64,000 nt of DNA from Balanoglossus misakiensis. Lineage: Eukaryota; Animalia; Hemichordata. Each line of letters begins with the position of its first letter. Position 1 is the stretch's first letter. The notes under the pieces were generated by a model. It ran no database searches. It was not told the origin of the DNA and worked only from the letters and a program-made list of their open reading frames with translations. Shown here piece after piece: positions 1 to 64,000 of the stretch. The stretch is taken from NCBI GenBank assembly GCA_040954595.2, contig CM082593.2, positions 8,344,043 through 8,408,042 on the forward strand, read 5' to 3'. A program made the position numbers and the translations under genes.

Positions 1-843
1 TGTTTAATGCTAAGTATATCATGGTGAGGTGAACATTCCAATATTGGTATTTTTGAAAGAATCTCCATGCATCATTAGGAGCGGAGGTAGATAATTCTGG
101 CTCACGGTAATGTATTTTTTACAAAAATCTGAAGAACACATCCAGGACACAGAAACCAAATTTCAAAACAAAATCGCCTTGGTAGAGCAGCTTCTGAAAA
201 GTGACTAAATGGGTGTGAAACGCACACAACTACATCATAATTTTACGGTATCCCTAATATGCAGCACTTGACATTTGAAACAAATCGGGCAAGCCATTGA
301 CCGAAAATGGCACGAATTGAATTAAGCAATAACCCCCGTCGCAGCAGGGAATATGCGACATTGGGTATAATTCGAAGGAAATTTGTGAGGCTCGCGTGGG
401 ATATTCATTTAAAATTCAGAAAATTACTATTTGTTTTTCATTTAAACTCTTTGTCCCGTTCTTTAGAAGTGATAACTCGTCAACAATGGTCATAGGTATT
501 GTATTTTCTTCAACAAATTATGGTAAACATAGTAATGCTGTATTTTATAAACATATATTTGTCATTTTCCCCCCAAAACATGCCGCCATAACCAAACACT
601 TTTCGTTTGTCGCAAGTGATGGGGCAAACTACACGATTACACAATGTACAGCCTTATGGGTAAAGACTAGATTTGATAGGCGCAATCGTTTTGCTTCTGA
701 TAACATCCACGTGCATGGACATTCGGAATCATGTGATAGCGGACACGTCTTTTGAAGTCAGTTGATTGCCAGATGTTCTTGTACACTGACAATGGATAGT
801 ACTTTTCAGATGGTATAGAATCGGGTGTTTCTGATATACTCAC

Positions 844-994
844 ATTCAGTGATAAAGAAAGCGATGTTCGTCAACATCATGGCGTGGCCGCTGAAAATAT
901 AAGCACCGCAAAGTCGACCCCCGGTTGATGTCAGACCCAACTTCGCAAAGGTCATGAACGATAACTTTAACCTATCCAGTACAGTGTATTCCTC
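844..994 (-). CDS. SMS-family gene, third coding exon (gene continues beyond the left edge)
   Basis: Not in the ORF track. CAG acceptor, GTGAGT donor. Translates EEYTVLDRLKLSFMTFAKLGLTSTGGRLCGAYIFSGHAMMLTNIAFFITE, the D3-motif region. The D4 exon was not found in 1-843. Confidence 0.9.
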
Positions 995-1207
995 CTGTCA
1001 AAAAAAAAGACATAACAACGGTTGTACTTGGTATAAGAGACTCTAAAAGGGCAAATTGACAGAGATCTGTTCACAAAGTTATATTGTGAAACTCGCGCAT
1101 CGTCAGCTGCCGTGTTGACGTAAGATTTGAATATTTTTCCCATGTTTATGTACACATCAAAACTTGTGTATGGAATTACGGCTTACAAATTTCATATTAA
1201 TATTTAC

Positions 1208-1325
1208 CTGTTTGGGACACGGAATGCCCTGTCCGCATTCTGGTAGTGACGTCACACAAATTGTCACATCTCGCAATAAATAAAGAGTACCAGTTATACA
1301 AAGAAATCGTCGAATAATTATCATT
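1208..1325 (-). CDS. SMS-family gene, second coding exon
   Basis: CAG acceptor, GTAAAT donor, phase-compatible with both neighbours. RRFLCITGTLYLLRDVTICVT fits the SMS D2 motif RR-x8-Y-x2-R-x6-T. Confidence 0.9.
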
Positions 1326-1913
1326 CTGAAAAAAAAAATGATCACAAAATATATAAATGTTTTTGACAAGTCATAACGGTCTTGTTGTGTGTCAGGTCTA
1401 CTTCCGGCTCCATCTCCTCTCTTCCGGCCCTCTCTGAGTTTTTCAAAAATCTCGCAGCATTATTTTTTAAAGCTGCATAAGCTGTAACTTTTCGCTATGT
1501 TTTCAGTATATTGTTTTATGTAGCTACTTAATAAGTTTCTTGTTCAAATCCATGAAGCATAATTAAGTGTCAATTCCCCAATTCTGGCAATAGTCTGTAT
1601 TTTATAATGCCAGCTTGGTTATTGTGCCAAATTTGAATTCAAGAATTCCTTTATCAAAATAAAAATGGCCGTTACACGCACATACATAGCTTTGTTGACA
1701 AGCGGATTACTGGGTATAGTTCCTGTTTTGATTAGAAAAGGAAGTCAAATTATTAAAACAATACGGAAATAAAGCCAACAGTTACAGAAAATTGACGTTG
1801 TGAGGACTCGAACAGTTTGACAACAAAATCCATAAATTCTTGAATACTAAGAAAAATTTTGCCCAGACAGAATGAGGTCGGTGTTGTGAGTGTGTTCAGT
1901 TGTAGCGCAGATA

Positions 1914-2121
1914 TATTGTAAAACGGGTGATTTTCGCGACAGGAAATTTCGCGATATCAAAATAGGCAACTGTTACACGAGGATTATTTTTCGCATTCTC
2001 GTATTTCTCTGCATCGGTATCCCGGAAAAAAAATTACGCGACTTTTTATTTTCACGTTTTTTTTTACTCTCGCGTATTTCGCGAAAATTTATTGCTCGCG
2101 AAAATAACCCGTTTTACAGTA
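1914..2121. mobile_element. TA-flanked MITE, family A
   Basis: TIRs tgtaaaacgggt(g/t)attttcgcga / tcgcgaaaataacccgttttaca. Related copies at 13141, ~17200, 18421, 39228 and ~42385. Confidence 0.8.
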
Positions 2122-2860
2122 CTTGACACATTTAATAAATAAATCCGTGTTATTGTTCAACTTTTCAAGTTAGCCCATAGTTAGCCTAGTTCACCTCAAG
2201 GTGAAATAACTGGAACACCGCCCATTAATAACTGCCAATGTCATCTGATTAAACAACGAAGGCTATATTTCATCAATAGAGCGCCTGTCGAACCCCGATG
2301 TTTTGTTCTTTGGTATTTCAACTTTATAAATGTGCAGTGTCGTATGAAGTCCAATAATTTCATAGGTAGTCCATAGCCTAGGCCCTGGGTCCATGGTACG
2401 TTGTTTTCACACGTCACAATGACAAACACGCCCTGTTGCTATGCTTACGTAATCGCAAACGCAAGAGGCAATTATTGTCCGCCATGCATACTGATATGTT
2501 GAATTCAATACAAACTAAAACCACTGTCCCTCCACGCAGGGACCGTGCTAAAACACAACTAATTTCAGCAAACATTATATCTGATTAATAATTGTTTAAA
2601 ACGCATGAATTTAGAACGGAATTATTTTTAAACAAATCCCAATGCAGAAAAATACACCTGCATATGCCAAAACCTGGGACCACTGATTGTGGCCATTCTG
2701 ACCTATGACATGCCTTGGGCCACTAAGAACAGACCACAGACAAATAGAAAAGAATGTGCGTATACTAAATTAAATTAAATTCAAACATTTCAAATTGTTT
2801 CGGGAAAACGACGGACAAGTTCGACGGGAAGCCCCGGACAGAAGTAAAGATTTCACTTGC

Positions 2861-3264
2861 CTGTGTTTGTGAAAGACGGCTATAAATACGAGGGTAGCGC
2901 CAAGGGTGACTAAAATTACTTCGGACACGGAGCCAGCAATTGGACTGAGGGGAATGTTGTCCAAGACGATATCAGGTAGAGGCGGGTATGTCTCCTGGTC
3001 CGGCATACGATCATGTACGACGGATTCGATGAAAGTTGTGATGAATATAGCCAACAGAAAGTACAGGAGGCTGGCAAACGTTTTCCAAGGTTCTGGTTCG
3101 AATCCTGGCCGACTGGACCCCTTTGCTCCATCTGTGCTCGTGTAGTCCTCTTTAGAGTTGGTGCTTTCCCGATCGTTTTCATCTGCTTCACATGATATTA
3201 ACGTGGATGTTTCTTCCATATTTACCTGCCAGGTTACCTCCTGACAGCCGTTACTCTTAGTCAT
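2861..3264 (-). CDS. Sphingomyelin synthase family (SMSr/SAMD8-like, no SAM domain), first coding exon
   Basis: ATG at 3264, below a pyrimidine-rich CAG acceptor at 3386-3388. Encodes PEPWKT...VHDRMPDQETYPPLPDIVLD (SMS D1 motif PLPD)...FHKHR. The exon ends in phase 2 at a GC donor (ag/gcaagt). Confidence 0.85.
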
Positions 3265-5522
3265 TTTACTGGATTCGAAGAAGACGTTCGGAAGGGCTCT
3301 CCAAACGGGCGACAAACGACGTGTTGAGTCACTTCATGCAAATACCTGTCACTTCGCCCCTTTCATTACGTCACAACAGGTTGGTCTGCAACGAAGAAAG
3401 ACAATAGATAGCGAGAGAGTCAACAAGTATTAAAACGTTATGCAAATTAATGACGATTATTCAAATATGTGCATAGCGTTCAATGTGATGACAGGGTCCA
3501 CTCACATCCATGGATGGACAGTACATGTACATACTTGATTTTGCCCGGATTCAACATTCTGAGTCTCCGGTGACAAATCGACAACTTCGATAAGATAGTT
3601 TTACCTGAGGTTTATGCGCTTTAAAATCGCGTAAACTTATTTGCGTCTTGTGCAAAACCACGATCCCTCTATCCAGGGATCGTGCCAAACCTAATAAAAC
3701 AAGGTCATTTGTAGAATCAACATATCTCTGTTTTATCTGCGAGATATTAACGATAGTCAGTTGACCTTTAATTTTCGCACAGTTTAGGGAACGACGTACA
3801 GAAAAAGTACACAGCGACTTTTAGAGTTTTCCCCTTCTAAACGCGTGGAGAAACCATGACAAAACAAATACAAAGAGGAGTGCTACGAATCCGTTTGGCA
3901 ACTGCGAAAGCATGGAATTCGCAATGCACAGTTATTTGACAATATCTGGAAACACAGGCATTCGAATCTATTCTTTATTAGTCCACATAGTCTATCACAT
4001 GATACTTGCTTCACAGTTTACATTACATGTGTACCGTACATGTGCCAGCAGCGCGGACTACAAAATGCACACACTTTGTGTGTATCTGTGACATGTATTT
4101 GTTTTAAAATATATTTTTCTATGGGCCTGGAGCCTGATTCAAATAAATAAATAAAAAAAAAGTAGTAGCCCAGACAGAGGATTTGCACGCAGGCGCACTA
4201 TGAGAACGTCGACTTATCTCATCCAAGTTAGATTTGCTAGAAAACTGACTTCTACCATTGTCCCCTTTTCATGAAATTTTTCACAGATCCCATTGACTTG
4301 GTGTGCTTGCAATTGGTACAAGCAGAAAGTGGGTAAATAGCAATGTGTGTTGTGTGTCTAGAAAGTAGTAGGATTTTTTTGACGAATGACCTGATGTAGA
4401 CTTATACAGTGGCATGAAATTTACCGTTGTGGTAAAGAACGTATTCTCTTTGTGGCCGTAAATAGGGACGTGATTACAGGTATACAACACGTGAAAGTAC
4501 GTGAAAGTGACCACATGTAAATTTCCAAAAATTTGCTAACGTCTTTGTTTTTGCAGCCTACCCCTCCTAATTACTAAACGCTTCCTACTGTAGTCATGGC
4601 AATATCAGAAATTCTCGAGAATATGAGAATATGTAATAACAACGCGATTGTTTCGTATGTCATGACACCCATATATAATGCTCTACCGACCGTGATGAAA
4701 TCGTATGTCATAAGACACACCGTGAAAACTTTATTAAAAGAAGAAGCCGACAGCTTGAAAGGTCGCATATCACTCCAGTGGCAAAATTCCATTTTGATCC
4801 ATTAAGGAAAGAAAGAGTCATATCGTTTAAACACTTGTCATCGATCAGTTAATTTAAACTGAAAAGATTCAGTAGACCTCCGTTTGCCTGTACAAAGTTC
4901 AATGCGATTAACTTTTTGAAATAACTAAACACAGAATTAAATTTGGTTTGAAAATGCCCGTTTTATGCAACTCTACAAAAGTTTACGCAGTAATACTGTA
5001 ATAATGACAGTAGAATGTGGTAACCATATCAAATCTTATTCTAATGAACGGAACTGATTGCTAATCTAATGGTAAACTGTATCATCGCCGTCCTACATAC
5101 GCCGCCGCGCCAAAGTGCAAACTTATTAGATTACGTATCACTAATTTGGTAGTCTGTACCTAGAATGAACACGCCCAGTCAAGGTCGCTGTGAGTCCGCG
5201 ACGAAAGCCTGCGGAAATTTCCACAATTGTTACCATGTCAAGAATCTGCATAAAAGTGTGAAATGGACAATTTTATTCCTTGCCATCGTTAATAGAAGGG
5301 GGATGGCCTTACCTTCCATCTGAGTTGTTTACAATATGTGTTATCTCATTGCCTGGTTACCGACAAAAAATGTGATACATTATTTGTTTAATATCTCGTC
5401 CAATGAAGATGGTTATCGCAGAAACTCACGTGACTTTATGGCATACGATACAAAGTCGACTGGATACCCACCTTGTTGCACTATGACGTGGACTCGGTAC
5501 TTACATGCGGACTGATCAGTAC

Positions 5523-5646
5523 CAATCTGATTAAAATCAGATGTAGGGAACGTATTTTACTTACGCTGTACGTTTTTTATGCAACTGTCGCCTCATAAAA
5601 AAACACGTCGCCGACGCGTTCCCTACATCTGATTTTAATCAGATTG
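5523..5646. mobile_element. 124-bp MITE with ~30-bp TIRs and a 9-bp target-site duplication
   Basis: TIR caatctgattaaaatcagatgtagggaacg at both ends. GATCAGTAC is directly repeated at 5514-5522 and 5647-5655. A solo TIR lies at 22949-22972. Confidence 0.85.
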
Positions 5647-5684
5647 GATCAGTACAGATCATATCACCATGTATTTATTAATGA

Positions 5685-5686
<2 letters not shown>

Positions 5687-5727
<41 letters not shown>
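5687..5727. repeat. (CT)n microsatellite
   Basis: Uninterrupted CT dinucleotide run. Confidence 0.95.
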
Positions 5728-5730
<3 letters not shown>

Positions 5731-7299
5731 CATATATAGAAGTACATTCTCCATGGCCACATATTCTCACAAATGTTACGTTTCCCACAAATGTCGATCA
5801 TTGTCAAAAAATCAATGATTTATTAACAACTGGACATTATTTTTTTTAAAAAGACATTATTTGTTCAAAAAATAATAATTTGACTCTTTTTAACAACAAC
5901 GGAAGGCCATGCACGTTTTGAAAACAACAACACATTACTTATAATTAGTTGGCTACTACTAGTACTAGTAAATCCTATACCTACCATTATCATCCACCTG
6001 AGTGGAAGCCAGTCACATCAACGCACTATTTAAATGGGATAGAGACAGGTTATGGCCCTCGGTTGATAGCAACAGTCCGGTGATGGACTATCTATCAGGT
6101 TTAGCGGTAGTATCTCAGCGATTCTTCAAATAGACAGCCATGGCATCCACGGACATGAACATTTCACATCGACTCAATATAAACAGCTATACTGCTGTTT
6201 GTCGTCATTTCACACAAATGTAACAAGGTCTAATTTAGATTTTTGACCTTCGAGGTGTACACGTGATCGTTCTGCTATCCGCGACGTCGCCGGGGATGTC
6301 CCTTAAGGGGGTAACCTATTTCATATTGGAGGGGTGGTTTCCAAGGAGGATATAGCTATGTGACCGACAAAAAGAACTAGGAAATTTTGCAGAGTTAGCC
6401 AGCAATTTGAGCAAAAATGTTGGCCCATGTTGATCAAAAACTCATTCTTACCTTGTCTAAGTTCTGTCATGGGCTTCCCTGGCTCTATGAGAAACATGCA
6501 ATCCGAGAAAACATACCTTTTTTCTGTATGCATGTTTTAGGTTCATTCACAGAGATGATCTCAGTTGGTGCTTGCGTAACTTGCCTCAAAATTCTCTGAA
6601 GTATTCTAAACACAGAGTATGCATTTCACAAGCGTATATGCAATAATTTCTCAAAACGAACCGAGTTTTTGTCATCAAATGCGAGTGAAGATCTACTATA
6701 TAGGCGGCAGCTCAGGATCACTGGTGAAATTAATCGCAAATTTGGCGCCTTGACGGCGACATTTTTAGCTTCTTTACGTGGGCCTCCCTGGAAGGAACAT
6801 ATTTTTTTCACAGCTGGCAGACGACAGTTTTTTTCTCTCTCGAAAATCCTCAAGCCCCTCGCCCAGAAGTTAAATGGTCCGTCCCTAATCGAAGGACACA
6901 GTCGAACAAGGTTTCAGAGGCTGGAGAATATGACCATGATTATTCTTTGCAAATATGTATTGCCGCTCTCAACAAAAGTTACAACTTCCAAATGTCCTTT
7001 CAATAGTCAGGGTCTGCGCCCCTCAGGTACGGTCGATGGTGTTCAGGGATTGTTCACGTTATATTTGAAGAGACTACATAAGCCAGTTTATCCAGCCGAA
7101 ATTGACAGAAAAAAATCGACGATATCAAAGGAGATGAATGTGTCGGTGATGTTAAGGAAGTAATAGATTACCCCCCCCCCCCCCCAATGGAGTTTTCTCA
7201 TCGTCTGACTGCTGTTCTTTTGGTGTACTTCGTTGATAATTCAATCTAGGATCGCGGTTTCTTTGGTTGGTGACGCCTATGTAGCTTGTTTTGTGATCT

Positions 7300-7790
7300 T
7301 TTAGTGATGTAAAAGCTTCTTTTTGGTACTGTTTCTACTCTATATCGTCGATTCCTGTGCGATAGAATAGCTTCGCCAATTCCGCAGTTTTCCCAGTGTG
7401 AGGCAGAGGTTGTAACGTCTTCTTTCATTTGTGTATAAGCTGTTGCCTTGGTGACGAGAGACCATGTACCAGCTCACGTTGTATGTCTGTCCCATTTGTT
7501 TCAGTTTCCAGATGTTTTTGGAGAGTTTTGTGTTGTTTTTATATATTTTATAACAGTTGAACGTATACTTTGTGATTGCTGAAACGGCTTCTGAAGGTTG
7601 ATTCGGTGAGGCCGAAGTAGGTTTTGGTGTCTTCACTGGCAGTTGTTTGTTACGGTGGCTTTGTCATATTTGTAGTAGGGCCTAGATAGCTGATCGTGAG
7701 ATTCGGACTGGCAGTTTCCAGCAAATTTTCATTCTTCTTTATTTCGGCAATTGCAGGTCTTCTGTGTTGTGTCATTTGGCGCGCGATGGT
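7300..7790 (-). mobile_element. Decayed Penelope-like retroelement fragment (GIY-YIG endonuclease)
   Basis: Frameshifted minus-strand peptides KTCNCRNK, KTYFGLTESTFRSRFSNHK and TKLSKNIWKLK...YNVSW...YNLCLT follow the order of the PLE GIY-YIG domain. Boundaries are approximate. Confidence 0.75.
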
Positions 7791-9350
7791 TTTTTCTTGT
7801 GTGGTTTCTGATGGTTGTATCCGTACAGGTGTAGCTTCGTCGTAAACTACGTACATTTGTACCTCTTTACGGCAACAGGTGCCAAAAGAGGAGTACTTCT
7901 ATGTCACCCGGCGCTTGATTTTTGACAGAGCTGTTCAGATATTTTAACCATAGGAAAACTATAGCATTGGGAGTGTGAGAAGAGTGTTGACTCAGCATTT
8001 ACACAAATGACCTCATAACTGAAAAAGTAGCATGGTAGCACGTTTTCTCTATATATTTGTTTTTAATATTCATTGATAAACAATATAAAAATCAGGAAAA
8101 TGACAATATTCTAACTTTTGAGTAGGAAATTGAACTTTTGTTCGCGAGAAAAGTTGTAGCTGATCTTGCCATTGTTATTATTAAATGTTGTGTGAAATTT
8201 CGATTCCGTTTGAATTGGGAAATGTTTTTGTTGAGATCTAGAAAGGGTTTTCCGATATTGGTCTCGTGGCGATTTTGATGTTACAGTAATAGGGTTGTAC
8301 CAAATGAGCAAAGTCGTAATAAACGAGATTTTCGTTTGATTTTTTAATTGACAATGTGTTCCAAATATAAAACGGTGCATATTCAATAAGAGGATAACTT
8401 TCCAAAGGCAGCATTGTTACCATGGTTACTAGTGCCAGGCCAACACGTGACTTTCTATCTGCGTGCTGCCAGTTATAGGCAATAGCGCCACCACTGGTTG
8501 TATTACATCTTTGCCCTCGTTTATCCGAGGACTAAAATGTGAACTTTGACATTTGACAGTGCAACAGCTGTTTGTACCTTTAAAAGGTACGCACGAGCAT
8601 GACGCTGCAATACTCTGTGAAGCCGATACCAAGGCTTTTTGACATCGTACTAAAGTACAGGCTGTTGTAACAGGTGAGCCTTGATGCGTAGTGGTATAGC
8701 TCTTGATTTGGACTGTGTAACGGTGGCAACTTGGGCTGGTGTCTCTGACGGCCGGGTTGGAGCTCACACTCTGTACTGATTGCATCATATCACAGCATTG
8801 CTGCAGTCCAGGGGAGATGGAGGGGCTGCAAAACTGCAGCAAATCACAGCAGGCCTGACATCACAGGTTGTAACCAGTGGGGTTTTTACATCCAGGATTG
8901 CATCAACGAGGGTGGGGTGGGGTGGTGGTGTGTGTGTCCCTCTTTGCCAGAATATTTGGGGGGGGGGGGGTTCCACTCTGGCTGGGGGGCGGGGGGGGGG
9001 GGATATAATATCTCCATCATGCGAGTGACATCATTTTAAAGGGGCACTTGTCCCATAGGCACGTGACCCGATCGCTGGTATATGTGCCTATGATTTGTCC
9101 CCCTTGAAATATTGCTAGTGAGTGCCAACATGTCAAAAGGGCGGTGAAACCGGGCCGTGTCTAAGATGAAACACTCAGATCAGTGATGTCGTGGAACTGC
9201 ACTGTAATACAAGTCAATTATAGCATTGTTAATCAAGACATACTGTATTTGAATAAAATTGGTTCTTGAATCACAGCATGGAATGATTGGTGTGAAATAT
9301 GAATATTTAACTTAGTTTTTTTTTTTCACAGTGCAAATAATTGGGGCAGA

Positions 9351-9564
9351 ATGGCAAAGCATGTGCCTCCTGCAGACGAAGACCATGAAGAGGGTGGATG
9401 GGGATGGTGCATAGTTATTGCGGCATTTATTTGTTTTTTCTTCTCGAAAGGCACCAATGTATCACTCGGTATTTTCTTTGTGGCATTTCTGGAGCACTTT
9501 GACCGAGGTGCAGCAGAGACATCGTGGATTCCTTCACTGGCTGCTGGAATGGCCTGGATAATTG
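9351..9564 (+). CDS. SLC16/monocarboxylate-transporter-like MFS protein, coding exon 1
   Basis: EGGWGWCIVIAAF is the SLC16 signature. An acceptor lies just upstream of the ATG (5' UTR intron). Phase-1 GTATGA donor. Confidence 0.92.
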
Positions 9565-9883
9565 GTATGAATTGTTTTTGTTTATTTATTTGAGTCAAGC
9601 TCTACTAATCCCATAGGATTCTTTATAATATACCTCCTGCTAATACTGCGCCGTGATTCGCCAGAATCCGTCACATGATAGGAAAATAGAATCGACTATG
9701 AACCGTTAGGGAAATAGCAGAAAAAATATAAACCGGTCACGTGACCAGCGTGAGTGCGCAGACTCGGTCACATCAATCAGCGTCGCGTCGTCTGACACAA
9801 TGGCCACTGCTGAAGATGTCGTCTGCCAACCTCAAGAGAAAATTACAAGATTTTCCCAACTGTTAGCATGAGGTTTATTATAA

Positions 9884-10074
9884 AACACCTATAGCCTGGC
9901 CTATATTCGGGCCATAGCAGCCGTTTTTACCCCCTCGTGGCTGTGAGTTACCAGAATCATATGCTATTTCCCTCGGCCTGCGGCCTCGAGAAATAGCATG
10001 TGATTCTGGTAACTCACAGCCCCTCGGGTGTAATAAACGGCCGCTATGGCCCTCATGGCCAGGCAATAGGTGTT
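9884..10074. repeat. Long imperfect palindrome (hairpin) with CTCG/CTCG mismatches
   Basis: Arms aacacctat...gctatttc / gaaatagc...ataggtgtt, centred on ggcctgcggcc. Confidence 0.85.
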
Positions 10075-10316
10075 CAAAAGAACAGGACATCATATACGAC
10101 TAACATGGTACTAATACTACATCGTCAGAACCCAGCTTAATCCACTGTTACTATCTGGTATCATTAGAAGTGGTGAGTCATTTGTGATTGTGAAGTCACT
10201 TGATCCTCTCTCCTACTTGTACCTGAACTTCCTAAAATCCCAAAGGGGATTTTCTATTTATTTGGCGCAATTCTTTAAATTTGATAACACAAACCTTCAT
10301 ATGATTTTTCATGCAG

Positions 10317-10460
10317 CACCTTTATCAACCGCTTTAGCCAAGAAATATGGTCATCGAAAGATAATAGCTGTTGGTAGTATCGTCTGCTTTTCATCTGTCG
10401 CTTTGAGTTCGTTTTCCAAAAGCCTTTGGCAGTTAGCCGCCACTGTGGGTTTCTTGAATG
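10317..10460 (+). CDS. SLC16-like transporter, coding exon 2
   Basis: CAG/GTGAGT boundaries, 144 nt. APLSTALAKKYGHRKII is the MFS loop 2-3 motif. Confidence 0.92.
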
Positions 10461-10494
10461 GTGAGTAGACTATAACTTTTGTTGTATTCCTTAA

Positions 10495-11655
10495 AGGGAC
10501 AAAGTCTCTCTCTAGCTGCCCCTTTTCCATTAATTATGTTTGATACAGACACCGTTAATGTTATTCTACATGTGGATATATAGTGAATTAACATTCAACC
10601 ACACACACCTTCCACCCGGCACCCAACTTGTAGACACGAGAATGAAAAACTCGCCAAATGAATAATCAGTCTCTACTGTTTATTCATTTTGGGGAGATTT
10701 TTACTCTCTTATCACATACATAGCTCCGCATATACCATAGTATGACGTCAGACGTAGGTAAATTTGCACCAAGCGTTATTGTAATACCCATCCCTCTGAC
10801 GTCACCAAACGGAACTATTTTAAACTTGTAAACAAAGTCCTCTTAGGGCGACAAAATTCATTTCAATTGTTCGTTTTATTTTGATATTAAAAAATAAGCA
10901 AAGATAAATAAAATGTTTCGTATGTGTAAATATGGACGATCGACGATTAGTTTTACCTGTGTACATTTTTATCGCACCAACCGGCACCAAAACTGTCGCG
11001 AGGTCGTCAGTGCTGAGCCAAAGTCGTCGCGTTGTCGAACGAGCGACAGGTACAAAACTGAGTATTCGCAAAAATTTTGATGCGACAATAAGAGCAAAAC
11101 AGTCTAGTCATAAAGCAAAAGGCACAAGAAAGGTTTCCTGCTCCAGTGAAACCTTGACGGACGATGAAATCCAGCTGACGCACGACAGACGGGTCCTCGC
11201 CAAAACCAGAATCGTCCAGGTCGTGACCTGAGTCACCTGACAGATAGACCGCATAACAATTTTGCACAAAATAGTTCCAAATTTTATCGCAACCACAAAG
11301 AGATTTATTTGAAAATCAAAATTAGCGGATCTATGTATGTGATAAACATATAATTCCCCCGTATTCCTCACTCGTGTACCTGCGTCGCGAACTCGTGATT
11401 CCCCGTATAGCTGTATCCCTCCGAGCCGCAGGCTCGGAGGGATACGGCCGCTATACGGGGAATCACTCGTCCGCGACGCAGGCACACTCGTTCGAAATAC
11501 GGGGGAATTATATATAAATATCCTACAAATGGGATGGAGATTGTGTGTTGTCGAAAGTTCATTCACTATATTTCCACATGCAGACAAACATTAATGGTGT
11601 CTTGTATCTAACATAATTAATGGAAAAAGGGCAGCGAGAGAGTAACTTTGTCCCT
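10495..11655. mobile_element. TTAA-flanked palindromic MITE family B (Kolobok/T2-like) with a nested ~800-bp insertion
   Basis: TTAA-AGGGACAAAG...CTTTGTCCCT-TTAA. Compared with the intact copies, unrelated DNA interrupts it at about 10721-11518. Confidence 0.8.
11348..11513. repeat. Long imperfect palindrome with CTCG/CTCG mismatches (right end of the nested insert)
   Basis: atataattcccccgtatt...aatacgggggaattatat, centred on ccctccgagcc-gca-ggctcggaggg. Confidence 0.88.
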
Positions 11656-11659
11656 TTAA

Positions 11660-12007
11660 AGGGACAAAGTCTCTCTCTCGCTACCCCTTTTCCATTAATT
11701 TAGTTTGATACAAGACACAGGCTTATGCTAATGTACATATGGATATATAGAGAATCAACATTCAACGACACACAACTTCCATCCCGTTTGTATGATATGA
11801 GAGTAAAAACTCGCCAAAATGAATAATCGGTGTTTACCATTTATTCATTTTGGCGAAATTTTCACTCTCATATCCTACAAACGGGATGAAAGTTGTGTGT
11901 GGTCGAACATTGGTTCACTATATATCCACATGTAGAATAACATAAACGATGTCTTGTATCAAACATAATTAATGGAAATAGGGCAGCGAGAGAGAGACTT
12001 TGTCCCT
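11660..12007. mobile_element. MITE family B, intact copy
   Basis: About 350-bp near-complete palindrome. It shares the TTAA at 11656-11659 with the preceding copy and has TTAA at 12008-12011. Confidence 0.88.
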
Positions 12008-12115
12008 TTAACTAATGTCATCCCACCAAGATTTTCTTCAATGTTTTATTGATTTTATTAATCCAGGAGAGACTATCATTGACAATGCCTTGTTTCATTT
12101 TCCCCACTTATACAG

Positions 12116-13006
12116 GCATGGGTTACGGACTGATCCATTCTAACGCCAGCTCTTTCATCGGATTTTACTTCAAGAAGAGATATTCGCTGGCAAGTGGACT
12201 GGCGTTTACCGGAATCGGAGCTGGATCTCTAGCCTTGCCTCCACTCTTTCAGTATTGCATCGATCTGTACGGCTGGGAGGGTGGTTTGCTCGTGTTTGCG
12301 GGACTCTCAGCCCATCTATGCGTAGCCGCGGCACTCATGAGGCCTTTGAGAAAGAGACAATCAGAACCCAGTGTTAAGAATTCACCAAATTTGAGTTCTG
12401 AAGACAATAAGGAGACGGGAGAACCGCACAAACCGGAAGAGGTTCCACTCGCAAATCTCGACGAGTTTGATGGAAGCAATTCGGGAAAGACAAGAGCCCG
12501 AATACAGTGCACAAGTATAGTCGAATTCTTTGACTGTGACAAACTTGTGAAACACTCGTACTATTTACTTTATTTGGTCACATTTGCTTTGTTTTCCTTC
12601 GGACAAATAATCTCAGTGGTTCATTTAGCCCCACGCATCAATAGCGTTGGCCAATCGAAAGACCGAACAGCTCTCCTTCTTTCACTGTACGGTGCAGGAA
12701 ACATCATTGGAGCGCCCTCGTGGGGCACCTTCATCAATAACTTCGCGAAGGTTCACGACAACATCGACATATTTATGGCTGCTGTTTACATGTTGTATGG
12801 AGTTACAGTTTTGCTGCTCCCCATGGCAACAGACACGCTGTCCATAGCTGTCTTCGTCGTCGCACTTGGCTTTGAAAGGGGTTCATTTTCTGCACAAACC
12901 CCTGTTCTGGTAAGAAGGTTGGTTGGAAATGAACTCTTTACCACTGCGTATGGATGGGCTCTCTTAGTTGCCAGTTTTGGGCAGCTTACTGGGGCGCCGA
13001 TTTCAG
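12116..13006 (+). CDS. SLC16-like transporter, coding exon 3
   Basis: CAG/GTGAGT boundaries, 891 nt. Carries YFKKRYSLASGLA, YGWEG and ALMRP motifs. Confidence 0.93.
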
Positions 13007-13140
13007 GTGAGTCTGACAGTGACTTATGTTTCTCTGATAGCGGCTGTTTTAACATGTTTGTGTGAATTTTTAGGACCTCTTTGGTATATTCTTTAACCAT
13101 TCTCAGTGTAGCAAACATACAAAGTAGATCTGGTACAATC

Positions 13141-13263
13141 TACTGTAAAACAGGAAATTTGTTTACGAAACATTTTTACGAAATTTTTTATTTTCACGTT
13201 TTTGGGGGCTCTCGCTTAGTTCGTGAAAATTTATCGTTCGCGAAAATTTCCCGTTTTACAGTA
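13141..13263. mobile_element. MITE family A, short copy
   Basis: tactgtaaaacaggaaattt...aaatttcccgttttacagta. Confidence 0.75.
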
Positions 13264-13428
13264 TTTATGCCTTTTTTTTCCCCCACTGAAATATTGTTCA
13301 AGTGAATCCATTACTTTTATATGAAGCTGATAAAGTATACTCTTGTCACTAGTAAGAGTATACTTGTGGATCCTTTTCTGCAGAGTGAAGAATTGACTCT
13401 CAAATTTCTTTTGTTTCTTAATTTACAG

Positions 13429-13577
13429 GCTTCATCGTCGATCACACTGGCAGTTATGCTTACTCTTTCTACTTAGCTGGTTCTTTGATGATTTTAAGTG
13501 GATTGGGACTTTTGGCTGCAGCTGGTCTTGCAAGAAAATGTGATTGCATGTTGGCGAGTCACAGCACTGATTCCTGA
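13429..13577 (+). CDS. SLC16-like transporter, last coding exon
   Basis: Not in the ORF track. Translates GFIVDHTGSYAYSFYLAG...TDS-stop. The spliced CDS is 1398 nt (465 aa) and in frame throughout. Confidence 0.9.
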
Positions 13578-13639
13578 TGAGGTGTGTTTCAAATCATGAT
13601 ATTGCCTCTCTGTCATCTGCTGTTTACTAGTATTTCAAT

Positions 13640-13985
13640 AGGGACAAAGTCTCTCTCTCGCTGCCCTTTTTTCCATTAATTATGTTTGATACAAGACACC
13701 GTTTATGTTTAACATGTGGATATATAGTGAATCAAGGTTTGACCACTCACAACTTCCATCCTGTTTGTAGGATATGAGAGTAATAATCTCGCCAAAATGA
13801 ATAAACGGTAAACATCGATTATTCATTTTGGTGAGTTTTTTCACTCTCGTGTCTACAAGTGGGATGGAAGTTGTGTGTGGTTGAATGTTGATTCACTATA
13901 TATCCACATGTAGAATAACATAAACAGTGTCTTGTATCAAACATAATTAATGGAAAAAGGGCAGCGAGAGAGAGACTTTGTTCCA
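13640..13985. mobile_element. MITE family B copy just downstream of the SLC16 stop codon
   Basis: Same palindromic sequence as 11660-12007. It starts about 60 nt after the TGA. Confidence 0.85.
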
Positions 13986-16881
13986 TTAAGTAAGCATTGT
14001 TTATTTTAACTGAGAGTACTGTACAACAAGGAATTTACAGAAATATATTTAGTTTATGTAACTTTCACAGAAGTCAAATCTAAAGATATTTTATATATTT
14101 AAATTGAAACATATAGCCTCCTCCATTCTATAGAGAGGGAAATTTCACATTGTTTCATAGAACTAACAAATTTTGGTTTCTATGCAATTTACAATACTCC
14201 TGACCTGACAGAGTTGTTGTTTTTATATTTGCAGAATAATTTAATTTTGATAATACAAGAAATGAGTTGTACAGAAGTTTTGTCCATTCCTACAAATCTG
14301 GGAAAACGGGTCATTTACATGAATTATACTAAAACATAATTATCAGATCTTCTGCAGATGTATTGTTTTGATCTAATAATTGGATTTATTAGATTTGCAA
14401 TATGGATTTAACTCCACTCTGGGTTACCAAAATATATGTCAGGATTTTTTCTTAACAGACATTCAGGTAAGATTTAATATTTAATTTACACATGAAATGA
14501 TTTTCAGTATCTTGTACTCAGGTGTAAAGCCCTGGAATAGAATTCCAATTATTTTATTATATATGCTGTATTTCTTATTTTTTAGCCAATTATATGTCGA
14601 TATTCTTCTGAGAAGTGAACATTTTGACCTAGTTTCTTAGTCAAGGTTAACTATAAAAACTGGGAATGGACTCAAAGAGTAATTGCTTTATGTTCATACA
14701 CAGGGATCTCTTCCTCCTTGTTTGGTAGTTGTGTTTGTTATGATTTTATCAAATAGAGAATCAGCTTAGAGCTGTTTTGTTTTTATATTTGTTTATAACA
14801 AGCAGTGTTTGTTTGTTTATAAATTTGTTCTTCAGATTATATTTGTGTATTGACAGTTATATTCAACAAATTATATTTTATAAAGAAATCAAACCCATGC
14901 TTTGTTGTATGGAGTAAGTTCTAAATCCTCAATCACTGGATATATTTAAATAAGAACACATTATATCGAGGGCAACATCACAATTTGAAGCCTGAATGAG
15001 GGAGGGTGATCTCTGACTGTATTATTGATGATTCCTTCCACTATGTTTTGTACTTTTTTATTGGAGGCCAACAGTACTGCAATAAACTACATTATTATTA
15101 TAAGCTCTTTGTTCCATTTTGTCCATGTGTGTCTGCATTCTAGGTGTGATAGAATATGCTTGAACTGAGAACGCTTGCCTACTGTTTATACTTTTAAAAA
15201 GACTCTAATTTATCTCAGCACTTTGGTATTCAGATACAAGTAGTAAGTGTGTGAAATGAGTTAATTCTCAATTTGTAGGTCGCTGTCGATCACCTGCATT
15301 TCATCCAAGTCTGCCTGCCATTGTTTACAAATCCTTGTCATAAAAAACATCCTGTTTTAGAAGACTGGCATGTGGAGTGTGAATTCTGGCTGCATTCAAT
15401 AGGTTTTTACTTTGTGCTAGGGGGTTAAAATTATAATCATTGCATTCTGGGTAAAAGGTCGACAACTCCCTGTCGTACGAGTTAGAAGAATTTATATGTT
15501 TACTGTTTTTCATAACTTCCTTTGGGCAAGCATTTGTTTTTGAAGTTAGCATATTAAACTCATTAAACTTTTTTACATTTTTATTCCCTGAGTTTCAGAA
15601 AGACCCAGTTTCACATAAGCTTATGAACTTCTATTTTTCTAACATGGCAAAAATCGGCCATCTTGAAATGTGTCAACCATACGAGATTTTTATCACTCAC
15701 CTAGGTAGCAAAATCTATTTATTCTTCTGCAGCCATGACCATGTCTTCTTCACAATGATTACAAGTGACTACATTTGCAGTTTAACAACATTATTTGGAA
15801 TAATTCATGCCTATGTATGGCTTAGGTATGTTATATGGCATAATACTAAAAGCTATTGTGTGCAAGGATTTACCAAAGAGCAAATTTCTATGAAGAAATG
15901 TCCACTGAAACTTGAATATTTTTTCTAAAAAGAAACTTTATTTTAAATTGTTTGTAGTGGTGTGTAGCATTATAGTTTTTCTCTGAAAATAAAACAATAG
16001 ACATCGCTTGGGAAATCAATCCCTAGATGAGTAAATATTAAAAAAATTGTCTATACTATTTTGTCCAACATCTTAAGAGTTGTAATTTTCTCATTTTGCA
16101 TCACAATCACTTCCGAGTGAGTGCAATGAGACATGAACATTCAACAAGACATTGCTTCAGTGAACAATCCGTCTATTTCAATGTAACACATTCAAATTTT
16201 TTTCAACGCATGTAATGACAGGAAATCACTATTGCAAAGAAGAACCACTGTCCACACGAAATGTCCAGATATGATCATATAATTTACTTCGAAAAAGCAC
16301 ACATAAGCAAAGACAAACGATTATGTACAAAGTATATATATACAAACAAAATGAAAACTTTCTCTGCGGTTTGACCTCTATATGCAAAATTCAGGCTTAT
16401 ATGCAAAATAAGTGAAAACATATGCAAATATAAAGTAAAATATGCAAATGCGACTCAGAGTATATCAATGTCCTTTTTTCCATTTTCAAATGGCCAACTT
16501 GATGTCATATTGGGCTTGTTCTATTAATTGTTTTAATTCTTTTTTTTTCCATTGTTCAATAGCTCAGGTTAAGTTATTGGAGAGATACAGGATTGCCCCC
16601 ACCTTTTGCACTTCAATAGACTTTATAAGTTCCTTGAGGCCTGCTGTTACTGGTCAAGCTTTGCCTAAAATCTGTGTTGTGGTCAGCCACTGAGATCAGA
16701 AATGCTTTGAGAAATGTCTGATTGATTATCCCAGCCTTAAATGTTCATACATATTCTTAGGTTGGAGCTCAGAGCCAGGTCTGACTTCTGTATATTGCTT
16801 TGCCTGTTCAGGCACATGATTTGTTTGTTTTGCAGTCTCATCAAATTGTAGGTGTCACCTGGAGGTGTTTCCATGTATGAC

Positions 16882-17004
16882 TCAGTCCTGTGAGATTTCA
16901 TGAGCGATGTCTGCCATTTGACTGTCAATCAATGCTGTTTCCAGTGTTGGTACATCAGCTGCTGCACCTTCCCTGTGCATCCATTCTTGTAACATGGCAT
17001 AAAC
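16882..17004 (-). CDS. EF-hand/death domain protein, last exon (death domain, C-terminal half)
   Basis: AAG acceptor. Translates VYAMLQEWMHREGAAADVPTLETALIDSQMADIAHEISQD-stop. The spliced CDS is 1008 nt (335 aa) with no frameshift. Confidence 0.87.
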   Translation of the reverse strand, partial: VYAMLQEWMHREGAAADVPTLETALIDSQMADIAHEISQD

Positions 17005-17495
17005 CTTGAGGAAAACCAAAAAGACAATTAAGGCTCTGCTTCTAGAAATGTTGCACCAATCACATTAACGGGACAAATTGTAAGCTTATTTGTCACATTT
17101 GTAGCAAGATTCTTGGCCACAAACCAGGGTGTTCAAACAAATTGCACGATGTATAGAAAAACATGAAACCGCAACCATTTTAATAAATTACCTGCACTTG
17201 ACTATATTTACGCGACCTTTTTTTTTTGGCTCGCGCGTATTTTGCGAGAATTTTATTGCTCGCGAAAATAACCCATTTTTGCAGTATGCAGCTTTAATGA
17301 CAATGAGTACGGCATACAAGAGGGACAGAATAACTAAATCACTTCATGTGATTTCAATCAGATACTCAGACAGAAGACAGGTAAACAGAGACCAAGATTT
17401 CCATCGAACAAGAACACATAGACACTTTGGAGAAGAGGAGCAAGGTGATAGCAGTATCTTCCAAGAATCGGAAAGAAAAAACTCAAAACACGTAC

Positions 17496-17654
17496 CTGTT
17501 CGTGGTCTTTTCTAGGATATCTCTGCGCCAACTCATTCATATCCTCACTAGTAAAGCCTAGTCGATTGGCAAAGACATACCAATCTCTAGCACTGGCTCT
17601 GGTGGCTATAGTGTCCATGATGTCACTCGTAATAGCAATACGTCTTCGCGGTGA
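17496..17654 (-). CDS. EF-hand/death domain protein, exon 6 (death domain, N-terminal half)
   Basis: CAG/GTACGT boundaries. DWYVFANRLGFTSEDMNEL fits the death-domain W-x-x-(L/F)-A-x-x-LG pattern. Confidence 0.87.
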
Positions 17655-17805
17655 CTGTAGCAATTACAATCAAGAGAGAAAAGTCAATCGTTGGGAAAGG
17701 TGTATATGCAAGTTTGTAAAAGTGTGTTGAGAATAAAATAATTTCACATGAATGGTCTTCTGTGAGTGAGAAGTCGTTGAGAGATGGAAAGTAGAACAAC
17801 CTTAA

Positions 17806-17989
17806 AGGTATACAGTCACCTCTAATTTACATACGCCCATATATGGCAGAAATGGTGTATTTGAGCGGTCTAAAAAACATATGGTGGCACTCTTTTTTCG
17901 CGTGTGCCACCCACTGAAAATCTATGATTGGCTAGATCTCAATGTGCCATGGTAACTATAGCTAATTTTCCATTGGTGACCGTATACCT
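17806..17989. mobile_element. TTAA-flanked MITE family C (Kolobok/T2-like)
   Basis: TTAA-AGGTATAC(a/g)GTCACC...GGTGACCGTATACCT-TTAA. Other copies at 20329 and 39820. Confidence 0.87.
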
Positions 17990-18096
17990 TTAAAGGGACA
18001 TTAGCTGCAACTTTGTCTTTATTTTCAGTATTTTTATTCTGTGTACATAATCCATCTAAAATTACGGATGATACTTGGAACAGTGACTGTACTTAC

Positions 18097-18390
18097 TGGT
18101 TGTTGTAAGCTTGGTGGCTTTGAGTCCAGATGTTGTTCTGGTGGCGTTTGTCTGGGAGTGGGTCTGGGAGCAGGCTTTGGTCTCGGCCGTCGCTCAGATT
18201 TCTTCGAGTCCTGGCTTTTCTTGTCTCCATCTTGGATTTGTTGTGGAACAATCGAGAATGACAAGCATGCCTGTAGTTTAGTGTATGGCAGACCTTTCAG
18301 CCAATAAATGAACTGATCTTCATCAATGTATCCTTGCTGTTTTGTGTCGATTTCTGCCATCAAGACCTTGACATTGCCAGCAATTGTTTC
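18097..18390 (-). CDS. EF-hand/death domain protein, exon 5 (EF4 and Pro/Lys/Arg-rich linker)
   Basis: CAG/GTAAGT boundaries. MAEIDTKQQGYIDEDQFIYWL is an EF-hand, followed by RPRPKPAPRPTP. Confidence 0.87.
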
Positions 18391-18420
18391 CTGAAATGAA
18401 GAAATGACTCAAGATAAAGA

Positions 18421-18597
18421 TACTGTAAACCGGGAAATTTTCGCGACAGGAAATTTTCTCAATATCATAAGAGGCAACGATTAAAGTTCGCATTCTCATA
18501 TTTCACTTAACTGCATCGTTATCGCCGAAAAACATTTTACACCAACTTTTTATTTTTGGCTCTCGCCAAGTTCACGAAAATTTCTCGTTTTACAGTA
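18421..18597. mobile_element. MITE family A
   Basis: tactgtaaaccgggaaatttt...aaaatttctcgttttacagta. Confidence 0.8.
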
Positions 18598-18727
18598 GAC
18601 TTATCGAATTATCGCATGATTCCAGAGACAATCAAGACAAGTTTTAAAGTCCCACACTGCACAGGACTACTCCACTGATAATAGGTTATAAAATATGGTA
18701 TCAGATACATTAGAATTGATATATTAC

Positions 18728-18816
18728 CTGGTTTTCATCATCATATACACTTGATAATATTCTTGTAAGAGCCACTTTATCAATGACATCATTGTTATTC
18801 AAACTCTTGAAGAGGG
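18728..18816 (-). CDS. EF-hand/death domain protein, exon 4
   Basis: CAG/GTAATA boundaries. Translates ALFKSLNNNDVIDKVALTRILSSVYDDENQ. Phases fit. Confidence 0.82.
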
Positions 18817-20137
18817 CTGTAATTGAAAATCAGATGGATAAAAAAAAATCTCTTATGGTGAAGCGAAACATTTCAGGGTCCTATATTTATGTTCAAATAA
18901 TTAAAAATGTACTGTTTGTAGTCAAATACCAAGAGATAGTTTCAGGGTGATAGAAGTTCTTTTTGAGCTCTGCTGCAGCAGCACATAGGTTTTGCAAAGT
19001 CATATCAAAATATGTCCCATCCAATGAGGATTATGTTTCTAGAATATCTGTGTGAAATTTCTTCGGCAAATTCCAATCTCGATCACGTTGATCACAAAAA
19101 ATCTATTCTCTTCCAAATTAACTAAACGGAATTTGCAGGAGATATTTCACAGAATCATTTCCTCATTGGCTGGGGCATATTTTAGCTAAATACTTTCAAC
19201 TGTGAAGTAGTTACAGGGCGCGACAAGTTTCTGCCCAAAGCGCCCTCGTGTGACCATTTGGTGCCATTTTGGTGGTCCACTGTATGTTTCCCAGAGTCAA
19301 GTGTGGGATTCATTTGTCAACTGTTTTTGATATTCAACAGGCCGTTTTCAAGTCCCCACTTCACACCCACCCCTCAATTAGTGCCTGAAGTATATGGGTA
19401 CTACCGTTCTTACTTTTGGATGTCCATCTTTCCATTTGTTACTATGACAGACAGAATTGTATTTTAAAGCCCACTGAATGTACAACGATGTTAGTCAGGG
19501 CTTGCATTTGAAATTCTATTTTTTATATGCAGTGCACACAAAAAGCCCCAAAAATTTGTGTGAAATTGTATTTGAATTACGTGCAATAAAGTAACAATCG
19601 ACAAGCAGGCTTTTAGATAAGGAACAACTTGAATGACACAAAAAATGAACTTACAATTTAGCAAATGAAGTACAGAAACATCATGAAAGAGATGGCGTTC
19701 TCCCCCCCCCCCCTCCACTACGCATTAGAACAGACAAGGTAGCGAATTCTTGTGTTATCTTCAAGGAAAATGACCGGGAAGCCCTACTTGCTTTGTTATA
19801 TCTAATGGTTTCTGCGTGCATAAATTATAGCGCCGACACATGCTAAGTTTGTGGCCTAGGTTACCGCACATACATCAATGTGCGTCCTGCTACAGCATAC
19901 AAGCGCGCGTACGCATACAGGGCGCCCGACCGACCAACCTTGACAAGGCGCCCCAGGCATCCTTGCTCGTTCTGTTATCTTTCAATGGATTTTTTTTTGC
20001 GCGCATGTCACGCAACTGTGACAAACTATTTTCACGCACCCATTGTGGTTTTGCGTGAACCTGAGCCCTGGTTAGTATAGTGTAATGGTGATTAACTTTG
20101 CCGCATTCAGTCCAGCTTATGATTATTGTGGATCAGA

Positions 20138-20190
20138 AAGAGAGAGTGAGAGAGACAGACAGAGAGAGAGAGAGAGAGAGACAGAGAGAG
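20138..20190. repeat. (GA)n/(GACA)n microsatellite
   Basis: Direct reading of the sequence. Confidence 0.85.
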
Positions 20191-20328
20191 GGGAATACAG
20201 AACCCACTGTTACCTTAGAGATGAATGTATTCATGACGTCTCCACACACACCACTTTAACTTCACACATGAATTTTCTATGATATGAGATAACATGCATG
20301 GTGTTGACAGAAAGACACATTCCCTTAA

Positions 20329-20518
20329 AGGTATACGGTCACCTCCAATTTACATATGCCCATATATGGCTGATATGGTGTCTATGAGTGTTCTAAAGGA
20401 CATATGGTGGCGCTCTTTTTTCGCATGTGCCACCCACTGAAAATGTGTGATTGGCTAGATCTCATTTTGCCATGGTACATGTAACTGTAGCTATATTTGC
20501 ATAGGTGACCGTATACCT
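20329..20518. mobile_element. MITE family C
   Basis: Same TIRs and internal sequence as 17806-17989, with TTAA on both sides. Confidence 0.87.
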
Positions 20519-20543
20519 TTAACAGTCAGACTGAAAAGCTTAA

Positions 20544-20900
20544 AGGGACTTTAGCTGTAACTTTTGGCTTTATTTTGAGTTTTTTTGTTCTGGGTATCCA
20601 ATGCAATGTCTTGTTCTACTCCAAACAGCATGCTATTGTATACCAAATACTCTGTTTGTCAACATAGCCTGTATGTGTGTAACGGTCATTGTTATTGTTG
20701 AAAAATGAATTCTACTGAATTCGAATTTCGTACAATAACAATTCTCAGCTGACTATACACATATACCGTGTATGTTGTGTTAAATAAGCTGGATACTGGG
20801 CATTTCATCTTGCTTCCGGGATTTGAACAAGAAACTGCAGTAGCTAATCCACAAAACGAAAATACTGAAAACAGCAAAAAGTTACAGCAAATGGAGCTCT
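20544..20900. mobile_element. TTAA-AGGG MITE family D
   Basis: ttaaagggactttagctgtaactttt...aaaagttacagcaaat. A truncated copy begins at 17994. Confidence 0.65.
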
Positions 20901-21170
20901 AATTAATGAAAGGAGAGGGTACCACAAGTATTTAATCTTTCATTTTTCATGTATAATTTTCGTGATAACATTTGTAAGAAATGTGTCACAAACAAGCAAA
21001 GTGTAATTTTCTCACATGTAGTTATGACACTGTTATCACAAACTAGAATCATTCAATGATTGTTATAGAAATATGCAATACAGGTAACATTTGTATTTGG
21101 ACCTCATCACCTATTCAGGCAAATACTTGAGTACAGCTGCCTATAAAAACCAACAGAATTTTTGGCTTAC

Positions 21171-21276
21171 CTCGCGTTTTGTTATCAATATTTGCATTTT
21201 CAAACCATTTAGCAGCATTACAGTAAGTCTGAAAAGTGATACCTTGCACGTCGTTCCGGGGTAAGTGATGTAGTAT
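21171..21276 (-). CDS. EF-hand/death domain protein, exon 3
   Basis: TAG/GTAAGC boundaries. Translates ILHHLPRNDVQGITFQTYCNAAKWFENANIDNKTR. Phases fit. Confidence 0.82.
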
Positions 21277-21557
21277 CTAATGAAATCAATAAAAAAACAC
21301 CATTAAAAACTATTAACTTCAAAGTTGTTCACAGATCTGATCTGTGAACAACTTTTTTTTAAAATTGTGGGAAATTTTCGACTGTACTGATATTTCTTTA
21401 ATTTTTGACCATTTTGTCATAAATGTGTGTTATCTCGATATACTATTAGGCGATATCATTTAATAAACAGAATTAAAAGCAAATGAGATTACAACGTATT
21501 TAAAGCTTAATTTTTTTTGTATCCAGTGGAAGCTCATCCTTTTTTAACAGTATACAT

Positions 21558-21664
21558 GTCTGTAACCCGAGGGATTGTGAGTCACCCCTCAAAACAGACT
21601 GTTACCACAGGCCGAGGGAAACAGTCTGTATTATGGTGACTCACAGTCCCGAGGGGTAACAGAC
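21558..21664. repeat. Imperfect palindrome with CGAG/CGAG mismatches (same architecture as 9884 and 11348, opposite orientation)
   Basis: gtctgtaacccgagggattgtgagtcacc...ggtgactcacagtcccgaggggtaacagac. Confidence 0.8.
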
Positions 21665-21889
21665 GTATGCTGTTGCCTGAAAAGCCAGTCAATATTTGTT
21701 TTGTAACACACCTCATCCACAGCCATGCATGAGAACTCACCATACACAAAGTGAGCGGGCATCATTTTTCGGAACTGATGCCCAGCAGGCAACAGCACAA
21801 AAAGAACGCACACCATGTGACTATCAATTAATGAATGAGAACACAGTTTGCGGATGAGGTGTGTTACAATACAATCTGGTACATCTCAC

Positions 21890-22017
21890 CTTTTTTAGGA
21901 TTTCATCCTTGGTTACACGTGACTGTGCAAGTCTCTCCTGGGTAAGAATTCCATCACTGTTGTTGTTAGACAGCAAACAGAATCTCTTCCATAACCTTTC
22001 TACTTCAACCACTGGCA
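21890..22017 (-). CDS. EF-hand/death domain protein, exon 2
   Basis: TAG/GTGAGA boundaries. EVERLWKRFCLLSNNNSDGILTQERL resembles calcineurin B EF1 (EIKRLGKRF...). Confidence 0.85.
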
Positions 22018-22525
22018 CTACAGAAAAATCAGCACACTTTTGATGGAATATGTTCTGCTTGGAGTTAAGAGTGAAATCACAATCACATATATAACTGTTG
22101 ACTGCAATCCTTGGATGAACATTATCATGGAGACTGAACTGCAAGTCAATGCAGAATTCAAATCATTTGAAATGATCAACAATTGTGCAAATGTATAGAC
22201 CATATGCACAAACCAGAATTATATCATATCAAGCTACCGTCCAACATTCTGATTGTACGAGAGCTCAATCCAGCGATGGTAAATACTGTTTTACCACGGC
22301 TGGCAGTGGTAAAACGGGCCCCTGAACGAGCATGCAGCGGGGAAAATGTGCGGTTAAACCAAAAGAGTCAGCAATCTCTGCCTTTTAACCTCAAAATAAC
22401 AATAACAAAATTGTTATACTCTTGCTGTTGTAATCTTCTTTGTTTTGTAGTTTTGCTTTAAGATCTGGTTGCACTCCACTGTCAGAAGTGTGAACATACT
22501 TTGAGTACTGACAACGAGTACTTAC

Positions 22526-22634
22526 GCTTTAACGTTTGTGAATGAGCGTTGATCCAATTCCTTGCAGACGGGTGAGTGACCTCCGCAACAATACTACCAT
22601 CATTGTCGTAAAAAGTACTTGACAGAGCACCCAT
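22526..22634 (-). CDS. EF-hand (calcineurin B/CHP-like) + death domain protein, coding exon 1
   Basis: Not in the ORF track. Translates MGALSSTFYDNDGSIVAEVTHPSARNWINAHSQTLK, with a G2/S6 myristoylation pattern. Phase-1 GTAAGT donor. Confidence 0.75.
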
Positions 22635-23521
22635 AGCAGATTTGAATTATATCTTCTTTGCAGAGTTGTACAACCTTCTCTTCTGGATACACCTGCTGTA
22701 AACAGACCATTTATATCAGAGTCTCAGATGAAACAACTCTTTTGTAGTACCAAGAACACTCAGCCAAGATGTTGAGATTCATTGCCTGATATACTCTGTA
22801 CATGTATATAGCTCTTTAACTTTAGCAACATGACATGATAGGGGTTTATTTACAAATTATGCATACTGCACTTTTTGCATTATTTTCATGTTTTTTACTT
22901 TACAACTTAGATTTGGCCATCTACATGTAAAAAAGCTTACTGATAGGTCAATCTGATTAAAATCAGATGTAGTGTTGGGCACCATCTTTACCTTTGCTGA
23001 TTCTTGGCTGTTCATTATTGTACAGTACTCAATAATATCATCTGTACATTTACATAAATTATTATATTATGCTGGAGAGTAGCTGCAATGACTGCTAGGT
23101 TGATGATGTGCTCGCAGCCCTACGGAATGTTTATGGCAAAGTATTACAAAGCCTAAGGTTGACCATAAATGAGCAAGGTGATGAAGCAATTGCATGTGTA
23201 ATGTGGTTATCCATGGACAACAATGTGAATAGATATAACTTAGCATGGTATATTAGCTGCAGTTCAGTAGCTCGATGTTTTTTCATGTTTGTGTGTTAGA
23301 CTGCAAAACACACACCACAGTCGCTTGAAAACTCACAGTTTTACAAGCGACTCACTGTGAATAAAGTTCCGGCATAAAAAAATAATCATAGCAGCGTCTC
23401 CAAAGCTTGTTGCTACGTTACGTACGCTTCAGTTCAAGGGGCTAACCGCGCGCTAAATAAACGGTGTAAGCAAAATTAAATTCAAAATGTGTAGTCAAGG
23501 CGCAAATTCTGCGGGATTTAC

Positions 23522-23640
23522 CTTGATATCTGTCTAACTTTCAACTCTTCATTGTGGTAAATCGAAGTTTTTCTTGGTATGGTCAATCAATCCAGCAACC
23601 TGCGGGAGTCGCCATGTTGTTTTGATCCCAGAATGCACTT
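23522..23640 (-). promoter_or_regulatory. Putative promoter and non-coding first exon of the EF-hand/death domain gene
   Basis: Minus-strand donor aag/GTAAAT at 23521. YY1-like aacATGGCGac at ~23608-23618, ZNF143/Staf-like TCCCAGAATGCA at ~23626-23637, and local CpG enrichment. Confidence 0.5.
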
Positions 23641-24000
23641 GAAACGACGTGGGGGAGCTCCTGGAGGCACGGATGCGAACTTCTGTATTCTGTCAACTTC
23701 TCTGCCATAACCTGCGTGTACACGATGCACATGTAGTCTATCATGGCTTTTTCGAGGCAAGGTCAGCAGTAGACTCTCTCACAGCCCCTCTCGCCGTCTA
23801 TGCAGCCATCACACAACATCATCAGGTGCTTCTCCTGTTCTAGTCGATGGAGGGCGTGTCAGTGTGCAACACGTAAAGCCTTGTTGCGAACCGTGGGCTT
23901 TGAGAGAGTTGTAGCCGTGGAAACCAAGCTGAACCTTATGCGCATCACCATCTTTCTGTCCTTTCCAAAGATTCTTTGTAATGTAGTCTCTCCGCATGTG

Positions 24001-24046
24001 CAAAACAAACAAACAAACAAACAAACAAACAAACAAACAAACAAAC
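24001..24046. repeat. (AAAC)n microsatellite
   Basis: Direct reading of the sequence. Confidence 0.95.
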
Positions 24047-24179
24047 AGATAGAAACAAATTCCCAAACAACATCCGACTTTGTAACAGAAACAAGAGATT
24101 AAAACCCAAAAAGAATACAGCTCGATAATGTGTATTTCGTTGCGTTTGTATAGACATATTCCATTTAAGATGAAAGCTT

Positions 24180-24510
24180 TTGACGTCGGATGTCAAATCA
24201 TTGCCGATTATCTCCATCGTGTAAAGGTTGGGACAGGAACGCTAAATTTTGGCATCATTTCGAACATTCTCAGTGATAAGACTCTCTCCGCATGCGCACA
24301 CAACAGAGAGTCCTCGAACTCTCGAAGAACTCAAAAGATCTCCGCGTGCTGTCGAACATTTTGGCCTCGATCGGAAGAAAACAAATTCCTTCTTTATTTA
24401 CTGGTTGTTTGAGATGCTCAACACAAACTCGAAGTCTGGACGAGGTTAGTCGTTGTGACGTAAAGGAAGAATCCGTAACCATGGTACCGATCAAACTGTT
24501 TACGACAGCA
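24180..24510 (+). promoter_or_regulatory. Cyclin copy 1 upstream module (repeated before copies 2 and 3)
   Basis: NRF1-like CGCATGCGCA at ~24289, CRE-like TGACGTAA at ~24456, X-box-like GTAACCATGGTAC at 24475-24487 and forkhead TGTTTAC at 24497-24503. Confidence 0.45.
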
Positions 24511-24626
24511 TTGACGGAGAACTACCATTGCTATCGCAAACTTCATTGCAATAACTGCTATTTTACCTACTTGGAAACTCTTTCAAGGCATATACTGACA
24601 TATACTTTGAAGTGCTAGACACCGAG

Positions 24627-25715
24627 ATGGGAAAGCAACGAAGTAAAAGGTATGTACCCAATCCTTATCGTAGAAAATACCATCATTCTACCACTTCCCA
24701 TGTTGACGACTTGACCGTGTTGAGAAAGTCTTTATCTGCGCCCGCTATTTTGAAATCTTCGGCTGTTTCGGTCACTTTTCCCAAACGATCTAAAATTTCC
24801 CTGACTAAATCTACTTCCTTCCCAATCATTCCATCTGTTGTTTCTGATAACCGATCATGTATTCCCTCCAACGAGACTGTTCTTTCCACCACTAAAACCC
24901 CGATCGCCACTCAGAATTCTCTCCAAACTAAACCAAGCTCTCCACCTGGTCCCTCGAATCCCGCTACTAAGCCATATATTTATGACCCGTTCATGGAGTA
25001 TTTTAACGAATTCACATTTTGTATGGGTGAGAGAGAAATTCCTCCTTCCGACGCACTTGCTAACCAGAAACAACTCAGCATCGAACATCGATCCACCATG
25101 GTGGGATTTGTTACAAAGGTTTGCAGAGAGCTGGAATTTCCGGAAGAAGTCTTATTCAAAACTGTAGACTTCTTTGACAGATACCTCTTACTGGCGCCCA
25201 CCGACCAAGTTTCACCAAATCTGCTGAAGAGCATCGCAGCAGTAACTTTAGCCACCGCCATTAAAGCCTGCGAGTTTGACTACTCTGGCTTCTTGAACGA
25301 CATCGCTGCATTTTGTGATGGTGACGTCACCGTGGATGAGATGAAGATACTAGAATGGCATATTCTGACAACTTTGAAGTTTGATCTGAACAGACCCACT
25401 GCCTCCGACTTCTTACACCAAATCGTCTTGCCTGCTCAAGTCAGAGATGTGGAATCGGAAAGCCAACTCCACCTGACCGTCAAGATGGCCGAAGCTATAC
25501 TGGTTCTGTGTTTGCAGTCTTACGAACTGAGTTGCTGTACACCTTCACTTCTGGCCAAGATAGCACTTGCCATTGCAAACGACAGAAACCAACTTCCATC
25601 GCACATGAAGTATCTACTGGACGATCATCTCATGGGACACCGAGCTCGGAAAGGACAGATGACGCATTACAGAAGAAAGATGCAGTCATTTCTGGATGAC
25701 TTTTATGCCACATAA
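24627..25715 (+). CDS. Cyclin (cyclin-O-like), tandem copy 1, 362 aa from the first ATG
   Basis: Cyclin box RSTMVGFV...TVDFFDRYL...AIKACE...LEWHILTTLKFDLNRPTASDFL. DALANQKQLSIEHR, AAFCDG and CLQSYELSCCTPSLLAKIALAIA recall cyclin O ([43 protein letters not shown]). AATAAA at 25777. Confidence 0.88.
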   Translation: MGKQRSKRYVPNPYRRKYHHSTTSHVDDLTVLRKSLSAPAILKSSAVSVTFPKRSKISLTKSTSFPIIPSVVSDNRSCIPSNETVLSTTKTPIATQNSLQTKPSSPPGPSNPATKPYIYDPFMEYFNEFTFCMGEREIPPSDALANQKQLSIEHRSTMVGFVTKVCRELEFPEEVLFKTVDFFDRYLLLAPTDQVSPNLLKSIAAVTLATAIKACEFDYSGFLNDIAAFCDGDVTVDEMKILEWHILTTLKFDLNRPTASDFLHQIVLPAQVRDVESESQLHLTVKMAEAILVLCLQSYELSCCTPSLLAKIALAIANDRNQLPSHMKYLLDDHLMGHRARKGQMTHYRRKMQSFLDDFYAT

Positions 25716-27695
25716 AAATGTTGTAAACAAACCTAAATTATAATATCGAAAACTATCTTCCCACCCTAATGCATTCAATAAAAGCCTCATGATATTCTCG
25801 AGAAATAATACGATTTAAAGCATAACGGATAAACAGTTTCAATCGAAATATATCTTTCACCAGACTTTAGCTTTGATTCACTTTAACAGGTATGTATTTC
25901 CATGGCAACTGTGTTCATTTGGTAAACTGTACCTTACATATAATCTCCTTTCACATCATCCTCACATGGTTGGGATATCTGAAAAAGTTACGTGTCACAT
26001 TCATCAGAACTTCAATGGTAATTATTTAAAAATTGAAACTGCGCCCCTTTCTTTAAAAAAAACGCTAAGAACAAGTAGTAAAACCGGAAACGTATCTCCA
26101 AATGGCAAGAGATAGGCTGGCTTAGGTTCCCTCATATCAAGATTATATAAAAAGAAATTGATTTGTCAGATAAACATTTTAATCGAGGACAAAATATGAA
26201 AAACTATTCATGAACAATTAACAGAAGTCCACTCTTAATGTGAAGGGCGGCCAACTGCAGTATAAAATTGTCTAGGTCTTAATAGAAATCCATGAATTCT
26301 GAAAACTTCTCTAATACGACATTTTGGTTATCGTAAAAAACTGTCATGAAACATTCCTAAAAAATTATTGCGCAAAATGATATTATCATAAACACCAAAT
26401 TTCGATTGAATTAATTTCGGACCTGTTATTGGATTTGACCGTAGGCCTAATCAGCTGACATTCAATCTTTTGTTGCCTGAACTCTTGAAAATGTGTAATT
26501 AAAGTTAATTATTACTTTTTAAAACCCTTCATATTACATTCATAACAACGGCAAAATGTGAGAAATGTGTAGCTAGGCAAGCATGATTTTGAGGTCAGTT
26601 AGTGGAATAGCATTTGTTTGATATCGACAGTAAATATGGGCAGATGCCTGTTTGTTCGAGTTCCACAAAACAACCCAACGTATTCCTCGACGAAATCAAA
26701 AATGGAAAATTTTCCCCCGTCTTCGAAAATATGTATTTTGATAAATAAAATTGTAAGATATATCACAACTTCGACTCCGGATATTTTAAAATAATTTATT
26801 GATAGAATTAAGCGGACTTCATTCGACATACACACTTCACAACATTTTTGTACTCATAATCAGCCTACAAAGGACGCAACAAAATCACTCCAACGTCCTT
26901 GCGTCCACTACGTATCAATGAATAATTTTATTTGATGACTGTACAGGAAACGTTGCAATTGATACAACCCGACCGTGGTTTTCTTGGACAAATCGCACGA
27001 TTCTTGACGATTCCATGAAACATCAGGAAGCTTACGCTCCGTCAAACACGTGTTTTTAACATAATTAGTATTTTCCCCCGATTTTTCTCTCGAAAGCGTG
27101 CCCGTAACATAAATTGTGCACCAAACCAGTGTCATATACATAATTTTCAAAAAAGCTTAATATCATGTTCTTTTCCTTCATGGGTGCAAAAAAAAACACC
27201 ACAAACAAATGCAAACACATTACCCACTACAACAACCTACTTTCGCATCAGAGAAGGGAAAGAAACCCGAAAAGAATACTGCTCGATGTGTGTAATTCTT
27301 TGCGTTTGTGTAGGCCTAGTCAGTTTCCATTAAGGATGTTAACAATTGACGTCGGATGTCAAATCATTGCCGATTATCTCTATCGTGGGAACGCTAAAAT
27401 TGTGACATCATTTCGAACATTCTCTGTGATGGGACTCTCTCCGCATGCGCAAACAACAGAGAGTCCTGGAACTCTCGAAGAACTAAAACGATCTCCGCGT
27501 GCTGTCGAACATTTTGGCCTCGATCGGAAGAAAACAAATTCCTTCTTTATTTGCTGGTTGTTTGAGATGCTCAACACAAACTCGAAGTCTGGACGAGGTT
27601 AGTCGTTGTGACGTAAAGGAAGAATCCGTAACCATGGTACCGATCAAACTGTTTACGACAGCATTGACGGAGAACTACCATTGCTAGACACCGAG

Positions 27696-28784
27696 ATGGG
27701 AAAGCAACGAAGTAAAAGGTATGTACCTAATCCTTATCGTAGAAAATACCATCATTCTACCACTTCCCATGTTGACGACTTGACCGTGTTGAGAAAGTCT
27801 TTATCTGCGCCCGCTATTTTGAAATCTTCGGCTGTTTCGGTCACTTTTCCCAAACGATCAAAAATTTCCCTGACTAAATCTACTTCCTTCCCAATCATTC
27901 CATCTGTTGTTTCTGATAACCCATCATGTATTCCCTCCAACGAGACTGTTCTTTCCACCACTAAAACCCCGATCGCCACTCAGAATTCTCTCCAAACTAA
28001 ACCAAGCTCTCCACCTGGTCCCTCGAATCCCGCTACTAAGCCATATATTTATGACCCGTTCATGGAGTATTTTAACGAATTCACATTTTGTATGGGTGAG
28101 AGAGAAATTCCTCCTTCCGACGCACTTGCTAACCAGAAACAACTCAGCATCGAACATCGATCCACCATGGTGGGATTTGTTACAAAGGTTTGCAGAGAGT
28201 TGGAATTTCCGGAAGAAGTCTTATTCAAAACTGTAGACTTCTTTGACAGATACCTCTTACTGGCGCCCACCGACCAAGTTTCACCAAATCTGCTGAAGAG
28301 CATCGCAGCAGTAACTTTAGCCACCGCCATTAAAGCCTGCGAGTTTGACTACTCGGGCTTCCTGAACGACATCGCAGCATTTTGTGATGGTGACGTCACC
28401 GTGGATGAGATGAAGATACTCGAATGGCATATTCTGACAACTTTGAAGTTTGATCTGAACAAACCCACTGCCTCCGACTTCTTACATCAAATCGTCTTGC
28501 CTGCTCAAGTCACAGATGTGGAATCGGAAAGCAAACTCCACCTGACCGTCAAGATGGCCGAAGCTATACTGGTTCTGTGTTTGCAGTCTTACGAACTGAG
28601 TTGCTGTACACCTTCACTTCTGGCCAAGATAGCACTTGCCATTGCAAACGACAGAAACCAACTTCCATCGCACATGAAGTATCTACTCACAGATCATCTC
28701 ATGGGACACCGAGCTCGGAAAGGACAGATGACGCATTACAGAAGAAAGATGCAGTCATTTCTGGACGAGTTTTATGCCACATAA
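27696..28784 (+). CDS. Cyclin (cyclin-O-like), tandem copy 2, 362 aa
   Basis: Intact ORF differing from copy 1 at about 6 residues. AATAAA at 28852. Confidence 0.88.
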   Translation: MGKQRSKRYVPNPYRRKYHHSTTSHVDDLTVLRKSLSAPAILKSSAVSVTFPKRSKISLTKSTSFPIIPSVVSDNPSCIPSNETVLSTTKTPIATQNSLQTKPSSPPGPSNPATKPYIYDPFMEYFNEFTFCMGEREIPPSDALANQKQLSIEHRSTMVGFVTKVCRELEFPEEVLFKTVDFFDRYLLLAPTDQVSPNLLKSIAAVTLATAIKACEFDYSGFLNDIAAFCDGDVTVDEMKILEWHILTTLKFDLNKPTASDFLHQIVLPAQVTDVESESKLHLTVKMAEAILVLCLQSYELSCCTPSLLAKIALAIANDRNQLPSHMKYLLTDHLMGHRARKGQMTHYRRKMQSFLDEFYAT

Positions 28785-30218
28785 AAATGTTGTAAACAAA
28801 CCTAAATTATAATATCGAAAACTATCTTCCAAATTTAGGCCTAATGCGTTCAATAAAAGCCTTATGATATACACGAGAATTAACACGATTTAAATTAAGC
28901 ATAACGGAAAAACAGTTTCAATCTTAGATTCTATTTTTCACCAGACTTTAGCTTAATTCAATTCAACAGGTATGTATTTCCATGGCAACTGTGTTCATTT
29001 GGTAAACTGTACCTTACATATAATGTACTTTTCACACCATTCTCATATGTTTGGGATATCTGAAGAAATTATGTGTCACATTCTTCAGAATTTCAATGGA
29101 AATTATTTTGAAACTGTAAAGTGCGCCCCTTTCCTAAAAACGTTAAGAACAAGTGTTAAAACCGTGATAAAGTGATAAATAAAATTGTAAGATATATCAC
29201 AACTTCGACTCCTAATATTTTAAAATAATTTATTGATAGAATTAAGCGAAATTCATTCGACATACACAATTCCGAAATTTGTTGTATTGAATGATAAAAC
29301 TGCCTACAAAGGACGCAACAAAATCACCCCAACGTCCTTGCGTCCACTACGTATCAATGAATAATTTTATTTGATGACTGTACAGGAAACGTTGCAATTG
29401 ATACAACCCGACCGTGTTTTTTTGATAAATCGAACGATTCTTGACGATTCCATGAAATATCAGTAAGCTTACACTCCGCCAAACACGTGTTTTTTAAAAC
29501 AAAATTACTATTTTTCCCCAGAGTTTTCTCTCGAAAGCGTGCCTGTAACATAAATTGTGCACCAAACCAGTGTCATATAGTTTTTCAAAAAAGCTTAATA
29601 TCATGTTCTTTTCCTTCATGGGTGCAAAAAAACACACACCACAAACAAATGCAAACACATTACCCACTACAACAACCGACTTTCGCATCAGAGAAGGGAA
29701 AGAAACCCCAAAAGAATACCGCTCGATTTGTGTAATTCTTTGCGTTTGTATAGGCCTAGTCAGTTTCCATTAAAGATGTTAACATTTGATGTCGGATGTC
29801 AAATCATTGCCGATTATCTCTATCGTGGGAACGCTAAATTTTGGCGTCATTTCGAACATTCTCAGTGATAGGACTCTCTCCGCATGCGCACACAACAGAG
29901 AGTCCTGGAACTCTCGAAGAACTCAACCGATCTCCGCGTGCTGTCGAACATTTTGGCCTCGATCGGAAGAAATCAAATTCCTTCTTTATTTGCTGGTTGT
30001 TTGAGATGCTCAACACAAACTCGAAGTCTGGACGAGGTTAGTCCTTGTGACGTAAAGGAAGAATCCGTAACCATGGTACCGATCAAACTGTTTACGACAG
30101 CATTGACGGAGAACTCCCATTGCTATCGCAAACTTCCTCGCAATAACTGCTATTTTACCTACTTGGGAACTCTTTCAAGGCATATACTGACATATACTTT
30201 GAAGTGCTAGACATCGAG

Positions 30219-31310
30219 ATGGGAAAGCAACGAAGTAAAAGGTATGTACCTAATCCTTATCGTAGAAAATACCATCATTCTACCACTTCCCATGTTCTTG
30301 ACGAGATAACCGAGTTGAGAAAATCTTTATCTGCGCCCGCTATTTTGAAATCTTCGGCTGTTTCGGGCACTTTTCCCAAACCATCTAAAATTTCCCTGAC
30401 TAAATCTACTTCCTTCCCAATCATTCCATCTGTTGTTTCTGATAACCGATCATGTATTCCCTCCAACGAGACTGTTCTTTCCACCACTAAAACCCCGAGA
30501 GCTTCTCAGAATTTTCTCCCGACTAAACCAAGCTCTCCACCTGGTCCCTCGAATCCCGCTACTAAGCCATATATTTATGACCCGTTCATGGAGTATTTTA
30601 ACGAATTCACATTTTGTATGAGTGAGAGAGAAATTCCTCCTTCCGACGCACTTGCTAACCAGAAACAACTCAGCATCGAACATCGATCCACCATGGTGGG
30701 ATTTGTTACAAAGGTTTGCAGAGAGCTGGAATTTCCGGAAGAAGTCTTATTCAAAACTGTAGACTTCTTTGACAGATACCTCTTACTGGCGCCCACCGAC
30801 CAAGTTTCACCAAATCTGCTGAAGAGCATCGCAGCAGTGACTTTAGCCACCGCCATTAAAGCCTGCGAGTTTGACTACTCTGGCTTCCTGAACGACATCG
30901 CTGCATTTTGTGATGGTGACGTCACCGTGGATGAGATGAAGATACTAGAATGGCATATTCTGACAACTTTGAAGTTTGATCTGAACAGACCCACTGCCTC
31001 CGACTTCTTACACCAAATCGTCTTGCCTGCTCAAGTCACAGATGTGGAATCTGAAAGCAAACTACACCTGACCGTCAAGATGGCCGAAGCTATACTGGTT
31101 CTGTGTTTGCAGTCTTACGAACTCAGTTGCTGTACACCTTCACTTCTGGCCAAGATAGCACTTGCCATTGCAAACGACAGAAACCAACTTCCATCGCACA
31201 TGAAGTATCTACTGGACGATCATCTCATGGGACACCGAGCTCGGAAAGGACAGATGACGCATTACAGAAGAAAGATGCAGTCATTTCTGGATGACTTTTA
31301 TGCCACATAA
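30219..31310 (+). CDS. Cyclin (cyclin-O-like), tandem copy 3, 363 aa
   Basis: Intact ORF with one extra codon and clustered N-terminal substitutions. The poly(A) hexamer position reads AAAAAA. Confidence 0.88.
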   Translation: MGKQRSKRYVPNPYRRKYHHSTTSHVLDEITELRKSLSAPAILKSSAVSGTFPKPSKISLTKSTSFPIIPSVVSDNRSCIPSNETVLSTTKTPRASQNFLPTKPSSPPGPSNPATKPYIYDPFMEYFNEFTFCMSEREIPPSDALANQKQLSIEHRSTMVGFVTKVCRELEFPEEVLFKTVDFFDRYLLLAPTDQVSPNLLKSIAAVTLATAIKACEFDYSGFLNDIAAFCDGDVTVDEMKILEWHILTTLKFDLNRPTASDFLHQIVLPAQVTDVESESKLHLTVKMAEAILVLCLQSYELSCCTPSLLAKIALAIANDRNQLPSHMKYLLDDHLMGHRARKGQMTHYRRKMQSFLDDFYAT

Positions 31311-32363
31311 AAATGTTGTAAACAAACCTGAAATATAATATCTTTTTAGGCCTAATGCATTCAAAAAAGCCTCATGATATACACAAGAATTAACACGATT
31401 TAAAGCATAACGGATTAAACTGTTTCAAGCAGAGATTCTATTTTTCACGAGACTAAAGCTTTCATTTAACAGGTATATATTTCCATGGCAACTGTTTTCA
31501 TGTTAATTGCACTTTGCACACAAATTTTTCGTATGCATATTCTTATTTCGCACTATCGTCCCAAGCTTATGTTAAGAAACCCAAAATATCTGTCACAACA
31601 TTGAACACAGAAACGGAACCGTTAGATACCACGTCTTTTCTGGCAACCCGTATGAGCTAGAAAACAATAAAATTCCTGTATGATAAAAATACGAACTAGA
31701 AAGCATCATGGTAAACCTTAAATCGTTTACCCGATAGTAGTTGGCGAACTTCCACATTGTTTCGACAACTGCACAGACCAAAACGTATCAATAATTTAAA
31801 GCAAGCCAATATTTCTATTATAAACACTAATTCAAACACTAACCTGTGTGTTGGACCGTCTGCAGTTTTAAAACCCATCACTTCAGGTATCTGTGCAATA
31901 TTCTACGCAACTGGGGTAAAATTCTTGCCGTGTTATCCACGACAACTGAGCGAGTAAACGTTCAGACTAGAAGTCGCGAGATCAAGAAAGTTCGAGGTCG
32001 CGCCCGGCCGGTGTAGAACGAACACTCCGTGCAGGCACGCACAAGACTTGCACGCGCACGACTCTTATATAATTTCTGCCTCGACCGGGGGTCGTACGTA
32101 CGACATAGCCCCAATCGGATTAAATTCAGATGAAAAATCACTATATTAACTTTCACGTCACATTGTCAAACAAATGTTATTTTGAAGAGCCAGAAATGTT
32201 TGCGTGATATCTAAATCTTGCATTCCCTGTTGTTTGATTACACATTCACCTTTATTCATATTATGGGGCAAATATAGGCCCTAACAGTGCATTTGCGCTT
32301 TATTACCATGGCTTGCATGTATTCATGGCCATTATACACTGATATAATATAATGCATAATCAC

Positions 32364-32388
32364 TGGGGGGGGGGGGGGGGGGGGGGGG
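32364..32388. repeat. Poly-G tract
   Basis: About 25 consecutive G. Confidence 0.9.
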
Positions 32389-33970
32389 TTAGCGGCGGAG
32401 AAAGTTCCGGGAAATCCTTTCACCGGTATTCAACCGTAGGTGGCGCTGTTTAGATAAATCGTGCACTTTCTACAAGTTTTGTGTATTGAATCTCAAAAGA
32501 ATTTCATGAAACAGGGTTTTGTGTTCCTTTTATATGAAAACCTGGTAGTAGCCAACAAAAGGCAAATACATACAACATGCATTTTATCTATTCAATGGTG
32601 AAATTTTGCAGTTCGAGTCATGGCTGATATAAAATGTATCAAAAGGAGTGAATGTCCAGCAGTTATTTCCAACGTGAAGGAATCATGTCTGTGGCCCGGC
32701 ATCTCAAAAGAACTACCATATTCGATTCTGAGCAACATGGATTTGAGTAGTCATCATTGTTTGTCCACCTCTCACTTGTCCAGATGAACAATGTCCGATC
32801 AAAATTCAAAGTGTTGTCATCCTTTATAGTCATTAGTGTACCACTAAACAAAATCTGGCATAAAATTTACAGTACCTACACTTAGTTTATAATGCCATAA
32901 ATTCAGCCAATAATGAAAACAACTGTCGAGTCAATATCTTCATCAATAGCTTTTATATTCACAAAAATGTTCATGGATTTTATCCAAGTATTAAGTATAG
33001 TGACCGATCAATTTTATTCAAGCACTGCATTTAATTTCTTTTGACTGAGCTATGTTCAAAGTTTCATTAAAATGGTGATGATAGTAGTCACAGGTTTCAA
33101 TTCTCCATGTAATCAAATGGGAAGAGATAAATGTCACATACTCAAATGGACACAAATCCTTAGCCCTTTCAGCACCATTGTGTTCAGTCAAAACCCATTG
33201 TTTCTGTGTAAAGCTAAGGAGTTGCCTTTCGTCCAGTTAGCATGTATATATACACTTGGCAAAATGTGTGATCTACATCTTTGCCAGTTAAAATGTTCGT
33301 TTGTTTGATATTTTGTTGTTGTTGTTTGTTGTGGGGGGGGGGGGGAGGGTCCTTGACTCTTGTCAGCATTTGGAATACTGTTTAGATAATCCATGCCATT
33401 GGACGATGATGGATGCAATGTGCCAGGTTCCCATGACAATGTGGTATGTTTTGAGCTTACCATCTTCAAGATCAGATCTTGTTTCAGTAATTACCACTGT
33501 GTTCCAGGTGCAAATGTTGATCGTGTGGCACATACCACATATTAAAGCCCCTACAGCTGCCAAATTTCACATATTTTTTTCCACAGTAAAAAACTTCAAA
33601 TATATTCCCTATCCTCTAAAAACCTCACCATTAAGCCATATTACTTGCATTTGCATCAGTTTGTCATCTCATGGCGACGCATACCACGATAGCTGCATAC
33701 TGTTTGTATGGAGGTTGATTAAATTGGTGCAGCACCGTTTTAATACATAGCGTGTTCAACATGCCGTCACAATCAGGCATAGATAGGGTGTTCATGTATA
33801 CCTATCAGTAAGCTTATTTTGATGGACCAAATTAAGTTGGAAAATAAATTAATAAAAAAGTGGCAGCTCTAGAGGCTTTAAATAATTCGTATCACACATC
33901 TCGAGTAGAACACCATGACACCACCTCTTATGCTCTTTCTCTTTCAATAAGCAACAATCTCTATCACCCA

Positions 33971-34062
33971 TTAACCCTTTCACCCCCAGTTCCCTCTTCC
34001 GAGGTCCAACTATACCATAGGTAACAATTGTTTTGGACTGAACCATGGTGGTGAAAGGGTAA
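33971..34062. mobile_element. ~90-bp piggyBac-like MITE
   Basis: TTAA-CCCTTTCACC...GGTGAAAGGG-TAAA. A second copy lies at ~46908-46992. Confidence 0.7.
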
Positions 34063-34093
34063 AGCCAAGACAACACACAATATACATCATATA

Positions 34094-34223
34094 ATAATCA
34101 TAATTATTACTCATCCTGCAATAATCATAATTATCACTCATTTCAATAACGATCAGTCACACATTCTGTAGTAATCATAATTATCACAAATCTTGTAATA
34201 ATCATAATTATCACCCATCAGCA
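34094..34223. repeat. Degenerate ~26-bp minisatellite (ataatcataattatcac...)
   Basis: About five units are visible. Confidence 0.7.
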
Positions 34224-35868
34224 ACAACAGAAAGGGTCATGTCAAGTGATATAAATTCTTAAAAATAAATAATGATTTCAAAGTCTGCAAAGGATTGTGA
34301 TCAAGAATATGATAGCAGAAAAGACCCAGTCCAAGTACTGGTCAAATTTATATTAAAAGACAATTACACTTTTCAGCAATAACAAAATTACTTTAGCATC
34401 TCTCATAGTAAGCTGCCGTGTACAACCATATAAAATTGTGCTAAAATACAGTAACTTAACTGCACACAAGATAAATCTTTCTATAGGAAAAATTTCTACA
34501 AGTATTACAATGTCACATACACTCATAAAAACACTATAGTATATATTCTACATTAAATAAAGGGCTTTTTTAATTTATAGATGTGAAGTCAAGTTCACAG
34601 TCAACGCTGTCATGGCTGTGTCGAGTCAATTTTTTTTTCTTTGACAGTTCAAAGAATTTTTCTTCTGTCGGTCGCGGCCCAAGTGAGACTACGTTTTAGT
34701 CCATAATTTTGTGTTTGAAAATGACACTGTGATTGGCTTCCTGGCTCCTGCCAGTCAGAATGGACCACAGGCCCTCATTAACTTATTCCGTGGTGATAAT
34801 ATACAGAACATTCTTGTGACGTACTGATGAGAAAAACAATGGGTTAAAATGTTCTGTAACAAACTGTTAGGGCAGGCAATATGTTACCCAAGCAGTTATT
34901 TTCTCACCTGATAAAATAATATGTTACATCAGTTTGGTTGATAATGATCAACTGCACAGCAGGTTAATGCGTTCAGGCCAAATGAATGTCACTAGCAATT
35001 CCTTTGAATAAATGTCTGTCCATAAACAAATCTTTGCTGGAAACTCAACATGGAGCTAAGCAACATGAAATTTACAGGATCTGTGAAATTTACCTCCAGG
35101 TGAGTTACGAGGTATGATAAAATGCTGGTCTACAAATGTTGCAGTTTTCTGCCGTATGCAGCGATTAAAACCCATTCTTTGATCGGACTGAAACACAACT
35201 ACGTGCAGTCAACTTGACATGATAATATAGTTAAGTCATGTTTACCATCACCAGGGCAACAGATGTGGTTGTCATGGTAATTCTTCACAGCCTGATTCCA
35301 AACATTATAAATATGGAGTTGGATTGTCTCACTCAATTATAACCAGCTACGCAAGTTATTTTGTACTGTGGTATCAAACTTACAATGTAGTTGGCACACG
35401 ACCTACAGAATGTAACCATTAGCAACTATTTACAGTAAAAATAACAAATATTTTATACAATACATCCAAACTTAACTTACTTTAAAATTTCAGTAATTTT
35501 TCACAAATATGAAGCTGCCATTACGGGTCAAAAATTATATAAATTTAAAGATAGTTACTTGAAGATTTGTCTTCTGGTGAATCTTGATTCTTGAAATATC
35601 TAATAAAGAGACTAGAATGAACTTGTAACTGGAAGAGAGACTATGAGCACCATGACAACTACAGAAAATACAGAAAACTTAATTCTCATAAAATTGTGGA
35701 AAAGTGTACCAAAAATGAGTTATCTGAATAATTTCTGGAAAAAATGACAGAAATCTGAAGGTGCTATAATGTCTGCTATGGATGACACAGAGATCCAAAA
35801 GCTGATTCTCTCTCTCTCTCTCTCAATATAATAATGCTCATTCCTTGTCTCTGACTATTGTCACAATA

Positions 35869-37737
35869 TCACATCCACTTTTGGTACGGCCCCGTTACCG
35901 TGGTGAATGCATACGACTTAAGAGTCACTAGACTGTCTGTTGTCATAGTAACGGCTTGTTTAATAGGTATACTAGACACCTCAACCTCCTTCAGAGTTTG
36001 TACAGTCTCTTTTTCGGCAGGTTCCGTTTCCTGGACTAGTTTCGCTTTCTTTCTACCCCGCGTCGGAGTTGATGGGATGGGTTCCCCGGACGCCCTAGCT
36101 GCCTCCTCAGCCTCAAGTTGCCGGTTGGCCATCTTGATTTCATACTCATTCATGCCGTGATATCTGTAGTTCATATGTTTGTGGTGATAAAAGACTAGCG
36201 CAATGCGCGTCGGGTGATGGCGATTGGGTCTCTTCAGAGCTGTGGTGGCGTGCAGTTCCCGCTTGGCGACTTCAAAGAGCACGGCGCCGTGCTGCAACGC
36301 AATTGCCACTCCGCCGATCTCGGAGTCCATGAAACAACGTTCACTGTCGGAAAAGTACGCCTCGTCCTCCAATGCTGCCACTTTCAAATCTTTTGCCAGT
36401 TCTGCGTTTGGCTTACAGCCAACAGCCGGTCCCTGCCCACCCATGGAATGTGGTAGTATTGCAGCATTCTGTGGAATTCTGGGGTGGCCCACAAATCCTG
36501 AGCCGCTCATTGAATGTGCCTCGCCGTGTTGTCGATACGGCGACTGTCCCGGTCCATCTTTCGACGTCTGAGGTAGTTTGGACTGCTGGGATGGCAGATA
36601 GCCTTCAGACCGATTGGATTCCTTGCCCTTCAAAGTTTCCATTTTGCTATTGTGAGCAATGACTCCATTCGGTAAGAGTTGATACTGTTCTTTGCTCTGA
36701 GTGGACGGCACTGATTTACCTCCATCATTCGATTCACTCGATTTCTGCCTCTCCGCAGATTTACCATAGTGTTCTTTGTTGCCATGGTGATCTGCATTCG
36801 CATTTAGTTTAGAAACATCTGGTTTGACATCTTCTCGTTGATCCATACCAGGGTACCCTGGGTAGCCCATAAGTCTTGGATCAATAAGTCCAGGTGCTCT
36901 GGGAAACAAGCCCAGGCCAGGCATTCTGGAATCGGGATAGCCCTGTCCGAACATTGGAATATAAGACGGATAGCCAAATGGATACATTCCGGGACGCATG
37001 CCGTGCAAGAATCCCGGAGGCATTCCCCACGGATACATTCCATTGAGCAGCATTGGATGGCCGGACATTTCACCAAGGCCTGGGCGGAGACCAGCTGGCA
37101 TTTCAGCGCGGTACATAGCGTGGATGTCCTGGGGCATTGGCATATTGGAATCTCTTGGCCAGCCGGGGGCAGGGGGTTGTTGGGTTGTACTTTCACTGGT
37201 GGGCATCTGCCCAGGATGTTGTTGTTGTTGTTGTTGCTGCTGCTGCTGTTGTTGTTGTTGTTTGATTTGAGCCTGTTCGGGGAAAGCTTCATTAGCTGTC
37301 CTTTTTTCACCCCTCTGCTCCTGCTTTGCGTGTTGAGTCGACGGTTGGTGCGCTGTGTGACTTTGCTGTTGTTGCTCGCCGTGAAGGTAGAGTCGTTTTT
37401 GTTCGATGGCTGTCGGTACGGGCATGGGGATACCTTTGTCTCGTTTGCCGTCCGCATCTTGATTGCTGCTGGCGTTCTGGGAGCTGCTGGATGATGACTG
37501 GCTGCCTCGTTTCCCCTTCTTCATCTCCGCTATTTGGTCTTTGGTTTTCTTGCGAAGTTCTCGCCGGAACGAGTGCAGTATCTGAAGTGAACCGTTTCGA
37601 ACTTTCTCCTGTTGTCCCTCAGCGCTGCCAAACTCATCCACTGGTGCTATCTTGTACAACGGCAACACGTGTAATTGTTCGTCAACTTCAGCTGGCTTTT
37701 GAATGACGCGGTTTTCCTCCTTTGTCAGAGTAAGTAA
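35869..37737 (-). CDS. TET: TET, last coding exon (DSBH insert, distal His, C-terminal tail)
   Basis: DEQLHVLPLY...GGVAIALQHGAVLFEVAKRELHATT...TRIALVFYHHK...VTGPYQKWM-stop. Contains a polyQ tract. The total CDS is 5151 nt if no exon was missed. Confidence 0.96.
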   Translation of the reverse strand, partial: LLTLTKEENRVIQKPAEVDEQLHVLPLYKIAPVDEFGSAEGQQEKVRNGSLQILHSFRRELRKKTKDQIAEMKKGKRGSQSSSSSSQNASSNQDADGKRDKGIPMPVPTAIEQKRLYLHGEQQQQSHTAHQPSTQHAKQEQRGEKRTANEAFPEQAQIKQQQQQQQQQQQQQQHPGQMPTSESTTQQPPAPGWPRDSNMPMPQDIHAMYRAEMPAGLRPGLGEMSGHPMLLNGMYPWGMPPGFLHGMRPGMYPFGYPSYIPMFGQGYPDSRMPGLGLFPRAPGLIDPRLMGYPGYPGMDQREDVKPDVSKLNANADHHGNKEHYGKSAERQKSSESNDGGKSVPSTQSKEQYQLLPNGVIAHNSKMETLKGKESNRSEGYLPSQQSKLPQTSKDGPGQSPYRQHGEAHSMSGSGFVGHPRIPQNAAILPHSMGGQGPAVGCKPNAELAKDLKVAALEDEAYFSDSERCFMDSEIGGVAIALQHGAVLFEVAKRELHATTALKRPNRHHPTRIALVFYHHKHMNYRYHGMNEYEIKMANRQLEAEEAARASGEPIPSTPTRGRKKAKLVQETEPAEKETVQTLKEVEVSSIPIKQAVTMTTDSLVTLKSYAFTTVTGPYQKWM

Positions 37738-37970
37738 CTGTCATAGAATACAGAGAAACACTTGGTAACTATAGCGATAAACCTCTGCCATGCTAAGATA
37801 TAAATTTTCTATTTCCTTGAAATTATGAAAAGTGCTCTGGTTTATGTAGAACAGAGCATTTGTCATCTAGAAAGTACCAATTTGTTTTCAATGGATACAT
37901 TTTTCGGTAAATAACAGCATATGGATGCATTCACTGAGAGTTGTAAAATCGGTTTGATATACAGAGTTAA

Positions 37971-38297
37971 AGGGCGATGATCGTCTTATGCGCATGTGCC
38001 AAACCAGAGACTCTGGTTACAAAAATTGTATACAGTCAGTGGCATAAGACGTTGTGCAACAGACAAAATGGTGGCAACCATAGCTTGTATCAGAGATCGG
38101 GGAAAGACAGCTAAATTGGGTGAAAAGCAGGGATAAAACTAAAGTCTAGTTATACGGTGCGCATATGGAAAGCCTAAAGAGAAGGCAGTCCACGATTTGA
38201 ATCTGTCGAACGCGAAAATTTGCAGAACATTTGTGGATTGGATGTAATGTTTGTACACACAAAATTACGCACATGCGCATAAGACGATCGTCGGCCT
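37971..38297. mobile_element. TTAA-flanked MITE (Kolobok/T2-like)
   Basis: TTAA-agggcgatgatcgtcttatgcgcatgtgc...gcacatgcgcataagacgatcgtcggcct-TTAA. Confidence 0.82.
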
Positions 38298-38434
38298 TTA
38301 ATACAACAGTGAATGAACAGCAAATTGAAATGAGATCCACGGTGTTCAAAAAAAGAAAATTCTAGTGAGGCTGACACTACCCACAACCAAAATGAATTTG
38401 CAGAATACCCAGGGCTACAAAAGTCTCTACTCAC

Positions 38435-38572
38435 CACAGTACATCCATTATTCATGTTATGTTGATCTTTGTGACTATGTGCACAGAAATCAACACATGC
38501 AGTCACTCCAGTAAACGGACGACCTTCACCGTAACCAAGGCGACATTCCATTCCCTCCCTTTCATGAGCAGT
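38435..38572 (-). CDS. TET: TET, coding exon 8 (HxD iron-binding motif)
   Basis: 138 nt; [37 protein letters not shown]. Confidence 0.97.
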
Positions 38573-38905
38573 CTGTCAATCAGAAAGACAAAACATTTAT
38601 AAGGTCTCAATAATGTAAATACACACCAATTTTCAAAGCAATCTGACCAGCAGTTCTTGAGTTACTGAGTTTTGACCAATTTCACATTTTCCTGGCTCAT
38701 TTGCATATTTTTTGCAATGACAACTTCATTTGAACAAACTCCCATCTACAGCCCAGCATGCATCTGCACACCAAATATCAAGGTGATATGCCAAGCGGTT
38801 TTGAAGTTTTTGATGTGGACCGATATACTTAATGAACTTGATGTATACTTTCTCAAAGCACTTCTTTGCCCTGTCACTGCATTTCTGTTCTGTGCATGTA
38901 CTTAC

Positions 38906-38995
38906 CTGATTCCCATAAGAATCTGGGGCTATTTTCTTATACAGTGGCCCAATTTCAGTGGCAAGTGTTTGCAGTCGTGCCTCTAATTCCTCCTC
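38906..38995 (-). CDS. TET: TET, coding exon 7
   Basis: 90 nt; EEELEARLQTLATEIGPLYKKIAPDSYGNQ. Confidence 0.95.
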
Positions 38996-39227
38996 CTGTT
39001 AATGAAAATTTAATACTGGTATTAATTCCATAACAATAACATTTTAATATCTATTTCCACGCTGTGTTGGCATGGGCTATGCAGGCGTATTGCCAAACAA
39101 TTATAAATTGTAATGAAATTTGTAACTAGTTGCAAGTTGTGAATGTCCACGGTAACGAGTTTCTCATGAATATTCATATCACCAGAGAGCATGACAAAGA
39201 TGCACTATGACTAAACAACTACATGTT

Positions 39228-39442
39228 TACTGTAAAAGGTGTTATTTTCACGAGCAATAAATTTTCACGAAATTTGCGCGAGCCAAAAAAAACCCGTTAA
39301 AATAGAAAGTCACGTAAAAAGTTTTTCGGAGATAATGATGCAGTTAGTGAAATACGAGAACGCCAAAATTAATCCTTGTGTTACAGTTGCCTTTTTTGAT
39401 ATCGCGAAAAATTTCCTGTCGCAAAAATAACCTGTTTGCATA
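39228..39442. mobile_element. MITE family A (inverted relative to the 1914 copy)
   Basis: The internal sequence is the reverse complement of 1914-2121. Confidence 0.75.
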
Positions 39443-39588
39443 AGAATGATTTCCTTGTAACGAACACTTCAGTATAATGAACATTTTGTATGTCCCCCCA
39501 CAATGGTCGTTATAGCGATGCTCCACTGCATCAGGTGTCACAATTCTCTGACGTGTACTAGTAATTTGGGAATACTTTTTGAACTCAC

Positions 39589-39742
39589 CTCTTTGACATC
39601 AGCTGACGAGGAAAGTTTGAATTTCTTAGGAGTTTTACTGCGAGCAAATTTGCAACCATTATAATACATGGACCAAGAACATCCAAAGGAGAATGAAGCC
39701 CCACATGATTCGGAATCATAGCCCTGACAGGCACACGTTTTC
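39589..39742 (-). CDS. TET: TET, coding exon 6
   Basis: 154 nt; KTCACQG...[24 protein letters not shown]. Confidence 0.96.
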
Positions 39743-39819
39743 CTGAAGAAAAAAAAGTTGTCTTGTTAAAAAAATCAATTCACATGTAGGGACTCGTAGA
39801 AGCAGCTTTACAACATCAA

Positions 39820-39991
39820 AGGTATACGGTCACCTATGGTTACCATGGCAAATTGAGATCTAGCCAATAACAGATTTTCAGTGGGTGGCACACGCGAAAA
39901 AAAAGAGCACCACCATATGTTCTTTAGAACACTCAAATATGCCATTTCAGCCATATATGGGCGTATGCAAATTGGATGTGACTGTATACCT
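39820..39991. mobile_element. MITE family C (inverted)
   Basis: aggtatacggtcacc...gtgactgtatacct-TTAA. Confidence 0.82.
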
Positions 39992-40611
39992 TTAAATTGT
40001 TGCTTTTGATGTTACATATCAAACATTATTGTCAATAAATGTTTTTTTAAGGAAGTCATCTATTCTAATACTATAAATAGGAAGTTTGAAAAACATGCAA
40101 GAATTACTTCCTCATCTAGAGTAATATTTACACATAGCTATATATTTAAGGTTTAATGATAAATATTACAGAAGTCTGGTTAAAATGTTTTCAATCATTT
40201 GCATGACTAACAAGGAATACATCAATATTGAGGAAAATAAAGGATGATCAATACAATTTTCTTGAAATGTGCTTGTTATTCTTCGATATCAAATAACGTC
40301 AGAGGCAGTTACGTTAGCATTCAAATTTCCAGATGACGGGCAACTTCAGCAACGTAGTGCAGACAAACACTGTGCAGACGAAATGCCAAGACGCTGATAA
40401 GGCACCATACCTGATACATGTTACGTGTCTGGCGGTTCTAAAGTAAAAACATACTCGGAAAAACTTTTACTGGATGCCGAAAAATTGCTTGCCCGTCGTC
40501 AGGAAATGACAACGCCGTGGGTCATATTGCCAGATCACGTGATTGATAGTAAAGAACAAGTTTGAATCTATCACAGGAATAAAAAAAAAAACTGAAGTGC
40601 AAAACACTTAC

Positions 40612-40820
40612 TCTTCATTAGTGCCACATCTTCTGACAGTCGGCTGTCCATGTCTGGATAATTTCTCTGTCAGCCATGAGTAGGTGTCATCCGATCTTTC
40701 CGAACGAACACCTTCCCATGCTACTATGGCAACAATGATAACAGCTGTTTGGCAGTAATGTCCAGTACGATGACGTACAACGCACAGCACCTTTTCTTCA
40801 GGTCCCGATCGGCGAATAAC
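40612..40820 (-). CDS. TET: TET, coding exon 5
   Basis: 209 nt; VIRRSGPEEKVLCVVRHRTGHYC...AWEG...RRCGTNE. Confidence 0.96.
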
Positions 40821-41394
40821 CTACATTCAAAGACAAAGAAAATATATCAGAAATTGCTGCATTATGGGCTTCACACACATGCATTTGAAATGTTTCTGAA
40901 ACGTCTCAGGTCAAATACTGGCATAATTATTATGTGTTAACAGTTTAAGTGGTCCTGAAATGGCTCAGATTTGAGACGGCTTTGCCGGTCAGACCTGAGC
41001 CGATGTAAAGGATTAACATCTCTCCGCAACCCATTGTGTATGGGGCCGAGCCTCAGCGCCTATACATAAACTTTGTGTGTGTGGACATAAGGCGACTCAA
41101 AGGATTCATGCTCTGTGTTTACAAATGGCAAACAGTGTCTCTGAAACGTTTCTACTTTACCCAGTGTGAACCTGGTATATGGCACTTAGTAACATGCAAA
41201 TTGCCATGCTTGTGCAAGACTGTTTCTTGTATGAAGAAACTGTCTTGGACTTAATGTATACCAAAATGGTTACAAATAAAAATACATAATGTACTTAATA
41301 TTAGTACACCCCACCAAACAATGTACACCATCATATTCAAACCAGACCTCACCATTATGCCATGTGATAACCCCCTCCTTATTTTGTCACTTAC

Positions 41395-41488
41395 CCATTT
41401 TGCAATAGGACAGCCCAAAGATCCCTTGCCTTCTTTTCCAGTATACACAATCTGTTCTATTCGCACTGCTTTGCCTTTTTCACCAATC
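41395..41488 (-). CDS. TET: TET, coding exon 4
   Basis: 94 nt; [27 protein letters not shown]. Confidence 0.96.
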
Positions 41489-41877
41489 CTGAAATAAATA
41501 TTATGTCATCATTTAAAATTATGTTTGTTAGAGGGCACACTCACTGTCTTTCTGTACTTTTGTTGGTATTGGATGCTTGGTACCCATACATGTTCTGAGT
41601 GGGGGAACCATGTTATGATTTGCAGTGCTTTGTAAAGGGAGGTACCCAGGTAAATGTTACCGGGGTTCCCCGCAGTCATTTTACTGCGTACCGGGCTTCC
41701 TCTTGGTATATCAGTGCAGTCATATTTGGTAGCTAGCAGAAGCGTTACCGGGGTTCTTAATTCATTTACCAATATTACCAAAAACACTGTTTTGACGCTG
41801 GCTGTGTTTGATGACATCACGTCTATTTGAACATAAAAGTTACACTCAATGTCTGTAAGTACGACGAAACAACAAAC

Positions 41878-41968
41878 CTGTTTTCCATCATCTGTCTTAT
41901 TGCTGCTAGCGATGGACCAGTACCTAGCTGTGTGTAATATGGGCCCTCGTCTTTCTCATTAGGATTCT
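41878..41968 (-). CDS. TET: TET, coding exon 3
   Basis: 91 nt; [27 protein letters not shown]. Confidence 0.95.
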
Positions 41969-42689
41969 CTGAGAAGCAAAATTTGAGAGAATCTCTGTGA
42001 GAACATGAATGTTGTTGGGATGTCTAGTATACATCCTCTTGCCAACGGAGTTTGAATCTCTACGTCTTTTGATTTTGGAAATTTAAAGGGAAGGGGTTGT
42101 CGCGCCGCGTGGGTGTCCCCTCTCGATGACAATACGTCCTCCCATACCAGCTCAAACCTCACTGCAGTCACCAAGACCTACTAGGATCTTCAGTTGCTGT
42201 CATGACCAGTCTACGCTACAGTTGGCTGCTTCGTTCATTCTAAGAATTATTTCAGGGATTTGTGGATGAATTGTAATGTTTATAAACAAACAAATGCGGC
42301 GCGACGACCCCTTCACTTTAACACTTCTTTATGTCATTCTTTCATTTTTGTGCCAACTCTACATCTGAGGGCAAACTGGATGTTGAAAAATTGGGGGAAA
42401 TTTTCGCGACCCTCACGAGAGCCCCCCAAAACGCAAAAATAAATAGTTGCAAAAGAACAATGTGTACAATAGAATGTTTTTCAGTTAAAGAGAACACGAA
42501 AATTAATCGTCAAGAAATAGTCGCCTCTGTTGACATCCCGAAAATTTCCCGTTTAACAGTATCACACAAAATCCAAAGAATATCACATGAAGACCAAAGA
42601 ATTTGACAGGAACATCTTCTCTGATACAGCACACAGAATTCTGCCACAGAGACCCATCTTATACACAGATGCTTGTTACAAATACTTAC

Positions 42690-44472
42690 CAACACAGCCA
42701 CACATTGGCATAACTGGTTTCTCGTCTTCTATTGCGTATTTCTCAAGGGGAGTAGTTGGAGTTTCGTCCTGATTTGAAGATGAAGCCGTCGATGGCCGTG
42801 GTGGGGTCTGCAATGGAGACTTTGTGTTTGGAGACATTCTCGGCCAAGGTACGGGTGATTTCGTTCGAGGTGGAGTCCTTCTTGGAGAGTCTGCTGGTGT
42901 CCTCATTGGTGAGGTCATGTCTCGCCTGGGACTTGGTCCCCTGAAGGGGAAATGCAAGTGTTCCTGTTGCGTGGACAGAGGGCTTTCCATACTCTTGGGT
43001 TTTGTCGGCTCAGTGAACACACTACCTGTTGATGGTTGCACAGTCATGTTTGGCAGCAATGTGGCTATTTTATCTGAAGTCCTGGGTCTGTCTACATTTT
43101 CCATGGTGTGACCGTGACTTTGCATAGGCAGGGCTCTCTCTGTGGCCATCTTTGTATCCATTGTCATATGGAGCCCAGTCGCCTCGGCCGTCTGTTCACG
43201 GTTACTAAAACTACCCACACTAGATGATGGATAGGTCCAAAGCGGTGGGTTTTTGGTATGACCTTTCACCTCCGAGCTGCTTGTAGTTTCCCGTGCATCT
43301 GAATGATTATGCGGTGAAGGAAACGACTTCCTTGAGAAAGATGAACTGAGAGACAACAAAGACTCGGCTGCCACGTCGACTGGTGACAAAGTTTTCTTTT
43401 CAGAAAACATGTTCTCTGCAGCATCCCTAGATGATGGTCGTTCCATTTGTCCTCGCAGATGACCCCGGCTCTGTTCACCTTGTTTTGGTTCTGTAGGTCT
43501 ATGCAGATCTGACTGTGTCTTTAGATCGATGTGCCTGTGTTGATGATCTAAGGGTCTGCCCGGATCCAGGTGTCTATGTTGGTCTACCTGTCGGCTAGGG
43601 TCCATTGGTCTGCTAGGGTCTACATGCCTGTGTACATCTGTTGGTCTATTTAGCTCCATTGCTATAGCTCGGTGCGGTTCGGCCATTCTGTTTAAATCTA
43701 CAGGTCGCTTTGACTCTGGTGGCCGGGCTTGCTCTAAGTGTCTGCCTAAATCTAGAGGTCTGTTTTGCTCTGCCTGTCGGCCTCCTTGATGATCAGCTGG
43801 CCTCTTCAAGTCTGACCGGTTCATGTCCAAGTGTCTGTTTGGGTCTACTTGAAGATTCAAGTCAGCGGGCCGGTTAGCGTCTACCTGCCTGATAAGACTC
43901 TCAGGTTTGTGCAGCTCAACCTGTCTGCCTACATCCACTGGCTTAGTGCCATCCATTTGTCGGGCCAGGTTGACAACTTGAGTTTGTTCTGTTTGTCTGC
44001 CGAGATCTGCTGGTTTGACTTTTGCAGCCGATTTATTGACATTTTTATCCTGCATGATTGCCTTGGGCTGCTCCATTCTAATGCCATAGAATGCGTTGGC
44101 CATATCCGGTGGGTATATGGCGTGTTGGAGGTGCCTCATGTCCATTTGGGGACACTGTCCGCGGTGCTGTATCTGCTGCAGGCCATCCTTGTTGGTTGCC
44201 GGTGGCGGGGCCAATGGAATACCACTGGGAAAGGCTACATTTTCTTTCGCAAATGCTGGGTGGGGCAATCTTGGATCAAGATGCATTGCAAGGTTGGATG
44301 GGTTACCATGGTGACTTGCCTCCATGCTCTGGTTGCAAGGGCGGCCATCTTGCATGCCGTTGGCGATGGAGGTCTCAATGTTGGCTCTGGGATCACCGAG
44401 ACGGGTTACTTGTTTGCTTTGCTCTGCTGTGAGATGCAATGCTGAATTGTGAACAATGTTTTCCATTCCAAC
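42690..44472 (-). CDS. TET: TET, coding exon 2 (low-complexity N-terminal region up to CGCV)
   Basis: TAG acceptor, 1783 nt open, ending PMCGCV (start of the Cys-rich domain) at a GTAAGT donor. Confidence 0.92.
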
Positions 44473-45390
44473 CTACAAAACAAAAACCAGAGAACACAAG
44501 TCACACATCTTTTTCGGTTTGGATGACTTTTAAAATATACAGAACATACAACTGTAACTTGTTATTAACCTGTTGAATCTTCCGAGGTATGCACTGACTT
44601 CTGGTGGTCATAAAATTTCACTCTGGTATTAAATCTGTCACAAATACGCAACTTGCATTCTAAGCTTTAATGTCATTCAGTAAAAGTACCCTAATTACAT
44701 TGATAAAATAATTTGTCCTGTGATGACTAATGCGACAAAATATCATTTGGAAATTTGCAGATGATTTTCTTTCAGTCAAATTTGGAATTAGCTGTACCCT
44801 AAAAATGTGTCCTTTCTTTGATCTGGCACTTATTCCTGCAAAGATCAACAAAAGCCTGGTCTTCGAACAGGAAACCTCACTGAAAACGTTGTTGTAGTCA
44901 TTAATTTGATGTTGAGAAATGTGAATGTGTTCCTACACACATACATGTATGTTGTAACAATTTATAATGTAAATATTACAATTTTACAATTTTTAGTTTA
45001 GTACTTTGATAAAATAATATTACAATGTCAAGGTGTCAAATCAGAGTCAACTTCTGCAAGGAAAATGTCTGCAGTAGACATACAGCAAACTCCACAGTAA
45101 CCAATTAGTTAACAAAATCACTCAGTGTATATAATGCAGATGTCACATGTTACATGGTAATATATTAATACATGTACTAAGTGAGATTGACTTTGGTTCC
45201 CGTTCCTATGACAAATCAAGTCATTATGCATTGACTGCAATGAATGACCAGTGCCATTAATTATTTGTTTAAGTGACATGGTCACCATGCTATGATGTAT
45301 CACAAATCACTACACGCACAGTTTGTCTAATGCTGCATGATACCATGGTATGATGGATGTATGGAGTGTAGATAGTGTCTGGCCTCTGCA

Positions 45391-45500
45391 AGCCAACTTT
45401 TCAATATTTGTTTTTTTTATTTTCCTGTAATCCTGAAATGTCTACAACTTGCCAACTTTTCAATATTTGTTTTTTTTATTTTCCTGTAATCCTGAAATGT
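45391..45500. repeat. Local tandem duplication, 60-bp period
   Basis: The 50-nt block gccaacttttcaatatttg...cctgaaatgt occurs at both 45391 and 45451. Confidence 0.9.
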
Positions 45501-48500
45501 TCATCAAATTAGCACTCTAGTCTCATAATCTGAGGTGAGGATTACGAAGAAGTACACTAAGCAACACTTCCTGCAGAATCAGGGCCAAAATAAGGCGTCG
45601 ACTTATGAGCATCACTGTTTCACTGCAACACTGAATTAAATCAAATCAATGCAAGCAATATATAGTACAGACATAAATCACACAGGTCTCTGAAATTAAA
45701 TTTCCTATTTGGAGTATGAATTCACAAGAACACAAAACGAATTCACATTGCAACACAATACAGGGAAGACTGGAAGTACGACCCTCGTACATGCAAATGA
45801 ACCCGCTGCTTCAATGGGGTCAAGGCCAGAAATGCCACCCGCCTTCACAATACAGACAGCAATTGTTATTTACTATATCCATTTTTACGACTCTGTCTAC
45901 TCGACTATTTCAAAGCACATACGCCAAAACCTGCTGATATCCATCTGTCCTTGAAAACCGTAAAAAGCGGCCATCATCCGTTTGCCGAAATGCAGATTTT
46001 GAATTAAGCTGTCTAACAGCCACGTGCCAAACAATCGAAATACGGGGTTTTTAACTGGCTTGGTTACGGAGACACACGTGTACAAATGTGTACAGAATGA
46101 ACAAATATATATGCAAATGTTTCAAACTGACACTTCTTTGTGTGTGGTAACCCATTACACTATTTTTAGAAGTACATGTACCTGGAACTGAACAGTAATA
46201 TCCATACTTGAATTATTTTCGACAAAAAGCAATCTCAACATTTCGTTTTATTAAAAAGCAGTCAGATAGCATCAGTAAATCATCACAATTTTTTTCTGAG
46301 CTGGTGTAAAAAATTTCTTGATAATTTGCTGAATTGCTTCCCTGGTAATATATCTCCATTCACCGAACACTAGTGTCTTTGTACTTTACATGTACAGCAT
46401 GGCTCACGTGTTCCACACAAGCACATATTACAGCATGGTGGCAAATTTATCATCTTTTGGCTATTCATGAAATATCAGTTTAACACACTGAATTTGCACA
46501 ATTGAAAAACAGGAACTATCTTTTGGGGTTTCTCAAGCTAAGACTTTATTTACAAATGTAAGATTTCAGCAAATAATTCATGGGTGAAATTTAAAACTAT
46601 TAAGTAGAAGATGCTATGCTTTACACTTCACGATAAAAATAAAATCTTGGTTTACAACAGGGGGTCGGACAATCTGACGAGTACAATACAATAATTTTGT
46701 ATTGAATTATCTGTTATGCAAAGTATCTATTCATACTACATCCGAACAAAGGATTTCTCATAATTGAAATATTTAACCAACACCCTACATGTACCAGCAA
46801 CACTGTCAGTCAGCTAACTATCAACTGCACCCTGGCTGTACACAACTTCATGACCACGACATTCTAATCACAAGTCACCAAATATCACAATTTTGTCCAG
46901 TGAGTTCTCCCTTTCACCCCCAGTTCCCTCTTTAGGGATCCATTTACTATAAGGAACAATGAATTTGGACCAAACCATGATGGTTAAAGGGGGAGGAGAT
47001 AATAAAATCCATATAAAATGTGTGGGACACAGTCCTGCATCAATTTACATAGTCACTGAAACCACACATCAGTGGTCATCATGGTTTAGACTGTGTCTTA
47101 CTTGCGGCTTCCGCTTGTGAATGTTGACATTTGTCAGACTGAGTAATCAATAATAAACTGTCTTTTCTCTTTAGAGTAGCAATCATCTTCTGTAGACTTT
47201 ATATCATGGCTTCCCTCAAGTTGTCTGTACAAGGTGACAACCAATGTTGGACAATACAGGGTTCATGGACACAAAATTGAAGTTTCATAGTACTATATAA
47301 ACTGCCAGGCCAAAATGAAACGGTATAAGCTCTTCACATTACAAGCACTGTCTTATACCAACTCGACCTTCCACTGAATTGAAATGAAGACTTCCCACTC
47401 ACTACAGATTTGAACATTGTCAGAGATGTAAGAGTTATCACCCCGAGTGCTTCTAACTACACTTCATCATTCACAATCAACTCTGGCATCCAGCCAATCC
47501 AAATTGCTTGTATCATGTCTAGCCAAGTCGGCTTGACTTTTGACCTGTGCTTTCCACGATGGACTTGATCTGCAACAGCTGATTTCAGTTTGACTGACTT
47601 TCAGAAAATTCACAGATATTTAATATTAAGGGTGTACTAAAATGGCAATGCTTGACTATTCGAGTAGGGAAATCTACCAGCAAAACTGGGCATACTTCTA
47701 GTCTTGATAACATGGTAATATTGGTACGATATGATCATATCTGCTACATGCATAATCAACCCAATGTGCAATCGCATGGTATCACTAATTACTATAAACC
47801 TGATTGACAATCAACATGTTGGTTACCATGGCAACACAATTATCAACATATTTGCATCTCATCAAGTTTCATGATGTGAAATAAGGAAATTAACCAATAT
47901 AAAAAGGGTGGGGGGGGGGGGGCAACCAGAAAAAAAAACAGGAAATCCATTCATAACTCATAGAAACTTCTGATGTCATCTCACATGAGGACTATCACTT
48001 TCAATTCTAAATTTATCCAAAAAAAAAAAGCCAAACATCACAACATGAATGAGTCAGGAAATTTACAAAATGGATTTTCTAGAGAAACATTCTGTGTGTG
48101 CAAGCAATTAACATCATTTTTGTGAAGTCTACTTAGAACAGTTTTCTTCTCATATTAATTAGTCTTTAGCTCGTTAGCAAGGACTACAAAGACAACACCC
48201 AGTAACCACTCAACTATTGAAAGATTACACGTAATGACTGTATTGTTTTAACACTAACATATGCAAATAGAAATTCAGCTCTTAATGATGTGTATTGAAG
48301 CTCTAAAACTTTTGATATTAATTTTTGGGGGCTATACATCTAACATTCAATTCACCATATCTTGTAAACTTTTAAGAATTTTTGAAAATATTCATCATTA
48401 ACTAGAGTTTTCAATGCCAACTGATGATCATACATAGTATCTAATATCACAGTTGAATAGGGATTGTACTGAATGAAATCATCCTTTGATTACAGTTTTA

Positions 48501-51500
48501 AAATAATCAAATATAATCTTATCTTTAACAGAATAAAAAATACAGACTTCCACAAATGTCCCCATTATATAAAATTTCATGAAAATAGGAAACTCTAGAA
48601 TTGATTTCAAAAACAAAGGCAATGTGTAGTGTTGAACCACGAGTTTAGCCCAGAATACACAGGTCTACATGTAGTAAGTTGTACATTCACAAACAGCTGA
48701 AAAATCAATATCACTGAATGACCAGGTTGTCATTACTAGCCATGCAGGTAGAATATTACACTCATTTACGATGTGAGTGTGAATTGTCTAGGGGCCATAT
48801 CTTTCCACCCATTTTTTTTTACCACCACTGGTCAAGGTTCAAACAACACCTTTTTATTTCCAGAGAGACAAACAATCAAGGTGTTGGCCACACCTGACCT
48901 TGCTAATTCTAATAAATAGTCAGTTATTTTCACAGTTATTAAAACCCTTATCAGATTCAAGATGAAAGCTCACTGCTATCATAGTGTACAGTTACAACTA
49001 CCCAGTTGGCCTCTATGTTGACAGATTATGTCGTTCACTTTGCACAGATATATTTTACTCGCGGTAATTTACAGCCAACAATGTCTCTAATTTACAAAAA
49101 TAAAACATTGGAAAATGGATGCCAAATTTAGTTTACAAAATTTATTCTGCAAAAAATGCAATGTCGTCCACAGTACTGGTTAAACCGACTGATGTTTGAA
49201 TTTGGGGGTTGGCATGGGTGACCTGCAAAAGCATGGAGCCATGCGCACGAAGGCTAAATACACGTACACACTCAACAATGAATAATTAAACATTTGTACA
49301 CAATTAAAACTGGGTAATCTTTGCAAAGAGCTTATACTGGCAGCATCTGCTGATACCTTCACGGCAGGATGATGGTCTGAGTGGAGTATGCTTCGCAGAA
49401 TCAAATCTAGGTTACAAATTGAAATCGGTTTAACCGCAATTGGAAACTGTAGCTCTCTTTGTGTGAGTGAGATTCTGACCTTCTTTGTACAACCGTCAAT
49501 GGGTACCAATGTATGTACTACACACACCACTTAAATTATGCTAAATATGTGACAAAGACAACACATTGACAGCTCGTATTCAAGGTAACATATCTATCAA
49601 CAAAATAATGCATAGAAACCGGCAGAGAATCTCCAATGCAGCCTAACTATCCTAAGTATTCAAGCCAGCTGGAGAGAGGTCAACTTGTAATACTCACACA
49701 CACACCAAATAGGAAAATTTCCAACCCACCTTTGTTCACATTCAGCCTGCTAATAACTTGTCAACGCACAAAATTGGCATTGTCTGCATCAGCGCCAACA
49801 AGTTCGACAAATAAACCAGACACACGACAATAAAAATTCCATGAAATCAGGGCCGAGCGAGCTCACCAGAAAAAATATTGACAACAAAACAGAGAAACTG
49901 CCAAGCCGCCGACAAAAGCCTCCAGCAAAGCCGATCGCTCATTAACATAAAAATACGACCTGACATGCTCATTTAAATATGAAGCAGCTATCCAATCAAT
50001 GTGTTATTTATACACTAGTTGAAACCATGCCAAGTAAACCCGCTACTATCGTATCACGCTACTATAGTAAATTTTTGCAGCAATCCTGTATATTTGTATA
50101 CGTATGTCATTCTCAACATCCAAATCTGTCAGAATTTTAAACTAGTTCTGCTCAATACAAACACCAGGACCCCACGCCCTTTTCTATGAAATCGTAAAAC
50201 AATTTCTCGCAAAAAGACAGTGTCCACGTGAAACGTTCAGGGTACACGTATGCATGTCCTACATAGATGGAAATGAATATCAGTGAATGAAAAGTAGATT
50301 ATGTATAAAACAGCTTAACCGCAACCATTAAATATGAAAACATGTCCCACAAGTCCCACCGTTTTCAAAATGCTATGAAAAATTGACAATGTTAAAATGA
50401 GAACGGCAGGTTTTAGAAATGTCCCCAGTGGACGTGATTAACCTTGAAAAAAAAAGTACATCACATAAACAAGAGCGTTGTTCAATTTGATTTGAACATT
50501 ATTTCAACAAGAGCACTTCCCAAATAGCTGCCAATTAATAGAAGCGTAATATGCATAAGTAACACTAGATGTAAGTCGAATTATATAATATTACATAGAC
50601 GTGAATGTAGTCACCTTTTTCATGACTGGCCTCTTCATTATTCGCACTGCTTCCAGAGGACTGGTAGCCAACTGCAAATCAAACAAAACAGACAACCAAC
50701 TTATTTTGTTGCATGTTATCACGGACAACAGGAACGAGACATTACTGGAGTAGTCTGTTATCTGCAGATTGTACACTGTCTTGTAGTCACTATCTGTCCA
50801 ACAGCCCCAGTAGAAATTTCCTAAGCATGTACATGTTGCATGCGGTGTACTAGACTATTAAAACTCTTACATAATGATTCATCTTGGGGAATAATACAGC
50901 GTACACAAAGCCGTTTGCAACTGCTTCAGTCCTTTAAAACAAAGGTAATGGTTTGGATATTGATCTCTCCGGCACATACAATAGTTCAGTAAATTACGCT
51001 GGTGCAACGAAAGCATGGATGTGCGTCTTCGTCACAGTGTGTCTTGGTAGCGTCAGCAATGAAGGCAATTCACAACGCCCAACCTAACCATGTGATACCT
51101 TTGTGGTTGTAATTCGATCTCAAGGTCACTGAAAGGCCAGACAGTCACATGACAGGGCTCTATAGTTGACATCTTCACCATCACACCACATGTAAATGTT
51201 TGGTTGTCTATTACCACTGTCAAAGCATTGTGTGCCCTTTCTATTGAACTGCAGTGTTCAACATGTGACACATCCAATGTTCATTAAACTTATTTCAGGA
51301 CTTGAAAAATGCCACAGACAATTTTAGATAATAATTTATAACACAAACTGGTATAGGGGAAAATTTTCCCTCATAATTGTGCGGCTCACAATCATATTTT
51401 AATGGAAACACCCAATATGAGCATAATAATATCAGAATGTCATTGTATGGACCATGTAATGTTGGCCAATGTCACAGATAGCTGTCAAGAGATGGACTGT

Positions 51501-52460
51501 CCAAACAGTGGATTAACAAAAGCAACTTTCAGACGAGTTCACATGCAATCTTGTCAGACATGGTTTGTCAGTAGGGGGAAATCGACCTTGGTAACAAGTC
51601 TCATGTCTGATGTAAAAAGTGGTACCATTCATTTCAAACTAAAGTTACACTTCCCGTATTTCGTAAAAGCTACAAATTCTAAGAAATTGCTTCCTTTTTA
51701 TCATTATACTGATCATCAGCTTGTAATGAAAATAATTTGTATTCCTTTTAAACCAAATTTGAATTCGTTGGAAATCATTTGACAACAATATTTCAGAGTC
51801 TGTATCTGAGAGTAACAAAATCTATTATTCACATGTTAAATTTAGATATAGAAGTAGTAACTACACATTTCCAACACCACAGTTACTCAACTTGTTTGTC
51901 ATTTTAAATATATAACTAAATAACATGGCCATGGAGTTGGAGTTAAACTATTCAAAATGAAGACACCGGCCAATAACACGTATAGTCAAACTAGGACTAT
52001 TTAATTCATTCCTTTTGATTATCATTTAATTGCTACCTATCACAGAAAATGCATGTATGTATCTTTATACTATTGTATTTGTAAACAAATTCCGTTTGTT
52101 CATGCCACTGGCTGCCTATTTGATGGTTCATCTTGAACAAAAAAAAGAAACCTTTCAAAAGAAATCAAGCATCTTATGCTGATACTATTGTCTAGACATT
52201 TGCCGAGTACCCAACGATTCCAAACTCTCTTCCAGAACCAGGTACATGTAACAAAATGACAACTCAAAAAATCCCTTTCCGTTGATCGAAACCTTCTCTC
52301 GGGTACTTACCATGATTATGGTGAAGAAACTGCCTAAAATAAAACTGCAAGTCTACAGACACATTCACAGTAACTGATAGGCAAGTCCAATGAACATGTG
52401 CGCTACATGCAATTCATCCAGGGAATAGCAGTGATGCGTGAAATCAGAATGTTCATGATT

Positions 52461-52478
52461 TGACACCAGAGGGCGCTC
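52461..52478 (+). promoter_or_regulatory. CTCF-like motif in TET intron
   Basis: tgaCACCAGAGGGCGCT closely matches the CTCF core. Motif evidence only. Confidence 0.45.
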
Positions 52479-53303
52479 ATATCCACCCATTTCTCCATCG
52501 ATGGAGACGAATCCTCAATATGAGCCTATAGGATTACCAGCCATTCAAGAATATTCATCAATTCTCTAAAATCAACTCCTGTAGCAAAATTTCTTGAAAA
52601 CCGAAGGTAAAAGTAAATACATAGTGTCATCACAATTTTTTTGAGATGTGGGACTTTCTTCAGTTTGATGTCTCTGGAATGGATCCCTAAGCACAAGCAC
52701 AATTAGCCAAATTCCAAAGCACAGAAGAAACAGATTCAAATTCAAGACATCAAACATTCAGACCAACAAGATGATATTCCAGTGACATGAGAGTATTCGT
52801 TCAGACCTGCACCAAACTCTAGAATCATCTCAACTGAACTAGCAGCAACTACGCACAAAGTATGAAGTCCACGTCACATCTATGAGTATACATGTACCTA
52901 CACATGCTGACCAAATGCCAAACAGTGTAAACCAAAGTACAAAACGCCATCAAGCAACATGTAGTGCACACATCAACATTTCTTACAGACTAGGTAACTA
53001 CAGAGGAACACCTGTAATTTTCATGGCACCGACCCATGTGATCCTAGTGTCAGTCTCCTGATATAACTTCAAGAGTCAACCCACACTGCATTTTTGAGAC
53101 CAATCCAAAATAGGTCAATAGTAGCTTTTATACAACTACACAAGACTGAGATCAAAGCATTTTTTCCAAAAACTAGCAAACCTACACATTCATGCATCAG
53201 GAATATGACAGAGCCAATGTGTAGAGAGACATACCCAGCAGTTGTCACAAAAAATGTAATTTCTGTCCATGAATTGCTTTTATTTGCATATGTAAAGAAC
53301 TGT

Positions 53304-53812
53304 TACTAATTAGAATTTCTTCTGTCATTTTTCAGGAATGGGTAGAAGCAATGCACTGTGGGAGATAACTACCAATTGTCACAACAATGCTCAGAATATT
53401 TTTTTGTGTTTTTGATTGTTATACATGTACTTGCATACCTATGTGCATCCTGCATAGAATGCATCTCCTGGGACGTTTTTCCCCCCCACAAATATTCAAT
53501 TTGTAAAATCTTTTCAGATCAGTCTTTGCTACATCAAAATTTGTAGTAATCAAACAAAAACTAAGGCCAACAACTGATCATTTTTGGAAACTTGCAAACC
53601 TTTCAATTTGTTTCTGAAATTAGGTACAGCTTTATTTGCTAATACAAGTACCGGTACTAATTAGAATTTCTTCTGTCATTTTTCAGGAATGGGTAGAAGC
53701 AATGCACTGTGGGAGATAACTACTGATTGCACAAGAATGCTCACAAAATTTGTTATTTTTTCATTGCTAATCTTGTATATCCTTGATGTACTTCCTGCAT
53801 AGAATGCATCTC
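53304..53812. repeat. Direct duplication, ~352-bp spacing
   Basis: tactaattagaatttcttctgtcatttttcaggaatgggtagaagcaatgcactgtgggagataactac occurs at ~53304 and ~53656. Confidence 0.85.
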
Positions 53813-53821
53813 ATTGTAGTT

Positions 53822-54118
53822 CCAGAGAGTCTGGGATAATACCATAGAAAAATCTCTGGGCAAAGATGGCCGACTCGAGGCAAAAGGGATGCATGATGGG
53901 TTGACATCATTTGATATTATGATATGATGATATTACAGTAGATAACTATTTACCAAACTTCTCTCTCTTCAATTTATAGACAGTTTCAGCAGGTTCAGCA
54001 TTTCTCAGCATGTTTTTTTTATGTTTGAGGCTGCAACCATCATGCATCACTTTTGCCTCGAGTCGGCCATCTTTGCCCAGAGATTTTTCTATAGTATTTC
54101 CCCAGACCCTCTTTCTGG
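53822..54118. mobile_element. Palindromic MITE with ~80-bp inverted arms
   Basis: atagaaaaatctctgggcaaagatggccgactcgaggcaaaag and its reverse complement flank a spacer. Confidence 0.82.
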
Positions 54119-54454
54119 AGTGCCCAACGGAAGAAGTATAGGGGTCTAGGTAACCGAGACTAATGTCTTATTTGAGACACACATCCCATCTCAAGAGACA
54201 TGTACAGGTTCAGTGCTATCACCATATTACCTAAATTGTATGAGTGATAAAACCTTAAACATTTGTGTCCATACTTTGCAAAGGTATTAAATTCCAATTA
54301 AAACAACTTGTTTGTCATATAACATTCATGATTTTCAACTAAACAAAATGTCTACTTCTTCGTTCGTACAAGAATGAACCCTGAACACTGATTTTTGAAT
54401 CTCTCACATTTCAAAATAAATGTTTTTGTCATTCCAAGAAAATGTTGACTTTAC

Positions 54455-55177
54455 CTTTTTCTTCAATTCCAGACACTTTCTCAGTTTACATATTTGGTGA
54501 CCAGTTCGTCGATTTCTACAGCTCGAACACTCTCCACAGTTGGTCTTCGTCAGACACGGTTCGCACGCTCCACACCGCTTTCGTTTCTTCTTCTTCAGCG
54601 ATTGCTGATTTTGCAGCGATGCGCTCGGACTGATCGGAGCCGAGTTGGAGTTGCCGTAGGAGGCGTCGCTGTGAGTAGGTGATGTGATTTGACCCTCGGA
54701 TGTGGTCGGGGAACTCATGCCGCTTGCCGGAATCTCCACTTTCATCGGGTAGTTGTGCTGGCCAGACGCCACCCCTCCGTCGATCTTGTTCTCGTCGACC
54801 TCTGCCATCTGCGACGATTTTCCATCCATCAAACTCTTGGCAAGTACCGAGGACATCTTCTCAAAACTATCTTTCTGAGTCCCTCCTGGTTTCTTCTGGG
54901 GCGCAATCTCGTCACATTGGTCCATATTGTTATTCCACGCATACACCTTCTCAATGGACTGGCTGATTTGATTTTTTCTCTTGCGCTCATCATCATGGCC
55001 TTTTCTCTGATTGGCTAATGACTGTTTGTTATACGCATAGCCAGGTGTGTCTCTCTCTGCATTCTCTCCCAAATGGTCATCACCATTCATGGCTTTGTCT
55101 TCAACCTGTTGTTTCATCTTGGCATCGTCCAGTAAAGTCTTGCGTATCAGAGCTTCAACGATACTCCCAGAGGTCAT
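54455..55177 (-). CDS. TET: TET methylcytosine dioxygenase, coding exon 1 (CXXC zinc finger)
   Basis: Acceptor at 55222-55224, with an in-frame TAG upstream of the ATG at 55177. Encodes [13 protein letters not shown]...[22 protein letters not shown]. The phase-0 GTAAAG donor is compatible with the next exon. Confidence 0.88.
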
Positions 55178-56094
55178 TTGAATATCACATTGACAACTCT
55201 ATGATGATGAAACACTCAGATCTGCAAAAATGAAAAAAAAAAATAGTTATTGCAAAAATGCAGTTTTCATTTGTAAGCATCTTAACACTAATTTGATCAT
55301 TTTCTTAAAATACCAAAAAGACATGATTATAATATCTTACTCTCAAAATCTGGCATGGGATTTTTAATATGTTATTTGGCGCAAAAATTAAGTGCAAACT
55401 ACCATATCATTTTCTACTTCTGCATTTGTTTGGCTGTGAAAAATTTGGTCTATATGATGGGTAATCACATCTTAAAAATATGTTCTAGTTTTATAATGAG
55501 AAAGCATTTATAAAAGCCCCAATAGCTGCCACTTTTAGTGTGTTTTTAATGGATAAAATATTTCTATCTTCTCCTCGTCTTCAAGGATGTAAGCGTGGAA
55601 CGTAAACCAGTAAACCGCGCAAATTTATCTCTTTCCCGTAGGATTACATGGAGAACTGCCAGAAAACTCACTTTTACTATATTTTCACAAAATTTTACAC
55701 ATAGCTCGGTCAACTAAAAATCAATTCATTGGTCAAATAAAATCATATGGTCATCACGCATTATTTTTGAGATAAAACTTCGCTAAAGGTTTTGCCCATA
55801 GACAAACCACTGGCAAAAAATGCTGACTCTCAGCTGTTTTCTTCATTATTGACTGAATTCACAGCTATTTTATTTTCAAAAACAAGCACGGTGACCCCTA
55901 TATCACAGAATTTTATTAGGCTTGCAAAGAAGAAACCAAAAATTCACAATTAACAGAAATGACAACACTGATCATACATAGTCAACAATAAAGGACATTT
56001 TGAATTTGTGGAGATGATCATAGCCATGTGCACAGTTGTATACTTTTGCAATGGGCTGCTGGATAAATGGGTGTGGCACCCGTTTATTATTTAA

Positions 56095-56472
56095 GGATGT
56101 ACGTGCAGAACATAAAATGGAAAAGGTTTACATTGATAATCGCTAGAAAACAAACTTCTTCTATTGTCATTTTCACGAAATTTCACACAATGCTCATTCC
56201 AGTAAATATAAATTCATTGGTTAAATAAAATTGCGTGGTCACCGTCCGCGCTCTATTTTGGGATAAATTTTGTTAAAATATTTGTCCATAGACAAACCAT
56301 TGGTGAAAAATGCTGAGTCAGCAGTTTTCTTCTATTTTCGACTAAATTCATGGCTCTATATTTCATAAACAAGTGCGGTAAACCCTGTATTTAATCACAG
56401 ATTTTCATTATACATACACAGGATAATCCAAAAATCGAAAATTAAAAAAAAAATGACACCGAATATACATCC
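56095..56472. mobile_element. TTAA-flanked MITE, with a diverged tandem copy at ~55585-55975
   Basis: TTAA-GGATGTA...TACATCC-TTAA. Internal blocks (catagacaaacca, aaaatgctga, atcacaga) recur about 490 nt upstream. Confidence 0.72.
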
Positions 56473-56961
56473 TTAAATTAATGTTCATATACTATAATAA
56501 TTACTATATATATTTGTACGGCCACAATCAGAGGTTGATAATATGTTTGATTACCCATCAGTTGGCGCATTAAAGGCACCATTCTCAAAATTTGAAAGTA
56601 AAATCATGAAAAGAATTGCAAAATGATCGCACCCATTGGGGCTATCAATTGACAAACAAGCATCACTGCCCAAAAGAAGAAATATTCAAGAACTTCTTGT
56701 AGACTATTCACAACTCACTAAAAGAGGGACTGATAACAAAGCAACAAGTTGCCATGGAAATACATTTGACCTGTATTTTTTTTTTCTGTTTTCATGAATT
56801 TTATCACCACAAATTCAGTTCAGGAATGATACATTTTTATGCGGCATAAAGACTGTATTTTTGGGGAGGGAGAAGGTTGTTTTCAATAAAGTTATCTTTT
56901 TTTATAAAAAATAACATGAATTGTCTATGTGGTTTTGTTATGGGAGTGTGCTCTATGTAAT

Positions 56962-57100
56962 GTGTTCTCCCCAGAAGAATTAATTTAAAGAGTATCGGCC
57001 TTTATTTTGGAGAAAACAATAGAAACTCATTATCCTAACAATTGATTACATTGTTATGCAAATTATCAGATACTCTATCAGCAATTCCTGGGGAGAACAC
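56962..57100. mobile_element. Small MITE with 13-bp TIRs
   Basis: gtgttctccccag...ctggggagaacac. Confidence 0.6.
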
Positions 57101-58199
57101 TCAGGTATGTTGAAGAATGTGATAATTTTACTATGTCCTCTAATCTAAGCCTACATGATCACCATGGAGACAGTGTATCCTCCGGGCTCAAGTTCACATG
57201 ACACTATCACATGAGTGATGGAGCATGCCCTCTATATCTCACATCTCCTGAACACATTACATCTACATGGATATCCTGAAGCTTCAATCATCATTGCTAA
57301 ATTGCGGAAAACTAAATTCTCGCCAGGAGTGGATTCATTTGTCATCAGTAGCAATGGTTAGATGCCACATATAGAATGAATATATTTGCATGCTGTAAGT
57401 GTAAGGAGTAGCAAAAGAAATTGAATTTGTTTTCATTCTTATCTTTATAAACATTACAATTCGTGGAAGTTAATATGACATGACATGCCATGGACTGGGG
57501 TTGAATTTGCGATATGTCTGCTCCTCATTGTCAAGATGGTGAATACCGCCCTCTATCGGCAAGATTACAAGTTTTCGCTGAGCTGGCTAGCTCGCCAACT
57601 CTCGGTGAAGCACAAGAATGCATGATACAGCAGAGACCAAAACTATCTGGCAAAATTTGTAATAAATTCAATCTTTTGGGGGGAATCGCCTTGATTTTAT
57701 GGCAATATCACTCATTATCATTAAAATATCTACCTTACAGTGGCCACAAAGGACAGGTCAGTGAGAAAACAGTTCTTTTCTTCAGTTATCATCAAAACTT
57801 GAAACCGACTTTCAACTTTGCAAACATTATACGGTTGTCTAATTTTATCTCATTTATAAAATGATAACAGCCTGTTTTTCTACAGTAAAACAACTGAACA
57901 CAACGTCTTTTTACTAACAAACCATGTTTTGTTTTGTTGACTAAAAGCATATACAATGATCCAACTTTATCAGCATAAACTTTTGTGGGATTTTGTTTAT
58001 TTTGTGAGAGGAAATGGTCTTTCTTATAATTTTCAAAGTTGTGACTGCAAATCTGGAATAATATGGCTGAACCAAATACAATTTTTACTATTTTTCACGA
58101 AAGATACCAACCCAGTAGTTAGCGTCTTTTCCCCCACCTTGGCTCAATTAAAGCACTACGGCACCATTTAGCAGAAATGTGACGCAAACGTGTGCCTTT

Positions 58200-61100
58200 G
58201 ACAATCGCCTCCATCAGACACTGCGAATTTCAAACATGCATCCCACATATCGCTTGTTGAAAACATAAAAGAGAATGAAAAACGTTACACCTATGGCGCC
58301 CGCATCATCGCGTCAGTTCCCCGTTAAAAAAAAAACGCGATATATTTTGCCATATATATTTATTTTGATACTCGGGTAAGTCGAGTCGAATGGACGACTC
58401 GCCGCTGGCAGTCTATGTGATTATTATTTAACGAGACTGGCCCCAACGTCCGCCGTCTCCAAACGCAATTAATCAGACTGCGACGCGCGAAAAGCCGCCC
58501 TACAAAAGACCGCATACATATATATCTGATAAGGTTGCCTATTATAAGCGTCGCCTGTACTCGATCGGACATAAAAGAGACAACGAACGGCACGTACTGC
58601 ATTGCCAATACTCAGCAGCTGGCTATATTATCGCTAAGTAAAAGGATCAGTTTTGGGTGCGTGTACAACCGCCTTACCACGTCTATCGCCTTTATTTGCA
58701 TCTAGATAATTGGCGCTTATTCAAATCACGCTCTGTAACGACCTAAATAACCCGCGTTAAACGCTACGACGTGAATTGCAAATTGAATGGACGGTATTGT
58801 TATTCCCAAGCACGCAACACCCCCTTCTCATAAATAGTGTTTTGCAGAGGCATCGCTGGGCATGCACTCACGCGTCGCAACGCATTTCACCTACCGCAAA
58901 CTCGGCACTGTCAATCTTAGTGTTACGGCGGCAGTATGAGAGGGGGACGTGTCAATCCCCTACCCTCTGACTGTCCCTGACTACGAGTCTGAGCAAATCT
59001 ACTTGAGACTCGCAATTTCAGGGAAAGCAATACGAGCGCGCAATTCACAGTCAGCCAAACGAGGAAATGCCATCTAGGATAATATGGGATAGAGTTTTGA
59101 ACGGGTTAATCCCTTAAAATGAAAGAAACCCCTAAGCCGTGAATCGTGGCAACGCGTTCGCGATTGCTTTGAGTGCGGCTTGTAAAGTGAGCGGCAACTC
59201 AAAAAACTGTCACGCAAGCACAGCGCGGCGCGGCGGCCAAGCTTTTCAGACGCGGCATCTACTGTAGAGCGTTGCGGTATTGATTTAGTTTACGACGTCA
59301 CCGCCATAAATTGATCTATTTAAGTGTGAATGGTTTAGAAATAAGTACGATGCCAAGCTTTCAGCCTATTTGGACAGGAAACGCCAGTAACTGTCAGCGG
59401 TGACATCGTTAAAATACGTCTCCAGTGGGACGTACCCGCCAATTCTACATAGCCTGGGTGGCTCATTACTGACGCTTTTTTATCGAACGCAATCCCTACT
59501 TTCGCAGAAGCACTAAAACGATATTGTGCGCATCGTTTAAAAATGTGGATTTTCGTCTCGGCAAAACAGCTGAATATTGTCGCAACGCAGAAGGAAGAAA
59601 TCGTGAACATGTTGTACATATTAAATTTAATCTCCGTTCTGGTTTCCGGTCTTTTGCTGCACGGCATCACGTTTTGCCGAAAACTCGCGACGATTTCCTT
59701 TCAACAAACAAATATATACATTTTCATTTCGAACTGAACGAAAAAAAAATACAATTTTTGCAATCAAATCCAACACGAATTTGTCAGAGCTGATTAACCG
59801 CCCGAGTTAAAAAAATCTTGGTGTCGTGTACATATATACGAACTCATAATGTCTGGGGCACTAGATCCGTGAACGCACGCACAATTAACGCAACGGCGCG
59901 ACGCGGCGTGGCCGGCTTGACTATCGTCCAAGAAATTAACTCAATAGAGGCGACTGAAAACAGCGTATGGGGACGAGCCGTGTGAGAAAACAACAGGGAG
60001 AGAAATTATCGAACGAGTCCTTTGTGAACGGTTTAGTGTGAGCTAGCGTCGCGGCTATTTATTTCCTTCAATTGAATTGAATGAAAAGAACGAGACTAAC
60101 TGTACAATTTATGCAAACGAGCTACATGAGATAGGCAGACGGCCGTGGCATACACCACGCACCGGAAGGGTAAAGTGCTTTACATCAAACACGCCGACAA
60201 ATACTATCGTTCCTTTGAAAAGCCCATTTCTCCGTCAAATTCACACGTACCGACGATCTGCTCACTCAATCACAAATTTGAGAAAACGGGCAACCCTTAA
60301 AATCGTAGTCGATCGCGGTAGAACGGCGTTTTTTGAGTGAAAAATCTATGTAAAAGACGCAATTTTTGAAAAATAAAAGAGTGTGTACATATGAGCGAGC
60401 TTTTAGAGTGGAATGACCGGTCCACGCTTTTAACAGTCGCCCGTCGTCTGTGAGCTCTAAAACTTGGACGCAAATACCGTCACAATGGAAAATATCAAAT
60501 AAATCATAACAAGATAATTCGGAAAAAACATACCTGTTAATAAAATAGGCTAAAAGCCACGGGAATTGACAGTTTTCAGACGCAAAACAACGCACTCGTC
60601 AGCTCGCCTGCGTAAAGCCAGCCGGACAGACACGTTCATATGCAAATCACCTTCCCGCTCAAATAAACTGTACTCATTATGTAAACTGGATTGTGATTGG
60701 TCAGACTCGGAAAGTAGTTGTGTGAAGTAAGCTGATAGTCACGCACGTCTGCACTGCGCAACATCACTTCACACGACGCCAACGTCCACTAAGCCAGCTC
60801 AAATTACCGCGTCGAAAGACTTTCCGCAAATGAATCTGTAGGGAAGTAGGCCTCCCTAATCGACATCAATTTTACTGCCGGCACGCGAATTCTCGTGGGA
60901 TGATGAAGAAATACCGAATGTAATTCGCATCAGAAGATTACCGCGTAACGCTCTTTTAACAACCGAGCGAACGTATTTTCATAAAAAGCGAGAGAAAATG
61001 CAACCCATAGGACTTTGACAAGGGGAGGTTTCTAACCGCCCTGACCTTCCACAAAGCGGGTTAGACGATTCCAAGGGTTTTGTTGACCTTATATTTCGTT

Positions 61101-62400
61101 CAAACATGAAAACTAACGCCTCCGACATACGTGTTTTGTTTGCGGTCAAGCTTTGTCGACGTCGTTTTTCAGTTTTGTCAAAGCTTGGCCCGAGCTCGCT
61201 CACGTCACGGGACATGGGATTCAGACAAGACAGACAACGTCTGTAGATTTCTGACTGTCGTACCGTCGGTTTTAAAATATTAAAACATCCGGGATAAAGC
61301 GTGTCCGATTTTGCTATCACGTCTCACAAGTAGACGGTTCTGTGTCGTCACGAACGGAAACAAGATAAGGCAGTGCGTTATGGATAGCATTGATAAAGAG
61401 TAATCGCGTACGTCCCGTATCACATACCAACAGCGATCACGCGTGGTTCTGATAGCGGTGTAGAGATTAAAATAGCCCGTTCTCTCGACTGCGCCCATTC
61501 ACAACGATGCATGACGTTCTTATCATCACTGATAATTCTGCCAAAGGCCGTATTTTCATCGATGTGAAATTTTGCTGTAAATCTTCCGACTGGGATCGCG
61601 CCTTGTCTATCACCCGATTTTTTAAAAATTTCATTCTACTGAATTTATAGGCCTATATTATGCTCAAATATTGGAGTAGGCTAGGCCTGGATCTATACAC
61701 ACACTGCATTCAAAATTCGGAGCACATGCCCACGACGCACTCAACGCTTTAGTTTAACGGCACGACAATAACACTAGACGCTTTGATCAGTGAGGCATGT
61801 ACGCAAATCGAGATATGGCGCGACCGAACGTATCAACCGTACCCCCTTGTTGTCTGCAGATGGAACCTTGATATATGGAACGGCTTAAAATAATGGGGTA
61901 CCCCCGCCAAGGACAAAAAAACACGAAGACGCGACTAATGGGGCCCGGCAACCGACAACGTAGAGCCAGCCCTGCGGTTCAATTGCTCCCTTGACCCCGA
62001 AGACGCGTAAACTGAATCGCCCACACGCTGCTCTGCTCAGACAATCTACGCTGGAAATTCAATAGTTCTTTAGTAACCGCGTCACGTACTCGACGTATTT
62101 TAAGCGTGCATATCATTTGTAGTCGTACCGATAAAACGTTCGCGCGAAAGGAAGGGCGGTAACTTATTACAGCAACCGACGATGATTTCACCAAACACTG
62201 ATTCCTTCTGGTGTCAAACGTCAACGCCTTTCCCCCTTGAAGGCGAGGCCTATTCATTGCTCTGTGGCTTGAGGATGAAAACCCAAACATTTTCTGGATC
62301 GCTAGATAGACCGTGTCGGTGACGTTGCTATGCAAGGGTAGGCTATGTCGAGTGGCAAGTGAGAAGAAAATGTTCCCCACAATAACAACACGCACCCACC
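58200..62400 (-). promoter_or_regulatory. CpG-rich region upstream of TET; candidate promoter and non-coding first exon
   Basis: CpG density is visibly much higher than in the TET introns. Minus-strand donor cag/GTATGT at 60533, with an octamer ATGCAAAT (~60640) and a CCAAT box (~60696) nearby. Confidence 0.55.
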
Positions 62401-62476
62401 CACGCACACACACACGCAAGCAAGCAAGCATGAACGCAGTGGACGTGTGCCCATGTATTCATGTAGACCTATACAC

Positions 62477-62526
62477 ATACATACATACATACATACATAC
62501 ATACATACATACATACATACATACAT
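62477..62526. repeat. (ATAC)n microsatellite
   Basis: Direct reading of the sequence. Confidence 0.95.
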
Positions 62527-64000
62527 TGTACGCTTAGTTGTAAACCTAGGTAACAAGATAAATATGCATGCGTGTGCATGTTATAAAGAATGGCTGCCGT
62601 TTACGTCATGAAACCTGGAGAAGTCGCTGATAGTAACAAACACGATTTGCAGCCGGCGATTGTGGCTAACGTTCTGGACGCGAGATTGTAACTGGTTATT
62701 ATTACCTGGTTGCACCTCAAACGATTATCATAGCTGATAAGAATAAACATTTCCCTAAATACACGAAATGAAAACGGGCTGCAGTTATAATATCGACAAG
62801 ATGCGTTAATTCGCAGCTCAGACAAAGTCGATCTGTTTTTGGCACAAGTTTTGTTTTCTGTTGTAGTCGTACATAGTATGGCAACTGTCGTTTAGCCTAA
62901 AGCGTGAGTCTGGCTGTGCGTTTCTACTTGTTCCCAGATATCTTTGTTTGTGGTTCTTGCTTCGACGTGGGTGTAGAAACAGACAGCGATTATACATTGA
63001 TAATAACCCATGTCTAGTAATGCTGGGCCCATGTAGCTGGGGCGTGCAAGTACAGAAACGCATTCAAGTTTGGTATTAGGCCTATATGTATATCCCACAC
63101 TGTGTTAATGTGAGTCAAGAACGTGGAATATGTCAGTAAAGAGCGTGAAACTCTATTACAATTAAAACACTGAACTGCTCAAGCATACAATATATTTTTA
63201 ATTGGATTACACAGACACACGGACAGACAGGCACACACAGGCACAGACAGACAGACAGACAGACAGACACACACATACACACATTATATACATACATATA
63301 AATATATATTATTTACGAGTGGATGTAATGTGGTGGCTACAGCCAAGAGACGTACAGCTCAACCAATTTCGAATTCATGCTACCTTTAAGTCATAAATAT
63401 AGTATCTTTTTTTTTCTTTACAACCTCCCGCCATCCGCTTCATTAAGTATTCATAGCATGCGTACAGGAAATCATGATTCCGTAGTGGAGTGCCTTTATA
63501 ATATTTTACATCAGACCCTTGATCACCTGCGCAAAACACTCCCTAGTGACAGTGTCGCCATACGCCCAAAGAGAAAATCGTCCGATAAATTCGTTAACGG
63601 GGTGATGCGTGCGTGCTCCCAAGTACTATTGCTTTGAGGAAATTGCTCGCTGTGAACGTTTGAGTAATTTGACGCCCTAGTTCTTTATTAGATGTTTCGA
63701 ACGTGTCGTCTGCAAAATTAGAGAGTGAACCCAGAAGAAAGACCACGGCGGAAATGAAGCACAAATTAAACTGTGCGGCGACAGTAAACCACGACAAATT
63801 TTCCCGTGGAAGCGAACAGAGGGCCGTGTTTGATTGGAAGACGTGCTTAATTACATCGATGATTTGTGATACCATCCACAAAATTGACGGACAGAATTTC
63901 TCCAAAACGATCGGCAGTTGGTTTGCAGCACGTTAATTCAAGCATAAAATTACCAAGTTAAGGGGTATGGGGAATGGGAGCCGTTGCAGCGTGAATGAGC

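Follow-up and report, generated by a model that had tools for sequence, protein, structure and literature searches.

A hemichordate gene predicted to combine a calcineurin-B-type EF-hand module, its calcium loops degenerate, with a death domain, and its bilaterian relatives

The locus at positions 16,882 to 22,634 of the 64,000 nucleotides of Balanoglossus misakiensis DNA analysed here (the window) raises the question of whether an EF-hand module and a death domain, two well-studied signalling modules, are encoded together by one gene, and what a protein of this kind would do. No description of an EF-hand/death-domain protein of such layout was found in the literature searched; the supplementary tables, which may list orthologs, were not covered by the search. 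The available parts of PMC6071037 and PMC9334734 concern other proteins, and the term EF-hand is absent from five supplements of PMC2575513. Within the searches made, the original remark that no characterised protein with this layout is known held. The relatives described below form a conserved, unnamed animal protein family, and the layout is absent from the papers searched.

Gene model

Seven exons on the minus strand splice in frame, as had been predicted, to 1008 nt encoding 335 amino acids with a single, terminal stop. Each of the six introns begins with GT and ends with AG (phases 1, 0, 1, 0, 0 and 0), and a stop codon four codons upstream of the ATG closes the frame there (ORF 22482-22646). 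Exon 1 (22526..22634, amino acids 1-36) contains a Met-Gly start with Ser6 and a family-specific N-terminal extension with conserved P22, W27, I28 and H31. Exon 2 (21890..22017, amino acids 37-79) encodes the entering helix with the invariant W46 and the pseudo-EF1 loop (21967-21932, where Asn occupies position 1 and Arg position 12), exon 3 (21171..21276, amino acids 80-114) the pseudo-EF2 loop (21261-21226; Pro at 1, Thr at 12) and exon 4 (18728..18816, amino acids 115-144) pseudo-EF3, the loop of which is two residues shorter than in calcineurin B. The EF4 loop (18348-18313, with Asp in position 1 and Gln in position 12) is found in exon 5 (18097..18390, amino acids 145-242), followed by the helix that closes the EF module and reaches about 18238, and by a linker rich in Pro, Arg and Lys. 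Exon 6 (17496..17654, amino acids 243-295) comprises the end of the linker and the first half of the death domain, and exon 7 (16882..17004, amino acids 296-335 and the stop) the second half.

The seven-exon model is more than chance because every exon aligns to one and the same protein, P0002 of Glandiceps, with identities for exons 1 to 7 of 23/36, 26/43, 24/35, 19/30, 42/78 aligned, 38/51 and 29/40. Family profiles, built with the window protein left out, gave seven matches with E 4e-6 or better among 2820 six-frame ORF fragments of the window, and these are the seven exons; the sole further match had an E of 0.9. No second gene copy was seen within the window with these profiles.

The two halves are joined at 18097-17654, between exons 5 and 6. 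In the window species this junction is deduced from the sequence, which would leave room for two adjacent genes or a gene-prediction artefact, and new domain combinations in lancelets may reportedly, going by the title of one paper (PMC4967905), be prediction errors. However, the Ptychodera protein P0001 aligns across the junction without a gap, and the relatives P0011, P0012, P0015 and P0023 have whole, uninterrupted two-domain ORFs (292-320 amino acids) on short contigs of 1189-1462 bases. Both halves are also found together in 29 named species from seven bilaterian phyla. Two genes or an artefact are thus hardly credible, and the proposal of one gene joining both halves is supported.

EF-hand module

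The predicted calcineurin B/CHP-type fold is supported by profile matches and by fold searches with ortholog models (Z about 13). Calcineurin B leads the sequence-profile search (PPP3R1 and fungal CnB, E 9.5e-16 to 3e-14), with CHP1 at E 5.8e-12, and identity to calcineurin B and CHP is 14-23%. With the AlphaFold model of the Glandiceps ortholog, the fold matches to CHP1 (Z 13.2, rmsd 4.2, 169 aligned), calcineurin B (Z 13.0, rmsd 4.4, 165 aligned), CHP2 (Z 13.0, rmsd 3.8, 165 aligned) and CIB3 (Z 12.9, rmsd 4.6, 169 aligned) are tied, and the top match of the EF-only Styela model is CHP2 (Z 12.5, rmsd 3.8, 163 aligned). Pfam EF-hand_1 scored 17.1 bits on exon 5, below the cut-off of 25.4. The same four-EF fold is shared with CIB1-3/CALM-1, NCS-1/KChIP, plant CBL and calaxin (Z 10-13), which bind calcium or magnesium, but these have lower sequence scores and no death domain.

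The helices align with those of calcineurin B at gaps of at most two residues, although the family adds an N-terminal extension and helix, a linker and the death domain. The helix before EF1 (27-35 in the ortholog model) is included in the fold match with CHP1, where model residues 21-197 lie on CHP1 8-203. Midway through their EF module the CHPs carry a long insertion specific to them. No insertion of this type was found in the family, which is about 20 residues shorter than CHP1 over the same span (profile 32-185, 154 positions, on CHP1 18-191, 174 residues) and has no such gap against calcineurin B. The CHPs (lengths 185-208) also differ in having no death domain.

In complexes of the calcineurin B/CHP type the target helix sits in a hydrophobic groove, and several of the fold-match entries contain, according to their titles, a bound target (calcineurin A, NHE1/NHE3, TMC1). 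Hydrophobic positions are kept among the 43 non-redundant members: W46 in 43/43, F94 in 42/43, W103 in 41/43, and F49, F171 and F189 in 40/43. Filling of the groove by the N-terminal extension was suggested by both ortholog models, in which residues from 3 onward match the TMC1 portion of 8XOQ, a CIB2-TMC1 fusion. This was rejected, because only 6-12 extra residues align and because this TMC1 piece binds, according to PMC11861898, helix 1, the loop that follows it and helix 5. The alignment hints, weakly at best, at packing of the extension on the N-lobe.

Calcium loops

A canonical EF-hand calcium loop, defined by a PROSITE-type pattern, was found in 0/43 members and in 0/4 loops of the window protein, whereas all four loops of calcineurin B, the control, match. 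The sequence test gave no active calcium loop in the C-lobe: EF3 lacks two or three residues in 43/43 members and EF4 of the window protein has Gln at position 12. In CHP3 (tescalcin), by contrast, it is EF3 that is the active loop, and calcium is sensed through this single loop (PMC10368425, in the part available).

The single-loop sensing of CHP3 lends some weight to a residual calcium or magnesium sensor in which EF4 would switch the death domain on. Asp is found at position 1 of EF4 in 39/43 members, Gly at 6 in 38/43 and Asp at 9 in 20/43, and one member, P0029, has all four side-chain ligands. Position 12 is however Gln in 25/43 and Glu in only 2/43, position 3 is most often Lys, at most two of the four ligands are present in 37/43, and the partner loop EF3 is shortened, which makes such a sensor quite improbable. 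Together with the five members that have three ligands, P0029 does speak against full calcium independence of the family. With 0/43 canonical loops the module is therefore probably a pseudo-EF-hand scaffold and not a calcium sensor, and the first reading is to be extended on this point: the four EF loops of the window protein lack the calcium ligands, hence the protein is unlikely to sense calcium. A calcineurin-B-type module with four degenerate calcium loops, kept in seven phyla, is a natural test of the fold without calcium.

Death domain and linker

Pfam Death (PF00531) scored 30.2 bits on exon 7 alone, above the cut-off of 22.6, and 19.5 bits on exon 6, below it; the whole relatives P0001 and P0002 gave 61.2 and 61.6 bits. 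Six helices in residues 231-312 of the AlphaFold ortholog model, with pLDDT above 90, make up the six-helix death fold, and matches in the fold search include the death domains of FADD (Z 15.2, rmsd 1.8, 88 aligned), ankyrin-G (Z 14.8), RIPK1 (14.7) and ankyrin-B (14.1). The C-terminal domain is thus a true death domain, as first proposed.

The death domains of ankyrin, FADD and RIPK1 are tied within Z 1, which leaves the immune or apoptotic signalling first proposed a putative role, and no parent death-domain family stands out in the fold search. FADD, RIPK1, RAIDD/CRADD, PIDD and the ankyrins share a death domain at the C-terminus with the family (Z 13-15; the best matches are 25-30% identical), but the second module of the family is the pseudo-EF-hand unit, with no DED, CARD, kinase, LRR or ZU5. 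Pfam searches of the exons, P0001 and 33 members gave EF-hand and Death families, with no DED, CARD or kinase. The death domain was found in 37/43 members. Mean pairwise identity is 33% in the death domain, 34% in the EF module and 13% in the linker, which varies from 12 to 55 amino acids. A two-copy complex prediction of P0002 (score 0.00, mark 0.32) gave no evidence either way.

N-terminus

The Met-Gly start with Ser6 bears out, at motif level only, the claim of a myristoylation-type N-terminus, and it is kept in the family, with Met-Gly in 33/43 members and Ser or Thr at position 6 in 26 of these 33. Calcineurin B likewise has an N-terminal myristoylation site (PMC10368425, part seen). The remaining 10/43 members have no Met-Gly start, which speaks against a uniform myristoylated start; in three the motif sits behind an extension, but P0012 and P0021 have an N-terminus of another kind. 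Judging from the motif, the window protein is likely to be myristoylated.

In 27 of the 33 Met-Gly members the stretch from residue 2 to 20 is net acidic, and only three of the 33 have a Cys within the first 25 residues, so that most members have neither a cysteine nor a basic patch as a second membrane signal beside the predicted myristate. Another signal, for example from a partner, would therefore be required. According to the part of PMC10368425 available, the binding of CHP3 to NHE1 is tight whether or not calcium is present and the myristate of CHP3 is exposed by target binding, and the myristate of the GCAPs stays buried. A myristoyl site is therefore no proof of membrane anchoring, which we infer for the window protein.

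Family range and phylogeny

Two-domain relatives include stingray, eel, frogs, turtles, lizards and alligator, and the layout spans flatworms to alligators, with orthologs also in amphioxus. Judged from these sequences, the fusion of EF-hand and death domain is a bilaterian-wide family and no local oddity. No specific functional name is attached to any named relative. These relatives comprise no mammal, bird, insect or nematode, but most of the 106 hits of one search are not among them and word-based searches are insensitive, which leaves absence unproven. Of the metagenome contigs scanned with P0002, 14 matched the pattern but none was confirmed as a relative.

The quick tree follows animal groups, with SH-aLRT support of 100 for vertebrates, 96 for echinoderms and 100 for the hemichordate trio. 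The backbone is open and long branches meet near the root, and no order of events is therefore claimed. The family looks mostly single-copy. Immune death-domain genes, in contrast, are fast-expanding, and the mostly single-copy, group-following pattern of the family, together with the tie of the ankyrin death domains with those of FADD and RIPK1, would suit a structural or cytoskeletal adaptor, with an ankyrin-like death domain as scaffold contact in a protein built permanently into a complex of the membrane skeleton or of cilia. The fold matches include calaxin and axonemal EF-hand chains, but calaxin (Z 10.4) scores lower than CHP2 (13.0), and we regard a structural role as unlikely, if worth keeping in mind.

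The death domain is absent in 6/43 members, among them Styela and Seison, and also in the tick relative P0064 (isoform X2); some of these may be truncated models. Given these members the EF module may also have a separate function, which counts against the adaptor proposed below. The distant Pigoraptor relative P0069 has the EF module with an unrelated tail. Such members, and calcineurin B as the best sequence match, fit a protein that works through its EF module, which would be calcium-blind and would compete with calcineurin B or CHP, or replace them, at calcineurin A or at a Na+/H+ exchanger, with the death domain as an accessory. The low identity to calcineurin B and CHP, and a death domain kept in most members and conserved like the EF module, make this rather improbable.

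Proposed function

The explanation favoured, tentatively and at slightly below an even chance, is a membrane-targeted, likely myristoylated and likely calcium-independent two-part adaptor with the death domain on a flexible linker. The calcineurin-B/CHP-type module would clamp a helix of a partner protein in its EF groove, held at the membrane by the myristate and the partner, and the death domain would recruit other death-domain proteins there through homotypic contacts. Features with direct support (the gene model, the loss of ligands, the conservation of Met-Gly, the variation of the linker and the persistence of the fusion in seven phyla) underlie this adaptor, and both folds are supported in ortholog models.

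A wider and more doubtful reading is that of an ancestral bilaterian link, in which a calcium-blind calcineurin-B derivative would clamp a membrane transporter, channel or phosphatase and couple it to death-domain assemblies (cell death or NF-kB), from flatworms to crocodilians. Its loss from mammals, birds, insects and nematodes is conceivable and would account for the family having been overlooked. The death domain offers a direct handle toward the partner, and orthologs are found in flatworm, amphioxus, frogs and lizards.

Gene structure

The seven minus-strand exons at 22634-16882 are placed as in the original prediction: all six introns have GT..AG boundaries, and splicing gives a frame of 335 amino acids with a single terminal stop. 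An in-frame stop 4 codons 5' of the ATG closes the frame upstream, and Met-Gly is therefore the likely start. The splice junctions are predicted, with support from splice signals and from relatives. Pfam recovers the proposed C-terminal death domain: Death matches exon 7 above the cut-off and also matches exon 6. The EF-hand match in exon 5 is weak. That the two halves are two separate genes is very improbable. Four members of the family are complete on contigs of 1189-1462 bases, too short for introns like those of the window gene, and show the two halves in one uninterrupted frame.

An acceptor-like sequence at 22692-22700 of the minus strand, about 58 bases 5' of the ATG, suggests that the gene begins further upstream with an untranslated exon. 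Read-through of the exon 5 donor (18034-18096, minus strand) reaches a stop after 20 codons and would yield an EF-only isoform resembling the proteins of Styela and Seison. Copies of a dispersed repeat, each about 200 bases long and 86-90% identical to one another, lie in intron 5 (17796-17995) and intron 3 (20323-20522), with a third copy further off (39834-39995).

Distribution of the family

Exon 5 as query retrieved a single protein, that of Ptychodera flava, among 66 candidates, and the first 200 residues of the Ptychodera flava protein gave two among 130, adding P0002 of Glandiceps talaboti. The identity of the window protein to P0001 of Ptychodera flava is 65% in the EF part and 82% in the death-domain part, and to P0002 63% and 76%; the three cluster together in the tree with an SH-aLRT of 100, so that an acorn worm is the probable source of the window. 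With P0001 as query, HMMER returned 106 proteins at E ≤0.001 and 46 at 1e-10, and a search with a 33-member profile gave 21 matches among 6818 candidates. Among the window model and 143 fetched proteins, 87 matched the EF profile at 60 bits or more, including the 33 proteins used to build the profile, and 65 of these 87 also matched the death-domain profile at 30 bits or more. The 59 proteins that scored at least 150 bits over the complete EF module were reduced at 90% identity to 43 members, among them the window protein; a death domain is present in 37 of these 43.

The two halves occur together in 29 named species of seven phyla: the hemichordates Ptychodera (two paralogs) and Glandiceps; the echinoderms Diadema (two), Patiria and Anneissia; the chordates Branchiostoma, Hypanus, Synaphobranchus, Spea, Rhinoderma, Geotrypetes, Alligator, Malaclemys, Emydura, Podarcis, Zootoca, Eublepharis, Heteronotia, Paroedura, Lerista and Varanus; the annelids Owenia and Capitella; the molluscs Sinanodonta, Potamilus and Haliotis; the flatworm Macrostomum and the rotifer Rotaria. 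Relatives with the EF module alone were found in Styela, Seison and a tick; the filasterean Pigoraptor has a distant relative with a different tail. An ESM Atlas cluster has 62 members, mainly chordate, with Death in 97% at a score of 0.94.

The two-domain members are recorded as "uncharacterized", "hypothetical", "unnamed" or "Death domain-containing", except for P0011, with a generic EF-hand label, and P0055, an evident mislabel. Death and EF-hand Pfam marks stand together in five of the 21 profile-search matches, and the layout is thus visible in databases, though undescribed. In agreement with the original prediction, for which no characterised protein of this architecture was known, no description was found in the main texts of the mostly open-access literature searched by layout and by twelve gene identifiers; orthologs may be listed in supplements. 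We rate the proteins as an unnamed bilaterian-wide family, a new combination of known parts.

The Ptychodera flava paralogs P0001 and P0003 are each listed on a contig of 35,945,698 bases. The N-terminus of P0001 differs and is without Met-Gly, possibly through a wrong first exon in the model. P0087, whose sequence is divergent, has a death domain in decay (Pfam E 0.033), ends in a fragment of a reverse transcriptase and probably represents a fused gene model.

Fold and calcium loops

The Glandiceps ortholog P0002 was modelled as a stand-in for the joined window protein (mean pLDDT 90.1, pTM 0.64). Its EF module extends to about residue 195 and is followed by a linker modelled with low confidence and by a domain of six helices (231-312). 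The EF-module matches CHP1, CALM-1, calcineurin B, CHP2 and CIB3 are tied (Z 12.9-13.2, rmsd 3.8-4.6, 165-171 aligned), and the EF-only Styela protein has the same predicted fold (pLDDT 89.0, pTM 0.80). In the sequence-profile comparison calcineurin B comes first (E 9.5e-16; 2.9e-14 for the human protein), followed by CHP1 (5.8e-12) and KChIP1 (1.3e-11). The module helices align to calcineurin B with no gap longer than two residues, and the module lacks some 20 residues that CHP1 has in addition. The linker varies from 12 to 55 amino acids; mean identity among 36 members is 13% in the linker, 34% in the EF module and 33% in the death domain.

The canonical EF-hand calcium-loop pattern of PROSITE spans 13 residues. 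It occurs nowhere in the sequences of the 43 members or the wider 87; all four calcineurin B loops, the control, match it, and so does one loop of the calcineurin B-like hit P0102. This loss of the canonical loops is the main addition to the original prediction. Position 1 of EF1 is Gly or Gln in 31 of 42, EF2 has Pro at position 1 and Thr at position 12 (each in 25/43), and EF3 is short by two or three residues in every member. The hydrophobic framework of the module is strongly conserved, with W46 in 43/43. The family would resemble calcineurin B and CHP in its working but is not the same as either, its loops differing from both in the calcium-loop test. A calcium-blind substitute for calcineurin B or CHP, with the death domain as accessory, is a rather improbable reading.

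EF4 has Asp at position 1 in 39 of 43 and, at position 12, Gln in 25, Asp in four and Glu in two. Four of four ligands are present in one member and three in five members, so weak ion binding may remain at EF4; that the protein is a residual sensor acting through this loop is quite improbable.

Putative function

The reading we favour, tentatively and at slightly under even chances, is a myristoylated EF module that would grip a helix of a partner without calcium, joined by a flexible tether to a death domain that would recruit other death-domain proteins. The analysis establishes the gene, the folds, the decay of the calcium loops, the N-terminal motif and the conservation; myristoylation itself, the binding of a target, the location and the recruitment are inferences. 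Met-Gly starts 33 of the 43 members, 26 of these with Ser or Thr at position 6; in three further members the motif lies behind an extension, and two divergent members have a different N-terminus. The stretch from residue 2 to residue 20 has a net acidic charge in 27 of the 33, and only three have Cys within the first 25 residues. A single myristate is a weak membrane anchor, and membrane location would therefore need a partner. A precedent for such a partner-dependent location is CHP3: its affinity for NHE1 is nanomolar with or without calcium, and its myristate becomes exposed on target binding, the myristate of GCAPs remaining buried (PMC10368425).

The C-terminal domain of the Glandiceps model matches FADD (Z 15.2, rmsd 1.8, 88 aligned), ankyrin-G (Z 14.8, rmsd 1.2, 84 aligned) and RIPK1 (Z 14.7, rmsd 1.8, 90 aligned) in a tie. 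A structural role, ankyrin-like or ciliary, is unlikely, though the strongest of the rival readings. The window protein belongs to the death-domain family but not to the FADD, RAIDD or RIPK adaptor types, and in this analysis the domain name is its sole tie to immunity or apoptosis. On a further, unlikely reading, the family would link a membrane target with signalling through death domains.

Neighbouring genes

Three tandem intronless plus-strand cyclin ORFs (24555-25715, 27612-28784 and 30147-31310; Pfam Cyclin_N and Cyclin_C) share 93-95% DNA identity, flanks included, which marks them by sequence as a recent local triplication. A TET dioxygenase gene lies on the minus strand at 35869-55198, with the Tet_JBP match at 35869-37740 and a CXXC finger at 54404-55198. 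A major facilitator transporter exon (MFS_1 match, 12016-13065, plus strand) lies about 4 kb past the 3' end of the EF/death-domain gene on the opposite strand.
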